Shown here in pieces: positions 1-64,000 of a DNA stretch of 64,000 nt. The translations under genes and the position numbers were made by a program. Source of the stretch: Anaerolineales bacterium (GTDB lineage: Bacteria > Chloroflexota > Anaerolineae > Anaerolineales > E44-bin32); assembly GCA_034430425.1 (NCBI GenBank), contig DAOUEK010000007.1, positions 1,090 through 65,089 of the forward strand, in the 5' to 3' direction. Positions within the stretch are counted from its first letter, which is position 1. Each line of letters begins with the position of its first letter. The notes under the pieces were generated by a model. That model was given only the letters and a program-made list of their open reading frames with translations, was not told the DNA's origin and ran no database searches.

Positions 1-67
1 TCGAAATACCAACTTCCATGCAATGCATGGCTGTCTTAAGTTCTCAACCAATTCCACTTGCAAGTGC

Positions 68-1465
68 CTATTTGGAATAACCCGCCCGGTGGATATGTTC
101 AGCGGCGGCAGACGTGATCGGGATCGTCACCAAAACCCGCGTCCCCTTGCCTTTGACGCTCTCGATGCGCAAGAGCCCATTAACCAACTCGGCTCGCTCA
201 CGCAGATTGATCATGCCCAGAGAGCCGCGTTGATCGTAATTTTCCTCCACGGCAGCCATATCAAACCCCACGCCGTCATCTTTGATCTCCAGGTAGAGCA
301 TTTCCCCTTTACGCTTGAGCCGAACATAGATATGCTCGGCCTGCGCGTGTTTACGGGCATTGTTGACCGCTTCATCTACTATGAAGAAAATTACCCCTTG
401 CTTCCCAACCTCAATATCATTCCCAACCCCCTCATTTGCTTCTACGATCACATTCTGGTTGTGCGCCTCCTGTATCTTTTCCGCCAGTTGTTGGATTGCG
501 GGTACCAATCCTTCCGATTCCAAAACCAAAGGCCGCAGCGTAAAGAGCATCTGACGGATTTCCTTGGTGGTTCGTCGCGCCAGCTCCTCAATCTTGAAAA
601 GCTCCTCGGCGGCCGAATCGGGATCACGAGAAAGAAGGCGGCGGGCGAAATTTACCCGCATGGCGATGGCACCGATCGACTGTGTGGGCCCATCGTGTAA
701 GTCACGCGCCAGCTTTTTCTGCGCTTCCTCCTGGATCTCCATAATGCGTTCTTTTTCCTGTTCGAGCTCACGATACAGCTGTGCATTTTGCAGCGCCACC
801 ATGGCCTGGTTGGCTGCAGCAGCGATAATCTCCAACCGATCCGAGGTGAAATAATCTGCATTGGGATGGGCGAACAAGAGCAAACCATACGCTTCGATAC
901 CGACGATCAACGGCATACAGACCGCGACCTTACACGGACGCATACCTACAAGACGCTGCAGCTCGGGATCGTTGCTGGGATTGGAAACCACACGCGGCGC
1001 CCCGCTCGACAGAGAATCTTCCAGAATTCCCTGCTCACCGGAAAATTCGACCCGCATGTCCGCATGCGTGAGACCTCTGGCGGCTGCAATGTAGAGCGCT
1101 TCGTCCGTAAAGAGCAGCAAGGCACCAACGATCTTGCCGGCAGGCGAATTCGGCTCATCCAGCACGCCGTAGGTTAGATCGAGTGTCATCTCCAAGACAC
1201 GCTCGTAATTCAATGTAGCGCTGAGTGAAGCTGTCATACTCAAGAGCGAGCGTAACTGCTGCAGCTGCCGCTGTAACATTTGCTCGCGGTCGGAGGCCGA
1301 CATTTTATTCGTTTTCTCTTCCTTGGAGCTCTCGCGCCCGAAGATATCGTTCAGGAAAGCGACTACCGGAAGGACGGTCAGAAGCGAGTACGCACCCGTG
1401 TGCTGCCCGAGATAAGATGACAACTCGGTGATGATCGTTTGCAGTGATTGATTCCAATCAATCAT
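68..1465 (-). CDS. GAF-domain sensor histidine kinase (HisKA_3, NarX/DegS type)
   Basis: GAF-like central region; H-box ARDLHDGPTQ; N-box EAVNNARKHA; G boxes DDGVGF and GSLGM...GKGT. N-terminal start uncertain. Confidence 0.88.
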   Translation of the reverse strand: MIDWNQSLQTIITELSSYLGQHTGAYSLLTVLPVVAFLNDIFGRESSKEEKTNKMSASDREQMLQRQLQQLRSLLSMTASLSATLNYERVLEMTLDLTYGVLDEPNSPAGKIVGALLLFTDEALYIAAARGLTHADMRVEFSGEQGILEDSLSSGAPRVVSNPSNDPELQRLVGMRPCKVAVCMPLIVGIEAYGLLLFAHPNADYFTSDRLEIIAAAANQAMVALQNAQLYRELEQEKERIMEIQEEAQKKLARDLHDGPTQSIGAIAMRVNFARRLLSRDPDSAAEELFKIEELARRTTKEIRQMLFTLRPLVLESEGLVPAIQQLAEKIQEAHNQNVIVEANEGVGNDIEVGKQGVIFFIVDEAVNNARKHAQAEHIYVRLKRKGEMLYLEIKDDGVGFDMAAVEENYDQRGSLGMINLRERAELVNGLLRIESVKGKGTRVLVTIPITSAAAEHIHRAGYSK

Positions 1466-1702
1466 TCTCGATCTCTCCGGAGATACCCAAGCCGATACAT
1501 ATTAACCAACATTGCTCATGCAAATGAAGAAGTGACAACCCCAACAATCTTGGCAGTCTTTCTCATTTCGGCGCAGTGTTACTCCATTTCGCTTGTGTAA
1601 TCTATCCTACAAGTATGCACTATATACTCACAGAACCATGTTTACAATCAACCTACAAAACCCCCGGGCAATCATCGGCGTCCATTTGCTTCTCAAAGAC
1701 GA

Positions 1703-2398
1703 CTACTCTCCCTGACGGACCATCGAAACGAAAACCCGGTTCGTTAGTTCACGCTTAAGCGTCTGAATATCGTTCGTGTCAATCACGCGCACCTCAATCC
1801 CTTCGGAAAGCGGCAGTCGCTCAACGACTTCCACCAAGGCACCCAGATGTAAACCGATCTCCTTTAAATGGCGCAGAGCGATCGGATCATCATCCAGGAC
1901 TCGGGAGACACACACCCGCCGGCCAGTCTTGAGTTCGGTCAGGCGGGTCTCCTCAAGCTGCGGTATGTTGCCTTCCATGTCCGGGATGGGAGAACCATGA
2001 GGGTCGAGTTTGGGGTCACCAAGCTTGGCGGCGATTCGCTTTTCAAGATTCTCCGAAATCACATGTTCCAAACGGTCGGCTTCGGAATCCACCTCGTCCC
2101 ACGAAAAACCGAGCGCCTCGGTTAGGTAGAGCTCGAGAAGGCGATGGTGCCGGATGACCTCCAGGGCGATCTTTTCACCGGCTGGCGTGAGCCTGACCCC
2201 GCGGTAGCGTTCGTAATGAATCAACTGCGGATCCCAGGTCGATAGTTTCTTCAGCATGCCCGTAGCCGAAGCCCGGGTGACCTTCATCTTGTCTGCCAAT
2301 GAAGAAGTACTCACCCGCTCGTTGCCTTCTTCGCGCTGGATCTCGTAGATCGCTTTCAGATAGTCCTCCACGGCGGAGGAAAGCGGCTTCATCGACAT
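1703..2398 (-). CDS. DtxR/MntR-family metal-dependent transcriptional regulator with C-terminal FeoA-like domain
   Basis: EDYLKAIY, SATGMLKKL, RHHRLLELYL and EADRLEHVIS motifs. Start moved to ATG 2398, which has a GGAG RBS upstream. Confidence 0.92.
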   Translation of the reverse strand: MSMKPLSSAVEDYLKAIYEIQREEGNERVSTSSLADKMKVTRASATGMLKKLSTWDPQLIHYERYRGVRLTPAGEKIALEVIRHHRLLELYLTEALGFSWDEVDSEADRLEHVISENLEKRIAAKLGDPKLDPHGSPIPDMEGNIPQLEETRLTELKTGRRVCVSRVLDDDPIALRHLKEIGLHLGALVEVVERLPLSEGIEVRVIDTNDIQTLKRELTNRVFVSMVRQGE

Positions 2399-2579
2399 AA
2401 TCTCTACTCCACGCGTCCTTCCAGCTGCATTGTACTGGCGCAATGCAATCCGGTCAACGCGGCGATATGCTTGCTTCCCAGGAATTAGATTTTCTACATG
2501 ATATTGATTAAATCAGGTCAGGTTTACAAGGCCGCATGCCGGTTGTCACGCAGCCAGAAAGATTGCCCTCAATTTGATA

Positions 2580-3326
2580 TCAACGATTCAACTTCGTCCC
2601 GGGGTTATCGTTTGCGAGGAGATGCATCCCGATGAGGCTGAGCAGCAGAACAAACAATCCCGCCAGCTGCATGCTGCGTAAACCACCGAGGACGATCTCG
2701 CTGTCGCCGCGAAATGCTTCCAGGAACACCCGGCTCGCGGCGGATAATGCGGCGAAGGTGAGAATCAAGAAACCTGGAAACACGGGCGCGGACTTTATTC
2801 GATGGTTAACCCAGAATACCAGCAAGGCAGCCACAATCTCATAAAGTTGCGACGGATGCCGTTCGGCGCCCCAGATATCCAGCGACCAGGGCAGCGAGGT
2901 CGGTGCGCCATAGGCATCGCCGCTGGCAAGGTGGCATAATCCGATGAAAATCGTAAACAACGCCAGGCCGGGCGTAAGCGCGTCGAGCGTCGGCCACAAG
3001 GGCAGCTCCTTGCGCTGGGCGTAGATCAATGCCGCCAGCAAACCGAAGAGCAACCCATCCCCCGGCGATAATGCATGGGCGTTGAGTGCAAGCATATCCG
3101 GCAACGTATCACGATATACGTCGAGATGGCGAAGGACGTATCCGAGCCTCGCCCCTACGATCCCACCAATCAACCCGGTCACCACCAGGTTGTTGAGCGT
3201 ATTGGCGGATAGCTCTCTCCGGTTTGCCTCTCTGTCGAGCGTGATCATCGCCAGCCAGATGCCCAAAATGAGCAGCAGACCGGGCAACGGCAGGGCAAAG
3301 GGTCCGATGTTGATGATGGGAAGCAT
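2580..3326 (-). CDS. Lgt-like (prolipoprotein diacylglyceryl transferase fold) membrane protein, catalytic motifs divergent
   Basis: N-terminal IINIGPF, GARLGYV, RHPSQLYE and RVFLEAFRGD motifs are present. The GGMSFHGG and GRLGNF motifs are degenerate. Confidence 0.75.
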   Translation of the reverse strand: MLPIINIGPFALPLPGLLLILGIWLAMITLDREANRRELSANTLNNLVVTGLIGGIVGARLGYVLRHLDVYRDTLPDMLALNAHALSPGDGLLFGLLAALIYAQRKELPLWPTLDALTPGLALFTIFIGLCHLASGDAYGAPTSLPWSLDIWGAERHPSQLYEIVAALLVFWVNHRIKSAPVFPGFLILTFAALSAASRVFLEAFRGDSEIVLGGLRSMQLAGLFVLLLSLIGMHLLANDNPGTKLNR

Positions 3327-3901
3327 CAGGACGACTCCTCGAACATGTCTCTCACGATACTTCGAAGCGTGGCTTCATTCAACGGCCCTCCGACCAGCAC
3401 CTGGCGAATGATGCCTTCCGCGTCGATAAAAAAGGTGGTTGGCAAGGCACGCATGCGGTACGACTCGGCAATTTCACCGCTGTGATCCAGTCCAATGGGG
3501 AAGGTCAGGCCGAGTTCAGCGGCAAAGGATGACGCTTCTGCCGCAGAATCCTGGTAGGTCATATTCACAGCGAGCACAACCAGACCTTGCGAGCCAAAAT
3601 CCTCGTTGACCGCCTGAAAGGCAGGCATCTCTGCGCGGCAAGGTGGGCACCAGGATGCCCAAAGATTGACCACGACGACCCGTCCACGCAACGCAGAGAG
3701 TGTGACCGCACCGCCGTCGATGGTTTCGAGACGGAAGTCCGGCGCCAGGAAACCTACATGCGGACTGGTAATCTCCCCACTTGACATTTCTGCATCGGGG
3801 ATCCTCGACGCGGCTGCCCAGGCGATACCCAGCGACATCACCACTGCCGTGACTGCCATCCAGCGTTTTCGGTCTCGAAACCAGGAGATCATTCGTTGCA
3901 T
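3326..3901 (-). CDS. TlpA/ResA-family membrane-anchored thiol:disulfide oxidoreductase
   Basis: N-terminal TM helix, APDFRL, NLWASWCPPCRAEMP, and cis-Pro motif ALPTTFFID. Confidence 0.92.
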   Translation of the reverse strand: MQRMISWFRDRKRWMAVTAVVMSLGIAWAAASRIPDAEMSSGEITSPHVGFLAPDFRLETIDGGAVTLSALRGRVVVVNLWASWCPPCRAEMPAFQAVNEDFGSQGLVVLAVNMTYQDSAAEASSFAAELGLTFPIGLDHSGEIAESYRMRALPTTFFIDAEGIIRQVLVGGPLNEATLRSIVRDMFEESS

Positions 3902-3986
3902 CGTGAAATGGACTCTAACGTTTTACGACCTGGGATACAAGGCTTTGTTGATAACAACTTCTATGCATGGTGCAATTGAATCCGGA

Positions 3987-4697
3987 TCAGGGGATTTCCA
4001 TGCCATGCTGTGCCAACAAGCTGCGATCCGCCATCAGCGACTGGGTCGAACCATCGAAGACTATCTCACCTTCGTCGATCACCACCGTTCTTTCGAACAA
4101 CTCGGCCACCATGGGGATATCATGCGTCGAGACCAGCATGGTTTGCGGTAAATCGCTCAGCAGATGAATCAAACTACGTCGCGCTCGTGGATCCAGCCCT
4201 GCCGTGGGTTCATCGAGCACCAGGATTTCCGGATCCATGGAGAGCACCGTTGCGATGGCCACGCGCTTCTTTTCACCGCCGCTGAGATGATGGCAAACCC
4301 GATCGCCGTAACCGTTCAATTCCACCGCCTCAAGTGCGCGTTGTACACGAGAACGAATATCTTCTTCGGGCAAGCCCATATACAGCGGTCCGAAAGCGAT
4401 ATCATCAAACACCGTCGCTGAAAAAAGCTGATCGTCCGGATCTTGAAATACCAAACCCACAGCGGCGCGAATTTCGCCTAGCGATCCTTCTTCAATGCGC
4501 GTACCACACACACGGACTTCCCCCTGCCCTTTCAGAATCCCGTTGAGATGCAGCATGAGCGTTGATTTTCCCGCACCATTTGGACCCACCAGGGCGATCT
4601 TCTCTCCGGGGGCAACGAATAAATTCACACCGCGCAAAGCGACACGGCCATCCGGATACGTAAAAGTGAGATCGCGTACGTCAATCGTGTGATGCAT
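3987..4697 (-). CDS. cbiO: ECF transporter ATPase (CbiO/NikO)
   Basis: Walker A GPNGAGKST, VFQDPDDQLF, LSGGEKKR, LDEPT; lies downstream of cbiQ. Confidence 0.92.
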   Translation of the reverse strand: MHHTIDVRDLTFTYPDGRVALRGVNLFVAPGEKIALVGPNGAGKSTLMLHLNGILKGQGEVRVCGTRIEEGSLGEIRAAVGLVFQDPDDQLFSATVFDDIAFGPLYMGLPEEDIRSRVQRALEAVELNGYGDRVCHHLSGGEKKRVAIATVLSMDPEILVLDEPTAGLDPRARRSLIHLLSDLPQTMLVSTHDIPMVAELFERTVVIDEGEIVFDGSTQSLMADRSLLAQHGMEIP

Positions 4698-4700
4698 GCC

Positions 4701-5486
4701 TCATACCATCCAATCCAAACCCAGGGGAACGATCAAGAGCAGGCCGGCCAACCCGAGCGAGATCCAATCCCGCTGCCGCATCTGGAAGCGTGTGAGCGAA
4801 CGCACACACCCGTCGTAGCCTCGAGAAAGCATGGCCGCATAGACACGCTCGCTGCGTTCCAATGCCCGCAGGAACAGACTGCCAACCATGGCGCCGGCAA
4901 CCTTCCCCTGCCAGAGAATAGATCGACGGGGGGCGCCGGTAATTCGCGCGCTGCGCGAGGCACGCGCCCGCACCATCCGTGACATCTCGTCAGCCATCAC
5001 AAAAAGGTAGCGGTACATGAAACCAATCGTGGATACCAGAACGCTCGGGAATTTAAAAGACTCCAAAGCCCAGAGTATATTCGGGAAACGCGTCACCGCC
5101 GTCAGCAGGATCGCCGCCTGAACCGCCAACCAACTTCGCAATAAAATACTCAGGAAACGAATCAACCCTGGCTCGGAAACCGCCCAATCCAATCCCGGGA
5201 TGCGCCAAATAACAGGGCCAGGTGTGATAAATGGAACAGCAAGCGCTGCGAGCATGAAGGGCAGGGCAATGAACGATCTGCGGATTGTGAAGAGCGGCCC
5301 CAATCGTGAGAGATTCACCACCAAGCATAAAACGAGGAAGAAAAAAGCGAACGCCCACCAGGTGCCCTCGGGTGTCAGGCTGACGGCGAGGATATACCCT
5401 ACCGCCGTTAACACCTTCACGCGCGGATCAAGGCCGTGCAGGATACTGGTCTGATGTCGGTATTGGTCTGTGAGATCGTAATGCAA
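4701..5486 (-). CDS. cbiQ: ECF transporter T component (CbiQ/NikQ)
   Basis: LHGLDPRVK, YRYLFV, ARASR and RSERVYAAMLSRGYDG motifs. Confidence 0.92.
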   Translation of the reverse strand: MHYDLTDQYRHQTSILHGLDPRVKVLTAVGYILAVSLTPEGTWWAFAFFFLVLCLVVNLSRLGPLFTIRRSFIALPFMLAALAVPFITPGPVIWRIPGLDWAVSEPGLIRFLSILLRSWLAVQAAILLTAVTRFPNILWALESFKFPSVLVSTIGFMYRYLFVMADEMSRMVRARASRSARITGAPRRSILWQGKVAGAMVGSLFLRALERSERVYAAMLSRGYDGCVRSLTRFQMRQRDWISLGLAGLLLIVPLGLDWMV

Positions 5487-5489
5487 GGA

Positions 5490-6449
5490 TCAATCCCCTG
5501 CGGCTTCACTCCGTGTGGAGTTCCTTCCCACAAACCATGCTACCACAAACACCAGCAGGGTTCCCAGGACAACCGCAACGATTGTCGTCAGGACAGGATC
5601 TGAGATGATGGGCACCGTGTAATCCGGCAAGATCTCGTACGACGGATCGACTGCCAGATCGAGAAACCCTTTTTGTTCAGCGACGAATTCGAGGCCATCC
5701 GGATGCGACGAAGCCAGCGGGGAAAACAAGGCAACGACCAGCGCCAGGAGCAAACCTGCGGCGATGGCGTTTGCACCACGCCGACCAGGGGCGCCTTCGC
5801 CTTCTCGAAGCACACCGCTCGATGTGTTTTCCAATAAGACAAGCGCGCCGACGGTGATCACGCCTTCACCGATTCCAATCAAGGCATGCACGCCCGCCAT
5901 CGCCGGTAATCCCAGTTCGATCGGCGAGGTACCGGAAACTGCCAATTGCAGCGCTGTGGCCAAAGCAGCCACTTCAACGGAAAGCCAGGCGCCGGTAAAT
6001 GCCGCTGCCAGGTGAGAACGCTTTCCCTCTCCCGTCAATCGACGTATCAAGGAATAGGTGGCAATACCGACGAAAGCGGTGATAACTCCCATGTTGATGA
6101 TGTTCCAACCCATCACCAGCAATCCCCCATCCTGGAACAAGAGCCCCTGCATGGCGATCACCGCCGTCATGATCAATGTCGCGGCCCACGGTCCCAAGAG
6201 GATGGCGGCCAGGGCGCCACCCAGGAGGTGCCCCGAAGTGCCCGCCGCAATGGGGAAGTTTATCGCCTGTGCGGCGAAAATGAATGCCGCCAGGATACCC
6301 ATGAGGGGAACCTGCCGATCTCCCAATTGATCCCTCGTCTGGCGAACCGCAACGGCAATAAATACCAATGCAAGCACCCAGCCAGCGATGGCTACTGGTG
6401 TAGACAGAAATCCATCCGGAATGTGAAGCTTAACGGGTGATAACCACAT
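5490..6449 (-). CDS. cbiM: Ni/Co ECF substrate component CbiM/NikM fused to NikN-like PDGLE domain
   Basis: HIPDGFL, GTSGHLLG, HALIGIGEG and the C-terminal SSHPDGLE motif. Confidence 0.9.
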   Translation of the reverse strand: MWLSPVKLHIPDGFLSTPVAIAGWVLALVFIAVAVRQTRDQLGDRQVPLMGILAAFIFAAQAINFPIAAGTSGHLLGGALAAILLGPWAATLIMTAVIAMQGLLFQDGGLLVMGWNIINMGVITAFVGIATYSLIRRLTGEGKRSHLAAAFTGAWLSVEVAALATALQLAVSGTSPIELGLPAMAGVHALIGIGEGVITVGALVLLENTSSGVLREGEGAPGRRGANAIAAGLLLALVVALFSPLASSHPDGLEFVAEQKGFLDLAVDPSYEILPDYTVPIISDPVLTTIVAVVLGTLLVFVVAWFVGRNSTRSEAAGD

Positions 6450-6473
6450 GTGAAAAACCCTCCACTTTTCGAT

Positions 6474-6905
6474 TTAGCCCTCATCCTGGCAAGCGGCACA
6501 CAGACCAAACAACGTCAGGTGATTGGGGTCAACGTAGAAATTCGTTTCAGAAGCAACACTTTGTACGATTTGGGCGATGATATTCGGATCGATGTCGAAA
6601 ACCGCATGGCACTGCCTGCAGACCAGGTGTCCGTGTGGGTGATGCGGGTCGCGCATCGCAAAGAGGGCCGGGTTGGAACCATCGTTAAAAAAATCGACCA
6701 TCTCGGCTTCATGCAGCACTTCGACCGTGCGGTATACCGTGGCCAGGTTTAATCCAGGCAATTTTCTCTGCACATCAGCGTAGATATCTTGTGCGCAGAG
6801 GTGGCCATCTTTATGTGCGATGGTCTCCAGGATCACTGCACGCTGCGGCGTGACCCGGTACCCTTTCGATCGAAGTTCGTTTGCCAATCGCTCACCACAA
6901 GACAT
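6474..6905 (-). CDS. Fur-family metalloregulator (Nur/Zur-like by context)
   Basis: RVTPQRAVIL, LATVYRT, HHPHGHLVCRQC and C-terminal GLCAAC. Start set to ATG 6905 with AAGGAG RBS; the ORF-track N-terminal extension is probably spurious. Confidence 0.9.
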   Translation of the reverse strand: MSCGERLANELRSKGYRVTPQRAVILETIAHKDGHLCAQDIYADVQRKLPGLNLATVYRTVEVLHEAEMVDFFNDGSNPALFAMRDPHHPHGHLVCRQCHAVFDIDPNIIAQIVQSVASETNFYVDPNHLTLFGLCAACQDEG

Positions 6906-7096
6906 GTGCAGCTCCTTGCAGTTGCAAATTTTCGCAGATAGAATATCATTCTCCTCCCACCAAGTCAAGCGATGGCGGAATATAATCACCCTTAATCCAG
7001 GGACATCAGACGGGGTTCCACGGTACAATGGTAGGATATTAGAACCAAGTGCCCCAGAAAGGTTGGGAAGAAATTGCAAGTGTTAAGGAGTCATTC

Positions 7097-8383
7097 ATGC
7101 CGAAAGATACACTGACCATCACCGACAACCGCACAGGCAGAACTTACGAGCTGCCCATCAACCACAACACGATCCGCGCCATGGATTTACGCCAGATCAA
7201 GGTCAACGAAAGTGACTTCGGTATGATGAGTTACGATCCGGCGTTTATGAACACCGCATCTGCAAAGAGCACCATCTCGTACATTGATGGCTCCAAAGGC
7301 ATCCTGCGCTACCGCGGCTACCCGATCGAACAGCTTGCGGAGAAAAGCACCTACCTGGAGGTCGCCTACCTGCTGCTCAACGGAGAGCTTCCTACGCAAG
7401 AACAACTCGATGTCTGGGTTTCCGAAGTTACCTACCGCACTTTCATCCACGAGAATCTCCGGCGACTGATCCAGTCCTTCAGTCAATTTGCGCATCCGAT
7501 GCACATGTTCATCAGCACCCTGGCTGCCATGTCTTCCTACTATCCGGATGCCCGGCAGGTGGACGATCCCGAAGTGCGTCACCATCAAATTCGACGCATT
7601 ATCGCCAAAGTCCCTACGATCCTCGCCTACTCCTATCGGCACTTACAGGGTCTTCCGATCGTGATGCCCGACAACGATCTCACCTATTGCGGCAATTTCC
7701 TCAATATGCTCTTCAAGATGACCGAGACCAAATACACACCCAACCCCGTTTTCGAGCGTGCAATAGATGTGCTCTTCATCCTTCATTCCGATCACGAGCA
7801 AAACTGCAGCGCCAGTGTGATGCGCGCTATCGGATCGGGAAAAGCCGACCCCTTCTGCGCCTTAACAGGTGCGGCGGCATCCCTATCCGGTCCGCTGCAT
7901 GGCGGCGCAAATGAAGCTGTTCTCAGGATGCTCGAAGAAATCGGAAGCGTTGACAAGGTGCCTGCCTACATCGAACGCGTAAAGAAAGGCGAATTCCGTC
8001 TGATGGGATTTGGACATCGCGTGTATAAGAATTACGATCCGCGTGCAGCCATCGTCAAAAAGACTGCCGACCAGGTATTCGAAGTAACCGGGCGGAATCC
8101 GCTGCTCGACATTGCCCTCGAACTCGAACGCGTCGCCCTGGAGGACGAATACTTCGTCTCGCGCAAGCTGTATCCCAACGTGGACTTCTACTCCGGGATG
8201 ATCTACCAGGCGATGGGTTTACCGGTCGAGATGTATACCGTCCTCTTTGCGATGGGACGAACGGTCGGTTGGCTGACGCAATGGCAGGAGATGCTGGCTG
8301 ACCCCGAGCATCGCATCACCCGCCCGCGACAAATCTACACCGGCGCCGGCGAGCGGGTTTACGTACCGATCGAAAAACGCTAG
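7097..8383 (+). CDS. gltA: Citrate synthase (Si-type, GltA family)
   Basis: GILRYRGYP, HSDHEQNCS, GPLHGGANE, MGFGHRVYKNYDPRA and YPNVDFYSG. AAGGAG RBS precedes ATG 7097. Confidence 0.96.
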   Translation: MPKDTLTITDNRTGRTYELPINHNTIRAMDLRQIKVNESDFGMMSYDPAFMNTASAKSTISYIDGSKGILRYRGYPIEQLAEKSTYLEVAYLLLNGELPTQEQLDVWVSEVTYRTFIHENLRRLIQSFSQFAHPMHMFISTLAAMSSYYPDARQVDDPEVRHHQIRRIIAKVPTILAYSYRHLQGLPIVMPDNDLTYCGNFLNMLFKMTETKYTPNPVFERAIDVLFILHSDHEQNCSASVMRAIGSGKADPFCALTGAAASLSGPLHGGANEAVLRMLEEIGSVDKVPAYIERVKKGEFRLMGFGHRVYKNYDPRAAIVKKTADQVFEVTGRNPLLDIALELERVALEDEYFVSRKLYPNVDFYSGMIYQAMGLPVEMYTVLFAMGRTVGWLTQWQEMLADPEHRITRPRQIYTGAGERVYVPIEKR

Positions 8384-8479
8384 ATCGAACACGTTCACAA
8401 CACACTATCCATTTGACACAAAGGGGCAAGTTGGCGACATCATTTAACACACCGGCACCTATCAGCCATAAAGTACTCT

Positions 8480-8509
8480 TTGACAGGCAACCCTCATCCC
8501 ATGTATGAT
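8480..8509 (+). promoter_or_regulatory. Putative sigma70-type promoter (TTGACA-N18-TATGAT)
   Basis: Perfect -35 TTGACA at 8480-8485 and TATGAT at 8504-8509, about 50 nt upstream of the 8560 operon. Confidence 0.5.
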
Positions 8510-8559
8510 CATGGGCAGACGCGCTTGGTTGCCAGCATTAGACTTATCTTACGAGCGCC

Positions 8560-9171
8560 ATGGCATACATCCTGACAGGAAGCACTGCATTCGCCCTCAT
8601 CGCAATATACGACTGGGCTCAGATGCGCGAACATACCTGGCTCAAGCCGCTTTTCTTCCTGAGCGCGGCCGCCCTGGTCTTCGGCATCGCCGGAGTTCTC
8701 TCTGCACCATCCGAAAAAGAGTTCGTCTTATGGCTCCGAGTTGCAGCCGGGATCGGACTGGTGATATTCCTGCTGCTGCTGATTTACTCCGTCCTGATTG
8801 AGATTCCGTTAAAAATAAAACGCATCAAACACAAAACAGGCAGCAATAGCATTCTCATTGATACCGGCACATATACACTCACACGTCACCCGGGTGTGTT
8901 GTGGTTTGGCGGGGCTGCCGTCTGCATGATCTTGCTTCACCCCACCGTGCTGGCACTCAGCGCAAGTATTATATGGACGGCCCTGGACGTTTTATTGGTA
9001 TGGGTGGAGGATAGATTCTTTTTCCCAAACACATTTCCGGGCTACACTGAATACAAGATGAGAACTCCCTTCCTGATACCCAACCGGTCAAGCTTGCTCC
9101 AATGCTTGGCCACATGGAAAACCGACAACGAAAGAGAAAACGCAAGCTCCGATGTACATAATGAGCGATAA
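8560..9171 (+). CDS. ICMT/PEMT-like membrane methyltransferase-family protein
   Basis: Multiple TM helices; TGTYTLTRHPG and EDRFF...YTEYKMRTPFLIP resemble the isoprenylcysteine/phospholipid methyltransferase C-terminus. Confidence 0.65.
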   Translation: MAYILTGSTAFALIAIYDWAQMREHTWLKPLFFLSAAALVFGIAGVLSAPSEKEFVLWLRVAAGIGLVIFLLLLIYSVLIEIPLKIKRIKHKTGSNSILIDTGTYTLTRHPGVLWFGGAAVCMILLHPTVLALSASIIWTALDVLLVWVEDRFFFPNTFPGYTEYKMRTPFLIPNRSSLLQCLATWKTDNERENASSDVHNER

Positions 9172-9213
9172 CCTGCACTCAAGAGTAAACATTCTTATCG
9201 AGGAGGACATTCA

Positions 9214-10812
9214 ATGATCACCGCCAGAGAACTGCTGAAACAAGGCAAGCGCGATGAAATATGGGAGATGTATTGTGGATTTCTCGATTTGCGGCTTCCT
9301 GAATTTATAGAAATCCAACGGGAATTGCTGCTCGAACAAATTCAATTGCTCAGTCAGTGTGAGTTGGGGAGAAAATTACTCGGCAACCAAATCCCCCAAA
9401 GCGTAGCCGCTTTTCGCGAGAGCGTACCCTTGACCACATATGAAGATTACGAACCGTATCTATCGGAAAAGAATGAAGACGTTATGCCGAGCGAGATATT
9501 CGTTTGGGCGCGCACATCTGGAAAAACTGGCGGAGATACGTTCAAATGGGTTCCGTATTCGCGCAGTATGTATGAGCAGTTCGGTCGCCGGGTAATAAGT
9601 GCCATGCTCGTCGGCTCATGCAAGAACAAAGGTGAAGTACGACTCGAAAACGGAGATATTCTGCTGATGACCACAGCACCCCCTCCCTATATCTCCGCTT
9701 TTGTAAGTCGTTCAGCAGAGGAGCAAGCACCGGTGAGATTCATTCCATCACTCGCAGAGGGCGAAAAAATGGATTTCCAGGATCGCATCGAGAAGGGCTT
9801 TGAACTCGCCATCGTGGAAGGCATGGACTATTTCTACGGTTTGGCGAGTTTATTGGTGAAAATCGGCGAGCGCTTCGAACATGGTTCGGGCAGCATCTCA
9901 TTCAGCCGCAGCATGCTCAAACCCAACGTGCTCCTACGCCTTATAACTGGATTCCTCAAAGGGAAATTCAACCGCAGAGCGCTGCGGCCAAGTGACATCT
10001 GGAAACTCAAGGGAATCATGACCGGCGGAACCGATACCGATATTTACAAGGACCGTATTGAAAAATATTGGGGAATAAAACCACTCGAGGGTTATGGCTC
10101 GACGGAGGGCTTTGCCCTTGCCATGCAATTGTGGAACTTCAAAGGAATGACCCTCTATCCCGACACCAATTTCTACGAGTTCATCCCCTACGAAGAACAC
10201 AGCAAGAACAAAAAGGACCCTTCCTATACCCCAAAAACTATTCTCCTGGACGAACTACAACCCGGCATTTACGAGCTGGTCTTTACCAATTTCCACGGCG
10301 GAATCTTCACTCGCTATCGGATATTTGATTTAATCGAAGTGATTTCCCTGCGCGACGATGAACTCGATATCGATATTCCACAAATCCGATTCTACTCACG
10401 CGCTGACGACGTGATCGACCTCGCCGGAATGGTCCGTCTAACCGAAAAAACGATCTGGTACGCCATGGAATCCTCAGGTGTTCACTACGAAGATTGGACG
10501 GCCAGAAAAGAAGAGTTGAATGGTGAACCACTCCTGCATATTTACTTCGAAGAAAGTCGTCCCAACAACCGATCGTTGGAGGAGATCAAATCATCCATCA
10601 ACGAGGAACTCATGAAAGTAAGCAGTGAATATGCGGATCTGATAACCATGCTCGGTGGTGATCGCTTGAAATTAACCAGGCTGCCAACGGGCGCATTCGC
10701 CCACTATATGGAAGAACAAAAACAAGCCGGCGTCGATATGGGCATTCTCAAACCATCACGCATGCAGCCAGGCGAAGAGGCGATTCGCCGACTGATGCAA
10801 AGCATAGGATAA
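9214..10812 (+). CDS. GH3-family (ANL adenylate-forming) acyl-amido synthetase-like protein
   Basis: PLTTYEDY, TSGKTGG..KWVP, YGSTEG, FYEFIP, YELVFTN..G..RYRIFD motifs typical of the GH3 family. Confidence 0.85.
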   Translation: MITARELLKQGKRDEIWEMYCGFLDLRLPEFIEIQRELLLEQIQLLSQCELGRKLLGNQIPQSVAAFRESVPLTTYEDYEPYLSEKNEDVMPSEIFVWARTSGKTGGDTFKWVPYSRSMYEQFGRRVISAMLVGSCKNKGEVRLENGDILLMTTAPPPYISAFVSRSAEEQAPVRFIPSLAEGEKMDFQDRIEKGFELAIVEGMDYFYGLASLLVKIGERFEHGSGSISFSRSMLKPNVLLRLITGFLKGKFNRRALRPSDIWKLKGIMTGGTDTDIYKDRIEKYWGIKPLEGYGSTEGFALAMQLWNFKGMTLYPDTNFYEFIPYEEHSKNKKDPSYTPKTILLDELQPGIYELVFTNFHGGIFTRYRIFDLIEVISLRDDELDIDIPQIRFYSRADDVIDLAGMVRLTEKTIWYAMESSGVHYEDWTARKEELNGEPLLHIYFEESRPNNRSLEEIKSSINEELMKVSSEYADLITMLGGDRLKLTRLPTGAFAHYMEEQKQAGVDMGILKPSRMQPGEEAIRRLMQSIG

Positions 10813-10822
10813 TATTCGAGAT

Positions 10823-13498
10823 ATGTATTGGGGAATTAACACCGTCATTCCTCTGCTTGCCGCGCTGGCCTACGGCGCATTACTCACCATCGTTAGTCGC
10901 GCCAGGCCATTAACCAATGCCAGACGCGCATTCCGCGTTTACCTGCTGGCCATGTTCTTCTGGTCATTTGGCTCGTTCGTTAGCCACAGCGGCTTTGGCA
11001 ACACCTCCCACTGGGCGCGCCTGTTGTCCACAGCCGCGATTACTGCGCCGCTCACCATTTTCTACTTCGTCGAAAACACCCTGGATATTACGCACAAATG
11101 GGACCACTGGGCTTACCTCGTGGGTATTATCAATGCCGCACTCGCTCTCTTTACGAATCTCGTAGCGCCTTCGGCCGATATCTTAAACGGGGATTTGACG
11201 ATTGCACGCGGCTCGCTGGTCTATGTCGTAGCCATTCCAGGGTATGGATTGTTCATATACAGCCTGGTCATGCTTATCCAACGTTTTCGACAGTCCACAG
11301 ATCCTATCGAACACAACCGACTGCGCTATCTGATCTCCGGCACGACAATCGTGATCCTTACAACACTGGTCAACTTCACCGATCTGGCCAAATACCCAAT
11401 TGATATCGCAGCAAATCTCATCAACGCGATGCTCATTTCGTACGCCATCATCCGCCACGAATTGCTGGACATCAACATCGTCATCCGCAGAGGATTGTCG
11501 TACAGCACATTGATTCTCATCCTGGCCGCCACTTATGTTCTTCCCGTCATTTTCTATGATGTCCTCCATATTGAACTCGAGGTCAGCCAAACTGCGACCA
11601 GATTTACACTATCGTTCATCATTGCCTCCCTTGTTGCCATTGCCTCACACGCCCTCTACGGCAGGATTCGAGAACGCATCGATCGGTTTTTTTTTCGTGA
11701 ACGCTATGATGCCTACAAAGTCATCCAAGAACTGGGGGAGCAAATCACAGGCACACTTGATTTCGATCAAATCGTCTCCTCAATGCTGGATCGCCTCGTC
11801 GAAACCCTGCATCCAAAATGGGTTGACTTATTGCTCAAGGACCCGTCGACGGGTGATTTCCACCCAACAGCGTCAAGAGGTCTGGATGAAACGCTATCCG
11901 AATTTCACATGCGTGCAGATCACCCGATCTGCCGTTGGTTAGGTCGAGAAAACAGGATCTTAACCGCGCAGCAGTTACGTATCCATGCGTATTTCACCGG
12001 TATTTGGAATTTAGAAAAGGAGCAGCTTGAAAGACTCTCGCCCAATCTTTTCGTCGCCTTGCGTGTAAAAGACGGACTTAGCGGAATCTTGCTGATCGGG
12101 CCAAAGAAATCCGATGAGACGTACAGCCTCGAAGATATCGATCTCTATATAACCTATGCCAATCAGGTCTCTGTCGCTTTAGACAACGCTCATCTTTTTA
12201 AAGCGATCAATGCGCGTCTGGCCGAACAAATCGCCCTGCTCGAGATCGGCATCAGCCTGGCGCGCGCCTCCAATCTGGACGACATCCTGCAGCTGGTCGT
12301 CAAACACGCCTGTCCCACAGATACACCTACCGCCAAAGCGACCATTCACCTCATCGACCACGACAGCCAGCGTCTGCTGCCGCGCGCCGTTTCCCAATCG
12401 AGCGGTGAACCCGCCCAGGCCGTAGGCTTCGATCCCCGTCAAGGTATCGCCGGACGCGCCGTTCAAGAAAAGCAACTCATCTATGTGCCGGATGTGAACA
12501 AGGCACCCGATTTTGTCAACACGCAGGAGAATTTCAAGTCCCTGGTTGTAGTACCGCTCATCATCGAGGACATTCCGGAAGGCACGCTCAGTGTGACCAG
12601 CCCCCATATCGATGCCTTCGATGAAGACTTGATCCGTCAATTAACCTCTCTCGGCAACCAGGCCGCAATCGCCTTGCGCAAGGCCCAGATCACCGACAGC
12701 TTGCGAAAATCAAACGCCGAATTGGAACAACGCTCGAAAGAACTGGAAGCCAGCATCGAGGAGTTGAAGTCCACACAGCGGCAACTCGTTCAGGCCAGCA
12801 AATTGGCTTCCATGGGTACGCTTACCGCAGGAATAGCACATGAAATCAACAACCCCCTGGCCGGCATCAAACTCTTCGCGCAAAACACCAGACGTGCCCA
12901 AAACGAAGGTCGTCTCGAAACCGAGAAAATGCTTGAAAACATGGAAAAAATCAGCGCACTCGTTGACAAAGCTGCAAAGATCATCGAACACCTGCGCACC
13001 TTTTCCCGACAAGCCTCCGGCGACATGAAGTTGATCGGCGTAAATAAAGCCGTTGAGGACTCACTCAGTATGCTTCTCGAGCAATTGAAACTGCAGAACA
13101 TCGAAGTCCTTTTACAACTTGAAGAAAACCTTCCTCAAGTGCGCGGCGATATCAATCAGATCGAACAAGTCGTACTCAACCTGATCACCAACGCCCGTGA
13201 CTCTCTCGATAAAATTGAAGACAAGAAAATCTCGCTGCGCACATACCAAGACGACGAGTCGGTCGTCATTGAAGTCACTGACTCTGGGAGTGGAATCTCG
13301 CCTGATATTCTGGAGAACGTGTTCGATCCATTCTTCACTACCAAACCCGTCGATAAAGGAACAGGTTTGGGCTTATCGATCAGTCACGGGATCGTAGAAC
13401 TTCATGGCGGAGAAATCGAAGTTGAAAGTGAACCTGACAAAGGGTCCACATTCCGGATTAAATTACCCGCCGCGGAAGATGTAACAGGAAACGATTGA
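10823..13498 (+). CDS. Membrane sensor histidine kinase (N-terminal 7TM, two GAF domains, HisKA, HATPase; NtrB-like)
   Basis: Hydrophobic N-terminal third, GAF regions, [39 protein letters not shown]. Confidence 0.92.
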
Positions 13499-14205
13499 TG
13501 CAAGAGACAGCGCATATCCTGGTTGTAGATGACGAGCCTTCCGTTCGTGAAGGACTCAGCGATATGCTTTGCATTTGCGGCCATATCATCACCTGCGCCA
13601 ACGATGGCCAGGAAGGCCTGGGCCTGTTTCATAAAGCCCTCGAACGAGATGAGCTGCCTCCGTTCGATATTCTCATATTTGACATCAAAATGCCCCATAT
13701 GTCCGGGCTGGAGTTGATGGAGCGCGTCGTCAAGCTGGATCCGGAGATTCCCATCATCATCATCACCGGACACGGCGATTCACACACGGCCACCTACGCT
13801 CTGGCCGGCGGCGCCTATGATTACATCACCAAACCACTCGAACCCGATCTCGTGCTTGATGCAGTTACCCGCGCCCTGGCCATCGGCCGCTTGAAACGAC
13901 GCTTTAAAAGAATCATCCAAAATACCGGCGTCATCGGAGCGATCACATCCGGAATCGCCAACGAATTGGACACACCCCTGAACACGATAACGCGTTCTGC
14001 CGAAGAACTCTCCAAACATCTCAATCAAATCAAGCACCTCACCACGTTAACCTTACAGGCAGATGGGTCGCCAGAAGCCAATATCCCCATCGCAGATATC
14101 GACATGGACCCCGCATACAAACAAATTGAAACCATCACCCGCTCCGTACTACATTGCATTCGATTGCTCGAGGCGCTAAATATCCCTCAACCCCAGGACG
14201 ACTGA
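13495..14205 (+). CDS. Response regulator: receiver plus degenerate HisKA-like helical domain
   Basis: ILVVDDE, FDIKMP and YITKP receiver motifs; C-terminal GIANELDTPL resembles an H-box without His. ATGA overlap with the kinase. Confidence 0.85.
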   Translation: MMQETAHILVVDDEPSVREGLSDMLCICGHIITCANDGQEGLGLFHKALERDELPPFDILIFDIKMPHMSGLELMERVVKLDPEIPIIIITGHGDSHTATYALAGGAYDYITKPLEPDLVLDAVTRALAIGRLKRRFKRIIQNTGVIGAITSGIANELDTPLNTITRSAEELSKHLNQIKHLTTLTLQADGSPEANIPIADIDMDPAYKQIETITRSVLHCIRLLEALNIPQPQDD

Positions 14206-14596
14206 CTAGATACCCGAAAGACGAAAAACAGTTGTATATAATGGATCATGACGAATAGAAAAGCAGCTTTGCGCGGGAGCTATCCGTGCAGGCCTGATTG
14301 CCTCTCAGAAGCAAAACATGCGCGGTCACATTCGATATTTTTACACAGGATGACTTACCAAGAATTGGGTGACTTTCCCCACTAGGCGGGTCAACATTGT
14401 AACCTTCATGATTCTATGGAATACTAACCGCCAGCGCGGAGCTGAATTAACTCGCCAGTGCGGGAAAATTTGTATTGCGTTTCCCCTGGCCGGCGTTCAA
14501 GATAATGTAAAAATGAAGGGGAAAACGCGCAGAAGACAGGATAATAAAGACATAACACCCCCATAACCTAACCTTCGACCTTAGGAGGAAGACACA

Positions 14597-14932
14597 ATGG
14601 AAAAAATAGTGATCAATGTGCCATCCATGTATGCGGATCACCATGTTCTATCTGTCAGGAACGCGCTCGACGGCCTCGAGGGAATCGAAGATCTCTATGC
14701 CAGTTCGGCATGGAAACAACTGCTGATTACTTTTGACCCCAAGAAAATCAAACAAGCAAAGATCGAAGAAGCAATTATTGAAGCAGGGTACCCAGTCGAC
14801 GGTGCCGAACCAGCAGCGTTGGTTACCGCGAACGATATCAAGCGAGACCCGCAATGGCAAAAGCTCGGGTCTCGCTCCACGGAAACAAACATCGCGGATC
14901 TGAAGATGTCAGGCGAATTTCGTCGGTATTAA
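14597..14932 (+). CDS. HMA/CopZ-fold protein with non-canonical MYADHH motif, first gene of the CODH/ACS operon
   Basis: Pattern V.SM...HV..V..AL..LEGI...ITFDP...I..AI.EAGYPV matches CopZ; strong AGGAGG RBS; 9 nt before cooS. Confidence 0.8.
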   Translation: MEKIVINVPSMYADHHVLSVRNALDGLEGIEDLYASSAWKQLLITFDPKKIKQAKIEEAIIEAGYPVDGAEPAALVTANDIKRDPQWQKLGSRSTETNIADLKMSGEFRRY

Positions 14933-14941
14933 CCCAGGAGG

Positions 14942-16945
14942 ATGACAGCGATGGCAAAGAAAATGAGAACACCTGAAGAAGCGAGTCAAGATCAAGCCAC
15001 GATAAACATGCTTGCGTTTGCCCAGGAAATGGAATACGAGACTTCATTTTCCCGCGCAGATTCTATGGCCCCCTGCCCCATCGGCAGTGATGGAATCTGT
15101 TGTAAGGTTTGCGGAATGGGGCCATGTCGTCTGGTGAAGGATGGCCAGACCGGGATTTGCGGTGCAACCGTTGAGACCGTCGGGGCACGCAATTTCGCCC
15201 GTATGGTTGCCGCTGGCGCCGCAGCTCACTCCGACCACGGCCGTGATCTGGCCTACACACTATTGGCGGCTGCCGAAGGTCACGCTCCGGATTACCAGGT
15301 GCGGGACCCCGCTAAATTGAGAGAAATGGCCCATTATCTCGATGTTGAGGTAGATGGCAAATCATTGGAAGAACTCACTCTCGAAGTCGCCCGAAAAGCA
15401 CTGGAAGAATTCGGCAAGCCAACTGGTGAGGTCGCCTACGTCAAACGCGCACCTGAGAAACGACAACAAATTTGGCACGATCTGGGAATTACACCCCGCA
15501 ATGTCGATCGTGAAATCGTTGAGATCATGCACCGCACGCACGTCGGCAACGACCAGGACGCAGAACATATTCTTGACCAAGCCTTGCGTGCTGCACTGGG
15601 TGATGGATGGGGCGGATCGATGCTCGCCACCGATCTTTCCGATGTACTCTTCGGCACGCCCGGCCCGGTCCTTACCGAATCGAACCTGGGAGTTTTCCAG
15701 CCGGATGAAGTCAACATCGTCATCCACGGCCACGAGCCCACGCTCTCCGAGATGATCGTGGCCGCCGCGCAGGACCCGGAATTGATCGAGTATGCGAAAA
15801 CCAAGGGCGCCAAAGGCATCACCCTGGGCGGCATCTGCTGCACGGCAAACGAGACATTGATGCGTCAGGGCGTACCGCTGGCAGGCAACTTCCTGCAGCA
15901 GGAATTGGCCATCCTAACCGGAGCCGTCGAAGCCATGGTGGTCGATATCCAATGCATCATGCAGGGCATCGTGAAGCTCGCCGAACAATTTCACACCGAG
16001 GTGATCACCACATCACCCAAAGCGAAAATCACCGGCGCCACGCACATGGAATTCGATGAACACCGGGCCATGGAAATCGCCAAGGAAATCGTGCGAACTG
16101 CTTGCGACCGTTATCCCGAGCGAGGCGAAACTAAAATCCCCGATGAGCATACGCCCCTCATTCCTGGCTTTTCACATGAATACATCAACTATGCCCTGGG
16201 TGGTCTCTACCGCGGTTCGCTCCGGCCGCTTAACGACGCGATCGCTTCCGGGCGCATTCGCGGTGTCGTAGCCAATATCGGCTGCAACAACGCCCGCGTC
16301 TGCCACGACAAACTTCACCGCGAAGTTGTCACCGAGTTCATCAAGAACGACGTGCTCGTGGTCGAGACCGGCTGCGGCGCCATCGCCAGCGCCAAGCAAG
16401 GGTACATGACCCCCGAAGCGGCACTCGAACACGCCGGTCCGGGTCTCCGGGAAGTCTGTGAAGCCGTAGGGATCCCTCCCGTGCTTCACATGGGTTCCTG
16501 TGTAGATAACTCTCGGATCTTGACCGTACTCGCCCAGATGGCCACAGAAGGCGGCCTGGGAGAAGACATCAGCGACATCCCCGCCGTGGGACTGGCACCG
16601 GAATGGATGAGCGAGAAGGCCATCTCCATCGCCACCTACTGCGTTGCTTCTGGCGCCTATGTCATCCTGGGACACTCCAGTCCCGTCTCGGGCATCGAAG
16701 AAGTCACACGCCTGATCACCGACGGTTGGGAAGAGAAAGTCGGCGGCCGGTTGGAATTCTGCAACGCCAGCGACGAAATCGTTCGCCGAAGTCTGGCGCA
16801 CATCGATAAAAAGCGCGCCGACCTCGGACTGCCCGAATATGACCCAAGCAAATGGGGGAAGAGTGGTGATTGGAGAATCCATGAACTTGTGGAAATGCCG
16901 TTGCCCGAACGTATTGAAGCCGCATACGGCAACCAGGCGAAGTAG
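14942..16945 (+). CDS. cooS: Ni-dependent carbon monoxide dehydrogenase catalytic subunit (AcsA/CooS)
   Basis: D/B-cluster CPIG..GICCKVCGMGPC..ICGA; C-cluster ligands in HGHEP, GICCTANE, DIQC, IGCNN, TGCG, GSCVDN. True start may be ATG 14951. Confidence 0.97.
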   Translation: MTAMAKKMRTPEEASQDQATINMLAFAQEMEYETSFSRADSMAPCPIGSDGICCKVCGMGPCRLVKDGQTGICGATVETVGARNFARMVAAGAAAHSDHGRDLAYTLLAAAEGHAPDYQVRDPAKLREMAHYLDVEVDGKSLEELTLEVARKALEEFGKPTGEVAYVKRAPEKRQQIWHDLGITPRNVDREIVEIMHRTHVGNDQDAEHILDQALRAALGDGWGGSMLATDLSDVLFGTPGPVLTESNLGVFQPDEVNIVIHGHEPTLSEMIVAAAQDPELIEYAKTKGAKGITLGGICCTANETLMRQGVPLAGNFLQQELAILTGAVEAMVVDIQCIMQGIVKLAEQFHTEVITTSPKAKITGATHMEFDEHRAMEIAKEIVRTACDRYPERGETKIPDEHTPLIPGFSHEYINYALGGLYRGSLRPLNDAIASGRIRGVVANIGCNNARVCHDKLHREVVTEFIKNDVLVVETGCGAIASAKQGYMTPEAALEHAGPGLREVCEAVGIPPVLHMGSCVDNSRILTVLAQMATEGGLGEDISDIPAVGLAPEWMSEKAISIATYCVASGAYVILGHSSPVSGIEEVTRLITDGWEEKVGGRLEFCNASDEIVRRSLAHIDKKRADLGLPEYDPSKWGKSGDWRIHELVEMPLPERIEAAYGNQAK

Positions 16946-16959
16946 AGAGGGATAAAATT

Positions 16960-19254
16960 ATGTCACGTTACATTGCAACTCGCGCAATTCGAGGCGCTAA
17001 CGCCATCGTAGACGAAGCCGAGAAGGAACTCACCAAGGCGATTGCTGAGAAGGGTGGCGATACACCCGTTGCCTTCCCCAACACAGCCTATTATTTGCCC
17101 GTGATTCTCGGAATGCTGGGACACGAGGTCAGCAAATTGGCGGACCTCGAATTTGCACTGGACCACGCAAAAAGCTTACTCCACCCGATACCCGACGAAT
17201 CGCTCTGGACACCGTACCTCGGCGAGACACTGGACTCAGGTATGGCCACATTGCTCGCTGAAGAGATCATCGAGGGTGTCCGTTTCGTCTATGGACAAGA
17301 ACCCCAGCCCTACCCCGGGCTCGAATTGGCCGGCTCCACATCCTTCACCAGCCCCGACGCTGGAGGCAATGGCTCCAGCCCTAACGGAAATGGGTATCTC
17401 AATGGACCTATCGACGATATCCAACTGCGTTCTTGGGGAATCCAATTGGTTGATGGACGCATGCCGGGTTTCGCGGCCATCGCCGGCGCGGCGCATTCCA
17501 ATGAGGCCGCCGTCGCCATCGTTCGTGAGCTTCAAAAAAGGAACATCCTCACCTTTCTCGCGGGCAACGTCAATGGGCGTTCGATCATCGATCAATTGGT
17601 CGAAGAAGACGTGGAGATGGGCTACGACACATATATCGTTCCCTTCAGCCGCGACACCATCGGGGCCATCTACCCGCTGGGCTTCGCCACGCGATCCGCG
17701 CTCACCTTCGGGGGCATGAAGGGTGGTCAATGGCGAGATATCCTGCTCTACAATAAATTCCGAGTCTTCGCTTTCGTGATTGCCCTGGGCGAGGTCGACG
17801 ATCTTAAGTACGCCACAGCCGCCGGCGCGATTTCGTACGGATTCCCCGTAATCGCCGACACGGTGATCCCCGAAATTTTGCCCACCGGCGTGACGCGCTA
17901 CGAACATGTTATTTCCATGCCCTGGAACGAAATCGAAGGTGATACCGAAGAAGAGAAAGCCGCCAAGCTGGTCCAAAAAGCCATCGAGATACGCGGTGTT
18001 AAGGTGAAGATCAGCGAGGTCCCGGTTCCCGTTCCTTACGGATCGGCCTTCGAAGGCGAAGTGGTACGCAAGGCCGACATGCGCGTCGAGTTCGGCGGTA
18101 AACACAGCCGTGCGTTCGAATATCTCTACATGGATGATATGGACGCTGTCGAAGATGGAAAGATCGAAATCATCGGAGACGGTTTTGAAAAACTTGAAGA
18201 ACAGGGCAGTATGGATCTTTGCATTCTGGTTAAAGTCGCCGGACGCAAAATGGAGAAGGACTTCGAGCCGGTTCTCGAACGCCAGATTCACTACTTCGTG
18301 AATGGGGGATCCGGCATCCAGCACATCGGTCAGCGAGACATCACCTGGATCCGCATCAGCAATACGGCTGCCGAAAAAGGCTTCACCTTGAAGCACTTCG
18401 GCGACATCTTGCACGCGCGCTTCCATGATGATTTCGGATCGATCGTCGACAAGGTCGAAGTCGCCATCGTCACCGAACCCAAGGCGTATGCTGAGTGGCT
18501 GGAAAAAGCCCGCGCTGCCTACGACGAACGCAATCAACGCATCGGCGCAATGGTCGACGAGAGTGTGGAGACATTCTACTCCTGCACACTCTGCCAATCC
18601 TTCGCGCCGGACCACGTCTGCATCGTCAGTCCCGAGCGGCTCGGTCTGTGCGGCGCCTACAACTGGTTGGACTGCAAGGCCTCCCACCAGATCAACCCCA
18701 CCGGCCCGAACCAACCCATCAAGAAAGGCAATGACCTCGATCTGCAAAAAGGGTATTTCACCGGCATCAACGAGTACGCCGTTCAGGCATCACACGGCAG
18801 TGTCAACGAAGTCGCCATGTACTCCATCATGGAGAACCCGATGACGGCATGTGGCTGCTTTGAATGCATCGCCATGCTCATCCCTGAAGCCAACGGCATC
18901 ATGATCGTCAGCCGGGAGGACACCAGCATGACGCCAGCAGGCATGACCTTCTCGACTCTGGCGGGTGTGGCCGGCGGCGGACTGCAAACACCGGGTGTGA
19001 TGGGACACGGTAAGTTCTACATCACCAGCCCCAAATTCATTTCCGCCGACGGCGGATTCAAACGTGTGGTTTGGATGTCCTCCGTTCTGAAAGAACAGAT
19101 GGCGGAAGAACTCACCCAGGTGGCTGAGCGAGAAGGTGATCCGGGTCTGCTCGACAAGATCGCCGATGAAACCGTCTGCACCGATGTGGAAGGATTGCTG
19201 GAACACCTTCAAAAGAAGGGACATCCAGCACTCGAGATGGAACCAATGATGTAA
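16960..19254 (+). CDS. acsB: Acetyl-CoA synthase subunit (bacterial type with N-terminal domain)
   Basis: FPNTAYYLP; A-cluster ligands CTLCQSFAP, LCGAYNWLDC, TACGCFEC. Confidence 0.97.
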   Translation: MSRYIATRAIRGANAIVDEAEKELTKAIAEKGGDTPVAFPNTAYYLPVILGMLGHEVSKLADLEFALDHAKSLLHPIPDESLWTPYLGETLDSGMATLLAEEIIEGVRFVYGQEPQPYPGLELAGSTSFTSPDAGGNGSSPNGNGYLNGPIDDIQLRSWGIQLVDGRMPGFAAIAGAAHSNEAAVAIVRELQKRNILTFLAGNVNGRSIIDQLVEEDVEMGYDTYIVPFSRDTIGAIYPLGFATRSALTFGGMKGGQWRDILLYNKFRVFAFVIALGEVDDLKYATAAGAISYGFPVIADTVIPEILPTGVTRYEHVISMPWNEIEGDTEEEKAAKLVQKAIEIRGVKVKISEVPVPVPYGSAFEGEVVRKADMRVEFGGKHSRAFEYLYMDDMDAVEDGKIEIIGDGFEKLEEQGSMDLCILVKVAGRKMEKDFEPVLERQIHYFVNGGSGIQHIGQRDITWIRISNTAAEKGFTLKHFGDILHARFHDDFGSIVDKVEVAIVTEPKAYAEWLEKARAAYDERNQRIGAMVDESVETFYSCTLCQSFAPDHVCIVSPERLGLCGAYNWLDCKASHQINPTGPNQPIKKGNDLDLQKGYFTGINEYAVQASHGSVNEVAMYSIMENPMTACGCFECIAMLIPEANGIMIVSREDTSMTPAGMTFSTLAGVAGGGLQTPGVMGHGKFYITSPKFISADGGFKRVVWMSSVLKEQMAEELTQVAEREGDPGLLDKIADETVCTDVEGLLEHLQKKGHPALEMEPMM

Positions 19255-19291
19255 AACCGGGAAAGAGAGTTCAGAGGTCGGGATTCGAAAC

Positions 19292-19329
19292 CGGAATGCA
19301 CACCACCGCAATCAACGAACGGCATTCCG
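19292..19329. repeat. Intergenic inverted repeat between acsB and acsD (CGGAATGC-N22-GCATTCCG)
   Basis: Perfect 8-bp arms read directly from the sequence. Confidence 0.55.
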
Positions 19330-19389
19330 CGCCCAGATCACCGGTCTCTATGCCCTTTCTTGTCCATTACGCAGGAGGATCGAATTCCA

Positions 19390-20361
19390 ATGACAGTTGA
19401 AATCCCTAAGGTAAAGTACACCGGCAGCGTGCGCCAGGTAACCCTTGGCGCCACAGCCGACGACGGCGGAACGCGGAAAAGCACGTTAACCATCGGCGGC
19501 GAGACGACTATGCCGTTTATGCTGCATGAGGGCAACCTGCCCAACCGTCCAGCCCTCGCGCTGGAAATTCGCGATCGCAAACCGGAGGATTGGTCCGAGT
19601 TGCTCCATGAAATCTGGGGAGATGCGATCGACGATCCGGCCGCCTGGGCCAGGGCAGCCGAAGAAGCTGGCGCCGACTTGATCTATCTAAAACTCAGCGC
19701 CACGACCAGCGATGGCAATCCAAATACCCCGGAAAACGTAAAGAAGGTTGTGCGGCAAGTCCTGGAAGCCACAGGACTACCCCTGGCTGTGATCGGACCC
19801 GGGCAAGCCGACCTGGACAATGACTTGATCGTCGCCGTTGCCGAAGAAGGTAAGGGCGAACGCTTGCTGCTCGGTCTCTGTGAGGAGAACAATTACCGCA
19901 CCATCGTCGCCGCCGCCCTGGCGCACGATCACCTCGTCCAATCAAAGACCCCCATGGACGTCAATCTCTCCAAGCAGTTGGTTATCCTGATTCACGACAT
20001 GGGATTGCCGCTCGAACGCATCGTCATGGATCCAACCACAGGCGCATTAGGATACGGAATTGAATACGGATATTCCGTCATGGAGCGCCTTCGCCTGGCT
20101 GCACTGGGGGGCGATGCGATGACTCAACAACCGATGATCGTTACACCAGGTGAGGAAACCTGGAAAGTAAAGGAAGCCAAAGTCGGAGAAGGTGTCCCGG
20201 AAACATGGGGAGACTGGAAGCAGCGTGCGCTTGATTGGGAAGCCATTACGGCCACTGCAATCATTCACTCGGGAGCCGATCTCGTCGTGTTGCGACATCC
20301 CGAAACGCTCACACGCGTTCGTCACCTGATCGACGATCTGATCCAAACCCAAGCGGCCTGA
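19390..20361 (+). CDS. acsD: Corrinoid iron-sulfur protein small subunit
   Basis: IGGETTMPF, MDPTTGALGYGIEYGYSVMERLRLAAL.GD.MTQQP. AGGAGG RBS precedes ATG 19390. Confidence 0.95.
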   Translation: MTVEIPKVKYTGSVRQVTLGATADDGGTRKSTLTIGGETTMPFMLHEGNLPNRPALALEIRDRKPEDWSELLHEIWGDAIDDPAAWARAAEEAGADLIYLKLSATTSDGNPNTPENVKKVVRQVLEATGLPLAVIGPGQADLDNDLIVAVAEEGKGERLLLGLCEENNYRTIVAAALAHDHLVQSKTPMDVNLSKQLVILIHDMGLPLERIVMDPTTGALGYGIEYGYSVMERLRLAALGGDAMTQQPMIVTPGEETWKVKEAKVGEGVPETWGDWKQRALDWEAITATAIIHSGADLVVLRHPETLTRVRHLIDDLIQTQAA

Positions 20362-20379
20362 CAAGCGCGGAGGAAGAAG

Positions 20380-21723
20380 ATGGCATTAACCGGACTAGAG
20401 ATATACAAACTACTACCACAAACCAATTGCAAGGATTGCGGTTTCCCCACCTGTTTGGCATTCGCCATGAAATTGGCAGCTAAGCAAGCCTCATTGGATG
20501 ACTGCCCTCACGTAAGCGACGAAGCCAAAGCCAAACTTGAATCAGCTTCCGCACCACCGATCCGCCTGATCGAACTAACGAATGCAGATGGTGAAGTGAA
20601 AGTTGGGAACGAGACGGTTCTCTTTCGGCATGAGAAAACGTTCTATAACCGAAGTGGTCTCTTCTTAAGACTAAAGGACGATGAAGGCATTGATGCGCTC
20701 AAGGACAAAGTTACGGAGGCATGCGCCTTCCACGTGGATTACGTTGGCATTGACCTTTACCTGGACGGCTTTGCCGTCGAGGCTTCTTCGGCGGACCCGG
20801 CAACCTTTGCTGCGGCAGTGAAAGCCGTACACGAAACCGGCAAGAAGCCGCTAATCCTGATCGCCGCTTCAGCAGAACTGGCAAAGGCAGGGCTGGAAGC
20901 AGCAGAAGGTGCGCGGCCACTACTCTACACGGCCGATACAAGCAACTGGGAAGCCATGGCTGAAATCGCCAGAGAGAAAAGTGTTCCCCTGGCTGTGCGC
21001 GCCGAAACACTTGATGGCCTGGCGGAACTGACCCAACAGCTAAAAGCGGCCGGCGTTGAAGACCTCGTGCTGGATCCTCTGCTTGGTGGATATCATGATT
21101 CACTCCACAAACTCACCGCCATCCGACGTTTGGCACTCAAGGAAACATTTCGACCCCTTGGATACCCGATCATCAGTTTCCCCGGAGCTGTATCTGAAGC
21201 CGATGAAACGCTGCTCGCCACCGAACAGATTGCAAAATACGGCGGGTTGATCGTCCTCAATTCTTTCAATCCTGCCAGCCTGTACGCCTTGCTGGTGCTG
21301 CGGCAGAACATCTACACCGACCCGCAGAAACCGATCCAGGTTCAACCCGGTTTGTACGAGATCAACGATCCCAAACCCGACTCACCGCTTCTGGTGACGA
21401 CCAACTTCTCGATCACCTACTTCTCGGTCGCAAATGAAGTCGAGGGTGCTGGAAATCCCGGATGGTTGCTGGTCGCCGACTCGGAAGGAATGAGCGTGCT
21501 TACCGCCTGGGCGGCGGGTAAATTCGATGCGGAGCGAATCGCAAAGGATATCAACGCTTTCAACGTCGCTGATAAGGTCGGACATAAAAAGCTGGTCATT
21601 CCAGGTCACGTCGCCACCATCTCAGGCGAGTTAGAAGAGGAGTTACCAGGCTGGGAGATCATGGTCGGGCCGCGCGAAGCTGTTGATATTAAAGGGTACC
21701 TCGACAGCATGTGGCATAATTGA
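20380..21723 (+). CDS. acsC: Corrinoid iron-sulfur protein large subunit
   Basis: LPQTNCKDCGFPTCLAFA..DCP [4Fe-4S] motif, RQNIYTDPQKP, TTNFSITYF, VLTAWAAGKF. Confidence 0.96.
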   Translation: MALTGLEIYKLLPQTNCKDCGFPTCLAFAMKLAAKQASLDDCPHVSDEAKAKLESASAPPIRLIELTNADGEVKVGNETVLFRHEKTFYNRSGLFLRLKDDEGIDALKDKVTEACAFHVDYVGIDLYLDGFAVEASSADPATFAAAVKAVHETGKKPLILIAASAELAKAGLEAAEGARPLLYTADTSNWEAMAEIAREKSVPLAVRAETLDGLAELTQQLKAAGVEDLVLDPLLGGYHDSLHKLTAIRRLALKETFRPLGYPIISFPGAVSEADETLLATEQIAKYGGLIVLNSFNPASLYALLVLRQNIYTDPQKPIQVQPGLYEINDPKPDSPLLVTTNFSITYFSVANEVEGAGNPGWLLVADSEGMSVLTAWAAGKFDAERIAKDINAFNVADKVGHKKLVIPGHVATISGELEEELPGWEIMVGPREAVDIKGYLDSMWHN

Positions 21724-21812
21724 ACTTGCGCGCCCGGACTGATCCAACGCCGCATGGTAGATTTCGACATGCGCAGCAGGTTTCGTTCTTTGAGAGAGAA
21801 CATGAAGCAGGC

Positions 21813-21840
21813 ATCGAGACGTTGCGCGCAACGTCTCGAT
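21813..21840. repeat. 28-bp perfect palindrome ATCGAGACGTTGCGCGCAACGTCTCGAT (REP-like) between acsC and acsV
   Basis: Perfect reverse-complement symmetry checked by eye. Confidence 0.85.
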
Positions 21841-21865
21841 ACATATACCACAGGTAGAAACCAAC

Positions 21866-23794
21866 GTGGCAACCCATAAAGTGCACTTTCTGCCGATGGA
21901 TATAAGCGTTGAGGTGCCCACCGGGGCACTCATCACGGACGCCATCCACCAAGCCAAAATTGAAATACTGCAGCCTTGCGGCGGCCAGGGGCGCTGCGGT
22001 CGCTGCGCTGTCATCATCGAAGGCGAGGGCGCCCGAAGGCGTTCTACCATCCGCATCTCTGCGGAAGACGTCGCTGCCGGATACGCACTCGCTTGCCAGA
22101 CGGTCATCGAAGGCGGTCTTACGGTCACGATTCCGGAACAGGAAAAAATCGAGCGACGTCTGGTGACGGATAAATCTGCACGAAAAGTCGAGCTGCCCTT
22201 CGAATACGATCCGGCCGTACATCAAACCATACGTGTTTTTCAACTCGAACTATCACAGCCCTCGATCAACGACAGCCTGGACGACCTCAGCCGATTGCGT
22301 CAGGCACTCAAAGAACAAGGCGTGATTCATTTGGACGCACCCTTATCCGTACTGCAGCGTTTGGGAGAAACGCTGCGTCAGGCTTCCTGGTCGCCATGGG
22401 TGGTGGTCGATTTCGATGCACCAGGGAGTGAAGCAGCGGAATTGATCGATATACAGCCTGATCCCATTCAGCCCTTCGGCCTCGCTATCGACATTGGCAC
22501 AACAACCGTCACGGCATTTCTCGTCGACCTGATCAGCGGTGAAGTAAAAAACTCGGCCTCGGAGTACAACGGGCAGATCGCCCGCGGCGAAGACGTGATC
22601 TCCCGCATCGTATTCGCCGGCAAGGAAGACGGTCTGCAAACACTCAGCGCTTTGGTACGCGAGACCATCGACACCTTGCTCGACCGCCTGCAAAAACGCA
22701 CCGGGGTTTCCCCACAACAGATCTATAAGGTCAGTGTATCGGGAAACACCACGATGATGCACCTTTTTCTCGGCATCCCGCCGGAAACCATTCGTCTCAT
22801 GCCCTACGTTCCCACCGCCAACCAGCCTTCTTTCTTTCGCGCCCAGGAATTGGACCTAAATATCTACCCGCTGGCATCGGTAGACTGCCTGCCTGCCGTT
22901 GCTTCGTACGTCGGTGCAGACATCACCGCCGGGGTGCTGGCAAGTAAACTGTCTGACGCCGTAGACCTGACTCTCTTCATCGACGTGGGAACGAACGGAG
23001 AAACCGTTCTGGGAACCAATGAATGGATGGTCACCTGCGCTTGCTCGGCGGGTCCGGCTTTTGAAGGCGCTGGCGTTGTCGACGGTATGCGGGCCACACT
23101 GGGCGCCATTGAAGAGGTGTGGGTGAACACGCACACTTTCGAACCCACTATTCGCGTGATCGGGGGTGAAAAACCGACAGGGATTTGCGGCTCCGGCTTG
23201 ATATCCCTCCTGGCGGAAATGTTCGTCACCGGCGTCGTGGACCGCGCCGGCAATTTCAAGCTGGACATCGACACCCCGCGTGTACGAAAAGGGAAATACG
23301 GCCCGGAATACGTCGTCGCCTGGGGCAAAGACACCCAGCATGGCAACGACATTACCTTGAAAAAGGTGGATGTAGATAATCTCATGCGCGCCAAAGCGGC
23401 GATATATGCCGGCTTCAGCGTCTTGGCCAGCAGCGTCGGCGTCGATCTGGACGACGTACAGCAAATGCTGATCGGCGGCTCATTTGGTCAATATATCAAC
23501 GTCGAGAACGCCATCAAGATCGGTTTGCTCCCCGATCTCCCCTGGGACAGATTCCACTTTCTCGGAAACACTTCCGTTCTTGGAAGTTACATGGCGCTCC
23601 TCTCGCATGAGGCACGCGCACAAATTCTCTCCATTGCCGAAAAGATGACGTACGTGGAACTCTCAGCGGACAACACGTTTTTCGATGCCTTTACCGCCGC
23701 GCTTTTCCTGCCGCACACCGAGATCGATCGTTTTCCCAGTGTGGCTGAAATTTGGGAGCGGCATACGACAAGAAACGGATCTGGCAGCGAATAA
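21866..23794 (+). CDS. acsV: ASKHA-domain reductive activator of corrinoid protein (RACo/AcsV)
   Basis: N-terminal [2Fe-2S] CGGQGRCGRC..LACQ, DIGTTTV, DVGTNGE, CSAGPAFEG, GICGSGLI. Confidence 0.93.
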   Translation: MATHKVHFLPMDISVEVPTGALITDAIHQAKIEILQPCGGQGRCGRCAVIIEGEGARRRSTIRISAEDVAAGYALACQTVIEGGLTVTIPEQEKIERRLVTDKSARKVELPFEYDPAVHQTIRVFQLELSQPSINDSLDDLSRLRQALKEQGVIHLDAPLSVLQRLGETLRQASWSPWVVVDFDAPGSEAAELIDIQPDPIQPFGLAIDIGTTTVTAFLVDLISGEVKNSASEYNGQIARGEDVISRIVFAGKEDGLQTLSALVRETIDTLLDRLQKRTGVSPQQIYKVSVSGNTTMMHLFLGIPPETIRLMPYVPTANQPSFFRAQELDLNIYPLASVDCLPAVASYVGADITAGVLASKLSDAVDLTLFIDVGTNGETVLGTNEWMVTCACSAGPAFEGAGVVDGMRATLGAIEEVWVNTHTFEPTIRVIGGEKPTGICGSGLISLLAEMFVTGVVDRAGNFKLDIDTPRVRKGKYGPEYVVAWGKDTQHGNDITLKKVDVDNLMRAKAAIYAGFSVLASSVGVDLDDVQQMLIGGSFGQYINVENAIKIGLLPDLPWDRFHFLGNTSVLGSYMALLSHEARAQILSIAEKMTYVELSADNTFFDAFTAALFLPHTEIDRFPSVAEIWERHTTRNGSGSE

Positions 23795-23862
23795 ACTCGT
23801 TGTAGAATCGATTTATAAAGACGATTACACAAGGATTTGTTGAAGCTTACTAGGTGGTAGAA

Positions 23863-24630
23863 ATGACAAAAATCATTGCAATCGCCGGCAAAGGCGGCAC
23901 GGGGAAAACAACGCTCGCTGCGCTGCTCATTCAAACATTGAGTCAACGCCTGCCCGGTCCGCTTCTGGCGATCGATGCAGACCCGGCCACGAATTTGCAT
24001 ATGGCACTCGGAGTGCCCAGGCCGGAAACGGTTGGAGAAATCCGTGAATTGATGTCCGAAACAGCGCAGGCCGGTGAGCTCGGCGTTTCGATCAGCCGCC
24101 ATGATTATCTAAATCGCGAGGTGCGCCTGGCCATCGAAGAGGGAGAAACCATCGATTTGCTCGCCATGGGGCGGCCGGAAGGCCAGGGTTGTTACTGCGC
24201 CGTTAACCACATGCTGCGGCAAATCGTGGACGAGATCGGCCGCACATACGACACCATCATCATCGACAACGAGGCCGGTATGGAACACATCAGCCGACGC
24301 ACGACTCGCGATGTCGATCTTCTCTTGCTCATCACGGATCCCACCTTGCGCGGTGTGCGCACTGCAGCTGAAATGGCACAATTGGCAGAAACGCTTGAAG
24401 TAAACGTCAAACGCACACAATTGATCGTAAATCGGGTTAAAGGGGAAATGCCGCAGCCATTGCAGGATGCCATCGATGAGTTAGGTCTCGAGATCGCGGC
24501 ACTCATTCCTGCTGACGAGAATATCAACCGACTCGACGCACTGGGGATGCCGCTCGTGCAACTTAATGGAGATTCACCTGCCGCCCAAGCAGTAGAGCAA
24601 TTAATCGAACGGATTGTAAGCGAGCTCTAA
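23863..24630 (+). CDS. acsF: CooC/AcsF-type Ni-insertion ATPase
   Basis: IAGKGGTGKT, IDADP, GRPEGQGCYCAVN, DNEAGMEHISR; sits inside the acs cluster. Confidence 0.88.
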   Translation: MTKIIAIAGKGGTGKTTLAALLIQTLSQRLPGPLLAIDADPATNLHMALGVPRPETVGEIRELMSETAQAGELGVSISRHDYLNREVRLAIEEGETIDLLAMGRPEGQGCYCAVNHMLRQIVDEIGRTYDTIIIDNEAGMEHISRRTTRDVDLLLLITDPTLRGVRTAAEMAQLAETLEVNVKRTQLIVNRVKGEMPQPLQDAIDELGLEIAALIPADENINRLDALGMPLVQLNGDSPAAQAVEQLIERIVSEL

Positions 24631-24665
24631 TCGAACTACGTATTTCATACGACAGGAGAAGGTTA

Positions 24666-25589
24666 ATGTACAAAATCGGAGAGAACATCCATATCGTCTC
24701 ACCGAAGGTGAAGGAAGCCCTCAAAGATCGCGATGGGGGATTCTTCGTCGACCTGGCCCGCCGGCAAAAAGAAAGCGGTGCGGATGTGATCGACTTAAAC
24801 ATCGGGCCGCGAAAGAAGGATGGCCCTGAAGTCGTTGATTGGCTGGTAGACTGCATGCAGGAAGCCGTTCCGGGCATGACCCTGAGTTTCGACACCACCA
24901 ATCTGGCGGCTATTGAAACAGGACTGAAACGAGTGGGATCGAACGCCATGGTCAACTCCACCTCCGCCGAAGAAGAACGCCTGGCGAACGTACCACCCCT
25001 GGCAGCGAAGTACGACGCAAAAATGATCGCACTGTGCATGGAGAAGAGCGGCATTCCCGTCAGTGCAGATGAGCGCGTTGGCATCGCCATGGAAAAGCTC
25101 ATTCCTCGTGCCCAGGAAGTGGGTATCCCGATGGAGAATCTGTATGTCGATCCATTGATCCTCACCGTTTCCGGATGCCAGGAATACGTGCCCGAATCGA
25201 TTGAGACCATTCGCATGTTGAAGATGGTCATGGATCCGCCGCCGATGACGACTGTGGGACTATCCAACGTATCCAACCAGGTTCCCAATGATATGCGTCC
25301 ACTCATCGATCGTGTATTTGTCGTCATGTTAATGGCCGTCGGCTGCGACTCGGCGATCCTCAATCCGCTTGACAAGAAATTGACCGACACCATCAAAGCC
25401 GTCGAGGTCCGCGATGAGAGCACGCCGGTCAAAGCCCTGAATCTGAAGATTTTCGACGCAGTAGCTGCCATGGAGGAACCGACCGAAGACTTGGTGGATA
25501 TGTCGGATCCTGACCAGGTTGAAATCTGGAAAACGGTCCAGATTCTACTCAACAAGGTTATTTACGCAGATTCGTATTTACGGCTGTGA
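24666..25589 (+). CDS. acsE: Methyltetrahydrofolate:corrinoid/Fe-S protein methyltransferase
   Basis: Pterin-binding TIM barrel motifs IGENI, DLNIGP, SFDT, VNSTS, DPLIL, GLSNVS; operon context. Confidence 0.9.
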   Translation: MYKIGENIHIVSPKVKEALKDRDGGFFVDLARRQKESGADVIDLNIGPRKKDGPEVVDWLVDCMQEAVPGMTLSFDTTNLAAIETGLKRVGSNAMVNSTSAEEERLANVPPLAAKYDAKMIALCMEKSGIPVSADERVGIAMEKLIPRAQEVGIPMENLYVDPLILTVSGCQEYVPESIETIRMLKMVMDPPPMTTVGLSNVSNQVPNDMRPLIDRVFVVMLMAVGCDSAILNPLDKKLTDTIKAVEVRDESTPVKALNLKIFDAVAAMEEPTEDLVDMSDPDQVEIWKTVQILLNKVIYADSYLRL

Positions 25590-25712
25590 CGTCGATCGCA
25601 ACCTCGCCGGCAGGGAGAAATGGGACAACCCAGCAGGATCGGTTGTCCCGAGGCTGAAAACAACCATTCAAGACCCGGCCTTCATCGTTCGTTTCAAAAG
25701 GAGGGTATTCGT

Positions 25713-27080
25713 GTGGCTGAAGACACATCTCCACTCAACATTGAAGAATTACTGGCAAAAGCTGAAAAGCCATCCAAAGATGCGATGCGTTTGCATCCCT
25801 TCTACCAGGGAAAGGTTGAAGTAGCAATTAAGGCTCGCGTACGCGATTTTAATGACTTCGCCATCTGGTATACACCAGGAGTTGCCGCTCCCTGCCGGGC
25901 AATTGAAGCAGACCCCGATCTTGTATATGAACATACACACAAAGGTAACACCGTAGCTGTTGTATCCGACGGTACCCGTGTGCTCGGTTTGGGTGACATC
26001 GGCCCAAAAGCCGGTTTGCCGGTCATGGAAGGCAAAGCCTTGCTGTACAAATACCTGGGGGGTGTGGATGCCTGGCCGATCATGCTTGGCACCAAAGATC
26101 CGGATAAAATCATCGAAACCGTATTGCTGCTGCAGCCCGGGTTTGGCGGCGTCAATCTAGAAGATATTTCTCAACCCAAGTGCTTTCGGATACTCGACAC
26201 CCTGCGTGCTGAAGCGGAAATTCCCATCTGGCACGACGATCAACAAGGAACTGCGACCGTTACATTGGCAGCCTTGCTGAATGCATTAAAAATCGTTGGC
26301 AAAAAAATCGATGAAGTCCAGATCGCCTTCATCGGGACGGGAGCTGCAAATGTGGCTTGTGCGCGGCTGATATTCGCTTCAGGCGCCACACCGGCCATCT
26401 GCTACATGGTCGACAGCAAAGGCATATTGCACAAGGGCCGCAAAGACCTGGAGATGCGTAAGGCGGAATACGTCGACAAGTGGAAATTCTGCCAGATCAC
26501 GAACGAGGAAGGTCGAGAAGGCGATACCGCTGCTGCCATGCGGGGAGCGGATGTCGTTATCGCACTATCGAAACCAGGTCCCGGAACCATCCTGCCCGAA
26601 TGGGTTTCCGCCATGGCCAAGGATGCGATCGTCTTCGCCTGTGCAAATCCCGTTCCGGAAATATGGCCGTGGGAGGCGCAGAAAGCGGGTGCTGCCGTGA
26701 TCGCCACTGGGCGCTCTGACTTCCCCAATCAAGTCAATAATTCTCTTGGTTTTCCTGGCATTTTCCGCGGCACACTCGATGTGCGCGCCCAAACCATCAC
26801 CGACTCAATGTGTATGGCAGCGGCCGAAGCACTCGCCTCAATGGCCGAGAAAAAAGGATTAAACAACAAATACATCCTACCCAACATGGATGAATGGGAA
26901 GTATTTCCGAGAGAAGCCGCTGCGGTTGCCACAAAAGCAGTCGAAGAGGGCATCGCCCAAAACCCCATGACGTACGACGAAGAACTTCGAAACGCCGAAG
27001 CGATCATCCGTCGCTCACGAGATCTAACTGCGTCCATGATGGCCGAAGGCTTTATCGCCATGGCAAACGGGGAGGAGTAA
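25713..27080 (+). CDS. NAD(P)-dependent malic enzyme (MaeB N-terminal type, no Pta domain)
   Basis: YTPGVAAPC, VSDGTRVLGLGDIG, PVMEGKALL, NLEDISQPKCF, HDDQQGTA, ATGRSDFPNQVNN. GTG 25713 follows AAGGAGG. Confidence 0.93.
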   Translation: MAEDTSPLNIEELLAKAEKPSKDAMRLHPFYQGKVEVAIKARVRDFNDFAIWYTPGVAAPCRAIEADPDLVYEHTHKGNTVAVVSDGTRVLGLGDIGPKAGLPVMEGKALLYKYLGGVDAWPIMLGTKDPDKIIETVLLLQPGFGGVNLEDISQPKCFRILDTLRAEAEIPIWHDDQQGTATVTLAALLNALKIVGKKIDEVQIAFIGTGAANVACARLIFASGATPAICYMVDSKGILHKGRKDLEMRKAEYVDKWKFCQITNEEGREGDTAAAMRGADVVIALSKPGPGTILPEWVSAMAKDAIVFACANPVPEIWPWEAQKAGAAVIATGRSDFPNQVNNSLGFPGIFRGTLDVRAQTITDSMCMAAAEALASMAEKKGLNNKYILPNMDEWEVFPREAAAVATKAVEEGIAQNPMTYDEELRNAEAIIRRSRDLTASMMAEGFIAMANGEE

Positions 27081-27085
27081 AGACG

Positions 27086-27994
27086 ATGTACGATTTAATC
27101 ATCTTGGGTGGAGGACCTGCTGGTCTTACTGCGACGATTTATGCACTGCGCAAACGTCTCAACGTGTTATTAATCACTCGCGATCTGGGTGGCAAGACCA
27201 ATTACCGTCTCCAACTTCCTTTCGTGAATCAATACCTCGTCATCTCCGGTGAGGAAATCGTCACCCGCTTCATCAGCGAAATCAATTACCTGGAATTCGC
27301 CCGGGATATAGACAAAGCTGAAAAGGTCAAGAAGATCAAGCACGGCTATGAAGTCACGACCCGAGAGGGGAAGAAGCATCAAACGAAGTCTTTGATTATT
27401 GCCACAGGTGCATTGGGTAGATTACTCGATGTCCCCGGCGAGAAAGAATATATGATGCGCGGCTTGTGCTACAGCGCGGTGTCGTATGCGCCGCTTTTTA
27501 TCGACCGTAATGCAGTCGTCATCGGCGACACGCACCTGGCACTCCGTTCGACGGCCGAGTTGGCGCGCATCGCCAAGAAGGTCAGTCTGGTCGCGCCTTC
27601 GCATGGCGACCTGGACTCCGTCATGGGGCGTAAAGTGCGATCGGCACCGAACGTGGAAATCCTGGAAGGCTTCAGAGTCAACGCTGTAATGGGAGATGAC
27701 TACGCGCGAAAAATCGTCATTCAAAGGAACGACGAAGAACGAGAGCTCGAAGCGGATGCGTTCTTCGTAGAACTTGAATTGCAGCCCCAATCGCAGATTG
27801 TCGCCGATCTGGTGGATTGTGATGAATTGGGCCGTATTAAAGTAGACAGCAGCAATAAGACCTCCGTCGAAGGCGTCTTCGCCGCAGGTGATGTTACCAA
27901 TGTGATGGCCGAACAGGTCCTCATTGCCGTTGGGGAAGGTGTAAAAGCCGCTCTCTCCGCCTACGAATACTTATTAGAGTATGCGGACGATTGA
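27086..27994 (+). CDS. Thioredoxin-reductase-fold FAD oxidoreductase lacking the CXXC active site
   Basis: GGGPAGLTA, IIATGA, TSVEGVFAAGDV. The usual GVSYCATCD position reads GLCYSAVSY. Confidence 0.88.
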   Translation: MYDLIILGGGPAGLTATIYALRKRLNVLLITRDLGGKTNYRLQLPFVNQYLVISGEEIVTRFISEINYLEFARDIDKAEKVKKIKHGYEVTTREGKKHQTKSLIIATGALGRLLDVPGEKEYMMRGLCYSAVSYAPLFIDRNAVVIGDTHLALRSTAELARIAKKVSLVAPSHGDLDSVMGRKVRSAPNVEILEGFRVNAVMGDDYARKIVIQRNDEERELEADAFFVELELQPQSQIVADLVDCDELGRIKVDSSNKTSVEGVFAAGDVTNVMAEQVLIAVGEGVKAALSAYEYLLEYADD

Positions 27995-28086
27995 AGGGGA
28001 CAGGGTCGCCAAAAAGAGGGGATTTACAAACCGCCTTTGACCGGGAAGTATCTGGGTGTCATCTCTGGTGATGCCCCCTCCAAAGT

Positions 28087-28806
28087 TCATCCATCGAGAG
28101 AAGTCTGGGTTGACTTTGCCGATACGATGAATCGTACCGTGCCAAAATTAATTCGGATGTGGTTCAATATCGAATACATGAAGATACCCATACCTAGCAG
28201 TTCAAGCCCCTCTTCCAAGACCACGAACGCCTGATAAGCAAAATTCCCAATGCCGTACAATGCATCCTGCCGCCCACCTAGATACTCGAAGCCAGCGACA
28301 CCCGAAAGATAGACCAGTCCAGAAACAATGAATAACACCTTTGTCTCACCAGGTAGGCGCAGGACAAACCGCAAGTAAATGACTCCAACCAAAATAGCGA
28401 GTGCGCCGTACGGAATCAGCCATACCATGTCATAGAGCGCTTCAGGATTATATACTCCCCGCAGCGGTCCGCCCAACTTCTCATGGATTCGGACGGTCTC
28501 ATCCACCGCCATGTACAAGAAAAGAATAGCGAGACCGATCCAATAAAGAAAGCCCGAGGATCGATTTCGTTTTACAAGATGGGCGACGACGAACAACAAA
28601 AGACTACAAATCCCCAGCCCCATTGAAGAAACGAAAGTGGGGATACTATCCTCACGATTGAGATCAAAGAAATAGAATCCAAATGTCCTGCCGTAGAAAT
28701 GATCAGTAATTCGTCCCCCGATATGACCCAGTACCATAATGAGGGAGACGGTGAGAAATATCATCGCCACTCTCTTCGGTTTCACCGAAATATCCATTAT
28801 CACCAA
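28087..28806 (-). CDS. Hypothetical multi-pass membrane protein
   Basis: About 6-7 hydrophobic helices; motifs EDSIPT, DE..RIHE, EEGLE; no function recognised. Confidence 0.7.
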   Translation of the reverse strand: MVIMDISVKPKRVAMIFLTVSLIMVLGHIGGRITDHFYGRTFGFYFFDLNREDSIPTFVSSMGLGICSLLLFVVAHLVKRNRSSGFLYWIGLAILFLYMAVDETVRIHEKLGGPLRGVYNPEALYDMVWLIPYGALAILVGVIYLRFVLRLPGETKVLFIVSGLVYLSGVAGFEYLGGRQDALYGIGNFAYQAFVVLEEGLELLGMGIFMYSILNHIRINFGTVRFIVSAKSTQTSLDG

Positions 28807-28961
28807 TCCCTTTCATCTCGCAGGGCAACCGAGTGTGTTGCGAGGAACAGCTTCCAATTTACACAACCTTGAAACGCCACAAGGGTAGCCAGTACTACTC
28901 TTCACGTCAAGTATCAATCTGGAAAATAAAAATGTGACTCAGTTTCCCGATACTTGCGGAA

Positions 28962-29744
28962 TCAATCTATCAAACCTTGATTCTTAATGTACTGCATAAA
29001 GGCATTCTTAGTTTCTGAACTGGCAAGCAAGTCGGCCACGATTTCGAGTTCAAGATCCTGGCTTTCGCGCAAGCTCAGGTCATAACCGGTATGGATGATC
29101 CGTTTGGATAGTTCCAAAGCTTTCGCAGGCACTTCAAGCAAGCGTCTGGCCAGATCCAATGCGGTTTGATCCAGTTCATCTGGCGCAACAATCTGATGAA
29201 TCAATCCATACCGCAGCGCCTTTTCTGCCCTGAAGCGCCCACCGAAATAAAGGATTTCCTTCGCTGCCGCCATGCCAGCCAGGCGCGTGATGCGTTTCGT
29301 GCCCCACAGTATCGGAAGCCCCATTTTGATCTCCGGTAGACCGAAAACCGTACGTTTGCTGGCGACCCGAAAATCACAACACAGCGCCAGCATCAATCCG
29401 CCCCCGAGGCAAAAACCATGCAGCTTGGCGATCGTCGGTTTCCCCAGAGATTCAAAATCATCCACACATCGCTGCATCTCGGCAATAAACCGGCGGTTAT
29501 CTTCTGCAGAAAAATCCATCCTTTCCGAAAGCATCTGGATATCAAGACCCGCTGAGAAATGGCGCCCTTCTCCCTGAAGGATGACCACTCTGGCATCGTC
29601 GTCTTCATGCAATTGTGTGGTGATCTCCTGCAGCTCGATCATTGAATTGAAATTCAGGGTATTGAGTGGATCGACGCCCTGGATGGCAAGCGTAAGGATT
29701 TGATCTTCTTTACTTACTTCCCAACTGCGGTATTCCATCGGCAT
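28962..29744 (-). CDS. Enoyl-CoA hydratase/isomerase (crotonase) family protein
   Basis: FSAGLDI, CLGGGLMLALCCDFR, FGLPEIKMGL, AEKALRYGLI. Confidence 0.92.
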   Translation of the reverse strand: MPMEYRSWEVSKEDQILTLAIQGVDPLNTLNFNSMIELQEITTQLHEDDDARVVILQGEGRHFSAGLDIQMLSERMDFSAEDNRRFIAEMQRCVDDFESLGKPTIAKLHGFCLGGGLMLALCCDFRVASKRTVFGLPEIKMGLPILWGTKRITRLAGMAAAKEILYFGGRFRAEKALRYGLIHQIVAPDELDQTALDLARRLLEVPAKALELSKRIIHTGYDLSLRESQDLELEIVADLLASSETKNAFMQYIKNQGLID

Positions 29745-30009
29745 CCTCTTTCTGAATTCATTTTACCGCTGCGCAATCAATGTTCTAGGTCAACGTAGAA
29801 AACCATTAGACGAGTTTCAGCTGATATCGGACTATTGTACAATAACGAAAAGCTTCCATTTGATTGTGCAGTAGGGTAATGGAGCTTATTGTCGTTTCCA
29901 GATCTACCAGTAGCTCTTTCGGATTTACAGATCTTCAACCTTGCATCTGTAGAACAACAATGAGCATATACACAGGATGGTTTGAGATATCCTCCAGGAG
30001 AATGCAATC

Positions 30010-30186
30010 ATGGTCGAATACAATGGGAAAGAAATCCGCTGTGGGGAATGTCCTCTACGTAAACGTGCAGAGGCCAGGCCGAACTCGCTGATTGCCCGTT
30101 TCTGGCGCTGGCATACCACCTGGTGTCCCGGATGGAAAGTTTATCAGCAATACTTATCCGAACAGGAAGGCTCGCCTGAAGGATAG
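30010..30186 (+). CDS. Small 58-aa protein with CxxC and WRWHxxWCPGW motifs (below ORF-track cutoff)
   Basis: Manual translation MVEYNGKEIRCGECPLRKRAEARPNSLIARFWRWHTTWCPGWKVYQQYLSEQEGSPEG*; AGGAG RBS at 29996-30000. Confidence 0.8.
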   Translation: MVEYNGKEIRCGECPLRKRAEARPNSLIARFWRWHTTWCPGWKVYQQYLSEQEGSPEG

Positions 30187-30491
30187 CATCCAACCGGAGT
30201 AAATGTACCCACAAGATTGAATGTTCGTCCTGAAAAAATATTAGGTTCAAGTTGCGAGATCAATTGCGAATTGTGAATTCTCTCTTTGCATATTTCCGTG
30301 TGTTACATTCCACCTGCCGTCTCGATCCAATCGCCGAGCGGCCACCCCCATGCTAAAATTGCCGCGTTGCTACAATTCTCGGTGCCGCGAGATAGGGAGC
30401 ATTATTCACTTCGTGTGCCACATGCCGAAGATCTGCCTGAGAGCAGGACTCAAACGCCAACTTCCAGGCATGAGAACACGGAGGTAACTTC

Positions 30492-31490
30492 ATGCCAGCA
30501 GCGAAGGAATTGAATTATAAGTTTCGCTTCGTTCGCAATAAAAACGCCATTGGATTATTCGCCAAAAAAGCCACCGCTACAGACCGGGAATTAATCCTCG
30601 CTAAAGAACCAATCGACTACGCCGACATCATTAACAGCACCTGCCGAGATCAACGCATTGCTCTTTCAATCGCGCCGGAAGCAACTTTAGGCGAAAATAC
30701 GCGCAAAGCCCTCCAGGCAGATCAGATTTTGGTCCTGGAAGTCTCCCAAGGTAGAACCAATGACCTGGAGAGGCACATTGATCGTGCATCCTCGGCGATT
30801 CAAGCCGAGCAGCATCGTCAGGAACTGATCAACGCTGGCAAAGCCAACCGCTTCCACAGTATCCAATGTTCAAATTGTCAGGCAACTATTGATCTCTCGG
30901 ATTTCAACCGTACGTCTTACGTTTATTGTCGATACTGTGAATCGATCATCAAATCAAGCGGTGAGATTGTCACACCCGGCGATTCATACCGCATTTGTGA
31001 TGAATGCGGAATGTTCGATCGCGTCCGAGAGTATACCCACTTCAACTTCTATTTTCTACTTGTTGTTTACGGTTTTTCCTACCACCGCGTTCATGTCTGT
31101 GATAACTGTGCCGTGCATCTAGCCAAACTCGCGCTGCCGCGAAACCTGGTCTTCATCCTGGGTGTACCCTCGGCAATCTACATGTGGATCAAAGCCATTA
31201 CCGGGCGTGATCCTTCTCTGCGAGCCTTAGCCAAGGCCAACGCCCTCGCCCGCAAAGGGAAATTCAAAGAAGCGGATGAAATCTACGTCCAATTTGCTGG
31301 ACCATACCCCGAACATCCCGCGCTGCTGCGCAACCGCAGTCTTGGACATCTCTACGGAAACAACCTCAATGCCGCCGCCAGTCTGCTCAGCCGCTCGCTT
31401 AAATCCTGTAACAACTACCTACCATCGTTACAACTTGCACGCCGGTTGAAACAGGCTGCTTCGAAAGTCAAAGAACCCAATCACATCTAA
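30492..31490 (+). CDS. Hypothetical protein with two Zn-ribbon CxxC pairs, TM hairpin and C-terminal TPR-like helices
   Basis: CSNC..CRYC, CDEC..CDNC, hydrophobic segments, helical A/L-rich tail; GAGG RBS. Confidence 0.7.
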   Translation: MPAAKELNYKFRFVRNKNAIGLFAKKATATDRELILAKEPIDYADIINSTCRDQRIALSIAPEATLGENTRKALQADQILVLEVSQGRTNDLERHIDRASSAIQAEQHRQELINAGKANRFHSIQCSNCQATIDLSDFNRTSYVYCRYCESIIKSSGEIVTPGDSYRICDECGMFDRVREYTHFNFYFLLVVYGFSYHRVHVCDNCAVHLAKLALPRNLVFILGVPSAIYMWIKAITGRDPSLRALAKANALARKGKFKEADEIYVQFAGPYPEHPALLRNRSLGHLYGNNLNAAASLLSRSLKSCNNYLPSLQLARRLKQAASKVKEPNHI

Positions 31491-31599
31491 GCCCTCCCGG
31501 TAATTGGAACGAAATCCAGTTCACATCGACATCACCTGATTTAGCTGTTGTAAAGCAGCGGATAGGGATTCTGATGTTTTGAAGAACCTCCCCATATCC

Positions 31600-31617
31600 C
31601 TGTGACATATTTCACTA
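31600..31617. promoter_or_regulatory. Putative Rex/CRP-like operator CTGTGACATATTTCACTA upstream of hdrA
   Basis: 15/18 match to the Rex consensus TTGTGAAATATTTCACAA; TGTGA-N6-TCAC geometry; about 105 nt upstream of the hdrA start. Confidence 0.5.
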
Positions 31618-31722
31618 TCCACATCCACCTTCCGGGTCTAATATATTGGACAAGATTAGGCAAATATCCCACCTGCCTGGCGCCAATCGCGCCATTTGGG
31701 TTGTTTTTGGTGAAGGTACAAG

Positions 31723-34700
31723 GTGCCAGGAGATTGTCGTCCATTCCCCAGTAACGGAAGAGAGAAGGCCGAAAGCGTCCTCGTGATCGGAGGCGGCGTT
31801 GGTGGTATGCGTGCCGCCATCGATCTGGCTGAGGCCGGAATCCACACCTATTTACTCGAACATACCCCCTCGCTGGGTGGGCGCGTCTCCCAACTCGGTT
31901 TCATGTTTCCAACACACGACTGCGTACTCTGCCGGGGTACCTCCGACCATGGATTCGGTTGTACACGGCCTTCAATCACCCCCGCCTTACTGGATCAAAA
32001 CAAACACCCCAACATCACCATCCTCACTTCAACCGACCTGATCAGCTTCGAGGGGCAGGCTGGCGATTTCAGGGTGACACTTGGCGAGCGAGCGAAAATC
32101 GTCAACCCAAGCCTTTGCATAAATTGCGGTCGATGTGCCGAAGTATGCACGCAAGTCCGTCCCAGCGAATTTCAACTTGGATTGAGCACTCGCAAGACCA
32201 TCGATAAATCGGCTCCTCGCTCCCTGCCGAATGCATATTACATATTGGAGAAAAGCGACTACTGCGATGACTGCCGAAAATGCCTGGCCGTTTGTCCTAC
32301 ACAGGCTATCGATCTCGATGCTCAACCGAGAAACCACGAGATTCATGTCGGCGCAGTAATCCTGGCGATGGGATTCCAGCCCTTCGATCCATCCTCGATG
32401 CCAGAATTAGGCTACGGCCGGATTCCGAATGTGATCACTTCGATGCAGTACGAGCGCCTGGCCTCCCGTTCAGGTCCCACGGAAGGTATCGTCAGACGCA
32501 TATCGGATGGGGAAGTCCCAAAACGCATTGCCTGGCTGCAATGCATTGGCTCACGCGATCAAGTAAATCCATACTGCTCATCCATCTGCTGTATGTACGC
32601 CACCAAAGAAGCCATGCTGGCCAAACAACGCGATTCCAGCATCGACTGTCACATTTTCACAATGGATGAGCGGGCTTTTAATAAGGAATACAATCAATAC
32701 TACCGTCAAGCCCGAGATGATTTCGGCATCCATTACACACGCTGCCGCATCTCATCTATCGACGAAGACCCATCGACAGGAGAAGCCATCCTGCGCTACC
32801 CCTCTGGGCGCATGCACGGTGAATCTTCTCCCGGCCAGGGTAGAGTGCAAGAAGCGCGCTTCGATCTTATCGTCCTGGCCGTGGGTATTCGGCCTCCAAA
32901 GGGCGCCATCGATATTGCCAAGAAGCTGGGGATCGCCATCAATGAATATGGCTTCTGTGAAACAGATAAATTTTCGCCCCTGGCCACTTCCCGTCCGGGC
33001 GTTTTCGTCTGCGGTGCTTTCGCTTCCCCCAAGGAGATCGCAGAAACCATCCTGGATGCATCAGGTGCAGCGGCCGAAGCCATGCGTATCATGCACGACC
33101 ATCTCGGGGAAAATACCTTCAGTCGGGCACAGCCCTTTCTGACAACACTTGATCCAGTCCAGGAGATGGAAGCAGATCACCTCGACCCAAAGATAGGTGT
33201 CCTGCTCTGCGGGTGCGCCGGCGAAATATCACAAGTCATCGACCTGCACAAAGTCGCCGATTTCGCCAGGACGTTGCCGGCGGTGGATCAAGTCGAGATT
33301 CATCCCCTCGCCTGTCTCGAAGACGGACAGGCTCAATTGCAGCGAATGGTGACCGAAGGTAAAGTCAACCGTATCGTCATCGCAGCCTGCAGCCACCGCA
33401 TGCATGAACCGCTTTTCCAGCGACTTGCATCAGAAGCGGGGCTCAATCCCTACTGGATCGAAATCGTCAACCTGCGCGAACACTGTTCCTGGGTACATGG
33501 CAACGATCCGAAAGGCGCCACGCGCAAGGCACGCGAACTGCTCCGAATTGGTGTCGAGCGCGTTCGTCAAGCAGATACCATTCACAAATTCCAGCGCCAA
33601 CCCAACCGGGCTGCCCTGGTGATTGGCGGAGGGGTGGCGGGAATGACATCCGCTCTAGGCATCGCCGACGCAGGTTTCGAAGTGCACCTGGTGGAGAAGA
33701 GTGGTGAATTAGGCGGCAATCTACATCATATTTACTTCGTCGCCGAGAATGCCAATCCCCAACGCCTTCTGCGAGATCTGGTTAACCGCATCCTGAGCCA
33801 TAAGCGCATCACCCTCCACCTGCACAGTCAAATTGTGCATCACACCGGAAGCGTGGGCGATTTCCGCGCGCGCATTCGCACAGTTAACGGCGATGACACT
33901 TATCAAGAGAGAGAAATTCGGCACGCAGCGGTTATCGTAGCAACGGGCGGCCAGGAGGCCAATGCGGACCGTTACCTGCTTGGACAGGATCCGAGTATCC
34001 TGCGTATGTCGGAATTGGAGGAAATGCTCGCACACCAACCCGAGCGTATAACGCGTCTGAAGTCCGTGGTGCTTATCCAGTGTGTGCAGCCCAAGGGTGA
34101 AGAAGAATATTGTTCACGAATTTGTTGCACCAATACGATTAAAAATGCCTCGCGCTTGAAAATGCTCAACCCACAATGCCAGGTAATCATCCTTTACAAA
34201 AACATCATCACCTACGGATTTCGAGAAAAATACTACCTGGATGTGCGTAAAAGAGGTGTGCTCTTCGTGCGTTACACCGATGCCACTCCGCCTCGGGTCC
34301 GTCTCGAAAAGAGGAACGACGGCATGAAAACCGTCGTCGAGGTAGACGAACATATCTTCGGGCGAACGCTGGTGTTCGAACCCGACATGATTGCATTGAG
34401 TATGTCGATTCAACCCTCGGTTGGCACCAGTAAACTAGCGCAGGTGTTAGGCGTCCCCAAATCACAAGAAGGCTTCTTCCTCGAGAGCCACTTGAAGATG
34501 CGGCCTATGGAATTTTATGATGAAGGTATCTTCCTGGCCGGCATGGCACATTATCCCAAATTCATCGAGGAAACAATCACGCACGCTATGGCCTGTGTTG
34601 GAAGAGCACTGACAATTCTAAGCCGCCCCAGTATCCAATTGGGCGGTGTTGTGGCAGAGATCGACCCTCAACGTTGCACCGGCTGCCTCACCTGTGTTCG

Positions 34701-34947
34701 CACCTGCCCATTCGGCATCCCTGAAATGCGTTACGACCAATGCGGTGTAGGACAACTCGGCGGAGCGGCCTGGATCGATCCGGCTCGCTGCCATGGTTGT
34801 GGAACCTGCTCGGCGGAATGTCCGGCCCGCGCCATTCAACTCATACAATATCGCGACGAGCAAATCAATTCTGCCCTCGGACAGTGGGTGCCCGACCTGC
34901 CGGTGGGGAATGAAACACAATCCCAATCCTTGAGGCTCGAGGAGTAA
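31723..34947 (+). CDS. hdrA: HdrA-family flavoprotein with two FAD modules and ferredoxin-like domains (no NAD(P)H-binding insert)
   Basis: Two GGGVxGM FAD motifs, WLQCIGSRD..YCSSICCMYATK, VNLREHCSWVH, C-terminal CTGCLTCVRTCP and CHGCGTCSAECP. Confidence 0.9.
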   Translation: MPGDCRPFPSNGREKAESVLVIGGGVGGMRAAIDLAEAGIHTYLLEHTPSLGGRVSQLGFMFPTHDCVLCRGTSDHGFGCTRPSITPALLDQNKHPNITILTSTDLISFEGQAGDFRVTLGERAKIVNPSLCINCGRCAEVCTQVRPSEFQLGLSTRKTIDKSAPRSLPNAYYILEKSDYCDDCRKCLAVCPTQAIDLDAQPRNHEIHVGAVILAMGFQPFDPSSMPELGYGRIPNVITSMQYERLASRSGPTEGIVRRISDGEVPKRIAWLQCIGSRDQVNPYCSSICCMYATKEAMLAKQRDSSIDCHIFTMDERAFNKEYNQYYRQARDDFGIHYTRCRISSIDEDPSTGEAILRYPSGRMHGESSPGQGRVQEARFDLIVLAVGIRPPKGAIDIAKKLGIAINEYGFCETDKFSPLATSRPGVFVCGAFASPKEIAETILDASGAAAEAMRIMHDHLGENTFSRAQPFLTTLDPVQEMEADHLDPKIGVLLCGCAGEISQVIDLHKVADFARTLPAVDQVEIHPLACLEDGQAQLQRMVTEGKVNRIVIAACSHRMHEPLFQRLASEAGLNPYWIEIVNLREHCSWVHGNDPKGATRKARELLRIGVERVRQADTIHKFQRQPNRAALVIGGGVAGMTSALGIADAGFEVHLVEKSGELGGNLHHIYFVAENANPQRLLRDLVNRILSHKRITLHLHSQIVHHTGSVGDFRARIRTVNGDDTYQEREIRHAAVIVATGGQEANADRYLLGQDPSILRMSELEEMLAHQPERITRLKSVVLIQCVQPKGEEEYCSRICCTNTIKNASRLKMLNPQCQVIILYKNIITYGFREKYYLDVRKRGVLFVRYTDATPPRVRLEKRNDGMKTVVEVDEHIFGRTLVFEPDMIALSMSIQPSVGTSKLAQVLGVPKSQEGFFLESHLKMRPMEFYDEGIFLAGMAHYPKFIEETITHAMACVGRALTILSRPSIQLGGVVAEIDPQRCTGCLTCVRTCPFGIPEMRYDQCGVGQLGGAAWIDPARCHGCGTCSAECPARAIQLIQYRDEQINSALGQWVPDLPVGNETQSQSLRLEE

Positions 34948-35030
34948 AGTGAAGGATAAGCTTCGTGACTTCCCATCCCACTCTCGCCCTGTCCTTCCTC
35001 CTTCAAGGTAGAGAACATCGAGTTTGAGAA

Positions 35031-35258
35031 GTGAAAAGTGCAGACACACAACTCAGACAGCAATATCTCGTTGAGCTGGATGAAACGCTCTGCGATGGAT
35101 GTCGTAAATGCCTGCCTGTATGCAGCTTTAGGGCATTAACTTGGGTGCGCGCCGATAATGAGCTGCTGATCGACACCTGGGCGTGCACTGGATGCGGGAC
35201 CTGTCTGACAGTGTGTCCCCAAAAAGCACTTACACTTCAACCCAGAGGCTCCAAATGA
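35031..35258 (+). CDS. 2x[4Fe-4S] ferredoxin
   Basis: CDGCRKCLPVC and CTGCGTCLTVCP motifs. Confidence 0.9.
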   Translation: MKSADTQLRQQYLVELDETLCDGCRKCLPVCSFRALTWVRADNELLIDTWACTGCGTCLTVCPQKALTLQPRGSK

Positions 35259-35704
35259 CTCCTGCTGATGATTTCTCGCCCGAAATCACTGTCTTCTCAT
35301 GCATATACTGCGCATCTATGGCCGCCGATACCGCCGGCGCATTACGCCTCGAATATCCCGCCAACATAAAGATCATCCGCCTGCCCTGCACAGGCAAGAC
35401 CGACGTGCAATACCTTCTCAACGCCTTTGAAGAAGGCGCCGATGGCGTTTACATCGTTGCCTGCAGCATGGGTAACTGTCACCATGAGCGGGGCAACGAG
35501 CGTGGATACGCAAGAGTGCAACGGGCAAAGAGCCTGTTGGAACAAATCGGCATCGAACCGGAGCGGTTGGAGATGTACTTCGTTTCAGGCGGTATGGGAG
35601 CTACCTTCGCCGAGATCGCCCGGGACATGACCGAACGCATTCGTGAACTTGGTCCCAATCCACTTAAGAAGAACTCGCCTCTACCCCAAAAAGAGCAAGC
35701 CTGA
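35255..35704 (+). CDS. mvhD: MvhD-family [2Fe-2S] subunit, Cys form
   Basis: FSCIYC, RLPCTGK, GADGVYIVACSMGNCHH; ATGA overlap with the ferredoxin stop. Confidence 0.92.
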   Translation: MTPADDFSPEITVFSCIYCASMAADTAGALRLEYPANIKIIRLPCTGKTDVQYLLNAFEEGADGVYIVACSMGNCHHERGNERGYARVQRAKSLLEQIGIEPERLEMYFVSGGMGATFAEIARDMTERIRELGPNPLKKNSPLPQKEQA

Positions 35705-35816
35705 CCGGTTTTCAATAACTCATACGCTTTAAGTTAAAAATTATCCGGAAAGATGAAATTTTCAGAGCGGAATTCAATGATCCGTCAACCAGATCATATT
35801 GGTGGCTGTTCTTAGT

Positions 35817-36848
35817 TCAAAGGTTTATCTTTATTGAACGCAAACGCTCCGCCACATCTTCCGCAGTCAGATCGCGCTGCGCTTCGGCCAACATCTCGAA
35901 TCCCACCAGGAATTTCTTTACCGTCGCCGAACGCAATAACGGGGGGTAATAATGGGCATGCAACTGCCAATGATCATTTGGTTCTTCACCGCATGGCGCA
36001 CCGTGCCAGCCCATCGAATACGGAAACGAAACATCGAAGAGTGCATCGTAGCGTAATAACAACTCTTTCATCACCTGCGCAAGTTGTTTTCGCTCTTCAT
36101 CACGTAAATCAGGCAACCTGAGAACATGGCGTTTGGGCAGAAGTAATGTTTCAAAAGGCCAGATCGCCCAAAAGGGAACCAATGCCACCCAACCCTCGTT
36201 TTCAACGACCACACGCTCACCAATCTCACGCTCTTCCTGCAGGTAATCCAGAAGTAACACGCCCCCTTCGCCTTCGGTGTACGCTCTCTGACTACGGTCT
36301 TCTTTCATCGGCTCGTTGGGTAATGTATCCAGCGCCCAGATCTGGCCATGGGGATGCGGATTCGAAGCCCCCATCATCGCGCCTTTATTCTCAAAGACCT
36401 GCACCCAACGATATGTCTGGCCCAAATCCGAGACCTGTTCCGCCCAACAGTCAATCACACGTCGGATCATCTCTGGATTCATTTCCGCCAACGTTAGATC
36501 ATGACGCGGGGAGAAACAAACCACCCGGCACGTCCCGCGAACTCCTGCGGAACGCAGCAGCCCGTTTTCCTCATCCGATGAATCAACGCCCTCCGGCAGC
36601 AAGGCCTGAAAATCGTTGGTAAAGACATACGTTTGTTCATACATGGGATTGACCACACCACCCACTCTTTGATTTCCCGGACAAAGGTAGCAATCCGGAT
36701 CGTACTTGGGGCGGTCCTCTCGAACTCGATCCTCGACCTCCCCCAGCCACGGTCGTTTGGCACGGTGGGGGGACACGAGCACCCATTCCCCGGTCAGGGC
36801 ATTATAACGTCTGTGCGGCTGTTCACGAAACGATTGCATATTATCCAT
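35817..36848 (-). CDS. galT: Galactose-1-phosphate uridylyltransferase
   Basis: [51 protein letters not shown]. Confidence 0.97.
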
Positions 36849-36899
36849 TCCCGAATACGATCCAAATTGCATCGACCCAGATCACAAAACCGTTTACGC

Positions 36900-36916
36900 T
36901 AACGTTATCGGTAACA
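36900..36916. promoter_or_regulatory. Second putative LacI operator (TAACGTTATCGGTAACA) upstream of galT
   Basis: 16/17 identical to 37063-37079 of the large palindrome. Confidence 0.6.
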
Positions 36917-37053
36917 ATATAACGGTCCGTACTCTTTATCGATTGAATTATTTCTCCTGCCCTTCCGTCAAAACCAGTACTACTACCCTGTAATATGACG
37001 AAAATCACTTGATTCGAAATCACTCGTTAGGGCATGCTAATAAATACAGCATA

Positions 37054-37079
37054 TGTTATCGATAACGTTATCGATAACA
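37054..37079. promoter_or_regulatory. 26-bp perfect palindrome TGTTATCGATAACGTTATCGATAACA, putative LacI/GalR operator
   Basis: Perfect symmetry; central TAACGTTA core typical of LacI-family operators; 13 nt upstream of the lacI-family gene. Confidence 0.75.
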
Positions 37080-37092
37080 ATTATAGGCAATT

Positions 37093-38127
37093 ATGGACCT
37101 AAAAACAAGAATCACGATCAAAGACGTTGCCCGCGAAGCGGGTGTTTCCACACAAACTGTGTCTCGTGTGTTAAATGAGCGGCCAGATGTCTCCTCCGAG
37201 ACGCGCTTGCGTGTGCAGCAGGTGATCGTCGAATTGGGATACTCGCCTAACGTTGTCGCTCGCAACTTGAGCCGCGGGCGCACCAGCACACTTGGCGTCA
37301 TCAGTTACGGTCTGATCTATTTCGGCTCATCAGGCGTTATTGCAGGTATCGAGAATAAAGCCAACGAACTTGGTTATTCCCTCACCCTCAGCCTGATTGA
37401 CCGCGTCGAACCTTCCAGAGTCGAAAGCATTATATATGACTTCCTGTCACGCCGTGTGGAAGGCATTATCTGGGCGGTGCCGGGAAATATCAATGTCGCT
37501 GACTGGCTGACAGAAAAATTTTCCGACGTACACATTCCAGTTATGTACATCAACATGGGCCACAATGGATCGGATTTCGTTGCCGCAATGGACAATCGCC
37601 TCGGCGGCCGACTCGCCACGGAACATCTGTTGCAGGTCGGTTACCAACGTGTTGGTATCATCACCGGTCCATATCACTGGTGGGAAGCACAGGAACGATT
37701 AATGGGCTGGCAGGAAACCGTCGAAGCGGCAGGATATTCCGATATCGACAGACTGATCGTCGAAGGCGATTGGAACGCGGCCAGCGGAGACGTCGGGCTG
37801 CACTCGCTGCTCGATCAAAGCCCGGAAATCGACGCCGTCTTCGTCTCCAACGATCAGATGTCGCTTGGAGCGCTTCAAGCCGCACGACGTCTGGGCTTAA
37901 ATGTGCCAGAAGATCTGGGCATCGTCGGTTTTGACGACATACCGGAGGCGGCGTACTTCTACCCATCCCTCACCACCGTCCACCAAGACACACAGAAATT
38001 GGGGGCGCTGGCCGTACAGCAACTCCATACCCTCATCCAAGCCGAGCAACGTGATGAAGCTCTTGAGCCGGAGATCGCGTGGGTAAAACCCCGCCTGATC
38101 ATCCGCAAGAGTTCCGCACGAACATGA
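37093..38127 (+). CDS. LacI-family transcriptional regulator (GalR-like by context)
   Basis: TIKDVAREAGVSTQTVSRVLN HTH, YSPNVVARNL, VGFDDI, PSLTTV. Confidence 0.95.
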   Translation: MDLKTRITIKDVAREAGVSTQTVSRVLNERPDVSSETRLRVQQVIVELGYSPNVVARNLSRGRTSTLGVISYGLIYFGSSGVIAGIENKANELGYSLTLSLIDRVEPSRVESIIYDFLSRRVEGIIWAVPGNINVADWLTEKFSDVHIPVMYINMGHNGSDFVAAMDNRLGGRLATEHLLQVGYQRVGIITGPYHWWEAQERLMGWQETVEAAGYSDIDRLIVEGDWNAASGDVGLHSLLDQSPEIDAVFVSNDQMSLGALQAARRLGLNVPEDLGIVGFDDIPEAAYFYPSLTTVHQDTQKLGALAVQQLHTLIQAEQRDEALEPEIAWVKPRLIIRKSSART

Positions 38128-38387
38128 ACCAACTATCGAGATTTTTGTTTACATCCCGTAAATGCGAGGCTCGATGGAGAATTCATTCAAGAACACCAAG
38201 GATATCGTTGCAGCCCCAAAATCTGAAACAAGCATGCAGCAATTACAAGCCACAAAGTGTAGTCCGTGAGCAATCGCGCCAATGAACCCGATACAGTAAA
38301 CGTGGGAGGAGGTGTCAATAGATCAATCACATCAGGTCCAACTTTGGAAAACGATACGGGTAAACCAAATCACATGAGGAGGATAGA

Positions 38388-39467
38388 ATGAGGAAATTAC
38401 ACTGGCTCTTGGCCGCGCTGCTGGTTTTCAGCCTAATACTGACTGCCTGCGGCAAAGCCGAAACCCCCACCGATGAAGGTGTCGCAGAAGAACCATCAGA
38501 TGTCACCGTTGATGAACCTGGTGACACCGAGGGTCCTGCACCCGCGGCGGATGACAAGTGGTGCTCAGGCACAAATATCATCTTCTTCCCCGGCGGTTCC
38601 CCAGGTGGCCCCTTCGCCACCGTTGTGTACAATGGCGCCCTTCAAGCCGAAGATGACTTGGGCCCGAATGTCGAATATGTCTGGTCCGACTGGAATCCCG
38701 AGAACATGATTACCCAGTTCTCAGAAGCCGTCGCCACAGCGCCCGATGGCATCGCCATTATGGGGCATCCAGGTGATGATGCATTCGCCCCGTTGGTCGA
38801 AGAAGCTGAAGCACAGGGCATCGTCGTCACCAGCATGAACACCCAGCTGGCCAATCTACAAGCGATGTACGCTTCCAACGGCTTTGGCTATGTCGGCGCC
38901 ATCCTGTATGACGCCGGGTATGCACTCGGTTCAGAGGCGGTTAACCGCTTCGGTCTGGTAGCAGGCGACCAGGCGTTCGTCTGGGGCCTCCTGGCACAAG
39001 CCGGGCGCGGTGAACGCACACAGGGTGTAGTTGATGCACTCGAAGACGCCGGCCTGGAAGTCATCTATCAGGAGATCGATGACGCCACCAACGCCGACGC
39101 CGCGGCTGGCGTCCCCACCTTCACGGGTATCATGTCCGCCAATCCAGGTATCAAGCTGGTCGTCACCGACCACGGTGCGCTGACAGCTACCCTGGAGACG
39201 TATCTGACGAGCGCCGGCCTTGGCCCGGATGATGTCTACGCCATTGGCTTCGACCTCTCCTCCGCCACGGTGGAAGCCGTACGCGGTGGTTGGACCGACC
39301 TGGTGATCGATCAGCAGCAGTGGCTGCAGGGTTACATGGCTGTGCTGCAAATCTGCCTGACCCACAACTACGCATTCACTGGCCTGCAAATTGACACCGG
39401 CGCCGGCTTCCTGCACGCCGGAAACGTCGATCTGTTGGCCGCTTTGGTCGAAGAGCAGATTCGCTGA
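38388..39467 (+). CDS. Sugar ABC transporter substrate-binding lipoprotein
   Basis: Lipobox LILTACG, acidic linker, periplasmic binding protein type 1 features (GFDLS, IDQQQWLQGY). Confidence 0.9.
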   Translation: MRKLHWLLAALLVFSLILTACGKAETPTDEGVAEEPSDVTVDEPGDTEGPAPAADDKWCSGTNIIFFPGGSPGGPFATVVYNGALQAEDDLGPNVEYVWSDWNPENMITQFSEAVATAPDGIAIMGHPGDDAFAPLVEEAEAQGIVVTSMNTQLANLQAMYASNGFGYVGAILYDAGYALGSEAVNRFGLVAGDQAFVWGLLAQAGRGERTQGVVDALEDAGLEVIYQEIDDATNADAAAGVPTFTGIMSANPGIKLVVTDHGALTATLETYLTSAGLGPDDVYAIGFDLSSATVEAVRGGWTDLVIDQQQWLQGYMAVLQICLTHNYAFTGLQIDTGAGFLHAGNVDLLAALVEEQIR

Positions 39468-39481
39468 TCCAATGCATTGGC

Positions 39482-39523
39482 GTCGCAGACGTATAAAAAC
39501 CGGTCATCAAACGAGTCTGCGAC
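39482..39523 (+). terminator. Stem-loop after the substrate-binding gene (GTCGCAGAC-N24-GTCTGCGAC); attenuating or mRNA-stabilising
   Basis: Perfect 9-bp arms just after the stop; no clear U-tract. Confidence 0.45.
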
Positions 39524-39774
39524 CATAAATCATGAGGACTAGATGACTGCAACAAATAGAGACAGATCAAAATCCCATCATTGCTTTAACACAGTCATCT
39601 AGTCCCCACCAGTATAATATGACTTACACAATCGTGGTTCATCACTTTCTCACACCTAGACGCAAGGGCGGCAAATCCACAAACCCCTCGGATACGCTTT
39701 ACGCCCTGGCGTCTCTATGTGAGTGAAAGCACTCTTACTCGCTGAGCGTGAAACCATTGACGGGAGATGATTTT

Positions 39775-40530
39775 ATGGACTATCGCCTGGAATTGAATAA
39801 TGTTTCGAAGTCATTTGGAAAAGTGAAAGCGCTGCAAGATATTAATTTTCAACTCGGACAAAACGAAGTTGTCGGCTTGCTGGGAGATAACGGTGCCGGA
39901 AAATCAACCATGATCAAGATCATGACCGGTTACTTTCGACCGACAGCTGGGCAAGTTCTCTTCGGCGGCCAGCGGATTGACAATCTAACTGTCCCCAGAG
40001 CCCGTCAAATGGGGGTGGAAACTGTTTACCAGGAACGTGCCCTGGCTGAATTGCAAACTCTCTGGCGCAATATTTTCTTGGGACGCGAGCTAAATAACCG
40101 GTGGGGCTTTCTCGATGTCAAGAAAATGAAGGCGGAAACCCATCGCCTGATGACGCAGTCGATGGGATTTACATCGACAGCTATAACTCCCAATTCAAAA
40201 GTTGGGAAGTTCTCGGGCGGCGAACGACAGGGCGTCGCCATCGTACGTGCACTTTACTTTGACGCAGATATTATCGTACTCGACGAACCCACAATGGGCC
40301 TCTCACTTAAAGAAACCGAAAAATTGCTAAGTTTCGTGCGTGATATCAAAGCGGCTGGTAAATCTGCCGTTTTTATCGACCACAATATTTACCACGTCTA
40401 CTCAGTCTCCGATCGGATTGTGGTTGTTGACCGCGGCAAAATCGCGGGCGAGTTCTTAACCAAAGACATCACCCTGGAAACCCTGATGGAAAAAATGATC
40501 CATGTTGCCGAAACGGGCACTTTGGACTAG
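39775..40530 (+). CDS. Sugar ABC transporter ATP-binding protein (single domain)
   Basis: GDNGAGKST, FSGGERQ, LDEPT. Confidence 0.93.
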   Translation: MDYRLELNNVSKSFGKVKALQDINFQLGQNEVVGLLGDNGAGKSTMIKIMTGYFRPTAGQVLFGGQRIDNLTVPRARQMGVETVYQERALAELQTLWRNIFLGRELNNRWGFLDVKKMKAETHRLMTQSMGFTSTAITPNSKVGKFSGGERQGVAIVRALYFDADIIVLDEPTMGLSLKETEKLLSFVRDIKAAGKSAVFIDHNIYHVYSVSDRIVVVDRGKIAGEFLTKDITLETLMEKMIHVAETGTLD

Positions 40531-40556
40531 CCACTTTCATACAAAAGGATTAAGCA

Positions 40557-41576
40557 ATGACCTCGAAAACGAATGAAATTTCCGTAGATGCCGGCCGGGC
40601 CTACAAGGAAAGCTTCAATTTTGTGAACTTTGTGCGGTCCTATGGCACCCAACTCGGTATCGTGGGCGTTTTCTTCGGCATGTGGATCTTCTTTATCGTT
40701 ATGGCACCGAACACCTTTCTCTCACCCAATATCTATTATTCCTTCATGTCTACCATCCCCTTTTTCGCCATGATGGCCATGCCCCTTACCGTCCTTGTGA
40801 TTGCAGGGGAGATGGATTTGTCCTTCCCTTCCATCATGGCTATGGGCACGGTGACTTTTCTGCTGACCTACAATGAAGTCCAGAATGTTTGGCTGGCATT
40901 TGCCGCAGCGCTCGTGACCGGCTTGTTCATCGGCTGGCTAAATGGGATTATCGTGGTCAAGTTTGGCATCCCTTCCCTGGTGGCTACGATTGGCACCCAA
41001 TTCTTCTGGCGGGGTGCAGTGTTGGTCCTCTCTGAGGGACACAGCGGGACCCTGGTTTACACCAAAGAAACCTTCCTACGTCCACTACTGGTCGGTAAAA
41101 TCGGTAACGTTTTCCCCATGCAGATGCTGTGGCTAATCATCATTACTGTCGGATCCTGGGTGTTGCTCAACCGGCATCGTTTTGGAGCGCACATCTACCT
41201 GATCGGGGATAACGCCAACAGTGCCGAGTTGATGGGTGTAAACACCGGACGCGTGCGCATACAGGGTTTTATGCTCGTTGGTTTGATCGCAGCCTTCGCC
41301 GGCATCGTCGCCAGCCTACACGTGACCTACTTCTGGCCCAGCCAGGGTGAGGGGTACTTACTGAAAACATTGGCATCGATCTTCCTCGGCGGCACATCCG
41401 TATTCGGCGGTGTCGGGACGATCCTGGGCACCTTCGTCGGCGCTTTCATGATCGGCGCCATCGAGGCCGCCACAGTCGCCATCGGCTGGACCGGGTTCCT
41501 AACCCAATTGATCTACGGCTTAATCATTGTGCTGTCGGTCATCATGCACACCTATCTCGGCAAGCGTTTGGGGTAG
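40557..41576 (+). CDS. Sugar ABC transporter permease (RbsC family)
   Basis: GEMDLS, GIPSLVATIG, GDNANSAELMGV, FLGGTSVFGG.GT. Confidence 0.93.
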   Translation: MTSKTNEISVDAGRAYKESFNFVNFVRSYGTQLGIVGVFFGMWIFFIVMAPNTFLSPNIYYSFMSTIPFFAMMAMPLTVLVIAGEMDLSFPSIMAMGTVTFLLTYNEVQNVWLAFAAALVTGLFIGWLNGIIVVKFGIPSLVATIGTQFFWRGAVLVLSEGHSGTLVYTKETFLRPLLVGKIGNVFPMQMLWLIIITVGSWVLLNRHRFGAHIYLIGDNANSAELMGVNTGRVRIQGFMLVGLIAAFAGIVASLHVTYFWPSQGEGYLLKTLASIFLGGTSVFGGVGTILGTFVGAFMIGAIEAATVAIGWTGFLTQLIYGLIIVLSVIMHTYLGKRLG

Positions 41577-41662
41577 CGTAGATACAACCTGGCTTATTCA
41601 ATTTAACTATCGCGGATGACTCTTCCCACACCGTTTAGCCAAACGAATTTTCTTCTGGTGCG

Positions 41663-42853
41663 ATGATGCAACGACAACAACGCAGGGAATTACTCGAAAA
41701 CGAATTCGAAAAACGATACAAGGCAGCCCCCAGCAAATGGGTTCGTGCTCCCGGACGCGTGGACTTAATCGGCAGCCACACGGATTACAATCAAGGCTTT
41801 GTCCTCATTCAAGCCATCGATCGAGACATCTGGATCGCCGCTGCCCCTCGCAGTGATGGCATCGTGCGAATTTCCTCGCTCAACGCAGAAGGGATGCGGG
41901 AATTCAAACTAGCTGAGATTTCCTTCGACACTGATATGACCTGGACGAATTACGTTCGAGGCGTAGCACACATTCTTCAACTAGAGGGGTATGCGCTGAC
42001 GGGATTCGATGGCTTGATTCACAGCACGATTCCCTTCGGCAGCGGTTTGAGTTCCTCCGCCGCGCTGGAAGTATCCACGGCGGTGCTTTTTAAAGAACTG
42101 GCGGATTGGTCCCTTGATCCTGTTCAACGAGCATTGCTTTGCCAGCGCGCCGAAAATGAATTCGTCGGTATGAACTGCGGCATCATGGATCAATACGCTT
42201 CCTCGGTTGGGCAAGAGGATGCCGTGCTGCTGCTCGATTGTCGTTCGATCACCAGCCAGGTAAAACCCTTTGCGCCCGGGGTACAGGTCATAGCTTGCGA
42301 CACGCGCGCCGAACGCAGTCTTGTCGATTCCGAATATCACGAACGCCGGTCGCAATGTGAACAAGGAGTCGCCGTGCTTGCGAACGTCTATCCGGAAATT
42401 CAATCCCTGCGTGACGTCAGTCTGCAGCAGATCAACGAACACAAGGCGGATTTGGATGCGGTAGTCTACAACCGCTGCCGCTTTGTGATTGAGGAGAATC
42501 AGCGTGTATTGGCGGTCGCCGAGGCAGTCTCCTGTGGAGATTATGCCCGCGCCGGACAAATGATGCTGGATTCATTCCAGGGTGCGCATGATTTGTATGA
42601 GATCGTATCCGGCGAAATGATCGCCATGAAGAATGCGATTATGTCCGCTCCGGGTGCACTCGGCACGCGCGGCGCAGGCGCCGGCTTCGGAGGCTGCCTG
42701 GTGGCTCTCGTGGAAGACGAACACGCAGAAACCTTCTCCGACCAGGTCCTCGGAACTTATAAAGAATACACCGGTATCGATGCGCGGGTTTTCCCCGTGC
42801 GAGCGGCTGCCGGCGCAGGTGTTCTCACCTTTCCAAATATTGAAATTCAGTAA
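41663..42853 (+). CDS. galK: Galactokinase
   Basis: RAPGRVDLIGSHTDYNQG, GSGLSSSAALE, CGIMDQ, GAGFGGC. Confidence 0.95.
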   Translation: MMQRQQRRELLENEFEKRYKAAPSKWVRAPGRVDLIGSHTDYNQGFVLIQAIDRDIWIAAAPRSDGIVRISSLNAEGMREFKLAEISFDTDMTWTNYVRGVAHILQLEGYALTGFDGLIHSTIPFGSGLSSSAALEVSTAVLFKELADWSLDPVQRALLCQRAENEFVGMNCGIMDQYASSVGQEDAVLLLDCRSITSQVKPFAPGVQVIACDTRAERSLVDSEYHERRSQCEQGVAVLANVYPEIQSLRDVSLQQINEHKADLDAVVYNRCRFVIEENQRVLAVAEAVSCGDYARAGQMMLDSFQGAHDLYEIVSGEMIAMKNAIMSAPGALGTRGAGAGFGGCLVALVEDEHAETFSDQVLGTYKEYTGIDARVFPVRAAAGAGVLTFPNIEIQ

Positions 42854-42868
42854 ACTGATCGATCGCCT

Positions 42869-43840
42869 TCAAGGCACAAGATCGATTTCCCAATCCGCAC
42901 TTGCCACATTAATCGTCGTGCTGTTTCCCGGCCAGTACAAGTGGCTCCAATAATTTGCGCCTCGCAGTGTGGAGGGATTGCGCCCCAGCGTAACGATTAT
43001 TCGATCGGGATTGAAATACGCAAAGTACGTATCTCGGTTGATCGGCGAACGCCCCAGTGTGGGATCCATCGACACCCAGCCAACCGCAGGGAAGTACACT
43101 TCCAGCCAGGCATGTTCGAATGGCATTTTTGCCACTTCATCCGCCTCCGGGTATCGCAAACCAGCTATATAGCGCGCTGGAATCCCCGCCGCCCGGCTGA
43201 GTGCCATCATCAGCGAGGCGAATTCACTGCAGTCCGCCCCCATGACACCAAAAGTGGCCTGCGCGCCCCAATCGTCCGCATTGGTGCTGTAGACCAGGTT
43301 TTCGGCGACATAATCATAGAAAGCACGTACCTGTTCGCATACGGTCTGCTTTCCCGCCGCCAGTTCCCGCGATAAAGATACGATTTGTGGATTGGCAGAT
43401 TCGATGTGCAGCTCAGCATGCGTGAACTCATCCGGCAGGTCGCCTTCGCACTGCGACCAGGAGTACACCACCTCGAATACCTCAACTTCTGTTTCGATGG
43501 TCACTTCGAGTGTTTCACCAGGAGCATGCTCGGAGAGCTCGAACTCCGCATACAAATTGCCATATTCGTCTGTGAGCAGCACGTAGGAGTCGGGTGAAAT
43601 CTCACGCCACTGAACCTGCTGAAAAGGCTGCAGATCGCGGATCAACGCCACCCACAGATTTTGTTTCTCGGGTTGTCCCGTTCCGATGTTTGACAGAATC
43701 AGATGCTGCCGTACGAGGTACCGCCGGGATTCCCCCAGCGAAACCCCATCGGGATTCGGACCCGCCTCCGTCGCAACGACCTTTGGAGAAGCGCAGGCAG
43801 CAAACAAACTCAACAACCCGATGTATAACACTTTTCGCAT
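42869..43840 (-). CDS. Transglutaminase-like domain lipoprotein
   Basis: Lipobox LFAAC; catalytic triad motifs GADCSEFA, HAWLEVY, MDPT. Confidence 0.88.
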   Translation of the reverse strand: MRKVLYIGLLSLFAACASPKVVATEAGPNPDGVSLGESRRYLVRQHLILSNIGTGQPEKQNLWVALIRDLQPFQQVQWREISPDSYVLLTDEYGNLYAEFELSEHAPGETLEVTIETEVEVFEVVYSWSQCEGDLPDEFTHAELHIESANPQIVSLSRELAAGKQTVCEQVRAFYDYVAENLVYSTNADDWGAQATFGVMGADCSEFASLMMALSRAAGIPARYIAGLRYPEADEVAKMPFEHAWLEVYFPAVGWVSMDPTLGRSPINRDTYFAYFNPDRIIVTLGRNPSTLRGANYWSHLYWPGNSTTINVASADWEIDLVP

Positions 43841-43891
43841 AACTTCATTATAGGAGGAATACAATTGATGTGTTACTCAATACTGATGCTT

Positions 43892-44425
43892 TCAATCTCG
43901 AAACAGCAGCTTATGTTTCAAAGGTCCGGACCAGACGTAATCGTTTCGATCGGCCTCACCGGGGCCCTTGAAATCATCGATCGGGCAGATTAAGGTTTCT
44001 TTCTCCCCGATCCGAAAGACGATTTCGTCCCTGAGCACCTTGCCTACGAACTTATAGGCAAGATCAGCTGAGTCAAATCGAAGCTCCGTGTGTGTTCCGA
44101 TTTGCACGATCACTTCCTGCCACACAAACATCATACGCACATTCCCAACCGCGGAATTTATTGGGGGGATAATGTATGGCTCATCACGTGAATGCTCAAA
44201 GTATCCCCAATATTCTTCCGGAACAAAGATCGCAAGCCGCTCAAGACCGATTCCGGGCACGAACGGAATCCCTGCGAGATTCTCATCGCTTTGGAGATCC
44301 TGGTCCTGGCTCTCCTCACCGAAAGAGAAATCGTCATCACGCTCATCCGTGGGCTGAATGGAACGCACGACGCTAATGATCAAAGTAACTGCCAAAATAA
44401 AAATAAACAGCGTAACGAAATCCAT
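43892..44425 (-). CDS. Hypothetical protein with N-terminal TM anchor
   Basis: Single hydrophobic N-terminal helix followed by an acidic linker; no family recognised. Confidence 0.65.
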   Translation of the reverse strand: MDFVTLFIFILAVTLIISVVRSIQPTDERDDDFSFGEESQDQDLQSDENLAGIPFVPGIGLERLAIFVPEEYWGYFEHSRDEPYIIPPINSAVGNVRMMFVWQEVIVQIGTHTELRFDSADLAYKFVGKVLRDEIVFRIGEKETLICPIDDFKGPGEADRNDYVWSGPLKHKLLFRD

Positions 44426-44581
44426 CTTATTTCCCAACCCATACCTTATCTTCGCCGTGCTTACACCATACAAGCGGTATTGGAGTCGTCGTCCTGAACA
44501 CAGTTACCATCAGATCATCGACGATCATCCTCATCGATTTAATGAAACATCGGGAATATGAAACTCCAGAGCTGAGATCGA

Positions 44582-45948
44582 TCAGGCCTCCGTGGTCCCT
44601 TGATCTGTCAATTCGATCCTTGGAAGCAAGCCACGCACAGCCCGCCACGAGATCGTCCCGGCGATCGCTCCCGCCACCAAACCACCGATCGCGGCCGGCC
44701 AGACGGCGAGCGCAAGCTGGCTTACCTGCGCCGACTTATCCAGCATTTCCACGTATCGTTGCGCCAGATAAAATATTACCAGCGCGGTGCTTGCTCCACC
44801 AACACTTCCAATCCACCAGCCTGTGAGATTATCTCCCACCCATCGATTGGCCTTCTCAACCCTCTCTCGCAGCACAAGCCACTGCATAACGGCCATCCCA
44901 ACGGCGAAGATAAGTCCGACCACAACACCAAAAATCACTAAAAAGAGCCGCTCCGGCTCATCGTTCTTGAGCGCCGTGCTTATCACCGATTGAACGTTCA
45001 ATAAAATCGCCAATGCCGGTGCAGAGCCGAGTGCGGTTGCCAGCAGCCACCATCTGAGTTCGATGCTATCTCGCAACACGAGCCACTGCATCGAACCCAG
45101 GACGCAACCATAGAGAACGCCACTCCAAGTCAATGCGCCCATGCTATCGATTTTCTTCATCGCCACAGCCGATGCGCCGGAGGCGATGGCGACACCAAGT
45201 GTGGTTACCAGGATCCAACTACTTTTCCTTATCTTCACGGCAGGAAGGAGCTTCTCTTTTATGGCGGTAAATTTCTCGGAGACGATACGCACTTTCACTC
45301 TGGATGTATCCACAAACTCACTGACATGCTCTGTGATTTCAGCTTGAGGTCCCGGCCGTTGTTGTCTCAAAATAATCCGTAACGTAAAACCAGAAATTAA
45401 TGCTGGGAACAACCCCAACATCATCACCAACGAAGGGATAAACGCTACATAAAGAACAATCCCCCCCAGAGGTGTTGAGCCCCACCGATATCATAGGCAA
45501 AGACTCTTTCGGTATAACCGAGGACATACACAGGAACGACAGCGCCCAGGCCCCAGCCAACTGTGTTGGCCACTACCCAGAGACCTGCTTTTCGGTAGCG
45601 CCGGAAGAGAGCTAGTGATTGAGTAGCCCCAAGCACCAAACCGGCTACGGTGTAACACCAGATCATCCCGCGCGCATCCGACTCGTAATCGCCTAACGAC
45701 AAAATCACCGACACAAGAACATAACCCCACACACTTAAAAGAAACCAGGAGCTGGGCAATCGACCCCTGAGTAGCCAGAATTGCATCAAAGTCGCGATCC
45801 CCCCAATGATGAGTGAATATGCAGTGAGTATCCAGTGCCAATGTCCTTCATAGAGCATAGGACTAAAGAGGAAAAAACTTACCACCAAATGGATCAGAAA
45901 CCATCGCCCGAATGGAAATTTCCGTGTGATATTTTTATTCTCCCTCAT
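44582..45948 (-). pseudogene. Membrane protein gene split by a frameshift in a G7 tract (ORFs 45445-45948 and 44582-45430)
   Basis: One extra G in the C7 run at 45461-45467 joins ...QHLWGG to IVLYVAFIPSLVMML..., which is open into the downstream ORF. Both halves share QWLVLR/QFWLLR..W repeat helices. Confidence 0.65.
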
Positions 45949-46014
45949 GAGTTCCCCCTCCCTTCATAGCAGCGAATTGATTTCCCCCTTTTACTGATTT
46001 AGTAAACCCATACG

Positions 46015-46030
46015 TGTAAGATTCGTTACA
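46015..46030. promoter_or_regulatory. Putative CRP/Rex-like inverted repeat TGTAA-N6-TTACA upstream of hdrL1
   Basis: TGTAAGATTCGTTACA in the AT-rich divergent intergenic region. Confidence 0.4.
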
Positions 46031-46256
46031 TATTGTCTGGACAAATTTATGGTGAAAAAAACGACGAAGACGAACCGGATGCATCACAACACAACAAGAT
46101 CAGCGAACTTACCTTCAAAATCGGACGAGGTTTATCCACTCTGCAGGTGACATCCTGCACTGCCCCACAATCCCCCCTGCTCCTATCATTATTCCATACC
46201 GAATCTCGTCGCAGAGCGCAAGAAAATCAAGCGCTCCCAGCCCACGGGAGGGGCCC

Positions 46257-49200
46257 TTGTCATCAAAGCAAAGGGCGCAGGCAGACCCCCTCGATCGGGC
46301 CCAAAACGACCCGCCCGCTCCCGTCGGAGCGGTCTTGGTCGTCGGCGGTGGCATCGCCGGCATGCAGGCCAGCCTCGATCTGGCCGACCAGGGCTACAAG
46401 GTCCACCTGGTGGAGACGAAGTCCGCCATTGGCGGACACATGGCACAACTCGATAAAACGTTCCCCACGAACGATTGCGCCATGTGCACCATCAGCCCGA
46501 AACTCGTCGACATCGGCCGCCACCTCAACATCGATCTGCGCGTCGACACCGACGTACTCAAAGTCGATGGCCAGCCCGGCGATTTCACGGTCACCCTGCG
46601 TCATAAACCTCGCTACATTGATCCCTTAAAATGCGTCGGTTGTGGTGATTGCGTCGATGTCTGCCCGGTCGTGCTGCCCGACCCGTTCAATGAATCGCTA
46701 TCCTCGCGCCGCGCGGCGCACAAGCTGTACCCACAGGGCGTTCCCAACGCATTTGCCATCTCCAAATTGGGCATCTCTCCCTGCCGCGATGCCTGCCCTG
46801 CCGGCCAGCGAGCCCAGGGTTACATCGCCCTGATCCGCGAAGGCCGCTACGATGACGCCCTGCGCGTGATCAAGGAGGACAATCCCTTCCCCGGTATATG
46901 CGGCCGCATATGCAACCACCGCTGCGAAGATGCCTGCAATCGTGGCCTGATCGACGAGCCGATTAATATCCGCGCTTTGAAACGCTTCGTGACCGATAAG
47001 GTCTACCAGAATCCTCGCCAGGTGCGCGAACCCGTCGAAATCACCCGGAAAGCAAAGGTAGCTGTGATCGGCGCCGGACCGTGCGGCCTGACCGCCGCAC
47101 AGGATCTGGCCATGCTGGGTTATCCGGTTACTGTTTTCGAGGCGCTGCCCGTCGCCGGCGGAATGCTGCGCGTCGGGGTGCCTGAGTATCGCCTGCCGAC
47201 TGAGATCATCGAACGCGAGATCGCCGACATCCTCGACCTGGGCATTGATTTGAAACTCAACACCACGGTTGAGGACATGGATGAGTTATTCGACCAGGGC
47301 TATGAGGCGGTGCTCGTCGCGGTCGGCGCCCATGAGGGGATCCGTCTGCCGATCCCGGGCGCCGACCTTGAGGGCGTTCTGATCAATACCCGCTTCCTGC
47401 GCGATGTCCGCCTGGATAACCCGCCGGCGATCGGCGATCGTGTTCTTGTACTCGGGGGCGGTAACGTGGCTATCGACTGCGCCCGTACCGCCGTACGCAT
47501 GGGCGCCGAAGTGCACATGGCATGCCTCGAGCCGCGCGACAACTTGCCCGGCCATGCCTGGGAAGCTGATGCTGCCGAAGAGGAAGGCGTGGTCATTCAT
47601 GCTGACCGCACTTTCATCCGCATCGTCGATGACGGCAGCGGGCACGCGGCCGGCGTGGAATGCGCACAGGTCGCCCACTTTGATTTCGATCATGAAGGTC
47701 GCTTATCGGTTGAGACAGTTCCCGATTCGGAGCATGTGATCGAAGCGGGCACGATCATTTTTTCCGTTGGTCAGCGCGCTGGTCTGGCTTTCATCCCCGA
47801 TGACGCCGGTGTGGGCGTCACCGCCCAACGCACTATAGCCATCAACCCCAACACCATGGCTGCCACACGACCGGGCGTTTTCGCCGCCGGTGACAGTGTC
47901 TCTGGCACAGCGTTCGTGATCGAAGCCGTGGCCTCCGGCCATCAGGCGGCCGAAAGCATCCATCGCTATTTGCGCGGCGATGAACTCGAGCCGGAGCCCA
48001 AACCCGAACTGCCGGTGGTGAAGTTCAGCCACACCGAGCTTCAGGCGCGTGTTCGCTCCGGTGAGATTAAGCCCACGGGACGGATCCCATTGCCCGAGCT
48101 TCCCGTCGAAGAGCGTAAGGGCTGCTTTGCCGAAGTCGAAGGCGGCTACAGCGACGAAGCGGCGCAAGCCGAAGCAGCTCGCTGCCTGGCCTGTGCGCTG
48201 TGCTCCGAATGTCTCTCCTGCCAGTATATCTGTGGGCGCGACGCCATCAATCACGACGAAGTAGCATCGATCGAGCAGCTGCGTGTGGGTGCGGTGATCC
48301 TGGCCCCCGGCTATGAAATCTACAACGCCGAGCTTTCAGCCGAGTACGGCCTGGGACGCTACCCCAACGTGATTACCGCCTTGCAGCTTGAGCGTTTGCT
48401 TTCTGCCTCCGGTCCTACAGCAGGGCATGTCAACCGGCCCTCCGATGGATCACCGGCGAAGAAGGTGGCTTTCCTGCAGTGCGTCGGCTCGCGCGACAAA
48501 AGTCATGACTACTGTTCCTCAGTATGCTGCATGTACGCCGCCAAAGAAGCGATCATGATCAAAGAGCACGATCCCGAAGCCGAAGTGCACGTGTTCATGA
48601 TGGACATGCGCGCCTTCAGCAAGGGATACGAAAGCTACTACCGCCGCGCCCAGCAGCAATACGACATCCAATACACCCGCTGCAGGGTCTCCGAATTCAA
48701 AGAAGACCCGGACAGCCAGGACATCGTGGTTCGATACGCGAGTCAATCTCCCACAAATGGAAACGGAGTAACTGGCTCCAAGTCGCTGACCCCTGGGTTA
48801 TTGATCAGCGAAGAACACTTCGACCTGGTCGTGCTCTCCGTCGGCATGGAAATATCCGAAAACGTGAAGGCCCTGGGTCGAGATCTCGGTATCCAGCTGG
48901 ATGAATACGGCTTTTGCCATACGGCATTCTTCAACCCATTGGAAACCACCCGCCCGGGGATCTACGCCGTCGGGCCCTTTCGCGAACCGAAGGACATCCC
49001 TGAATCGGTGGTGGACGCCAGCGGCGCCGCAGCGCGGGCTGCCGGCTTGCTCGCCTCCGCACGCCACTCGCTTACCAGCTCACCGGAATACCCACCCGAG
49101 CGAGACGTAACAGGAGAAGATGCGCGCGTAGGCGTCTTCGTCTGTCACTGCGGCTCAAACATCGGCGGTTTTCTGGACGTGCCCAGCGTAGCCGAATACG

Positions 49201-50879
49201 CCAAATCGCTGCCCGGCGTGGTCCACGCCGAGGACAACTTGTACACCTGTTCGCAGGACACTGTGGCGCATATTACCGAGACGGTAAAAGAAATGAATCT
49301 CAATCGTGTCGTCGTTGCCTCCTGTACGCCGCACACCCACGGCCTGCTCTTCCAAGACTGCATCCGCGCGGGTGGGCTTAATCCGGCATTGTTCGATATG
49401 GCCAACATCCGCAATCAATGCTCCTGGGTGCACTCCCACGACAAGCAAGCCGCCACGAGCAAGGCGCGTAGCCTCGTTCGAATGGCCGTGGGCCGTGTGA
49501 TCACACTGGAACCGATCCACACCAGCGAAGTTGAAATCGAACACAGCGCGCTGGTGGTCGGCGGAGGGGTCTCGGGCATGACGGCTGCCCTTTCCCTCGC
49601 CGAGAACGGCTTCGATGTCCATCTGGTCGAGCGGGAAGGACAGCTGGGCGGCAATTTCAACAAGGTGCACTATACCGTAAGCGGCGATGAGCCGCGCGAA
49701 CTTTTGGAAACCCTGATTGCCGATGTCGAGGCGGAAACCCGGATTAAAACCTATCTAAACCATGAAGTAGTCCACACCGACGGATTCATGGGAAAATTCA
49801 CCACCACACTGCGAGATCGAAAAGGGGAAACGCAGGTCGCACACGGCGTGACCATCATCGCCACCGGCGCCCAAGAGTATCACGGATCAGAATACGATTA
49901 CGAGAACAACCCGCGTGTGGTCACCGGTCTGGAATTGGAAGCGCTGCTTGCCAGAGCGCATGGATCCAACATCGATCTCGAAGATCGCGCTGCCGAAGCC
50001 TGGGAAGCGATTGGCAGACAGCTTCCCGCTGAAGTGGCGATGATCTTGTGCGTAGGTCCGGCAGAGCGCTTCTGTGCACGCCTGTGCTGCACCACGGCCT
50101 TGAAACAAGCCTTGACGATCAAGCGTCTCAAACCCGAGGCGGTCATCACGGTACTTTACAAAGACATCCGCACGTATGGCTTCAAGGAATCGCTCTACAC
50201 CGAGGCGCGTGGGGCCGGGGTTCGCTTCGTTCGCTACGACGACGACAACCGACCTGTCGTACGAAGTGTTGAGGCAGGATTGGAAATCGAAATCCGGGAT
50301 CACGTCTTGGGTGAAAACCTAACCTTGTATCCGGGCTTGCTCATGTTAAGCACACCGGCCGTGCCGGCCGAGGGCTCGCGTGAGTTGGCCTCCAAATTCA
50401 AAGTCTCACTCGATCAGGACGGATTCTTCATGGAAGCGCACATTAAACTGCGCCCGGTGGATTTTGCCTCCGACGGCTATTTCATGGCCGGCATGGCACA
50501 TTATCCCAAGTTCGTCGACGAGAGCATCGTCCAGGCTCAGGCGGCCGCCTCGCGTGCCGCGCGTATCATCTCTCGCCCCACGCTGACGGCAGGTGGCGTG
50601 GTTGCCCAGGTCGACCCAACGAAATGTGTCGGCTGCCTGACATGCGTTCGCGTCTGTCCTTATGGTGTGCCCAGGGTGATACCCAATACAACCGGCGTGG
50701 GGGAGATCAGCGGGGCAGCGTATATCGAACCCACGGTTTGCCACGGCTGCGGATCGTGCGCTTCCGAGTGCCCCGCCAAGGCCATCAGCGTCATCCACTA
50801 TCGTGACAACCAGATTACAATCAAATTGGATGCTTTACTGTCGGAGACATTTGATGATAAGGTCAAGGAGAAGGTGTAG
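46257..50879 (+). CDS. hdrA: HdrL-type large HdrA (two HdrA FAD modules plus GltD/NfnB-like NAD(P)H-binding insert), copy 1
   Basis: LDKTFPTNDCAMC; CRDACP..CGRICNHRCEDACNR; GAGPCGL; GGGNVAID; FLQCVGSRD..CSSVCCMYAAK; C-terminal 2x[4Fe-4S]. Confidence 0.93.
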   Translation: MSSKQRAQADPLDRAQNDPPAPVGAVLVVGGGIAGMQASLDLADQGYKVHLVETKSAIGGHMAQLDKTFPTNDCAMCTISPKLVDIGRHLNIDLRVDTDVLKVDGQPGDFTVTLRHKPRYIDPLKCVGCGDCVDVCPVVLPDPFNESLSSRRAAHKLYPQGVPNAFAISKLGISPCRDACPAGQRAQGYIALIREGRYDDALRVIKEDNPFPGICGRICNHRCEDACNRGLIDEPINIRALKRFVTDKVYQNPRQVREPVEITRKAKVAVIGAGPCGLTAAQDLAMLGYPVTVFEALPVAGGMLRVGVPEYRLPTEIIEREIADILDLGIDLKLNTTVEDMDELFDQGYEAVLVAVGAHEGIRLPIPGADLEGVLINTRFLRDVRLDNPPAIGDRVLVLGGGNVAIDCARTAVRMGAEVHMACLEPRDNLPGHAWEADAAEEEGVVIHADRTFIRIVDDGSGHAAGVECAQVAHFDFDHEGRLSVETVPDSEHVIEAGTIIFSVGQRAGLAFIPDDAGVGVTAQRTIAINPNTMAATRPGVFAAGDSVSGTAFVIEAVASGHQAAESIHRYLRGDELEPEPKPELPVVKFSHTELQARVRSGEIKPTGRIPLPELPVEERKGCFAEVEGGYSDEAAQAEAARCLACALCSECLSCQYICGRDAINHDEVASIEQLRVGAVILAPGYEIYNAELSAEYGLGRYPNVITALQLERLLSASGPTAGHVNRPSDGSPAKKVAFLQCVGSRDKSHDYCSSVCCMYAAKEAIMIKEHDPEAEVHVFMMDMRAFSKGYESYYRRAQQQYDIQYTRCRVSEFKEDPDSQDIVVRYASQSPTNGNGVTGSKSLTPGLLISEEHFDLVVLSVGMEISENVKALGRDLGIQLDEYGFCHTAFFNPLETTRPGIYAVGPFREPKDIPESVVDASGAAARAAGLLASARHSLTSSPEYPPERDVTGEDARVGVFVCHCGSNIGGFLDVPSVAEYAKSLPGVVHAEDNLYTCSQDTVAHITETVKEMNLNRVVVASCTPHTHGLLFQDCIRAGGLNPALFDMANIRNQCSWVHSHDKQAATSKARSLVRMAVGRVITLEPIHTSEVEIEHSALVVGGGVSGMTAALSLAENGFDVHLVEREGQLGGNFNKVHYTVSGDEPRELLETLIADVEAETRIKTYLNHEVVHTDGFMGKFTTTLRDRKGETQVAHGVTIIATGAQEYHGSEYDYENNPRVVTGLELEALLARAHGSNIDLEDRAAEAWEAIGRQLPAEVAMILCVGPAERFCARLCCTTALKQALTIKRLKPEAVITVLYKDIRTYGFKESLYTEARGAGVRFVRYDDDNRPVVRSVEAGLEIEIRDHVLGENLTLYPGLLMLSTPAVPAEGSRELASKFKVSLDQDGFFMEAHIKLRPVDFASDGYFMAGMAHYPKFVDESIVQAQAAASRAARIISRPTLTAGGVVAQVDPTKCVGCLTCVRVCPYGVPRVIPNTTGVGEISGAAYIEPTVCHGCGSCASECPAKAISVIHYRDNQITIKLDALLSETFDDKVKEKV

Positions 50880-51000
50880 GTTCTTATTACCATCCTTCGA
50901 CTTCACCTTCGGTTCCACTTAGGATGAATAGAGATCGCTTGATTTATTAGCGGTTGCGGAAAAAGATTAATAGATCATTGAACAGGATCAGGAAGGGAAT

Positions 51001-51477
51001 ATGGCCGAATTCGAGTCGCAAGTCGTCGCTTTTTGCTGCAGCCACTGCGCCTACAACGCTGCCGATCTCGCCGGCAGCCTGCGTATTCAGTACCCGGCGT
51101 CGATAAAAATCATCGAAGTGCAGTGCACCGGGCGTGTAGATATCGAACACATGCTCCATGCTTTCGAAGGCGGCGCCGACGGCGTAATGGTTGCGGGTTG
51201 AATGCCCGGCGACTGTCATTACCTGGAAGGTAATACAAACGCAAGACGACGGGTGGAATTCGCCCGCAAACTTTTGGAAGAAATCGGTCTCGAAAGCCAG
51301 CGGCTGCAGATGATCAACATATCCGCCGCCATGGCTGGCGAATTTTCCTTTGCCGCGGCAGAGATAACGGCAGAGATTCAACGTCTGGGACCCAATCCAC
51401 TACGTATCAACGGCGCCGGACAATCCGACGGTAATGCACCCGCCGTTGAGATAGCGAAAGCGGATGGCGAAAGTTGA
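51001..51477 (+). CDS. mvhD: MvhD-family subunit, selenocysteine form, copy 1 (in-frame UGA 51199-51201)
   Basis: ORFs 51001-51201 and 51202-51477 are in frame and read GADGVMVAG-UGA-MPGDCHY; UGA aligns with the Cys of the 35255 paralog. Confidence 0.93.
51214..51237 (+). other. Putative bacterial SECIS element (TGTCATTACC-TGGAA-GGTAATACA)
   Basis: Hairpin starts 12 nt after the UGA; 9-bp stem with one bulge; G-containing apical loop. Confidence 0.8.
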
Positions 51478-52657
51478 TTCCCTCAAACGCTTCGATGTTT
51501 TCGCAGAGCTTCCCGAGGATGCTCTGATGGAAATTTCGCGCCTGGCCAAACAGGAAGAACATCCTGAAGGAACGGTTCTTTTTCAGGAAGGTGCCACAGC
51601 GCATCAACTCTACCTGATATTGGATGGCAAGATCTCACTCGAGATGCTCGTGCAATTGGGCAGCACAGGCACACCCCGTCGCGCGGCGCTTAATATCGCC
51701 GGCCCAGGCAACGCCGTCGGCTGGTCGAGTATTGTCCCTCCCTATCTCTACACATCCTCCGGTGTGTGTATTGAAGATGTCAACCTGCTGACACTTCCCG
51801 GCGAAGATATACGCAGCTATATTACAGAACATCCCGACATCGGATGTGCAATTTACCAGCGTACGGCATCCTTGATCCGCGGACGAATGAGTAATGCCAC
51901 ATCGATGCTGATGTACTTCCTCTTCATCGTCTCCCATGAATTGAAACGACCCCTGGCCGCTGTGGAAAACTACCTGCAAATACTGTCCGGCGGTTATGCC
52001 GGCGAACTCAGTCCCAAACAAACCCACCTGATCGAACGTAGTACGCTGCGCATCGCCGACCTGCGCAACCTGATCAGCGACATTCTCGATTTCGCCCGCA
52101 TGCAGCCCGAGCAGATTCGCGCAGACTTCGAAAGTCTCGATCCGACTGAGCTCGGCGCCGAAGCGATCGAGGAAGTACGCTTGGCGGCGTCAGAGAAGAA
52201 CGTGCAGCTCAAAGTCATCGGGCCAACTGAATATCGGCCCATCGTCGTCGCTCGACGCCGGCTGCGGCAAGTCATCGCCAATATCCTGGCCAACGCAGTC
52301 AAGTTTTCCCCCGAGGGGAGCACCGTCACCCTAACCGCCCATGACACACCTAAAGCCCTGGTAATCGAAGTGATGGACGAGGGTATCGGCATCCCTGATG
52401 ATGAGCAGGAACACATATTCGATGATTTCTTCCGCGCCAGCAACGTGGGCGAATTCAGGGGCGCCGGCCTGGGTCTCTCCATCGCATATAAAATCATCGA
52501 AGCCCATGAGGGCTCGATCGAAGTCAAGAGCCCCTACGAAAAAGCGAAACCCGGAACCAAGTTCACCATCACCATCCCTCGGACGCTCCCTCTGCCTGGT
52601 CAGAGTAGGAAGTCTGAGCCCGGAACCCATGAGGAGAGGGGGGGATCACATGCGTGA
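51464..52657 (+). CDS. Soluble histidine kinase with N-terminal cNMP-binding (CRP-like) domain
   Basis: LFQEG...LYLILDGKISL cNMP fold; SHELKRPL; NAVKFS; DEGIGIP; GAGLGLSI. Overlaps the mvhD stop. Confidence 0.9.
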   Translation: MAKVDSLKRFDVFAELPEDALMEISRLAKQEEHPEGTVLFQEGATAHQLYLILDGKISLEMLVQLGSTGTPRRAALNIAGPGNAVGWSSIVPPYLYTSSGVCIEDVNLLTLPGEDIRSYITEHPDIGCAIYQRTASLIRGRMSNATSMLMYFLFIVSHELKRPLAAVENYLQILSGGYAGELSPKQTHLIERSTLRIADLRNLISDILDFARMQPEQIRADFESLDPTELGAEAIEEVRLAASEKNVQLKVIGPTEYRPIVVARRRLRQVIANILANAVKFSPEGSTVTLTAHDTPKALVIEVMDEGIGIPDDEQEHIFDDFFRASNVGEFRGAGLGLSIAYKIIEAHEGSIEVKSPYEKAKPGTKFTITIPRTLPLPGQSRKSEPGTHEERGGSHA

Positions 52658-53414
52658 GCAACCATATATTTTGATCGTGGACGACGATCCGGATATCGTC
52701 GAGGGGATTACCGCCGTGCTGGAAACGCGAGACTACCGCCTTGCCAGCGCTGGCGATGGCATTGCCTGCATGAAACTTATCCGGGAGAAGACCCCAGATT
52801 TATTGATCCTGGACATGATGATGCCGCGCATGGACGGTTTCGCCGTCATCCGCGAGCTTCGCGGCGATCCGAAGTATGTTGGTCTGCCCATCATTATTCT
52901 CACCACGGTCATTGAAGATGCCGCCTACCGCCGCTATGAACTTGAGACAGGGCTGGCTATGGATGTGCAAGCCTATATCGAGAAACCGGCACCGCCGGAT
53001 GTGTTGCTGCGCCACGTCACAGCGGTAGTCGATCTGCCCTATATTATTGTCGCCGATGACGACCCGGATATCGTTGCCGCGCTTACCACGGTCCTTGAAT
53101 CCAGGCCCTATCGGGTCAGCTCGGCCGCCAACGGTCAGAGCTGCATCGAACTGGTGCGCAAGCGCAAACCCGATCTACTCATCCTGGATTTACTCATGCC
53201 GCACATGGATGGTTTTGCCGTGATTCGCGAGCTGCGCAGCGAACCCCAATTTACCGATCTACCCATCATCATCCTCACTACCGTGGTTGAAGATGCCAGC
53301 CGCCGGCGTTACGAACTCGAGACGGGTCAGGACATGGCTGTTACACGATACATGCAGAAACCCGTGCCACCCAAGATGCTGCTCAAGCAAGTGAATGAGG
53401 TGTTGAAAAAATGA
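52650..53414 (+). CDS. Tandem REC-REC response regulator without output domain
   Basis: Two near-identical receivers (VDDDPDI..LLILDMMMP..EKP and ADDDPDI..LLILDLLMP..QKP); GAGG-rich RBS before ATG 52650. Confidence 0.9.
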   Translation: MREQPYILIVDDDPDIVEGITAVLETRDYRLASAGDGIACMKLIREKTPDLLILDMMMPRMDGFAVIRELRGDPKYVGLPIIILTTVIEDAAYRRYELETGLAMDVQAYIEKPAPPDVLLRHVTAVVDLPYIIVADDDPDIVAALTTVLESRPYRVSSAANGQSCIELVRKRKPDLLILDLLMPHMDGFAVIRELRSEPQFTDLPIIILTTVVEDASRRRYELETGQDMAVTRYMQKPVPPKMLLKQVNEVLKK

Positions 53415-56400
53415 GCGCGGACAAGGTCACCGGCGCAGTGATGGTCGTAGGCGGCGGTGTCGCCGGCATGCAGGCCAGTCTCGATCTGGCCGAGCAGGGA
53501 TTCCGGGTATTCCTGGTGGAAAGCCAGTCCGCCATCGGCGGTCACATGGCCAAACTGGACAAGACATTCCCCACCAACGACTGTGCCATGTGCATCATCA
53601 GCCCCAAGCTGGTTGAAACCGGTCGTCACCTCAACATCGACTTGATGGTTGACAGTGAAGTCGATAAGGTCGATGGGCAAGCGGGAGACTTCACCGTTAC
53701 CGTGCGGCGTAAACCGCGCTACATCGACATCGAGAAATGCGTTGGATGCGGAGATTGCGCTGAAGTGTGTCCGGTCGTGCTCACCGATAGGTTCAACGAA
53801 GGTTTGGCACCGCGCAAGGCGGTCTACAAACTCTATCCACAGGCGGTCCCCAATGCCTACACGATCGACAAGTTGGGCATTGCCCCTTGCCGCAACGCCT
53901 GTCCCGTCGATCAACGCGCCGAGGGTTACATCGCATTCATTGCAGAAGGCCGCTACCGCGAGGCCTACCGTGTGATCAAGGAAGACAATCCCTTCCCCAG
54001 TGTGTGTGGACGCACCTGCCATCACCCTTGCGAAGGCCACTGCGCTCGCGCCCTAGTCGACGAGCCGGTGAGCATCATGGCCCTGAAACGCTTCGTGATG
54101 GATTACGCCCTGGCCTACGGGCGCGAGAAAGTCGAACCCGTACCCCGCACACGACCGGAGTGGATCGCCGTGGTCGGTGCTGGGCCAGCCGGATTAACCG
54201 CCGCCCACGACCTGGTGAGAATGGGGTACGGCGTGACGGTCTACGAAGCGCTTCCCGTCGCCGGCGGGATGATGCGCGTCGGCATCCCCGCTCATCGTCT
54301 GCCCAAGGGCGTTTTACAGGACGACATCGACGACATCCTCGCGCTGGGCGTGGTGCTGAAAACCAACTCGCCGATTTCCGATCCCACGAAGTTGCTTAAG
54401 GAAGGTTACGACGCCGTTTGTCTGGCGACGGGGATTTCCACCCGCGATCATTCGTTGACCGTGGAAGGCGAGGACGCCGAGGGTGTACTCTCCGCAGCGA
54501 CCTTCCTGCGCAAAGTCAACCTGGGAGAACCGATCACCGTCGGCGAGCGCGTAGCTGTGATCGGCGGCGGCGTGACCGCCCTCGACGCAGCCACCGTTGC
54601 CCGACGTCTGGGCGCGGAAGAAGTTATCCTGGCCTACGACCGCCCACGCGGCGAGCTACCCGCCTACCAGTGGGAAATGGACGCCGTCGAAGCTGAAGGC
54701 ATCCGCCAGCTCGAACACACAACACTGACGCGCATCCTGACCAAAAACGACAGGGTGGTCGGTGTCGAACTGGCCCGCACCGGCCGCGGTACGACTAAAG
54801 ACAAACATGGCCGCCGACGCCCCAAGATCGAAGCCGGCAGCGAATTCACCCTCGAAGTCGATACCGTGATCGGTACCATCGGTCAGCAGTCCGACTTGAA
54901 CTACCTGCACCCTGCGTTCGAGGATCTAAACGGCGACAGCAGAACGCTGGCTTGTGAAGACGCCCCCGGATTGTTCGTCGTCGGTGGGCGCAAGACCGGC
55001 GCCAGCTTCATCGTCGAAGCCATTGCCCTGGGACATCGCGTGGCGAAATCGATTCATCATTATCTACAGGGCACATTCGACAAAATGGAAAAAATCACAC
55101 CACCGGTGGTCAAAGTCACACGCGAGGACATCGAGCGCCGCGTTAAAACGGGGGAGATCGAACTGCTGCCGCGCAACGAATCCAGGCTGCTGCACATGGA
55201 CGAGCGCGTGACAAGTTTTCGTGAAGTGGTTTTGGGGTTGACCGAACGCCAGGCGCGCGCCGAAGCCAAGCGCTGCCTGCAGTGCGGGAACTGTTCGGAA
55301 TGCCTGGCCTGCGTCTATGCTTGTGGCGCGGACGCCATCGATCACGAGATGGTCGAGACCATCCAGGATGTAAAGGTCGGCGCCATCATCCTGGCTCCCG
55401 GTTACCAGACCTATCAGGCTGAACTCTCCGCGGAATACGGTTTGGGCCGCTATCCCAATGTGATCACCGCACTGCAGCTCGAGCGTTTGCTCTCCGCCTC
55501 CGGACCGACCACAGGGCACGTAGTGCGCCCTTCGGACGGGCGCCCGGCGAAGAAAATCGCCTTCCTGCAGTGTGTCGGCTCCCGAGATCAGAATCACGAT
55601 TACTGCTCGGCCGTATGCTGCATGTACGCCACCAAGGAAGCCATTCTGGTCCGAGACCATGATCCCGAAGCCGAAGTGGATATCTTCATGATGGACATCC
55701 GCGCCTTCAGTAAAGGCTACGATGCCTATTACCAGCGTGCCCGGGAACAATTCGACATCCAGTACACCCGCTGCCGAGCATCTGAATTCAAGGAAGCCCC
55801 GGACACCAAGAACATTACGATCCGATATACAGAAGAACAAGGTGTCGGGGTTCGAAACCAGCCTGATTCCGATTTGCCCGAAACACGCATAACCGAAGCG
55901 GAATACGACCTCGTCGTGCTGTCGGTGGGCATGGAAATTTCACAATCCGTTAAAGAGCTCGGCCAGAGATTGGGCATCGAGCTCGACGACTACGGTTTTT
56001 GCAAAACGGCTTTCTTCAATCCCGTTGAAACCTCACAGCCGGGAATCTACGCTGCGGGACCTTTCCGTGAGCCTAAAGACATTCCCGAATCCGTGGTCGA
56101 CGCCAGCGGCGCAGCGGGTCAAGCTGCAACGCTGCTCGCCTCGGCTCGTGACCAACTGACACGCCAGGCCAGTTATCCGCCCGAAAAAACGGTCGGCGAA
56201 CCACGTGTAGGCGTCTTCGTTTGTCACTGCGGCTCCAACATCGCCGGTTACATGGATATCGAAGCCGTCACGGATTACGCCGCCAATCTGCCGCATGTGG
56301 TCCATGCCGACCACATGCTTTACACGTGCTCGCAGGACAGCACGGCGCAGATCCAGGCTTGCATCGTCGAACACGATTTGAACCGCGTCGTGGTGGCTTC

Positions 56401-57973
56401 CTGCACACCGCGCACGCACGGCTCGCTCTTCCGTGACGTGGTGCGTCAGGCGGGTTTGAACGAGTACCTGTTCACAATGGCCAACATCCGCAACCACTGC
56501 TCGTGGGTACACTCGCATGAACCCGATATCGCCACAGAAAAGGCGCAGGATTTAATCCGCATGTCCGTCTCCCGCGTGGTGGGCCTCGAGCCGCTGCACA
56601 CGCAGCCGGTTCCGGTGTGCCAGCAGGCGCTGGTCATCGGCGGCGGTGTGGCAGGCATGAACGCCGCGCTTGCGCTGGCAGAACAGGGTTTCCCCGTCCA
56701 CCTGGTCGAGAAAGAAAAAACCCTGGGCGGCAATTTGCGCGGGGTCTATTTCAATCATGATCCTGGTGATTCGAACGCCGGGCGCGATCCCCAGAATTAT
56801 TTACGGACGTTGATCAAAGAGATTGCAACTCATCCTGCGATAACGACGCACCTATCGAGCCAGGTGCTTCACACCACAGGCTTCGTCGGCAATTTCATCA
56901 CCATGCTGCAGAAGGAAAACGGCAGCCAGGCGGAAATCCAGCACGGTGCCACAATCGTCGCCACGGGCGGCCAGGAGTATCGCGGGGAGGAATATGGTTT
57001 TGCGGAAAGCCCGTGCGTGGTCACTGGACTGCAGTTCGAGGCTCTGTTGGCCAAAACTGGCCGCAAACGGGTGAAACTCGACGAGAAAACGAGTGCGACC
57101 TGGAAGTTGTTAGATAAAAAACCGCCGGATCAGGTGCTGATGATCCAATGCATCGGCCCGGCGGAGGAGACATGCGCCCGCACATGCTGCACCACCGCCT
57201 TGAAACAGGCTCTGCAGCTAAAAGCCCTGCATCCCGAGGCGCGCGTCGTCATGCTGCATCGCGACATGCGTACGTATGGATTCAAGGAGCGTCTTTACAA
57301 GCAGGCGCTCGAGCAAGGCGTGCTTTTCGTGCGCTACGACCCGACGCATAAACCCCAGGTATCTATCAAGGCTGACGGCCAAGTCCACGTGAACGTGCAG
57401 GATCCCGTACTCGGTACGCCGTTGAACTTCAAACCCGACTTACTCGTGCTTTCCACACCTCTCATCCCGGCGAAAGAAAATCAGACGTTGGCCACGAAGC
57501 TAAAGGTGCCCGTCGATTTGGATGGTTGGTTCCTGGAGGCGCACGTCAAACTACGGCCGGTGGATTTCTCCAACGAGGGCATTTTCCTGGCTGGGGCTGC
57601 CCACTACCCCAAACTGCTCGACGAGAGTATCGTACAAGCCCAGGCGGCCGCTTCGCGGGCTGCAACCATCCTGTCCCGCCAGACCTTAGATGCCGGCGGT
57701 TCCGTCGCCCGCGTTGATCCTGAAGCCTGCGTTGGCTGCCTGACGTGCGTGCGCATCTGCCCATATGGTGTGCCGCAGATGCAAATTAATCTTACCGGGG
57801 TTGGTGGCATCGTGGGCGCGGCCTACATCGAACCCGCTGTTTGCCAGGGATGCGGGACATGCGTTGCCGAGTGCCCCGCCTACGCCATCGAACTGCTGCA
57901 TTATCGCCACGACCAGTTGGAGGATGAGGTGGGTGCCTTATTCGAAACGAAGATTGAAGTACGTGAAGGGTGA
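53411..57973 (+). CDS. hdrA: HdrL-type large HdrA, copy 2
   Basis: Same domain order as copy 1: LDKTFPTNDCAMC, CRNACP..CGRTCHHPCEGHCAR, GAGPAGL, CSAVCCMYATK, terminal ferredoxin motifs. Confidence 0.93.
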   Translation: MSADKVTGAVMVVGGGVAGMQASLDLAEQGFRVFLVESQSAIGGHMAKLDKTFPTNDCAMCIISPKLVETGRHLNIDLMVDSEVDKVDGQAGDFTVTVRRKPRYIDIEKCVGCGDCAEVCPVVLTDRFNEGLAPRKAVYKLYPQAVPNAYTIDKLGIAPCRNACPVDQRAEGYIAFIAEGRYREAYRVIKEDNPFPSVCGRTCHHPCEGHCARALVDEPVSIMALKRFVMDYALAYGREKVEPVPRTRPEWIAVVGAGPAGLTAAHDLVRMGYGVTVYEALPVAGGMMRVGIPAHRLPKGVLQDDIDDILALGVVLKTNSPISDPTKLLKEGYDAVCLATGISTRDHSLTVEGEDAEGVLSAATFLRKVNLGEPITVGERVAVIGGGVTALDAATVARRLGAEEVILAYDRPRGELPAYQWEMDAVEAEGIRQLEHTTLTRILTKNDRVVGVELARTGRGTTKDKHGRRRPKIEAGSEFTLEVDTVIGTIGQQSDLNYLHPAFEDLNGDSRTLACEDAPGLFVVGGRKTGASFIVEAIALGHRVAKSIHHYLQGTFDKMEKITPPVVKVTREDIERRVKTGEIELLPRNESRLLHMDERVTSFREVVLGLTERQARAEAKRCLQCGNCSECLACVYACGADAIDHEMVETIQDVKVGAIILAPGYQTYQAELSAEYGLGRYPNVITALQLERLLSASGPTTGHVVRPSDGRPAKKIAFLQCVGSRDQNHDYCSAVCCMYATKEAILVRDHDPEAEVDIFMMDIRAFSKGYDAYYQRAREQFDIQYTRCRASEFKEAPDTKNITIRYTEEQGVGVRNQPDSDLPETRITEAEYDLVVLSVGMEISQSVKELGQRLGIELDDYGFCKTAFFNPVETSQPGIYAAGPFREPKDIPESVVDASGAAGQAATLLASARDQLTRQASYPPEKTVGEPRVGVFVCHCGSNIAGYMDIEAVTDYAANLPHVVHADHMLYTCSQDSTAQIQACIVEHDLNRVVVASCTPRTHGSLFRDVVRQAGLNEYLFTMANIRNHCSWVHSHEPDIATEKAQDLIRMSVSRVVGLEPLHTQPVPVCQQALVIGGGVAGMNAALALAEQGFPVHLVEKEKTLGGNLRGVYFNHDPGDSNAGRDPQNYLRTLIKEIATHPAITTHLSSQVLHTTGFVGNFITMLQKENGSQAEIQHGATIVATGGQEYRGEEYGFAESPCVVTGLQFEALLAKTGRKRVKLDEKTSATWKLLDKKPPDQVLMIQCIGPAEETCARTCCTTALKQALQLKALHPEARVVMLHRDMRTYGFKERLYKQALEQGVLFVRYDPTHKPQVSIKADGQVHVNVQDPVLGTPLNFKPDLLVLSTPLIPAKENQTLATKLKVPVDLDGWFLEAHVKLRPVDFSNEGIFLAGAAHYPKLLDESIVQAQAAASRAATILSRQTLDAGGSVARVDPEACVGCLTCVRICPYGVPQMQINLTGVGGIVGAAYIEPAVCQGCGTCVAECPAYAIELLHYRHDQLEDEVGALFETKIEVREG

Positions 57974-57981
57974 AGGCGAAA

Positions 57982-58422
57982 ATGGCCGAAAATGGAAAAG
58001 ACCTGCAGATCGTCGCCTACTGCTGCCATCATTGCGCTTACGCTGCCGCAGATCTGGCTGGTGTGTTACGCATCCAGTATCCGGCGCAGACCAAGGTCGT
58101 CGAAATTCCCTGCTCCGGACGTTTGGATGTGCTCGAGGTGCTGCATGCCTTCGAACGCGGTGCTGACGGTGTAATGGTCGCCGGTTGACTGCCCGGTGAC
58201 TGTCATTACCTGGAAGGTAATGTTAACGCCAAACGTCGCGTGGAGAAACTCAAACAACTATTGGACTCGATCGGGCTGGAACCCGAGCGCGTGGAGATGT
58301 TCAATCTCTCCTCGGCAATGGCTGCACAATTCGCCGAAACGGTGAGGAACATGGTAGCGCAGATTCAAAGTGTTGGCCCGAGTCCCTTGCGGCTCGCTGC
58401 TGAGGGAATAACCGAACCATAA
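57982..58422 (+). CDS. mvhD: MvhD-family subunit, selenocysteine form, copy 2 (in-frame UGA 58186-58188)
   Basis: YCCHHCAY..IPCSGR..GADGVMVAG-UGA-LPGDCHYLEGN continues in frame into ORF 58240-58422. Confidence 0.93.
58201..58225 (+). other. Putative bacterial SECIS element (TGTCATTACC-TGGAA-GGTAATGTTA)
   Basis: 7-bp perfect stem CATTACC/GGTAATG; 21 nt identical to copy 1; same 12-nt offset from the UGA. Confidence 0.8.
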
Positions 58423-58485
58423 AATTATTGGTAACAGGATTCCGGATACAATCAATACCCATCCGGTATTCAAGGAGAGCGAAGT

Positions 58486-59172
58486 ATGATCATTGCAGAA
58501 CAAAAACCACTGGAGGAGATCAAGGCTTTGATCGCGGATGCCGAAAATGTATTGGTCGTTGGCTGCGGCACCTGCGTGACGGTATGCTTTGCCGGCGGGG
58601 AGAAGGAGGCCGGCATCCTGGCCAGCAGCCTGCGCATGTCGACCAAACTCGACGGCGGCCCCAAAGCTGTGGAGCATGTTACCGTGCAGCGCCAGTGCGA
58701 ATGGGAGTATATCGACCCCATCGGGGATCGTGTCGCTGAGGCAGATATGGTGCTTTCGATTGGATGCGGTATCGGTGTGCAGGCGCTCGCCGAACGCTTC
58801 CCGGATGCCATTGTCGTTCCCGGGTTAAATACCTCCTTCTTGGGCTTGCCTACGGAACAAGGTGTTTGGGAAGAACGCTGCGCCGCTTGCGGCGAGTGCA
58901 TCCTCGGATTGACGGGTGGAATCTGCCCCATTGCTCGCTGCGCCAAACAGCTGCTCAATGGACCTTGCGGCGGGTCGCAAAACGGTGTTTGTGAAATCGA
59001 CCCGGATACGCCCTGCGCCTGGCAGTTGATCTACGACAAACTGAAATCACAAAATCGTCTGCACCTGCTGACGGAAATTCAAGCGCCGAAGAACTGGTCC
59101 AGCAGCCGCGACGGCGGTCCTCGAAAAATCACCCGTCAGGATTTACGTCTGGCGGCGGAAGAATCTGAGTAG
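58486..59172 (+). CDS. metV: Methylene-THF reductase Fe-S/Zn subunit MetV
   Basis: GCGTCVTVC, RQCE, CGIGVQ, CAACGECIL..GICPIARCAKQLLNGPCGG..CE..CAW. Confidence 0.93.
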   Translation: MIIAEQKPLEEIKALIADAENVLVVGCGTCVTVCFAGGEKEAGILASSLRMSTKLDGGPKAVEHVTVQRQCEWEYIDPIGDRVAEADMVLSIGCGIGVQALAERFPDAIVVPGLNTSFLGLPTEQGVWEERCAACGECILGLTGGICPIARCAKQLLNGPCGGSQNGVCEIDPDTPCAWQLIYDKLKSQNRLHLLTEIQAPKNWSSSRDGGPRKITRQDLRLAAEESE

Positions 59173-59190
59173 GCGAAAAGGAGCGAAGCC

Positions 59191-60180
59191 ATGACAAAAA
59201 CATCGAGCAATGGATACAAATCCGGCTCTCGCCTGGAACGCCTGCTGCGCACCGGCGAATTCGTGGTCACCGGCGAGTTGGGCCCGCCGCAGGGTGCTGG
59301 CGGGGACGTCATCCGTGAGAAAGCTGTCCTGTTAAAAGGCGTAGTCGATGCGGTAAATATCACCGATAATCAGACTGCCATCGTACGCATGTCCTCGATT
59401 GGCGCCGGTACGATCACCGTGCAGGAGGGTGTGGAACCGATCATCCAGATGACCTGCCGCGACCGCAACCGTCTGGCGATCCAATCCGATCTACTGGGCG
59501 CCTACGCCCTGGGCATGCGCAACGTGCTCTGCCTGACCGGCGATCACCAATCCTTCGGCAACCACCCTACCGCCAAGAACGTCCATGATCTGGACTCGGT
59601 GACGTTGATCCAGATGGTAGTGAAGATGCGAGATGAAGGCAAGTTTGAATGTGGAGATGAAATGAAAGGGATCGAACCGCGCTTCTTCGTCGGCGCAGCG
59701 GCCAATCCCTTCGGCGATCCTTTCGAATTCCGCCCACTCCGTCTGGCAAAGAAAGTCGCCGCCGGCGTGGATTTCATCCAGACACAGTTGATCTACAACA
59801 TCGAACGCTTCGCCGAATACATGCAGAAAGTGCGCGAACTCGGCCTGCACGAGAAGGTATACATTTTGGCCGGCTTGGGTCCGCTGAAGTCTCCGGGCAT
59901 GGCGCGTTACATGCGCGATCAGGTGCCGGGCCTGGACGTACCCGATATCTACGTCGACCGCATGATCGAAGCCGCCAAGGGCATCGATAAAGAAGACAAG
60001 AAAGCCCGTTCCCAGGCCTGGCGTGAGGAAGGCATGAAAATCACCATCGAGCAGATCAAGCAGATGCGCGAGATCGAAGGCGTCGCCGGTGTGCACGTGA
60101 TGGCAATTGAATGGGAAGAGGCAGTCAAACCGATCGTCGAGGGCGCCGGATTGCTGCCGCGTCCGGAACCGGCGGCGTAA
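59191..60180 (+). CDS. metF: Methylenetetrahydrofolate reductase MetF
   Basis: ELGPP, NITDNQ, QMTCRDRNRLAIQSDLLGA, LTGDH, KKVAAGVDFIQTQ. Confidence 0.95.
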   Translation: MTKTSSNGYKSGSRLERLLRTGEFVVTGELGPPQGAGGDVIREKAVLLKGVVDAVNITDNQTAIVRMSSIGAGTITVQEGVEPIIQMTCRDRNRLAIQSDLLGAYALGMRNVLCLTGDHQSFGNHPTAKNVHDLDSVTLIQMVVKMRDEGKFECGDEMKGIEPRFFVGAAANPFGDPFEFRPLRLAKKVAAGVDFIQTQLIYNIERFAEYMQKVRELGLHEKVYILAGLGPLKSPGMARYMRDQVPGLDVPDIYVDRMIEAAKGIDKEDKKARSQAWREEGMKITIEQIKQMREIEGVAGVHVMAIEWEEAVKPIVEGAGLLPRPEPAA

Positions 60181-60190
60181 GGAGATGTCT

Positions 60191-61585
60191 ATGGAGACAA
60201 AACTCAGCACCGATCTGGCCGAACGCATCCGGGAAGCCACCGGTGAGAACGTGTTCCTCTGTTATCACTGCGTGAAGTGCACCTCCGGTTGCCCCCTGAT
60301 GGAGCATTTCGACCTGGCGCCCAACCAGGTGATGCGCGCCGCTCAGTTGGGTATGGAAGACATGATCTTCGAGAGCAAATCGCCCTGGCTGTGCGCCTCC
60401 TGCCAGACCTGCACCACTCGCTGCCCGCAGGGCATCGACATCGCCCGTGTGATGGACTTTATCGTCGGCGAGGCGATGGCCAAAGGCATCAAACCCAAGG
60501 TGCCCGAAGTCGCCCTGTTTAACAAGGTCTTTTTACGCGACATCGACATACTGGGCCGCTCCTACGAGCTGGGGTTGATGGTCGAGATGAACATACGCAC
60601 CAGGCAGCCCTTCAAGGACGTCGGCCTGGGGCTAGACATGATCAAGCACGGCAAGATCGCCTTCCTGCCCTCCGTGATCCGCAAACGCAAGCCGAAGGCG
60701 GAAAAACCACCTCCAGAACGGGAGTCTAAAGAGGTTGGTTATTATCCCGGCTGTTCGTTACATTCCTTGGCCAGGGAGTTTAACCTCTCGGCATTGGCGA
60801 CGCTGGAAGCGCTCGATCGCAAGCCCGTGGAGCCGAAAAACTGGATTTGCTGCGGTTCTTCGCCCGCCCACCGCGTGGACCACGAGCTTGCGGTGCAGAT
60901 GCCGCTCGAAAGCCTGGCACTTTATGAAATGGAAGGCGTTAGCGAGGTTACCCTGCCCTGCGCCATGTGCTTCAACCGCTTCAGGGCCGCGGCGAGAGAA
61001 GTGCGCCTCGATCCCGAATTGAAACAGGAAATGGACCAGGAGTTGGGCTATGCGTATCAAGACAGCCTGGCGATATCATCGCTGCTGGATTACGTCGTCG
61101 AGAACATTGGCCTGGAAGCCGTAGCCGAGAAGGTCAAAAAGCCGCTCGCAGGGTTGAAAATTGCCTGCTATTACGGCTGCCTGCTAACCCGTCCACCCGA
61201 AATCACCGGATCGAAAGAACCGGAATACCCCATGTCCATGGACCGTTTGATGAAGGCGCTGGGGGCAGAGCCAATCGACTGGGACCGTAAAGTGTCCTGC
61301 TGCGGCGCGTCCCTGTCCCTTACGGCGACCGGCATCGTACTCGAAATGAGCGCTGATATCATCGAAAACGCACACGCCCGCGGCGCCGATCTCGTGGCCG
61401 TGGCCTGCCCGATGTGCCACGCCAATATCGACGGACGCCAGGTACAAATGGACATCACACAACCGGTCCCGGCGCTGTATTTTACCCAGCTGATGGCCCT
61501 GGCCTTCGGCATGCCGGAGGAAGCTGCGTTGAAATTCAACATGGTTGATGCGCGACCACTGCTGAAGGAACGAGGTTTCCTATAG
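60191..61585 (+). CDS. Fused HdrC-HdrB heterodisulfide-reductase-like subunit
   Basis: HdrC motifs CYHCVKCTSGCP and CASCQTCTTRCP, followed by two CCG domains (YYPGC..CCG..CAMC; YYGC..CCG..CPMC). AAGGAG RBS. Confidence 0.92.
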   Translation: METKLSTDLAERIREATGENVFLCYHCVKCTSGCPLMEHFDLAPNQVMRAAQLGMEDMIFESKSPWLCASCQTCTTRCPQGIDIARVMDFIVGEAMAKGIKPKVPEVALFNKVFLRDIDILGRSYELGLMVEMNIRTRQPFKDVGLGLDMIKHGKIAFLPSVIRKRKPKAEKPPPERESKEVGYYPGCSLHSLAREFNLSALATLEALDRKPVEPKNWICCGSSPAHRVDHELAVQMPLESLALYEMEGVSEVTLPCAMCFNRFRAAAREVRLDPELKQEMDQELGYAYQDSLAISSLLDYVVENIGLEAVAEKVKKPLAGLKIACYYGCLLTRPPEITGSKEPEYPMSMDRLMKALGAEPIDWDRKVSCCGASLSLTATGIVLEMSADIIENAHARGADLVAVACPMCHANIDGRQVQMDITQPVPALYFTQLMALAFGMPEEAALKFNMVDARPLLKERGFL

Positions 61586-61611
61586 AATACCTGCGCACAA
61601 CGGAGCGCTCC

Positions 61612-62235
61612 TTGCGTAAAGCGCATACTAAAATGATTCGGGCGGCAAGGGAACGCAAGAGTCAAATGCACTCACGACTATGCGAGTTGAGAACCCGTCA
61701 TCCGCTGCAAGGTCGAGAGCTGCCCCCGATTCGCGAGACCGTTGGCCATTGGGTCGACCGTTGGCAGTTGAACCACTTCATCCAGCGCATATCACCGTTT
61801 CAATCCGAAGCGGTCGAGCGCGGTCCGCTGCCGTTCATCATTCTGGCCGAGACCGGCCAGGACGTGCGCCACTGCGCCAACTGCCGCAACTGCGAGGACT
61901 GGACAACTCCCGGTATGGATCTCAACTTTGGAGAGATTCTGCGCGCCGCGGCGCGGAACGACCCCATCGCGCTGCAGAATCAGTCCCTGTGGAACTGCGA
62001 CGATGTGTTCACAAACACGATCCATTGCCATCAAGGCTTCGACATCCCGGCCGTGATCCGTACGCTGCGTCGTGAGGCGAAACTGCGCGGCTACCACAAG
62101 CGCATTTATCGGCTGCGCGCCCTGCACTCGCGGATCCCCAATTGGAGACCACCGATACGATCTCCCCGAATCGACCGAGAACGGATAGAATCCCTGCGTA
62201 GGAAGCTGGAAAACATCAACCGCTTCAAATCATAG
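61612..62235 (+). CDS. Degenerate HdrC-like protein retaining ligands for only one [4Fe-4S] cluster
   Basis: CANCRNC..MDLNFGEILR..SLWNC..IHCHQGFDIPAVIRTLRREA aligns with HdrC. Start codon uncertain. Confidence 0.7.
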   Translation: MRKAHTKMIRAARERKSQMHSRLCELRTRHPLQGRELPPIRETVGHWVDRWQLNHFIQRISPFQSEAVERGPLPFIILAETGQDVRHCANCRNCEDWTTPGMDLNFGEILRAAARNDPIALQNQSLWNCDDVFTNTIHCHQGFDIPAVIRTLRREAKLRGYHKRIYRLRALHSRIPNWRPPIRSPRIDRERIESLRRKLENINRFKS

Positions 62236-62253
62236 CTAAACCCGAGGAAACCA

Positions 62254-63033
62254 ATGAAACTCGCCATCACCGGAAAAGGTGGTGTGGGCAAAACCACGCT
62301 CACTTCCCTACTAGCCTATGCCTACGCCGAAAAAGGCTTTCAAGTTCTGGCGATCGACGCCGATCCCGCCCCCTGTCTGGCCGAAGCGCTGGCCTTCCCC
62401 AAAAAACTACTGGAGGGATTGACCCCCATCGCCCGCATGGACGACCTGATCTACGAACGCACCGGCGCCAAGCCGGGTGCAACCGGAGGCTACTTCAAGC
62501 TCAACCCGCGCGTGGACGACATCCCGGATCAATTCTCGGCCGTGCATCGCGGCATCCGTTTACTGGAGATGGGCGCCGTAGAGATGGGTGGATCGGGCTG
62601 CATCTGTCCCGAGAGCGCCATCCTGCGCGCCCTGACCACCCACATTCTCCTGCAGCGCAACGAAGTCATCCTGCTCGACATGTACGCCGGCGTGGAACAT
62701 CTCGGCCGCGCCACGGCGGCCGCCGTCGACGCCATGCTGATTGTGGTCGAACCGACCAAACGCAGCCTGACCACCGCCGAACAGATCAAATCGCTGGCGG
62801 AGGACATCAAACTGAAGAACCTATACATCGTGGGCAGCAAGGTACAGGGGGAAGAAGATCGGGCCTTCATCGAAAGCAACAGCCCCGGGCTGCCGGTGAT
62901 CGGGCACCTGCCGCACGATCCGCATGTGCGCCAGGCCGATCGGGACGGCGCGGCGCTCTATGATCTGGCACCTGAGATGGCGAAAGCCACACAGGCCATT
63001 ATGCAGGCGTTGGAAGCGAAGCGCGAGGACTAA
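62254..63033 (+). CDS. cooC: CO dehydrogenase Ni-insertion ATPase CooC (second paralog)
   Basis: GKGGVGKTT, IDADP, KLNPRVDDIP, GSGCICPES, AGVEHLGRAT. Confidence 0.92.
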   Translation: MKLAITGKGGVGKTTLTSLLAYAYAEKGFQVLAIDADPAPCLAEALAFPKKLLEGLTPIARMDDLIYERTGAKPGATGGYFKLNPRVDDIPDQFSAVHRGIRLLEMGAVEMGGSGCICPESAILRALTTHILLQRNEVILLDMYAGVEHLGRATAAAVDAMLIVVEPTKRSLTTAEQIKSLAEDIKLKNLYIVGSKVQGEEDRAFIESNSPGLPVIGHLPHDPHVRQADRDGAALYDLAPEMAKATQAIMQALEAKRED

Positions 63034-63100
63034 AAACTGCCTTTATTAAATGCCCTCATCTGAGATTCCTTGGGGTGACCGGCCAGCCGTCCTGTTGTTC

Positions 63101-63646
63101 TTACTCCCGCCAGTATTCAGGTCGATCCAGCGCATCCGCACAAATGACTTTGCCACGCACACGACCGATCAGGCCAGGACGAAGCTCCAGGACCATCCAC
63201 GCTCCTGCGGCTTCCTCGGGGATGGGGTAGGGCGCTTCAAAACCGAGTACGCCCGCGGGTCGAAAACCACAGCGAGGATAGTACGTTGGATGGCCCAGAA
63301 CGAACACCAACTCGACGCCCGATTCTGACAGCAACCGCAGTCCCTCACGGACAAGTTGACTACCAATCCCCTGGGACCGGGATTCAGGAAGGACTGCCAG
63401 CGGGGCGAGGATTGATACAGACAAAGATTCATCTGAACCTGAAAGCTGCGCCTTTGTGAAGAGGACATGTCCCACTACTCTATCGTCGTGGACAGCAAGC
63501 AGTGAGAGCAACAGCTTTGCGCTCGGATCTCCTAACAACGCGTTCACTAACTCAATAATTTCTGCTTCCTCTTCTTTCCCAAATGCCTTTGCCTCAACGT
63601 GCAGCAATGCATCCAAATCTGATTTCATCGACGGTCTGATATTCAT
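63101..63646 (-). CDS. GNAT-family N-acetyltransferase (YhbS-like)
   Basis: VVGHVLFT, LAPLAVLPESRSQGIGSQLV, VLGHPTYYPRCGF. Confidence 0.92.
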   Translation of the reverse strand: MNIRPSMKSDLDALLHVEAKAFGKEEEAEIIELVNALLGDPSAKLLLSLLAVHDDRVVGHVLFTKAQLSGSDESLSVSILAPLAVLPESRSQGIGSQLVREGLRLLSESGVELVFVLGHPTYYPRCGFRPAGVLGFEAPYPIPEEAAGAWMVLELRPGLIGRVRGKVICADALDRPEYWRE

Positions 63647-63664
63647 CGTTATTCTCCGCGCGAA

Positions 63665-63692
63665 TAGGGGCAGGTTTGAAACCTGCCCCTAC
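63665..63692 (-). repeat. GTAG-type REP-like palindrome GTAGGGGCAGGTTTCAAACCTGCCCCTA
   Basis: 13-bp perfect arms with a 1-nt loop; starts with GTAG on the minus strand; intergenic. Confidence 0.8.
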
Positions 63693-63713
63693 AAGAGCCT
63701 AATATACAAATAC

Positions 63714-64000
63714 CTACTTTCGTTTCTCGATCAATTCCGCCACGTCCGGGAAATCGATGCCCAGCTGCCTGACGGTCTCCAGTGTCGGCACGCCGTCCTT
63801 GTCCCAGCCGCGGCGCTCATAGACGGCGTCCATCAGCCGCTCATAGCGTTCCTCTCGCTGCGCTCGCAGCTTGGCCATCTTCTCCTCGGTCGAGAGCCCT
63901 TCGATATCGATCCCCAGTTCCTGTAATTGCCCGTCGTAGCGCTCGATACGCGATTCATACTCCTCGACCGTCACCGGGCCCATGGCGCGGTAGGGCGGAT
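63714..64000 (-). CDS. Aldehyde:ferredoxin oxidoreductase family protein, C-terminal fragment (runs off the window)
   Basis: Frame is open to the window edge (PPYRAMGPVTVEEY...). The C-terminal YERRGWDKDGVPTLETVRQLGI is typical of AOR-family ends. Confidence 0.75.
   Translation of the reverse strand, partial: PPYRAMGPVTVEEYESRIERYDGQLQELGIDIEGLSTEEKMAKLRAQREERYERLMDAVYERRGWDKDGVPTLETVRQLGIDFPDVAELIEKRK

Follow-up and report, generated by a model that had tools for sequence, protein, structure and literature searches.

The DNA analysed here, called the window below, is a stretch of 64,000 nucleotides from an Anaerolineales genome, and it raises the question of whether five adjacent genes at positions 53411-61585, hdrL-mvhD-metV-metF-hdrCB, encode a single methylene-THF reductase, and how electrons would reach it. 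The first-pass annotation proposed a NAD(P)H-driven, electron-bifurcating enzyme. The open reading frames lie exactly where it had placed them, co-oriented on the forward strand and closely packed, with intergenic gaps from hdrL to hdrCB of, in order, 8, 63, 18 and 4-10 nt; this spacing suggests that the genes may be translationally coupled. Pfam and PDB matches agree with the proposed identity of all five.

The first gene, hdrL (53411..57973, + strand), encodes a fused HdrA pseudo-dimer of 1520 aa, recognised by Pfam (Pyr_redox_2, Fer4_20, Fer4 and FAD_oxidored domains) and NCBIfam. Its PDB matches are HdrA (5odc_A, E=5.6e-186) and NfnB/GltD-like proteins (E=1e-60 to 1e-97). Module 1 (residues 1 to ~910) is a TrxR-like FAD domain carrying an inserted ferredoxin domain, and between the two Cys motifs of the latter an NfnB/GltD-like FAD/NAD(P)H module is spliced (residues 157-626). 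Module 2 (~925-1520) consists of an MvhD-like N-terminal domain, a TrxR-like FAD domain with no inserted ferredoxin domain, and a C-terminal 2x[4Fe-4S] domain. At residue level, positions 7-154, 627-856, 930-1087 and 1324-1512 align with 143-290, 292-510, 3-160 and 468-651 of 5odc_A, respectively. Rossmann motifs occur at 14, 256, 385 and 1077, and E/K flavin signatures at E691/K742 and E1210/K1265. In all, hdrL has three predicted flavin sites, two of the HdrA type with the E/K signature and one of the NfnB/GltD type with a NAD(P)H site. The HdrA of Moorella thermoacetica (1487 aa) also has an N-terminal ferredoxin and TrxR-like domain into which a GltD domain is inserted, with signatures E696/K750 and E1204/K1246 (PMC9430772). 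Given the same insertion and both signatures there, the idea that 'HdrL' marks a departure from the Moorella protein was rejected.

The mvhD gene (57982..58422, + strand; alternative start GTG 57970, overlapping the hdrL stop) encodes a FlpD family protein of 146 aa (Pfam FlpD, 2.4e-49 when U is treated as C) that aligns end to end with the MvhD/VhuD subunits of solved Hdr complexes. An in-frame TGA at 58186..58188 (context VMVAG*LPGDCHY) replaces the Cys of a G-C-x2-G-D-C-H-Y motif and would place selenocysteine (Sec) at residue 69, aligned to the second Sec (X) of the methanogen VhuD 9sfi_K. Folding predicts a SECIS-like hairpin, CAUUACCUGGAAGGUAAUG, at 58204..58222 (+), which begins 18 nt past the U of the UGA and has a core stem AUUACC/GGUAAU (AUUACC-N-GGUAAU in relatives) with GG in the loop. 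The homologous codon is TGA in 30 copies and TGT or TGC in 47 others; the stem is found in 29 of the 30 TGA copies of related genomes and in none of the 47 Cys-codon copies, and the local minimum free energy downstream is -7.4 kcal/mol for the former versus -4.2 for the latter (Mann-Whitney p=7e-8). Two copies keep the stem despite loop variants (L076, L056), and another stable hairpin takes its place in L038. This comparative pattern, together with the Sec at the same position of 9sfi_K, supports the TGA as a genuine selenocysteine codon. Since archaeal VhuD also has Sec there, this residue could contribute to thiol/selenol redox switching.

The two following genes would provide the reductase itself. 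The product of metV (58486..59172, +; PF12225, DUF5981/MTHFR_C, 7.8e-38) is the Cys-rich small Fe-S subunit of a MetVF-type methylene-THF reductase, with orthologues in synteny that are 65-85% identical, and metF (59191..60180, +; PF02219, MTHFR, 1.8e-36) encodes the catalytic flavoprotein subunit, with PDB matches to distant MTHFRs at 1e-8. The last gene, hdrCB (60191..61585, +), encodes one polypeptide of 464 aa, or 466 aa from 60185; the listed ORF starts at a TTG (60107) within metF, and the true start is predicted to be ATG 60185 or 60191, preceded by an AAGGAG site. Residues 6-106 match HdrC and 181-463 full-length HdrB of solved Hdr complexes; in order, the chain has an HdrC-like 2x[4Fe-4S] domain (1 to ~150), a linker of low confidence and a complete HdrB bearing two CCG motifs of five Cys each. 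Superposed on HdrB 5odc_B, the AF2 model (pLDDT 81, pTM 0.85) gives TM 0.87 and an rmsd of 2.2 A. All 18 cluster Cys, eight in the HdrC part (two CxxCxxCxxxCP motifs) and ten in the HdrB part (two C..CCG..CxxC motifs), are invariant in 12 homologues of 38-80% identity, so the claim that HdrC and HdrB share one chain with full Cys motifs holds; the chain is predicted to carry two cubane motifs together with two non-cubane cluster motifs, both complete.

Concerning the cluster as a whole, related loci were considered informative when their HdrCB was at least 44% identical and the flank was long enough for judging. In 26/26 of them the five genes recur in the order of the window, with the fused hdrCB next to metVF, and for this reason the conservation is far beyond chance. 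Moreover, the five functions are together in altered gene order in Planctomycetota (L048, L059 and L060) and in the order of the window in Thermoleophilia (L064 and L066). Conservation of the five-gene unit thus extends over several genomes and phyla, and among Chloroflexota the fused layout is the usual one and does not set this window apart. In the window as in the 26 syntenic loci, the cluster has no gene for an electron donor, such as a hydrogenase or formate dehydrogenase, attached to it, and genes for a thiol carrier (DsrC, TusA or lipoate-binding protein) are absent from both the cluster and its conserved flanks.

The surroundings hold further hdr copies that were absent from the first-pass annotation. 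An hdrL paralogue, hdrL2 (46257..50879, +; 57% identity, same architecture and motifs), and a Sec-containing mvhD2 (51001..51477, +; TGA 51199-51201, same hairpin downstream) lie 2.5 kb upstream of hdrL. Most other Anaerolineae have a single hdrL, linked to metVF; hdrL of the window is 52-56% identical to it and hdrL2 59-67%. Because there are two hdrL-mvhD copies, of which the neighbour of metVF has diverged more, position alone cannot tell which is the partner of MetVF. Between them (51464..53414, +) are a sensor kinase (cNMP-binding, HisKA and HATPase) and a response regulator, the latter likely starting at ~52650; by their start and stop codons the two genes overlap with one another, with mvhD2 on one side and with hdrL on the other. 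The same insertion separates two hdrL copies in L004, L005 and L027. An hdrAA-mvhD3 pair (31723..35704, +) encodes a fused HdrA pseudo-dimer of 1074 aa without the GltD insert and a Cys-type MvhD. Such a pair, also missing from the first-pass annotation, adjoins hdrL on the upstream side in most relatives (L003, L006, L008, L009, L011, L013-L017, L021, L023, L029 and L045). Sugar-uptake genes are also present in the neighbourhood.

Among known systems, the closest in content is the Moorella HdrCBA-MvhD-MetVF cluster (Moth_1191-1196; 'type IV / Hdr-type' MTHFR), which, by its published description, has the same six functions, the same domain order and both E/K signatures in the giant HdrA, adjacent MetV and MetF, and mvhD after hdrA. 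It belongs to Firmicutes instead of Chloroflexota, and its order is hdrC-hdrB-hdrA-mvhD-metV-metF versus hdrA-mvhD-metV-metF-hdrCB in the window, where HdrC and HdrB are fused and MvhD carries Sec. The relation to Moorella proposed earlier therefore stands, and the description as a reordered, Sec-containing, HdrCB-fused variant is right in all three differences; the fusion, however, had already been reported and is the Chloroflexota norm. Part of Sewell 2017 (PMC5736913) describes, in other genomes of the same class, marine Anaerolineae (DscP3, An-B22, SM23_63 and others), the same hdrABC-mvhD-metVF cluster with hdrC translationally fused to hdrB beside metVF, an adjoining two-component system and a Wood-Ljungdahl context, as in the window; that part mentions neither a Sec-containing MvhD nor a duplicated hdrL, nor an hdrAA-mvhD pair upstream.

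Parts akin to those of the window also occur in Geobacter metallireducens class II benzoyl-CoA reductase, where the fused HdrA dimer (BamE), fused HdrBC (BamD) and Sec-MvhD (BamF) form a flavin-based bifurcating core with NADH-linked input (cryo-EM preprint, bioRxiv 10.64898/2026.04.10.717634). This input uses separate HydBC-like BamGHI subunits versus the in-chain GltD module of the window, the low-potential output is a tungsten enzyme and not MetVF, the distal non-cubane cluster of BamD is degenerate whereas both motifs are intact in hdrCB, and the Sec of BamF is residue 19, near the N terminus, whereas that of the window is at the second conserved position. The methanogen HdrABC-MvhAGD/Vhu complexes (5ODC, 7BKB, 8RVU, 9SFI) share the HdrA, HdrB, HdrC and MvhD folds and cluster motifs, but they differ in having a hydrogenase or formate dehydrogenase partner, CoM-S-S-CoB as substrate, unfused HdrB and HdrC, and an HdrA homodimer instead of an asymmetric fused pseudo-dimer with a NAD(P)H module. 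The name HdrL comes from the sulfate reducer Desulfobacterium autotrophicum HRM2; in the part of Strittmatter 2009 considered (PMC2702500), it is an Hdr/glutamate-synthase fusion with a NADH site, always followed by mvhD, several MvhD contain Sec, and soluble HdrD is an HdrCB fusion. There hdrL adjoins other genes, for example hdrL1-mvhD then dsrABC, and that part does not mention linkage to metVF.

Taken together, the locus is best explained, and with fair probability, as a Chloroflexota (Anaerolineae) Hdr-type ('type IV', Moorella-type) methylene-THF reductase of the Wood-Ljungdahl pathway working as follows. NAD(P)H would be oxidised at the GltD-like module of hdrL, spliced into the ferredoxin domain that corresponds to the low-potential arm of methanogen HdrA, and electrons would pass on to an HdrA-type flavin. 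One branch would lead through the flavin-adjacent [4Fe-4S] cluster and HdrC/HdrB to MetV and MetF, which would reduce methylene-THF (E0' about -200 mV). If the flavin bifurcates, electrons of the other branch would exit by way of the C-terminal ferredoxin domain, and MvhD would hand them to an acceptor of low potential, in the simplest case ferredoxin. Both NAD(P)H-driven bifurcation and the energy-conserving role that the first-pass annotation gave the complex are hypotheses; in Moorella and Sporomusa, too, such bifurcation has only the status of a hypothesis. The HdrA of Moorella oxidises NADH, its gene cluster is a single transcription unit, and pull-downs in Sporomusa ovata place the Hdr, MvhD and MetVF proteins in mutual contact (PMC9430772). 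On the other hand, S. ovata MetVF was purified without Hdr subunits, NAD(P)H, ferredoxin and disulfides were not co-substrates, and neither bifurcation nor confurcation was detected (PMC9430772). Since S. ovata is the nearest studied system, this purification speaks in part against the first-pass proposal, which had named it as contrary evidence. Furthermore, if no disulfide is involved, this explanation gives the intact HdrB non-cubane clusters no explained role.

The Hdr module could instead take electrons from NAD(P)H at the GltD-like site and relay them along Fe-S chains, then by HdrCB, to MetVF, acting as a NAD(P)H:methylene-THF oxidoreductase with neither second acceptor nor energy coupling. 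This is unlikely, although the NAD(P)H module is built into hdrL, bifurcation has so far escaped detection in any Hdr-type MTHFR (PMC9430772) and class II benzoyl-CoA reductase has, among its two FADs of the HdrA type, one that does not bifurcate and plays a structural part. The E/K signature, which marks bifurcating versus non-bifurcating HdrA, is kept at both HdrA-type sites, and ~2800 residues of Fe-S/flavin machinery plus Sec and two non-cubane clusters would be an elaborate means of achieving what Acetobacterium does with NADH and only three subunits, RnfC2-MetVF (type III); Moorella preparations, moreover, did not couple NADH directly to methylene-THF (both in PMC9430772).

Likewise unlikely is confurcation from two simultaneous donors, such as reduced ferredoxin and NAD(P)H or a partner docked on MvhD, or reverse operation, with methyl-THF oxidised in syntrophic acetate oxidation. 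In many uncultured lineages the Wood-Ljungdahl pathway can run in either direction, and electrons enter by the MvhD adaptor in every Hdr complex of solved structure, but the missing donor genes noted above argue against this wiring, and the neighbouring sugar-uptake genes better match a reductive electron sink. Clostridial MetVF alone is reported to take reduced ferredoxin in vitro (PMC8760232, PMC8515935), and confurcation has been proposed for S. ovata, where the assays were negative (PMC9430772).

That HdrCB reduces a low-molecular-weight or protein disulfide as high-potential acceptor, with MetVF on another branch, is improbable. It would account for the two invariant 5-Cys non-cubane motifs, the disulfide-reducing site in methanogen HdrB, and for the HdrB fold that the model retains, but the candidate thiol carriers are absent from the cluster and its conserved flanks, glutathione and lipoate made no difference in S. 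ovata (PMC9430772), and the fused HdrBC homologue of benzoyl-CoA reductase hands electrons to a flavoprotein, not a disulfide. Finally, a MetVF working alone as ferredoxin-dependent reductase, with the Hdr proteins in another process, fits the existence of MetVF-only enzymes and the S. ovata purification, but it is scarcely credible against the strict linkage, its reconstruction in other gene order in Planctomycetota and recurrence in Thermoleophilia, the spacing of the genes and the S. ovata contacts.

Returning to the Hdr-type methylene-THF reductase, the sequence by itself fixes neither a reductive nor an oxidative direction. Nevertheless, the physiological role is likely reductive, with CO2 as electron sink or in acetogenesis, because sugar-uptake genes and an acs cluster are nearby. 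The latter (cooS, acsB, acsD, acsC, RACo, cooC and acsE; 14942..25589, +), correctly located in the window by the first-pass annotation, encodes the carbonyl branch that would consume the methyl-THF.

The five genes hdrL, mvhD, metV, metF and hdrCB lie on the forward strand at 53411-61585. hdrL (53411-57973, from the ORF list and Pfam/NCBIfam), mvhD (57982-58422, interrupted in frame by a single TGA at 58186-58188), metV (58486-59172; PF12225, 7.8e-38) and metF (59191-60180; PF02219, 1.8e-36) are followed by hdrCB, which begins behind an AAGGAG site, at the ATG at 60185 or 60191, and ends at 61585. The mechanical ORF call started hdrCB at a TTG at 60107, which falls inside metF, and the ATG behind AAGGAG was preferred. 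The ORF list and the translations agree on these five co-oriented genes, and Pfam and NCBIfam gave the same assignments as the first-pass annotation. The successive gaps are 8, 63, 18 (metV-metF) and 4-10 nt, and it is these short or overlapping junctions that speak for co-transcription of the five genes. A consensus scan for promoters and terminators returned site counts below, or not above, those of shuffled sequences.

The joining of HdrC and HdrB in one polypeptide with all of its Cys motifs, read at first from the sequence, was confirmed by alignment, structural modelling and conservation. Residues 6-106 of hdrCB align to HdrC and residues 181-463 to full-length HdrB from solved methanogen complexes. 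The AlphaFold model, built from 12 homologues (pLDDT 81, pTM 0.85), superimposes on HdrB of the methanogen Hdr complex (5odc_B) with a TM score of 0.87 and an rmsd of 2.2 Å, and on HdrC with a TM score of about 0.5. Furthermore, homologues of 38-80% identity all keep the eight ferredoxin-type cysteines and the ten that belong to the two CCG motifs. A fusion of this kind would also fit HdrD of the HdrDE complex (Methanosarcina), but neither HdrE nor a membrane cytochrome b partner is present for hdrCB, and its nearest non-fused relatives are ordinary HdrB proteins of about 290 aa from soluble complexes. The hdrCB product is thus a soluble HdrC and HdrB fusion and not a member of HdrDE.

The selenocysteine (Sec) proposed in MvhD is supported by comparison among the fetched genome loci. 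The TGA stands in place of Cys in the motif G-C-x2-G-D-C-H-Y, and across the window and these loci the codon at this site is TGA in 30 mvhD copies and TGT or TGC in 47. A SECIS-like hairpin begins 18-19 nt past the UGA, with a 6-bp stem and a G-rich loop; of the 30 TGA copies, 29 carry the stem AUUACC-N(3-7)-GGUAAU after the TGA, and none of the 47 Cys copies does, not even those that spell an identical or nearly identical H-Y/F-L-E-G-N with other codons. The loop differs in two of the TGA copies that retain the stem. The lone TGA copy without AUUACC/GGUAAU, from a Desulfocucumis MAG (L038, 8570-8617), forms another, equally stable hairpin (-9.1 kcal/mol) over the same codons, which may be a SECIS that evolved independently or was remodelled. 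The local folding energy is also lower in TGA than in Cys copies (-7.4 vs -4.2 kcal/mol, p=7e-8). Folded as a single sequence, the region after the TGA of the window mvhD has a z-score of only -0.67, which is not significant, so the SECIS claim rests on the comparison of Sec and Cys forms across the 77 copies. Moreover, Sec69 of MvhD aligns with the second Sec of the archaeal VhuD (PDB 9sfi). A pseudogene or a sequencing error is ruled out by the same codon in 30 independent copies together with a dedicated hairpin. The mvhD product is accordingly described here as a predicted selenoprotein of the MvhD/VhuD family. No tRNA gene of any kind, tRNA-Sec included, was found in the window. On the window's own contig in GCA_964385395.1 (L081, 792-998) the public gene call stops MvhD at the Sec codon, leaving 68 aa instead of 146, and the same truncation is likely throughout the annotations of these MAGs. 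A public record of MvhD cut in this way represents a systematic annotation error.

HdrL was aligned at residue level to HdrA of Methanothermococcus thermolithotrophicus, and its predicted architecture is that of a fused asymmetric HdrA pseudo-dimer. Module 1 (about residues 1-910) is a thioredoxin-reductase-like FAD domain with an inserted ferredoxin domain, between whose two Cys motifs (110-120 and 628-638) is placed an NfnB/GltD-like module with FAD, NAD(P)H and 2x[4Fe-4S] sites (157-626). Module 2 (about 925-1520) comprises an MvhD-like N-terminal domain, a second FAD domain, this one without the inserted ferredoxin domain, and a C-terminal two-cluster domain. Rossmann motifs lie at residues 14, 256, 385 and 1077. 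The E/K pair that marks bifurcating HdrA flavins (E356/K409 in M. thermolithotrophicus HdrA) was found by alignment and motif search in both modules, as E691/K742 and E1210/K1265, and is to be read as a sequence signature. The HdrA of Moorella thermoacetica (1487 aa, 162.8 kDa) has a GltD insertion and the pairs E696/K750 and E1204/K1246 (PMC9430772), the same architecture as HdrL when HdrL is set beside this published description. Therefore the name HdrL, coined for Desulfobacterium autotrophicum (PMC2702500), denotes no difference from Moorella. The proposal in the first-pass annotation of a variant of the Moorella complex stands for the gene order, the fused HdrCB and the Sec, but HdrL itself is no departure.

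With metV next to metF, a large HdrA carrying the GltD insertion, the E/K residues, and MvhD, HdrC (two cubane motifs) and HdrB (two CCG motifs) encoded with metVF, the cluster has the features of a type IV (Moorella-type, Hdr-type) methylene-THF reductase gene cluster, and its products are a candidate for that enzyme. Among PDB relatives, none was found for MetV, and MetF matched distant NAD(P)H-type methylene-THF reductases alone.

Concerning its distribution, the exact HdrCB protein was found on contig CAYLOZ010000001.1 of MAG GCA_964385395.1, and the closest relatives among the matches listed (65-93% identity) come from MAGs named Anaerolineae, Anaerolineales or Chloroflexi. A genome scan found a fused HdrCB relative in at least 592 species-representative genomes. 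In all 26 informative loci, those with an HdrCB of 44% identity or more and sufficient sequence upstream, the fusion is linked to metVF and the order hdrL-mvhD-metV-metF-hdrCB is kept; contigs too short upstream still end in metF or metV. The five functions occur in other gene orders in Planctomycetota and in the window's order in Thermoleophilia, and hdrC and hdrB are sometimes unfused in this set. Fused HdrCB proteins at greater distance (Chlorobi, Bacteroidota, Desulfobacterota) are encoded next to hdrA-mvhD without metVF. According to this survey, the form with a fused HdrCB, often with Sec, is standard in Chloroflexota and is found in Planctomycetota and Thermoleophilia as well.

The window also encodes further HdrA/MvhD modules. 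hdrL2 (46257-50879, 1540 aa), 2.5 kb upstream of hdrL, is 57% identical to it with the same motifs, and is followed by a second Sec-type gene, mvhD2 (51001-51477), with its TGA at 51199-51201 and the same SECIS hairpin. Between the two hdrL copies, positions 51464-53414 encode a sensor kinase, which has a cyclic-nucleotide-binding domain, and a response regulator; mvhD2, kinase, regulator and hdrL overlap at their starts and stops (-14, about -8 and -4 nt). Three fetched loci (L004, L005 and L027) share the two-copy layout with the kinase/regulator insertion. Most other Anaerolineae have a single hdrL, with 59-67% identity to the window hdrL2 vs 52-56% to the window hdrL; the metVF-adjacent hdrL is thus the copy less close to it. 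The third module, at 31723-35704, consists of hdrAA (1074 aa), a fused HdrA pseudo-dimer that lacks the GltD insert, and a Cys-type mvhD. At least 14 related genomes have this pair as the immediate upstream neighbour of hdrL; in the window about 10.5 kb separate it from hdrL2, including galactose-utilisation and sugar-transport genes.

These genes, at 35817-42853, comprise galT, a LacI-family regulator, a sugar ABC transporter and galK, and their position between Hdr modules suggests a sugar-fermenting metabolism whose electron sink is the Wood-Ljungdahl pathway. The acs cluster, which the reductase had been proposed to serve, was located at 14942-25589. A Pfam search of the remaining genes found neither fhs nor folD in the window, which therefore holds the carbonyl branch and the methylene-THF reductase without the rest of the methyl branch. 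Directly after acsE, at 25620-27994, come a malic-enzyme ORF and one resembling thioredoxin reductase; their listed coordinates overlap by 187 nt, and the second ORF probably has a later start. Downstream of hdrCB, at 61612-63033, a 207-aa ORF without a Pfam or NCBIfam match (42-49% matches in L003 and L039 only) precedes a CooC/MinD-type ATPase, which recurs downstream of hdrCB in L002, L003, L005, L021 and L027.

Beyond the parts list and the evolutionary linkage, we infer the mechanism from homologues. NAD(P)H would most likely enter at the GltD-like module of HdrL, and electrons would then pass to an HdrA-type flavin. One path could lead from the flavin-proximal cluster through HdrC/HdrB to MetV and MetF; if the flavin bifurcates, the other would reach ferredoxin by way of the C-terminal ferredoxin domain and MvhD. 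The potentials of NADH and ferredoxin are -320 mV and about -450 mV, respectively. With methylene-THF at about -200 mV, as cited in PMC9430772, bifurcation among the three would be about at thermodynamic balance. Bifurcation has so far been found in no Hdr-type methylene-THF reductase, including those of Moorella and Sporomusa, and in S. ovata MetVF was purified alone and no co-substrate was found (PMC9430772); for these reasons a confident assignment of bifurcation is withheld, although pull-downs in S. ovata gave contacts.

The class II benzoyl-CoA reductase is the best structural precedent. [quoted passage not shown] In Anaerolineae the functional complex may extend beyond the five genes: the ancestral cluster would be hdrAA-mvhD(Cys)-hdrL-mvhD(Sec)-metV-metF-hdrCB, and both HdrA/MvhD modules, one HdrCB and MetVF would form a benzoyl-CoA-reductase-like supercomplex with two coupled flavin-based steps, one using NAD(P)H at the GltD module and the second an HdrA-type split; HdrCB would deliver electrons to MetV instead of a disulfide, and the MvhD selenol would switch between one- and two-electron transfer. 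This reading is speculative and, in our judgement, quite unlikely.

At the genomic level the fused variant was already known, since Sewell et al. 2017 (PMC5736913) reported hdrABC-mvhD-metVF in marine Anaerolineae single cells and MAGs, where hdrC and hdrB form a translational fusion and a two-component system is encoded close by, and read it as a Moorella-type bifurcating reductase. What is added here is the comparative SECIS evidence, the finding that Chloroflexota as a rule carry the fused form, and an additional HdrA/MvhD module that is conserved. The fused form offers a broad, naturally simplified set of candidates (five vs six subunits) for expression and structure work, and the supercomplex, if true, would identify the partner that has long been missing for Hdr-type methylene-THF reductases.

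Follow-up and report, generated by a model that had tools for sequence, protein, structure and literature searches.

Introduction

FrhD/MvhD has been recognised as a bacterial selenoprotein family since 2004-2006 and is often multi-copy. Regarding the RNA signals for selenocysteine (Sec), the minimal SECIS of E. coli fdhF is made of an 11-nt spacer, a bulged U and a GGUC-type loop, and archaeal SECIS elements are found in the untranslated region, not in the coding sequence. In 2006 FrhD/MvhD was the third most numerous bacterial selenoprotein family, with Sec/Cys conversions in both directions; eight Sec FrhD copies were counted in Syntrophobacter fumaroxidans, four in Syntrophus aciditrophicus, two in Desulfotomaculum reducens and one in Moorella thermoacetica, which also has a Sec HdrA (PMC1794560). 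A bacterial SECIS is described as a stable stem-loop with a small apical loop carrying a conserved G (PMC1088965), and the SECIS elements of different bacterial genes may bear no mutual resemblance (PMC12013277).

VhuD/MvhD is an experimentally verified selenoprotein with two Sec residues, one in a CxxU motif and one at the site aligned with residue U69 of the protein examined here (PMC13188914), and the [2Fe-2S] cluster of MvhD/VhuD feeds the HdrA flavin (PMC13518236). According to a 2026 review, Sec-containing [NiFeSe] hydrogenase subunits, MvhD/VhuD included, are confined to 'sulfate-reducing and methanogenic microorganisms' (PMC13188914). The text of the BSepDB paper mentions neither the FrhD/MvhD family nor Anaerolineae. 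Regarding these hosts, Sec-specific elongation factors and a Sec-type FdhA have been reported from Anaerolineales single-cell genomes (PMC4959059), and the passages of Sewell et al. 2017 (PMC5736913) that were consulted describe a marine Anaerolineae hdrABC-mvhD-metVF cluster whose FlpD has four conserved cysteines; these passages make no mention of selenocysteine in MvhD.

The locus described here lies in a 64-kb stretch of Anaerolineales DNA, the whole of which is referred to as the window. Like the FrhD/MvhD selenoproteins of Deltaproteobacteria and Clostridia (COG1908, PF02662), it has a UGA in place of a conserved Cys, an in-frame SECIS, an adjacent hdrA and several Sec copies, and the Moorella FrhD comes from a genome with the same hdrABC-mvhD-metFV cluster type. 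Unlike these, the host belongs to Chloroflexota/Anaerolineae and the HdrA partner is a fusion of 1520-1540 aa which is not a selenoprotein. A second Sec-mvhD with a SECIS is thus expected biology, the family, the mechanism and genomes with multi-copy Sec-MvhD being established, and the finding opens no new question. What it adds is modest, namely the Anaerolineae host and a near-invariant family hairpin with clean covariation and no Rfam model.

Results and discussion

Two mvhD genes with an in-frame UGA

The coordinates of the features are collected in Table 1.

Table 1. Features of the window discussed in the text.
Feature	Position	Strand	Description
mvhD copy 1	51001..51477	+	158 residues, predicted Sec at residue 67, TGA 51199-51201; PF02662 E = 6.5e-48
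mvhD copy 2	57982..58422	+	146-residue FlpD/MvhD protein, predicted selenocysteine at residue 69
UGA predicted to be read as selenocysteine	58186..58188	+	aligns with Cys (TGC/TGT) in 22 Cys-type homologues
Predicted SECIS hairpin, copy 2	58205..58221	+	stem 58205-58211/58215-58221, triloop GGA 58212-58214
Predicted SECIS hairpin, copy 1	51218..51234	+	7-bp stem and GGA triloop, as in copy 2
Third mvhD paralogue, Cys-type	35255..35704	+	PF02662 E = 1e-43; motif VACSMGNCHHERGN
Giant HdrA-like flavoprotein, 1520 aa	53411..57973	+	directly upstream of mvhD copy 2; Pfam Pyr_redox_2, Fer4_20, NAD_binding_8, Fer4
Paralogous giant HdrA-like flavoprotein, up to 1540 aa	46257..50879	+	upstream of mvhD copy 1; Pfam
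metV, methylene-THF reductase small subunit	58486..59172	+	PF12225, E = 7.8e-38
metF, methylene-THF reductase	59191..60180	+	PF02219, E = 1.8e-36
HdrC/HdrB-like fusion, 4Fe-4S dicluster and CCG domains	60107..61585	+	PF02754, Fer4_17

The reading frame of mvhD copy 2 runs from the ATG at 57982 to the TAA at 58420-58422 and holds a single in-frame TGA, codon 69. PF02662 matches the protein over its full length (profile positions 1-123 of 123, E = 2.4e-49) across this TGA, in agreement with the original prediction of a second selenocysteine mvhD at this site, and the PDB MvhD/VhuD chains match both Sec-type window proteins with E-values of 1e-30 to 1e-36. The TGA is aligned with the conserved Cys in the VAG[U/C]xxGxCH motif of MvhD homologues, and the aligned position in the solved archaeal VhuD chain 9sfi_K is occupied by a non-standard residue, 'X'. 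Judged from its sequence, 57982-58422 is very probably a second selenocysteine-type mvhD coding for a [2Fe-2S] electron-transfer subunit of the MvhD/FrhD type, in which the UGA would be decoded as Sec. [quoted passage not shown] Unlike VhuD with its two Sec, mvhD copy 2 has a Cys (C18) at the first of these sites, as does copy 1; the partner of VhuD is a [NiFeSe] hydrogenase.

The same TGA could also be a genuine stop, in which case the gene would be split into pieces of ~68 and 60-78 residues or be a pseudogene. Indeed, TGA is the commonest stop in the window, where it ends 20 of the 40 ORFs, so the codon is not reassigned in this genome, and automatic callers do divide the same gene in a JGI metagenome sequence (Ga0315534_1117828; L203, 434-874) into FlpD fragments of 68 aa and 60 aa. 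Against a stop, 166 distinct genes have a conserved open frame before as well as after the TGA, the TGA is always aligned with the conserved Cys, neither a start codon nor a ribosome-binding site is conserved past it, the fixed synonymous sites described below are unexpected of a pseudogene, and FlpD/MvhD is a known selenoprotein family. A true stop is hence extremely unlikely. Given that callers split such genes at the TGA, the MvhD of Anaerolineae Hdr-MetFV clusters is under-annotated and the selenium dependence of the Wood-Ljungdahl pathway is missed. Further in-frame TGAs flanked by open frame were looked for in the window by a crude scan, which returned only frame artefacts and ordinary stops, the two mvhD genes being the only convincing cases. 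No selA, selB, selC or selD was found within the 64-kb window by a tRNA search, which returned no tRNA at all, and a Pfam profile search; this says little on the Sec machinery because the window is only a small part of the genome.

The proteins encoded by copy 1 and copy 2 are 61% identical. The window contains the 21-mer TGTCATTACCTGGAAGGTAAT at two places only, 51214-51234 and 58201-58221, with none expected in 100 shuffles, and each occurrence begins 12 nt past an in-frame TGA (51199-51201 and 58186-58188). The identity of these 21 nt at the same offset had been pointed out beforehand; in the codon alignment the identical run is in fact 24 nt long, as the preceding GAC is shared too, and the flanks differ as had been described (ATG CCC GGC versus CTG CCC GGT; ACA versus GTT). 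It had further been stated that five of the seven codons end in A or T inside GC3-rich genes. The codon count is correct, but the richness was overstated, GC3 being 0.59 in both genes and 0.64 over the 40 window ORFs. The codons for D-C-H-Y-L-E-G-N are identical between the copies at 8 of 8 positions, compared to 29 of 66 for the other same-residue degenerate codons (Fisher p = 0.0026). Under the codon usage of the window, the chance of CAT-TAC-CTG-x-GGT-AAT given H-Y-L-x-G-N is ~0.01 per gene.

The nearest public relatives are Anaerolineales/Chloroflexota MAGs. In the Anaerolineales MAG W31_54 both paralogues are present on one contig, 7 kb apart, each with its TGA and hairpin; copy 1 is 93% identical to its orthologue in L053 and copy 2 is 85% identical to its TGA-containing orthologue L001 (MAG W31_54). 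Since each paralogue has an orthologue with TGA and hairpin in this MAG, the duplication is old and neither TGA is a sequencing error. The argument that two UGAs with a conserved hairpin speak against such an error is thereby borne out by another Anaerolineales genome which keeps both. Two Sec-type mvhD genes are also present on the contigs L153, L171, L111 and L154, and in L043 with L047, hence tandem Sec-MvhD modules are common.

A hairpin downstream of the UGA

Counting the U of the UGA as 1, nt 20-26 (AUUACCU) of the mvhD hairpin pair with nt 30-36 (AGGUAAU) and leave nt 27-29 as the loop. In both copies the hairpin starts 16 nt after the UGA, within the coding sequence, and an eighth pair, C58204-G58222, is possible in copy 2 only. 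RNAfold gives -7.8 kcal/mol and z = -2.7 for a 25-mer of copy 2, and the range over both copies is -7.1 to -7.8 kcal/mol with z = -2.2 to -2.7. The functional core comprises 17-18 nt, CAUUACCUGGAAGGUAAU. A SECIS core of 21 nt had been proposed; its hairpin part holds, but the TGT included in it does not belong to the core, as TGC and TGT vary freely at this place in homologues. When RNAalifold was applied to 150 sequences, the 7-bp hairpin alone was retained.

Two further structures predicted for copy 2, a lower stem including the UGA and a CCGG...CCGG hairpin with the UGA in its loop, were rejected, both being absent in L-E-G-D-type genes. In L/M-P-G-D-type genes the UGA can indeed fall within the loop of a small CCGG...CCGG hairpin (window positions 58176-58201 and 51194-51208); given that it is missing from L-E-G-D-type genes, it is probably a by-product of Gly and Pro codons.

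The mvhD hairpin differs from the textbook SECIS of E. coli fdhF and Moorella fdhA by its perfect 7-bp stem with no bulged U, its GGA triloop and its 16-nt spacer. On contigs related to the window, the fdhA SECIS (GUGGCAG-GUC-UUGCCGC) looks much closer to the fdhF type than the mvhD hairpin does. The loop of the mvhD hairpin starts at nt 27 from the U of the UGA, which is 26 on a 0-based scale and falls in the range of 22-30 nt (0-based) at which the loops of candidate hdrA and fdhA SECIS elements start on those contigs. Its 3-nt loop with a conserved G corresponds to the small apical loop described for bacterial SECIS elements (PMC1088965).

Conservation in UGA-type and Cys-type mvhD genes

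A sample of 80 loci from reference genomes supplied 60 distinct TGA-type genes, the window copies included, and 21 Cys-type genes. Metagenomes were scanned with a pattern in which V-A-G-TGA-x-x-G-D/E-C-H was fixed and the hairpin was left unspecified, and the pooled set from public genomes and metagenomes contains 166 distinct TGA-type and 22 Cys-type mvhD genes.

In all 60 TGA-type genes of the reference-genome sample the codons at +6, +7, +8, +10 and +11 are CAT, TAC, CTG, GGT and AAT respectively, and conserved neighbours in the same genes mix their codons, Cys+5 being TGC in 35 and TGT in 25, and Gly+3 and Ala+14 using four codons each. A stem with the canonical 6-bp core can be drawn for 162 of the 166 TGA-type genes versus 3 of the 22 Cys-type genes. 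Among these three, the canonical sequence itself is found in L012 only. The seventh pair, which closes the stem, is variable. The Cys-type genes mostly read H-F-Q-x-G-N and not H-Y-L-E-G-N, and their codons are CAC 14 / CAT 7, AAC 13 / AAT 8 and mostly GGC in the 21 reference-genome genes (CAC 14 / CAT 8, AAC 13 / AAT 9 and mostly GGC for the 22 pooled). The third mvhD of the window, which is of the Cys type, serves as an internal control: it has no hairpin, its codons are CAC CAT GAG CGG GGC AAC and its fold gives z = -0.1.

The hairpin, which the original prediction took to be a SECIS, is thus conserved and confined largely to UGA-type genes, and it covaries as described in the next section. 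From these sequence patterns it qualifies as a bacterial SECIS, to which SelB would be expected to bind.

A few genes depart from this picture. In L012 (JBDRTP010000334.1), at about position 971, a Cys-type (TGC) mvhD keeps the hairpin CATTACTTGGAAGGTAAT, in which one C>T change has produced a G-U pair; its appearance is that of a relic SECIS from a recent Sec-to-Cys conversion. Three genes from metagenome contigs (L110, L123 and L187) with the motif H-P-G-x-C-H-Y-x-S-G-N carry a different stem, GCCACUA/UAGUGGC, located 2-3 nt further upstream, and their loops are UGU, UUC or UGG, that of L123 having no G. On the + strand of L174, at position 3263, a Sec-type mvhD (HYLTGN; CATTACCTGACAGGCAAC) lacks both the canonical and the alternative stem, and RNAfold predicts a larger composite hairpin of -23.2 kcal/mol.

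Covariation and synonymous-site constraint

In all 15 of the 15 TGA-type genes that have Phe (TTC) in place of Tyr (TAC) in the motif, GGA takes the place of GGT as the pairing Gly codon, and GGT is present in all 148 Tyr-type genes with the canonical hairpin, so that the rule linking Tyr/Phe to GGT/GGA holds in 163 of 163 cases overall. Among Phe-type Cys homologues only 1 of 15 has GGA, compared to 15 of 15 Phe-type TGA genes (p = 2e-7). At the closing pair 26:30, 105 sequences have U-A, 8 have U-G and 15 have A-U; of the 17 sequences with A at nt 26, 15 have U at nt 30. In an alignment of 46 sequences 96.6% of the cells pair, none of 500 shuffles reaches the covariation score and slid controls are all far worse. 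Double changes affect two of the seven stem pairs and the other five never vary, hence the support for those five is synonymous-site constraint and not covariation. The loop nucleotide G27 is invariant in 150 of 150 sequences although it is the four-fold degenerate third base of the Leu codon CUG.

Conservation of amino acids combined with codon bias, or a recent gene conversion, might also produce an identity of 21-24 nt having no RNA function. Indeed, no protein motif of the family is more conserved than D-C-H-Y-L-E-G-N, and the residues H-Y-L-x-G-N by themselves already dictate three of the six core stem pairs. The other three core pairs form only if the His, Gly and Asn codons end in U, and these third positions are exactly the fixed sites. 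Cys-type homologues keep the C-H-x-x-x-G-N residues with the mixed codons counted above, the Cys-type mvhD of the window itself uses CAC, GGC and AAC, and the chance under window codon usage is as low as stated. Moreover, the switch from GGT to GGA happens exactly where Tyr becomes Phe, and 37 of the 66 other synonymous sites are not the same in the two copies, each of which has an orthologue of its own, so gene conversion is not needed. The comparison of Sec-type with Cys-type genes has already refuted this explanation, the probability of which is negligible. As the hairpin lies in coding sequence and uses the codons of H-Y-L-E-G-N, it fixes the third positions of CAU, GGU and AAU and restricts the amino acids. 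It also shows neatly, in natural genes, how a signal in the RNA can constrain a motif of the protein.

Read-through of the UGA independently of SelB, in which the hairpin would act as a generic stimulator and Trp, Cys or Arg would be inserted, has also to be weighed. In 149 of the 166 TGA-type genes the UGA is followed by a C, and UGA-C is a weak termination context. Yet the C is present in 19 of the 22 Cys-type genes as well, and it is not a special adaptation given that the next codon is Leu CTG and that Cys-type genes share it. Recognition by a protein would fit the invariance of the loop G and the constant spacing, Sec agrees with the non-standard residue present in the model of the solved VhuD at the corresponding position, and Anaerolineales single-cell genomes do contain Sec elongation factors and a Sec-type FdhA (PMC4959059). 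Such read-through is very unlikely, and SelB-dependent insertion of Sec is the reading retained in what follows.

Distribution of the hairpin and covariance model scans

The hairpin had been proposed to be a lineage-specific SECIS. This does not hold, since 162 of the 166 TGA-type mvhD genes, which come from many different environments and from several phyla, contain the 18-nt core. It is found in mvhD genes under the labels Chloroflexota, Acidobacteriota and Thermodesulfobacteriota, and also on numerous metagenome contigs that belong to no bin. The hairpin is a property of the mvhD gene family and not of a lineage. Together with the Tyr/Phe-GGU/GGA covariation, the fixed 18-nt core offers a very specific tag to rescue Sec-type mvhD genes. 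One bacterial-type Sec-mvhD with an in-frame SECIS is found on a contig (L061, JAIWHF010000006.1; coverage 0.34) binned as 'Methanosarcinales archaeon', which is probably a mis-binned bacterial contig, and the same doubt applies to L070 (Kiloniellaceae).

A covariance model was built from 46 diverse mvhD hairpins. In the window it scores 75.5 bits on copy 2 and 67.3 bits on copy 1, everything else remaining at or below 9.3 bits, and on eight related contigs it matched no hdrA or fdhA SECIS and found further mvhD copies only. The expectation that such a model would lead to other selenoproteins was therefore not confirmed, mvhD alone being returned from the window and these contigs. The stem is formed by the very codons that specify the MvhD motif H-Y/F-L/Q-x-G-N. 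Sec-type hdrA (LDKTFPTNDCAM-U-I) and fdhA (CARL-U-HSS) genes on the related contigs each have a hairpin of their own, namely CUGGUCG-AGGU-CGGCCGG, GGAUGUC-GGUC-GACAUCC and GUGGCAG-GUC-UUGCCGC, the last one being that of fdhA. Matches limited to mvhD agree with the dissimilarity of bacterial SECIS elements noted in PMC12013277. The HdrA-like genes of the window have no in-frame TGA. Candidates for Sec hdrA (DCAM-U-I) are observed beside mvhD on L094, L100, L111, L146, L154, L187 and L195, and candidates for Sec fdhA (CARL-U-HSS) on L154, L165 and L182.

Rfam searches gave nothing at gathering thresholds over the whole window and nothing at E <= 10 around the UGA site. We tentatively consider that the mvhD hairpin may represent a SECIS class of its own, near-invariant across the family, with a perfect 7-bp stem, a G-first triloop and a 16-nt spacer, welded to C-H-Y-(L/Q)-x-G-N and carried across Chloroflexota, Thermodesulfobacteriota and Acidobacteriota, a proposal that we judge somewhat short of an even chance. 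Sec-MvhD would then be a regular part of the MetFV-Hdr modules of the Anaerolineae Wood-Ljungdahl pathway, outside sulfate reducers and methanogens.

Genomic neighbourhood and proposed mechanism

Each of the three mvhD genes in the window directly follows an HdrA-like gene. The third pair (31723-35704) consists of a gene for a 1074-aa HdrA-like protein (31723-34947) followed by the Cys-type mvhD, so that one locus holds three hdrA-mvhD modules, two of the Sec type and one of the Cys type. The 1520-aa HdrA-like protein has a GltD/NfnB-like module (Fer4_20 and Pyr_redox_2) ahead of its HdrA-like FAD modules, as well as ferredoxin domains, and the GltD/NfnB-like addition is shared by its paralogue upstream of mvhD copy 1. 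From 53411 to 61585 the gene order is HdrA-like, MvhD, MetV, MetF and Fer4+CCG fusion, and this is a Moorella-type hdrA-mvhD-metV-metF-hdrCB cluster, a variant by the size and the domain order of its HdrA. The true start of the HdrC/HdrB-like fusion probably lies downstream of 60180.

In the proposed mechanism, as a ribosome reaches the UGA at 58186-58188, the mRNA 16 nt downstream would be folded into the 7-bp hairpin with its GGA triloop. The complex SelB·GTP·Sec-tRNA(Sec) would bind this hairpin, with the invariant first G of the loop as the likely contact, and SelB would deliver selenocysteine in place of termination by release factor 2. The resulting MvhD would be the partner of the giant HdrA-like flavoprotein encoded upstream, its U69 presumably ligating the [2Fe-2S] cluster, near which the Sec may play its role.

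The locus shares with the marine Anaerolineae cluster of Sewell et al. 2017 (PMC5736913) the gene set, the phylum, a nearby two-component system and a link to the Wood-Ljungdahl pathway; in that study, a two-component system adjoins metF in Anaerolineae DscP3. [quoted passage not shown] The stretch between the two Sec-type hdrA-mvhD modules, 51464-53414, encodes a histidine kinase that carries a cyclic-nucleotide-binding domain, together with a response regulator that has two receiver domains.

Follow-up and report, generated by a model that had tools for sequence, protein, structure and literature searches.

The window, by which we mean the whole 64,000-nucleotide stretch of DNA that was analysed, carries a tightly packed operon in the order hdrL, mvhD, metV, metF, an HdrCB fusion gene, a small HdrC-like gene and cooC (Table 1). 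The small gene, which is the subject of this work, is predicted to encode a protein with a single [4Fe-4S] cluster and is referred to below as the one-cluster gene. An acs cluster located upstream in the window encodes CODH, ACS, AcsD, AcsC, RACo, a second CooC paralog and AcsE. The ATPase encoded at the end of the operon is a true CooC, as phmmer matched it to CooC1 (3kje) with an E-value of 3.9e-40 and the CxC motif was aligned. In most relatives, both CooC genes are found side by side downstream of the one-cluster gene. HdrL contains two HdrA modules but a single HdrCB is encoded alongside. The mvhD gene contains an in-frame TGA, and in related contigs gene callers split it into pieces of 68 aa and 41-60 aa. 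No promoter-like or terminator-like site was found on the + strand from hdrCB through the one-cluster gene to cooC, and a search for Rfam families or RNA elements at the locus gave no match.

Table 1. Coordinates of the features discussed, numbered from the first nucleotide of the window
Feature	Coordinates	Strand	Description
hdrL	53411-57973	+	1520 aa; two HdrA modules in tandem, the first interrupted by an NfnB/GltD-like NAD(P)H domain
mvhD	57970-58422	+	One in-frame TGA, reads as selenocysteine: VAGULPGDCHY, at a conserved Cys position
metV	58486-59172	+	Methylene-THF reductase module (with metF); Pfam DUF5981, MTHFR
metF	59191-60180	+	Methylene-THF reductase module (with metV); Pfam DUF5981, MTHFR
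HdrCB fusion (HdrD-like)	60185..61585	+	Two-cluster HdrC domain and CCG; Pfam Fer4_17, Fer4_8, CCG; NCBIfam HdrB, HdrC
One-cluster (predicted) HdrC-like CDS	61633..62235	+	200 aa plus stop; probable start; conserved ATG, dN/dS
N-terminal extension	61633..61818	+	Genus-specific; helical in the AF2 model (helices 2-21, 33-62); net charge +4
HdrC-like ferredoxin-type core	61819..62097	+	Family-wide conservation; pLDDT 84-96
Motif 1, C-x2-C-x2-C	61873..61893	+	Three predicted ligands of the retained [4Fe-4S] site; E-D-W replaces the fourth Cys-Pro
Cys of WNC	61996..61998	+	First position of former motif 2; outside the conserved ligand set
Last motif-2 Cys (HCHQG)	62026..62028	+	Predicted fourth ligand in ferredoxin-type cross-pairing; 131/131 members
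C-terminal extension	62098..62232	+	Genus-specific; net charge +11; two predicted helices
CooC-type nickel-insertion ATPase	62254..63033	+	18 nt past the one-cluster gene; GCICPE (CxC); last in the operon
Second CooC paralog	23854-24630	+	34% identical to the CooC at 62254; between RACo and AcsE

The one-cluster gene lies in an open reading frame at 61612..62235 (+) that would encode 207 aa from the TTG at 61612. This TTG was ruled out as the start because it is not conserved within the genus, being replaced in two same-genus orthologs (L013 and L019); the gene probably starts instead at the ATG at 61633, which is conserved across six orthologs of the window's genus. Two overlapping ORFs (61680..62075 on the + strand and 61792..62127 on the - strand) were set aside, as conservation tracks the frame of 61612..62235. 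The two terminal extensions are confined to the window's genus, and the relatives, at 95-130 aa, lack them. The original prediction had described both as basic, which is true of the C-terminal extension; the N-terminal one is only mildly so.

Relationship to HdrC and conservation of four cysteines

By BLASTP, the protein aligned with the HdrC part of the neighbouring HdrCB (residues 45-132) with 30% identity over 89 residues (E 7e-9). Two HdrC family models were considered, TIGR03290 and NF041779; on the former the protein scored 18.9 bits (E 1e-3), below the family threshold of 160 bits, and a 98-aa relative scored 22 bits. When a profile built from 13 homologs was searched against the PDB, the significant matches were HdrC chains only, with 5odc_C matched over residues 31-120 (E 5.5e-5), so that the resemblance to HdrC proposed from the sequence was recovered by profile search. 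At E <= 1, neither the ORF nor a short relative matched any Pfam family, including Fer4_8 (PF13183) and Fer4_17 (PF13534), the latter being matched by the neighbouring HdrCB at 5e-10, and the one-cluster family has no Pfam or NCBIfam model of its own. An AF2 model computed from 131 sequences had a mean pLDDT of 82 and was most confident in the core (Table 1), an earlier run with 13 sequences (pLDDT 56) having been too poor for use. The top four Foldseek matches of this model in the PDB were HdrC chains (7bkb_C and 5odc_C/I, probability 0.89-1.00), although these matches were weak (E 0.1-0.4, TM 0.35-0.43). The relatives detectable by sequence, profile and fold are thus HdrC proteins only, and the similarity is real but weak.

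The protein does not have the two CxxCxxCxxxCP motifs of HdrC; what it keeps is CxxCxxC and, in motif 2, the final Cys. As first described, motif 1 is a CxxCxxC that lacks the fourth Cys-Pro. In the numbering of the ORF at 61612..62235, the Cys residues are C88, C91 and C94 (nt 61873-61893), C129 in WNC and C139 in HCHQG. The first three and the last of these (C81, C84, C87 and C132 when numbered from the ATG at 61633) are invariant in all 131 aligned family members, despite a mean column identity of only 34%, and the remaining HdrC ligand positions are not Cys across this alignment. The WNC position is Asp in 110 of the 131 members and Cys in 13, and several members of the window's own taxonomic family lack the Cys, which therefore lies outside the selected set. 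The ligand pattern is conserved in the relatives, and the earlier count of exactly four ligands stands in the sense that four invariant Cys form one set, while the domain itself contains five.

A similar picture was obtained with 63 best-hit representatives, in which CxxCxxC and the last Cys were present and both middle motif-2 Cys were gone; the first motif-2 Cys was found in 27 of them and lost in 36, and only 4 had a further Cys, a fourth one, close to motif 1. As these 63 had been selected by their Cys pattern, the pattern was re-checked on a second set, the 131-member one, which was drawn in a different manner, from a second search that was seeded with a divergent subgroup and gave 349 clusters at 90% identity.

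In SdhB/FrdB, a [4Fe-4S] cluster is held by the first three Cys of motif 1 together with the last Cys of motif 2, and the other Cys serve the cluster that is closest to the membrane or the CCG partner. By this cross-pairing, the Cys retained here would be the full ligand set of one [4Fe-4S] cluster, which the protein is predicted to bind. By analogy, the retained cluster should be the one farther from HdrB, and the lost site the one that faces HdrB. The spacing from the conserved Trp to the last Cys is the same in the one-cluster family as in HdrC, which indicates that the second site was lost through substitution and not through deletion. Two short members of the clade, P0037 and P0048, retain both full motifs, which suggests a two-cluster ancestor inside the family. 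The sequences suggest that the loss of the second site was a directed step within an existing family.

One member, from genome G025 (L029:4045-4368), reads CINYELYYQ in place of CxxCxxC and has thus lost two of the four Cys. The metV, metF, hdrCB, cooC and ACS genes of this genome look intact despite the Cys loss in the small protein. Joint decay of the one-cluster gene and cooC in G025 was considered and rejected: the apparently split cooC is a run of N in the contig, and gives no support for a link with CooC.

The gene is under purifying selection in the window's genus. Six genus orthologs gave a dN/dS of 0.15-0.29 for the gene as a whole; by region, the values were 0.06-0.19 (core), 0.15-0.40 (N-terminal extension) and 0.09-0.33 (C-terminal extension). 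The genus orthologs are free of frameshifts and internal stop codons. A pseudogene or chance ORF was rejected on the basis of the dN/dS values, the intact orthologs and the invariant Cys, and the original prediction that the ligand pattern reflects selection and not random decay was borne out on the same grounds (dN/dS 0.06-0.4, four fixed Cys and intact orthologs).

A word-indexed search recovered 12 homologs with 50-84% identity, and an exhaustive profile search gave 320 representatives (50% identity), of which 67 had E <= 1e-10; their typical length was 95-130 aa. The family comprises about 63 clusters at 50% identity and more than 349 at 90%; the 200-aa long form is a single cluster in the 50%-identity set. 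All the named family members are from Anaerolineales or other Chloroflexota, and the contigs related to the window are labelled Anaerolineales or Anaerolineaceae. In the databases, members are named “heterodisulfide reductase subunit C” (JGI) or hypothetical proteins of Anaerolineales, Anaerolineae or Chloroflexi (NCBI). Papers that deal with the hdr-met operon of Chloroflexi or with the types of methylene-THF reductase make no mention of the gene, and no paper describing it was found. We conclude that the one-cluster HdrC-like proteins are a real, conserved and undescribed family of Anaerolineales Wood-Ljungdahl gene clusters.

Gene neighbourhoods in relatives

In the window's genus and taxonomic family, the one-cluster gene is always placed between hdrCB and cooC, with a MetV-MetF fusion gene instead of hdrCB in two loci. 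Every locus of this family that extends far enough has cooC immediately downstream; the stop codon of the one-cluster gene overlaps the start of cooC (ATGA) in six loci, and the two genes abut in L053. The usual layout in 80 metagenome loci is AcsE, a malic-enzyme-like protein, a TrxR-like protein, a MetV-MetF fusion, the one-cluster gene, CooC and CooC2, with neither HdrB nor HdrA, and HdrCB is encoded upstream in only 4 of the 80. The immediate upstream gene encodes MetF or the MetV-MetF fusion in 47 of the 62 informative metagenome loci (HdrCB in 2, others in 13), with metF-to-gene gaps as short as 7-10 nt, and the immediate downstream gene is cooC in 48 of 66. The gene was expected to follow hdrCB in relatives and its product to be a subunit of a MetVF-Hdr complex. 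The first of these holds within the window's genus and family, whereas most metagenome loci have the gene after the MetV-MetF fusion; as for the second, membership in an hdr-met operon stands in the genus, but the tie to Hdr is not kept in most of the metagenome loci, and the protein is no more than a possible subunit of that complex.

A recurrent Anaerolineales supercluster (L051, L052, L055-L100) has AcsC and RACo upstream of the array that runs from AcsE to CooC2, with a fusion protein of about 490 aa. Together with the TrxR-like protein encoded nearby, the MetV-MetF fusion may represent a kind of methylene-THF reductase that has not been described before.

The links with met genes and with cooC can each be broken. 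Eight loci have metVF and the one-cluster gene but no cooC (L105, L107, L114, L120, L123, L124, L126 and L131), and are followed by a formate transporter gene, a convergent gene or a GGDEF gene. Conversely, the gene is paired with cooC without metF at L037, L101/L104, L115 and L122, where the pair comes after panB, a DUF362 gene or a gene for an uncharacterised protein of 430 aa and precedes the genes for DUF1638 and RACo; the pair is also found away from met and hdr genes at G389, G328, G340, G333 and L127/L128. The genome of L037 (G055) has an hdrL-mvhD-metV-metF-hdrCB operon on a separate contig, without the one-cluster gene. In G436, the order is one-cluster gene, cooC and then metVF.

Several other features of these loci may be noted. 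A conserved protein of 430-440 aa is encoded upstream of the gene and CooC (L115:1039-2328, L104:48-1364 and L122:2648-3940); it had no Pfam, NCBIfam or PDB match, and its context (DUF362, DUF1638, RACo and AcsE) suggests corrinoid or C1 metabolism. Tandem duplicates of the one-cluster gene occur upstream of cooC (L127:271-621 and 947-1264; G278:C833:1596-2533; G115:C14:8779-9664). A DUF3786 protein is encoded at L107:5415-6023, after metVF, the one-cluster gene and the formate transporter gene, and likewise in other loci.

At the level of the order, we surveyed 201 genomes with a profile threshold of E <= 1e-16, which gave clean separation; a class-level search with a broad profile was unusable for presence and absence, because genuine HdrCB proteins were also matched (E ~1e-21). 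The one-cluster gene was present in 27 of the 201 genomes, MetV in 109 and a CooC ortholog in about 72, and all 27 carriers hold both MetV and CooC. Most MetV-positive or CooC-positive genomes of the order thus lack the gene, which is carried by 27 of the 109 and about 27 of the ~72, respectively. As genomes of the same lineage are not independent, these numbers characterise the sample and should not be read as statistical tests. In family f14 (G178, G429, G401, G212, G291 and G370), the gene ends an acs-metVF transcription unit and cooC lies on the opposite strand at a distance of 13-15 kb, or else on a separate contig, while in families f4, f9 and f10 the gene is beside cooC and apart from metVF. 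Among close relatives without the gene, metVF is directly followed by cooC in G387 and G407 and hdrCB by cooC in L046, and in L041 the place between hdrCB and cooC is filled by a gene for a DUF3786 protein (10554-11207). Since the met link and the cooC link are each breakable, the gene is an optional insert at the met/cooC junction of Wood-Ljungdahl clusters and not an Hdr-specific component.

Candidate partners of the one-cluster protein

We tentatively favour a role as an accessory, single-cluster electron-transfer adaptor of the methylene-THF reductase module, while giving it somewhat less than an even chance. Here, a small soluble protein of HdrC fold, optional in the Anaerolineales Wood-Ljungdahl cluster and carrying one [4Fe-4S] cluster on CxxCxxC and the last Cys of former motif 2, would dock on the MetV/MetF module and couple it to the donor that each organism has. 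In the window this donor would be HdrL-MvhD-HdrCB, and in most relatives the TrxR-like flavoprotein encoded beside the MetV-MetF fusion. The genus-specific basic helical extensions may add contacts, such as with the second half of HdrL, which has no HdrC. HdrL has two HdrA modules for one HdrCB and so might offer a second docking site, and it is a matter of speculation that the extensions exploit it. The partner and the direction of electron flow given here are, like the cluster itself, what we infer from the conserved gene, its four Cys and its genomic associations.

Three reasons led us to prefer the adaptor role: metF is found upstream more often than any other gene, a metVF unit can close with the one-cluster gene in the absence of cooC, and domains of the HdrC/SdhB type are normally fixed relay subunits and not diffusible carriers. 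Against it, only 27 of the order's 109 MetV-positive genomes carry this gene, and the close relatives in which metVF or hdrCB is directly followed by cooC indicate that the reductase does not need it. The gene also stays with cooC away from metF in several lineages and overlaps cooC at ATGA, and the G025 member has lost two of its four Cys. In addition, the MetVF enzymes purified from acetogens function without such a subunit (PMC8760232).

The downstream neighbour offers another partner that the original prediction, in assigning the protein to MetVF-Hdr alone, had left out of consideration although it is an equally good candidate. The protein could be a redox partner of CooC that poises or reduces CooC itself, the A-cluster of ACS or the still nickel-free C-cluster of CODH while nickel is inserted at the expense of ATP. 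This is the chief competitor of the adaptor role, and we regard it as rather unlikely, even if its contextual support is nearly equal to that of the adaptor. In vitro, a reductant is needed for nickel to be inserted into nickel-free CODH, and the ATPase next to the gene is a true CooC with its CxC motif. The constant downstream position of cooC in the window's family and its frequency in the metagenome loci, the overlapping or abutting codons, the presence of a CooC ortholog in all 27 carriers and the pairs that remain intact apart from met and hdr genes, or ahead of metVF in G436, all point in this direction. However, only about 27 of the ~72 genomes with a CooC ortholog have the gene, and family f14 and at least seven metagenome loci co-transcribe it with metVF while cooC is distant or off the contig. 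The protein is unlike CooT and CooJ, having no Pfam hit, and CooC is not known to have an Fe-S partner. The two genes may also be adjacent simply because the acs-met supercluster ends in a fixed order, metVF-x-cooC-cooC2. That the protein is the dedicated Fe-S redox partner of CooC or, equally, that it serves as adaptor in a fifth methylene-THF reductase type, composed of the TrxR-like flavoprotein, the one-cluster protein and the MetV-MetF fusion, is a still less likely proposal.

It is more doubtful again that the protein has no fixed partner and acts as a free-standing, ferredoxin-like one-electron carrier, or as a redox or oxygen sensor of the Wood-Ljungdahl regulon, whose basic tails in the window's genus might bind an acidic partner or nucleic acid. 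The small size (~100 aa), the single predicted cluster and the C-terminal tail of net charge +11 are compatible with such a function, as are the presence of the gene only in genomes with Wood-Ljungdahl genes (27 of the 201), the occurrence of tandem duplicates (L127, G278 and G115) and the fact that either neighbour may be missing. On the other side, HdrC/SdhB-type domains are normally fixed subunits, the place of the gene between two others is very stable, Pfam revealed no DNA-binding or Wbl-type domain, and the basic tails are missing from nearly all members. Finally, a decaying or non-functional relic of an hdrC gene that was duplicated in part, or a structural protein that binds no cluster, would agree with the dispensability of the gene in most relatives and with the G025 member that lacks two of the four Cys, but is highly improbable and largely refuted by dN/dS values well below 1 in all three regions, by genus orthologs free of frameshifts and internal stops, and by four Cys that are fixed over 131 sequences of 34% mean column identity in a family of dozens of clusters at 50% identity.

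Comparison with known systems and significance

The AF2 model suggests, with weak Foldseek scores, a helical ferredoxin-type fold like that of HdrC (TIGR03290; 5odc chain C, 7bkb chain C) and of the HdrC half of HdrD/HdrCB fusions. At the sequence level it has in common with HdrC the lead-in TGxxV..C, the first CxxCxxC, the Trp two residues before motif 2, an identical spacing and the subsequent helix LRxEAxxRG. Unlike HdrC, it lacks the Cys-Pro that completes motif 1 as well as the middle Cys of motif 2, leaving one ligand set, and most members are ~100 aa long, lack a C-terminal arm and have no HdrB or HdrA neighbour. The C-terminal domain of SdhB/FrdB belongs to the same superfamily as HdrC and follows the same cross-paired ligand logic. 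The one-cluster protein differs from SdhB/FrdB in having no [2Fe-2S] N-terminal domain and in that the partner-proximal cluster is deleted and not converted to [3Fe-4S]; no sequence match to SdhB/FrdB was obtained at the thresholds used.

Accessory electron-input subunits are known from the methylene-THF reductases of acetogens, namely RnfC2 in type III and HdrABC-MvhD in type IV, and the Moorella type IV complex (MetVF-HdrABC-MvhD) has six subunits, none of which is like the one-cluster protein (PMC8760232). Like RnfC2 and HdrABC-MvhD, the one-cluster protein is encoded directly beside metV/metF in a Wood-Ljungdahl cluster, a position that would suit an Fe-S relay linking MetV to a donor module. 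Its sequence is not related to that of RnfC2, it has no nucleotide-binding site, and it is optional among close relatives. CooT and CooJ are likewise small proteins encoded next to cooC, but the one-cluster protein shares no sequence similarity with them and has neither the His-rich tail nor the N-terminal Cys2 nickel site, its conserved residues being putative Fe-S ligands and not a nickel-chaperone motif. Searches of Pfam and NCBIfam gave no match besides HdrC, and a His-rich stretch was looked for in the sequence and was absent.

The label “heterodisulfide reductase subunit C” given to these proteins by JGI can inflate counts of Hdr complexes in metagenomes of subsurface Chloroflexota, and the family needs a model of its own. 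The in vivo electron source of the MetVF-type reductases and the second acceptor of the Hdr-linked type IV enzymes are open questions (PMC8760232). A conserved, unannotated gene that comes right after metF or metVF in many Wood-Ljungdahl clusters of Anaerolineales is an easily cloned candidate for a missing electron-transfer component. If, on the other hand, the protein proved to be a partner of CooC, a redox step would be added to nickel-cluster maturation, and the protein would be the first Fe-S component of CODH/ACS maturation.
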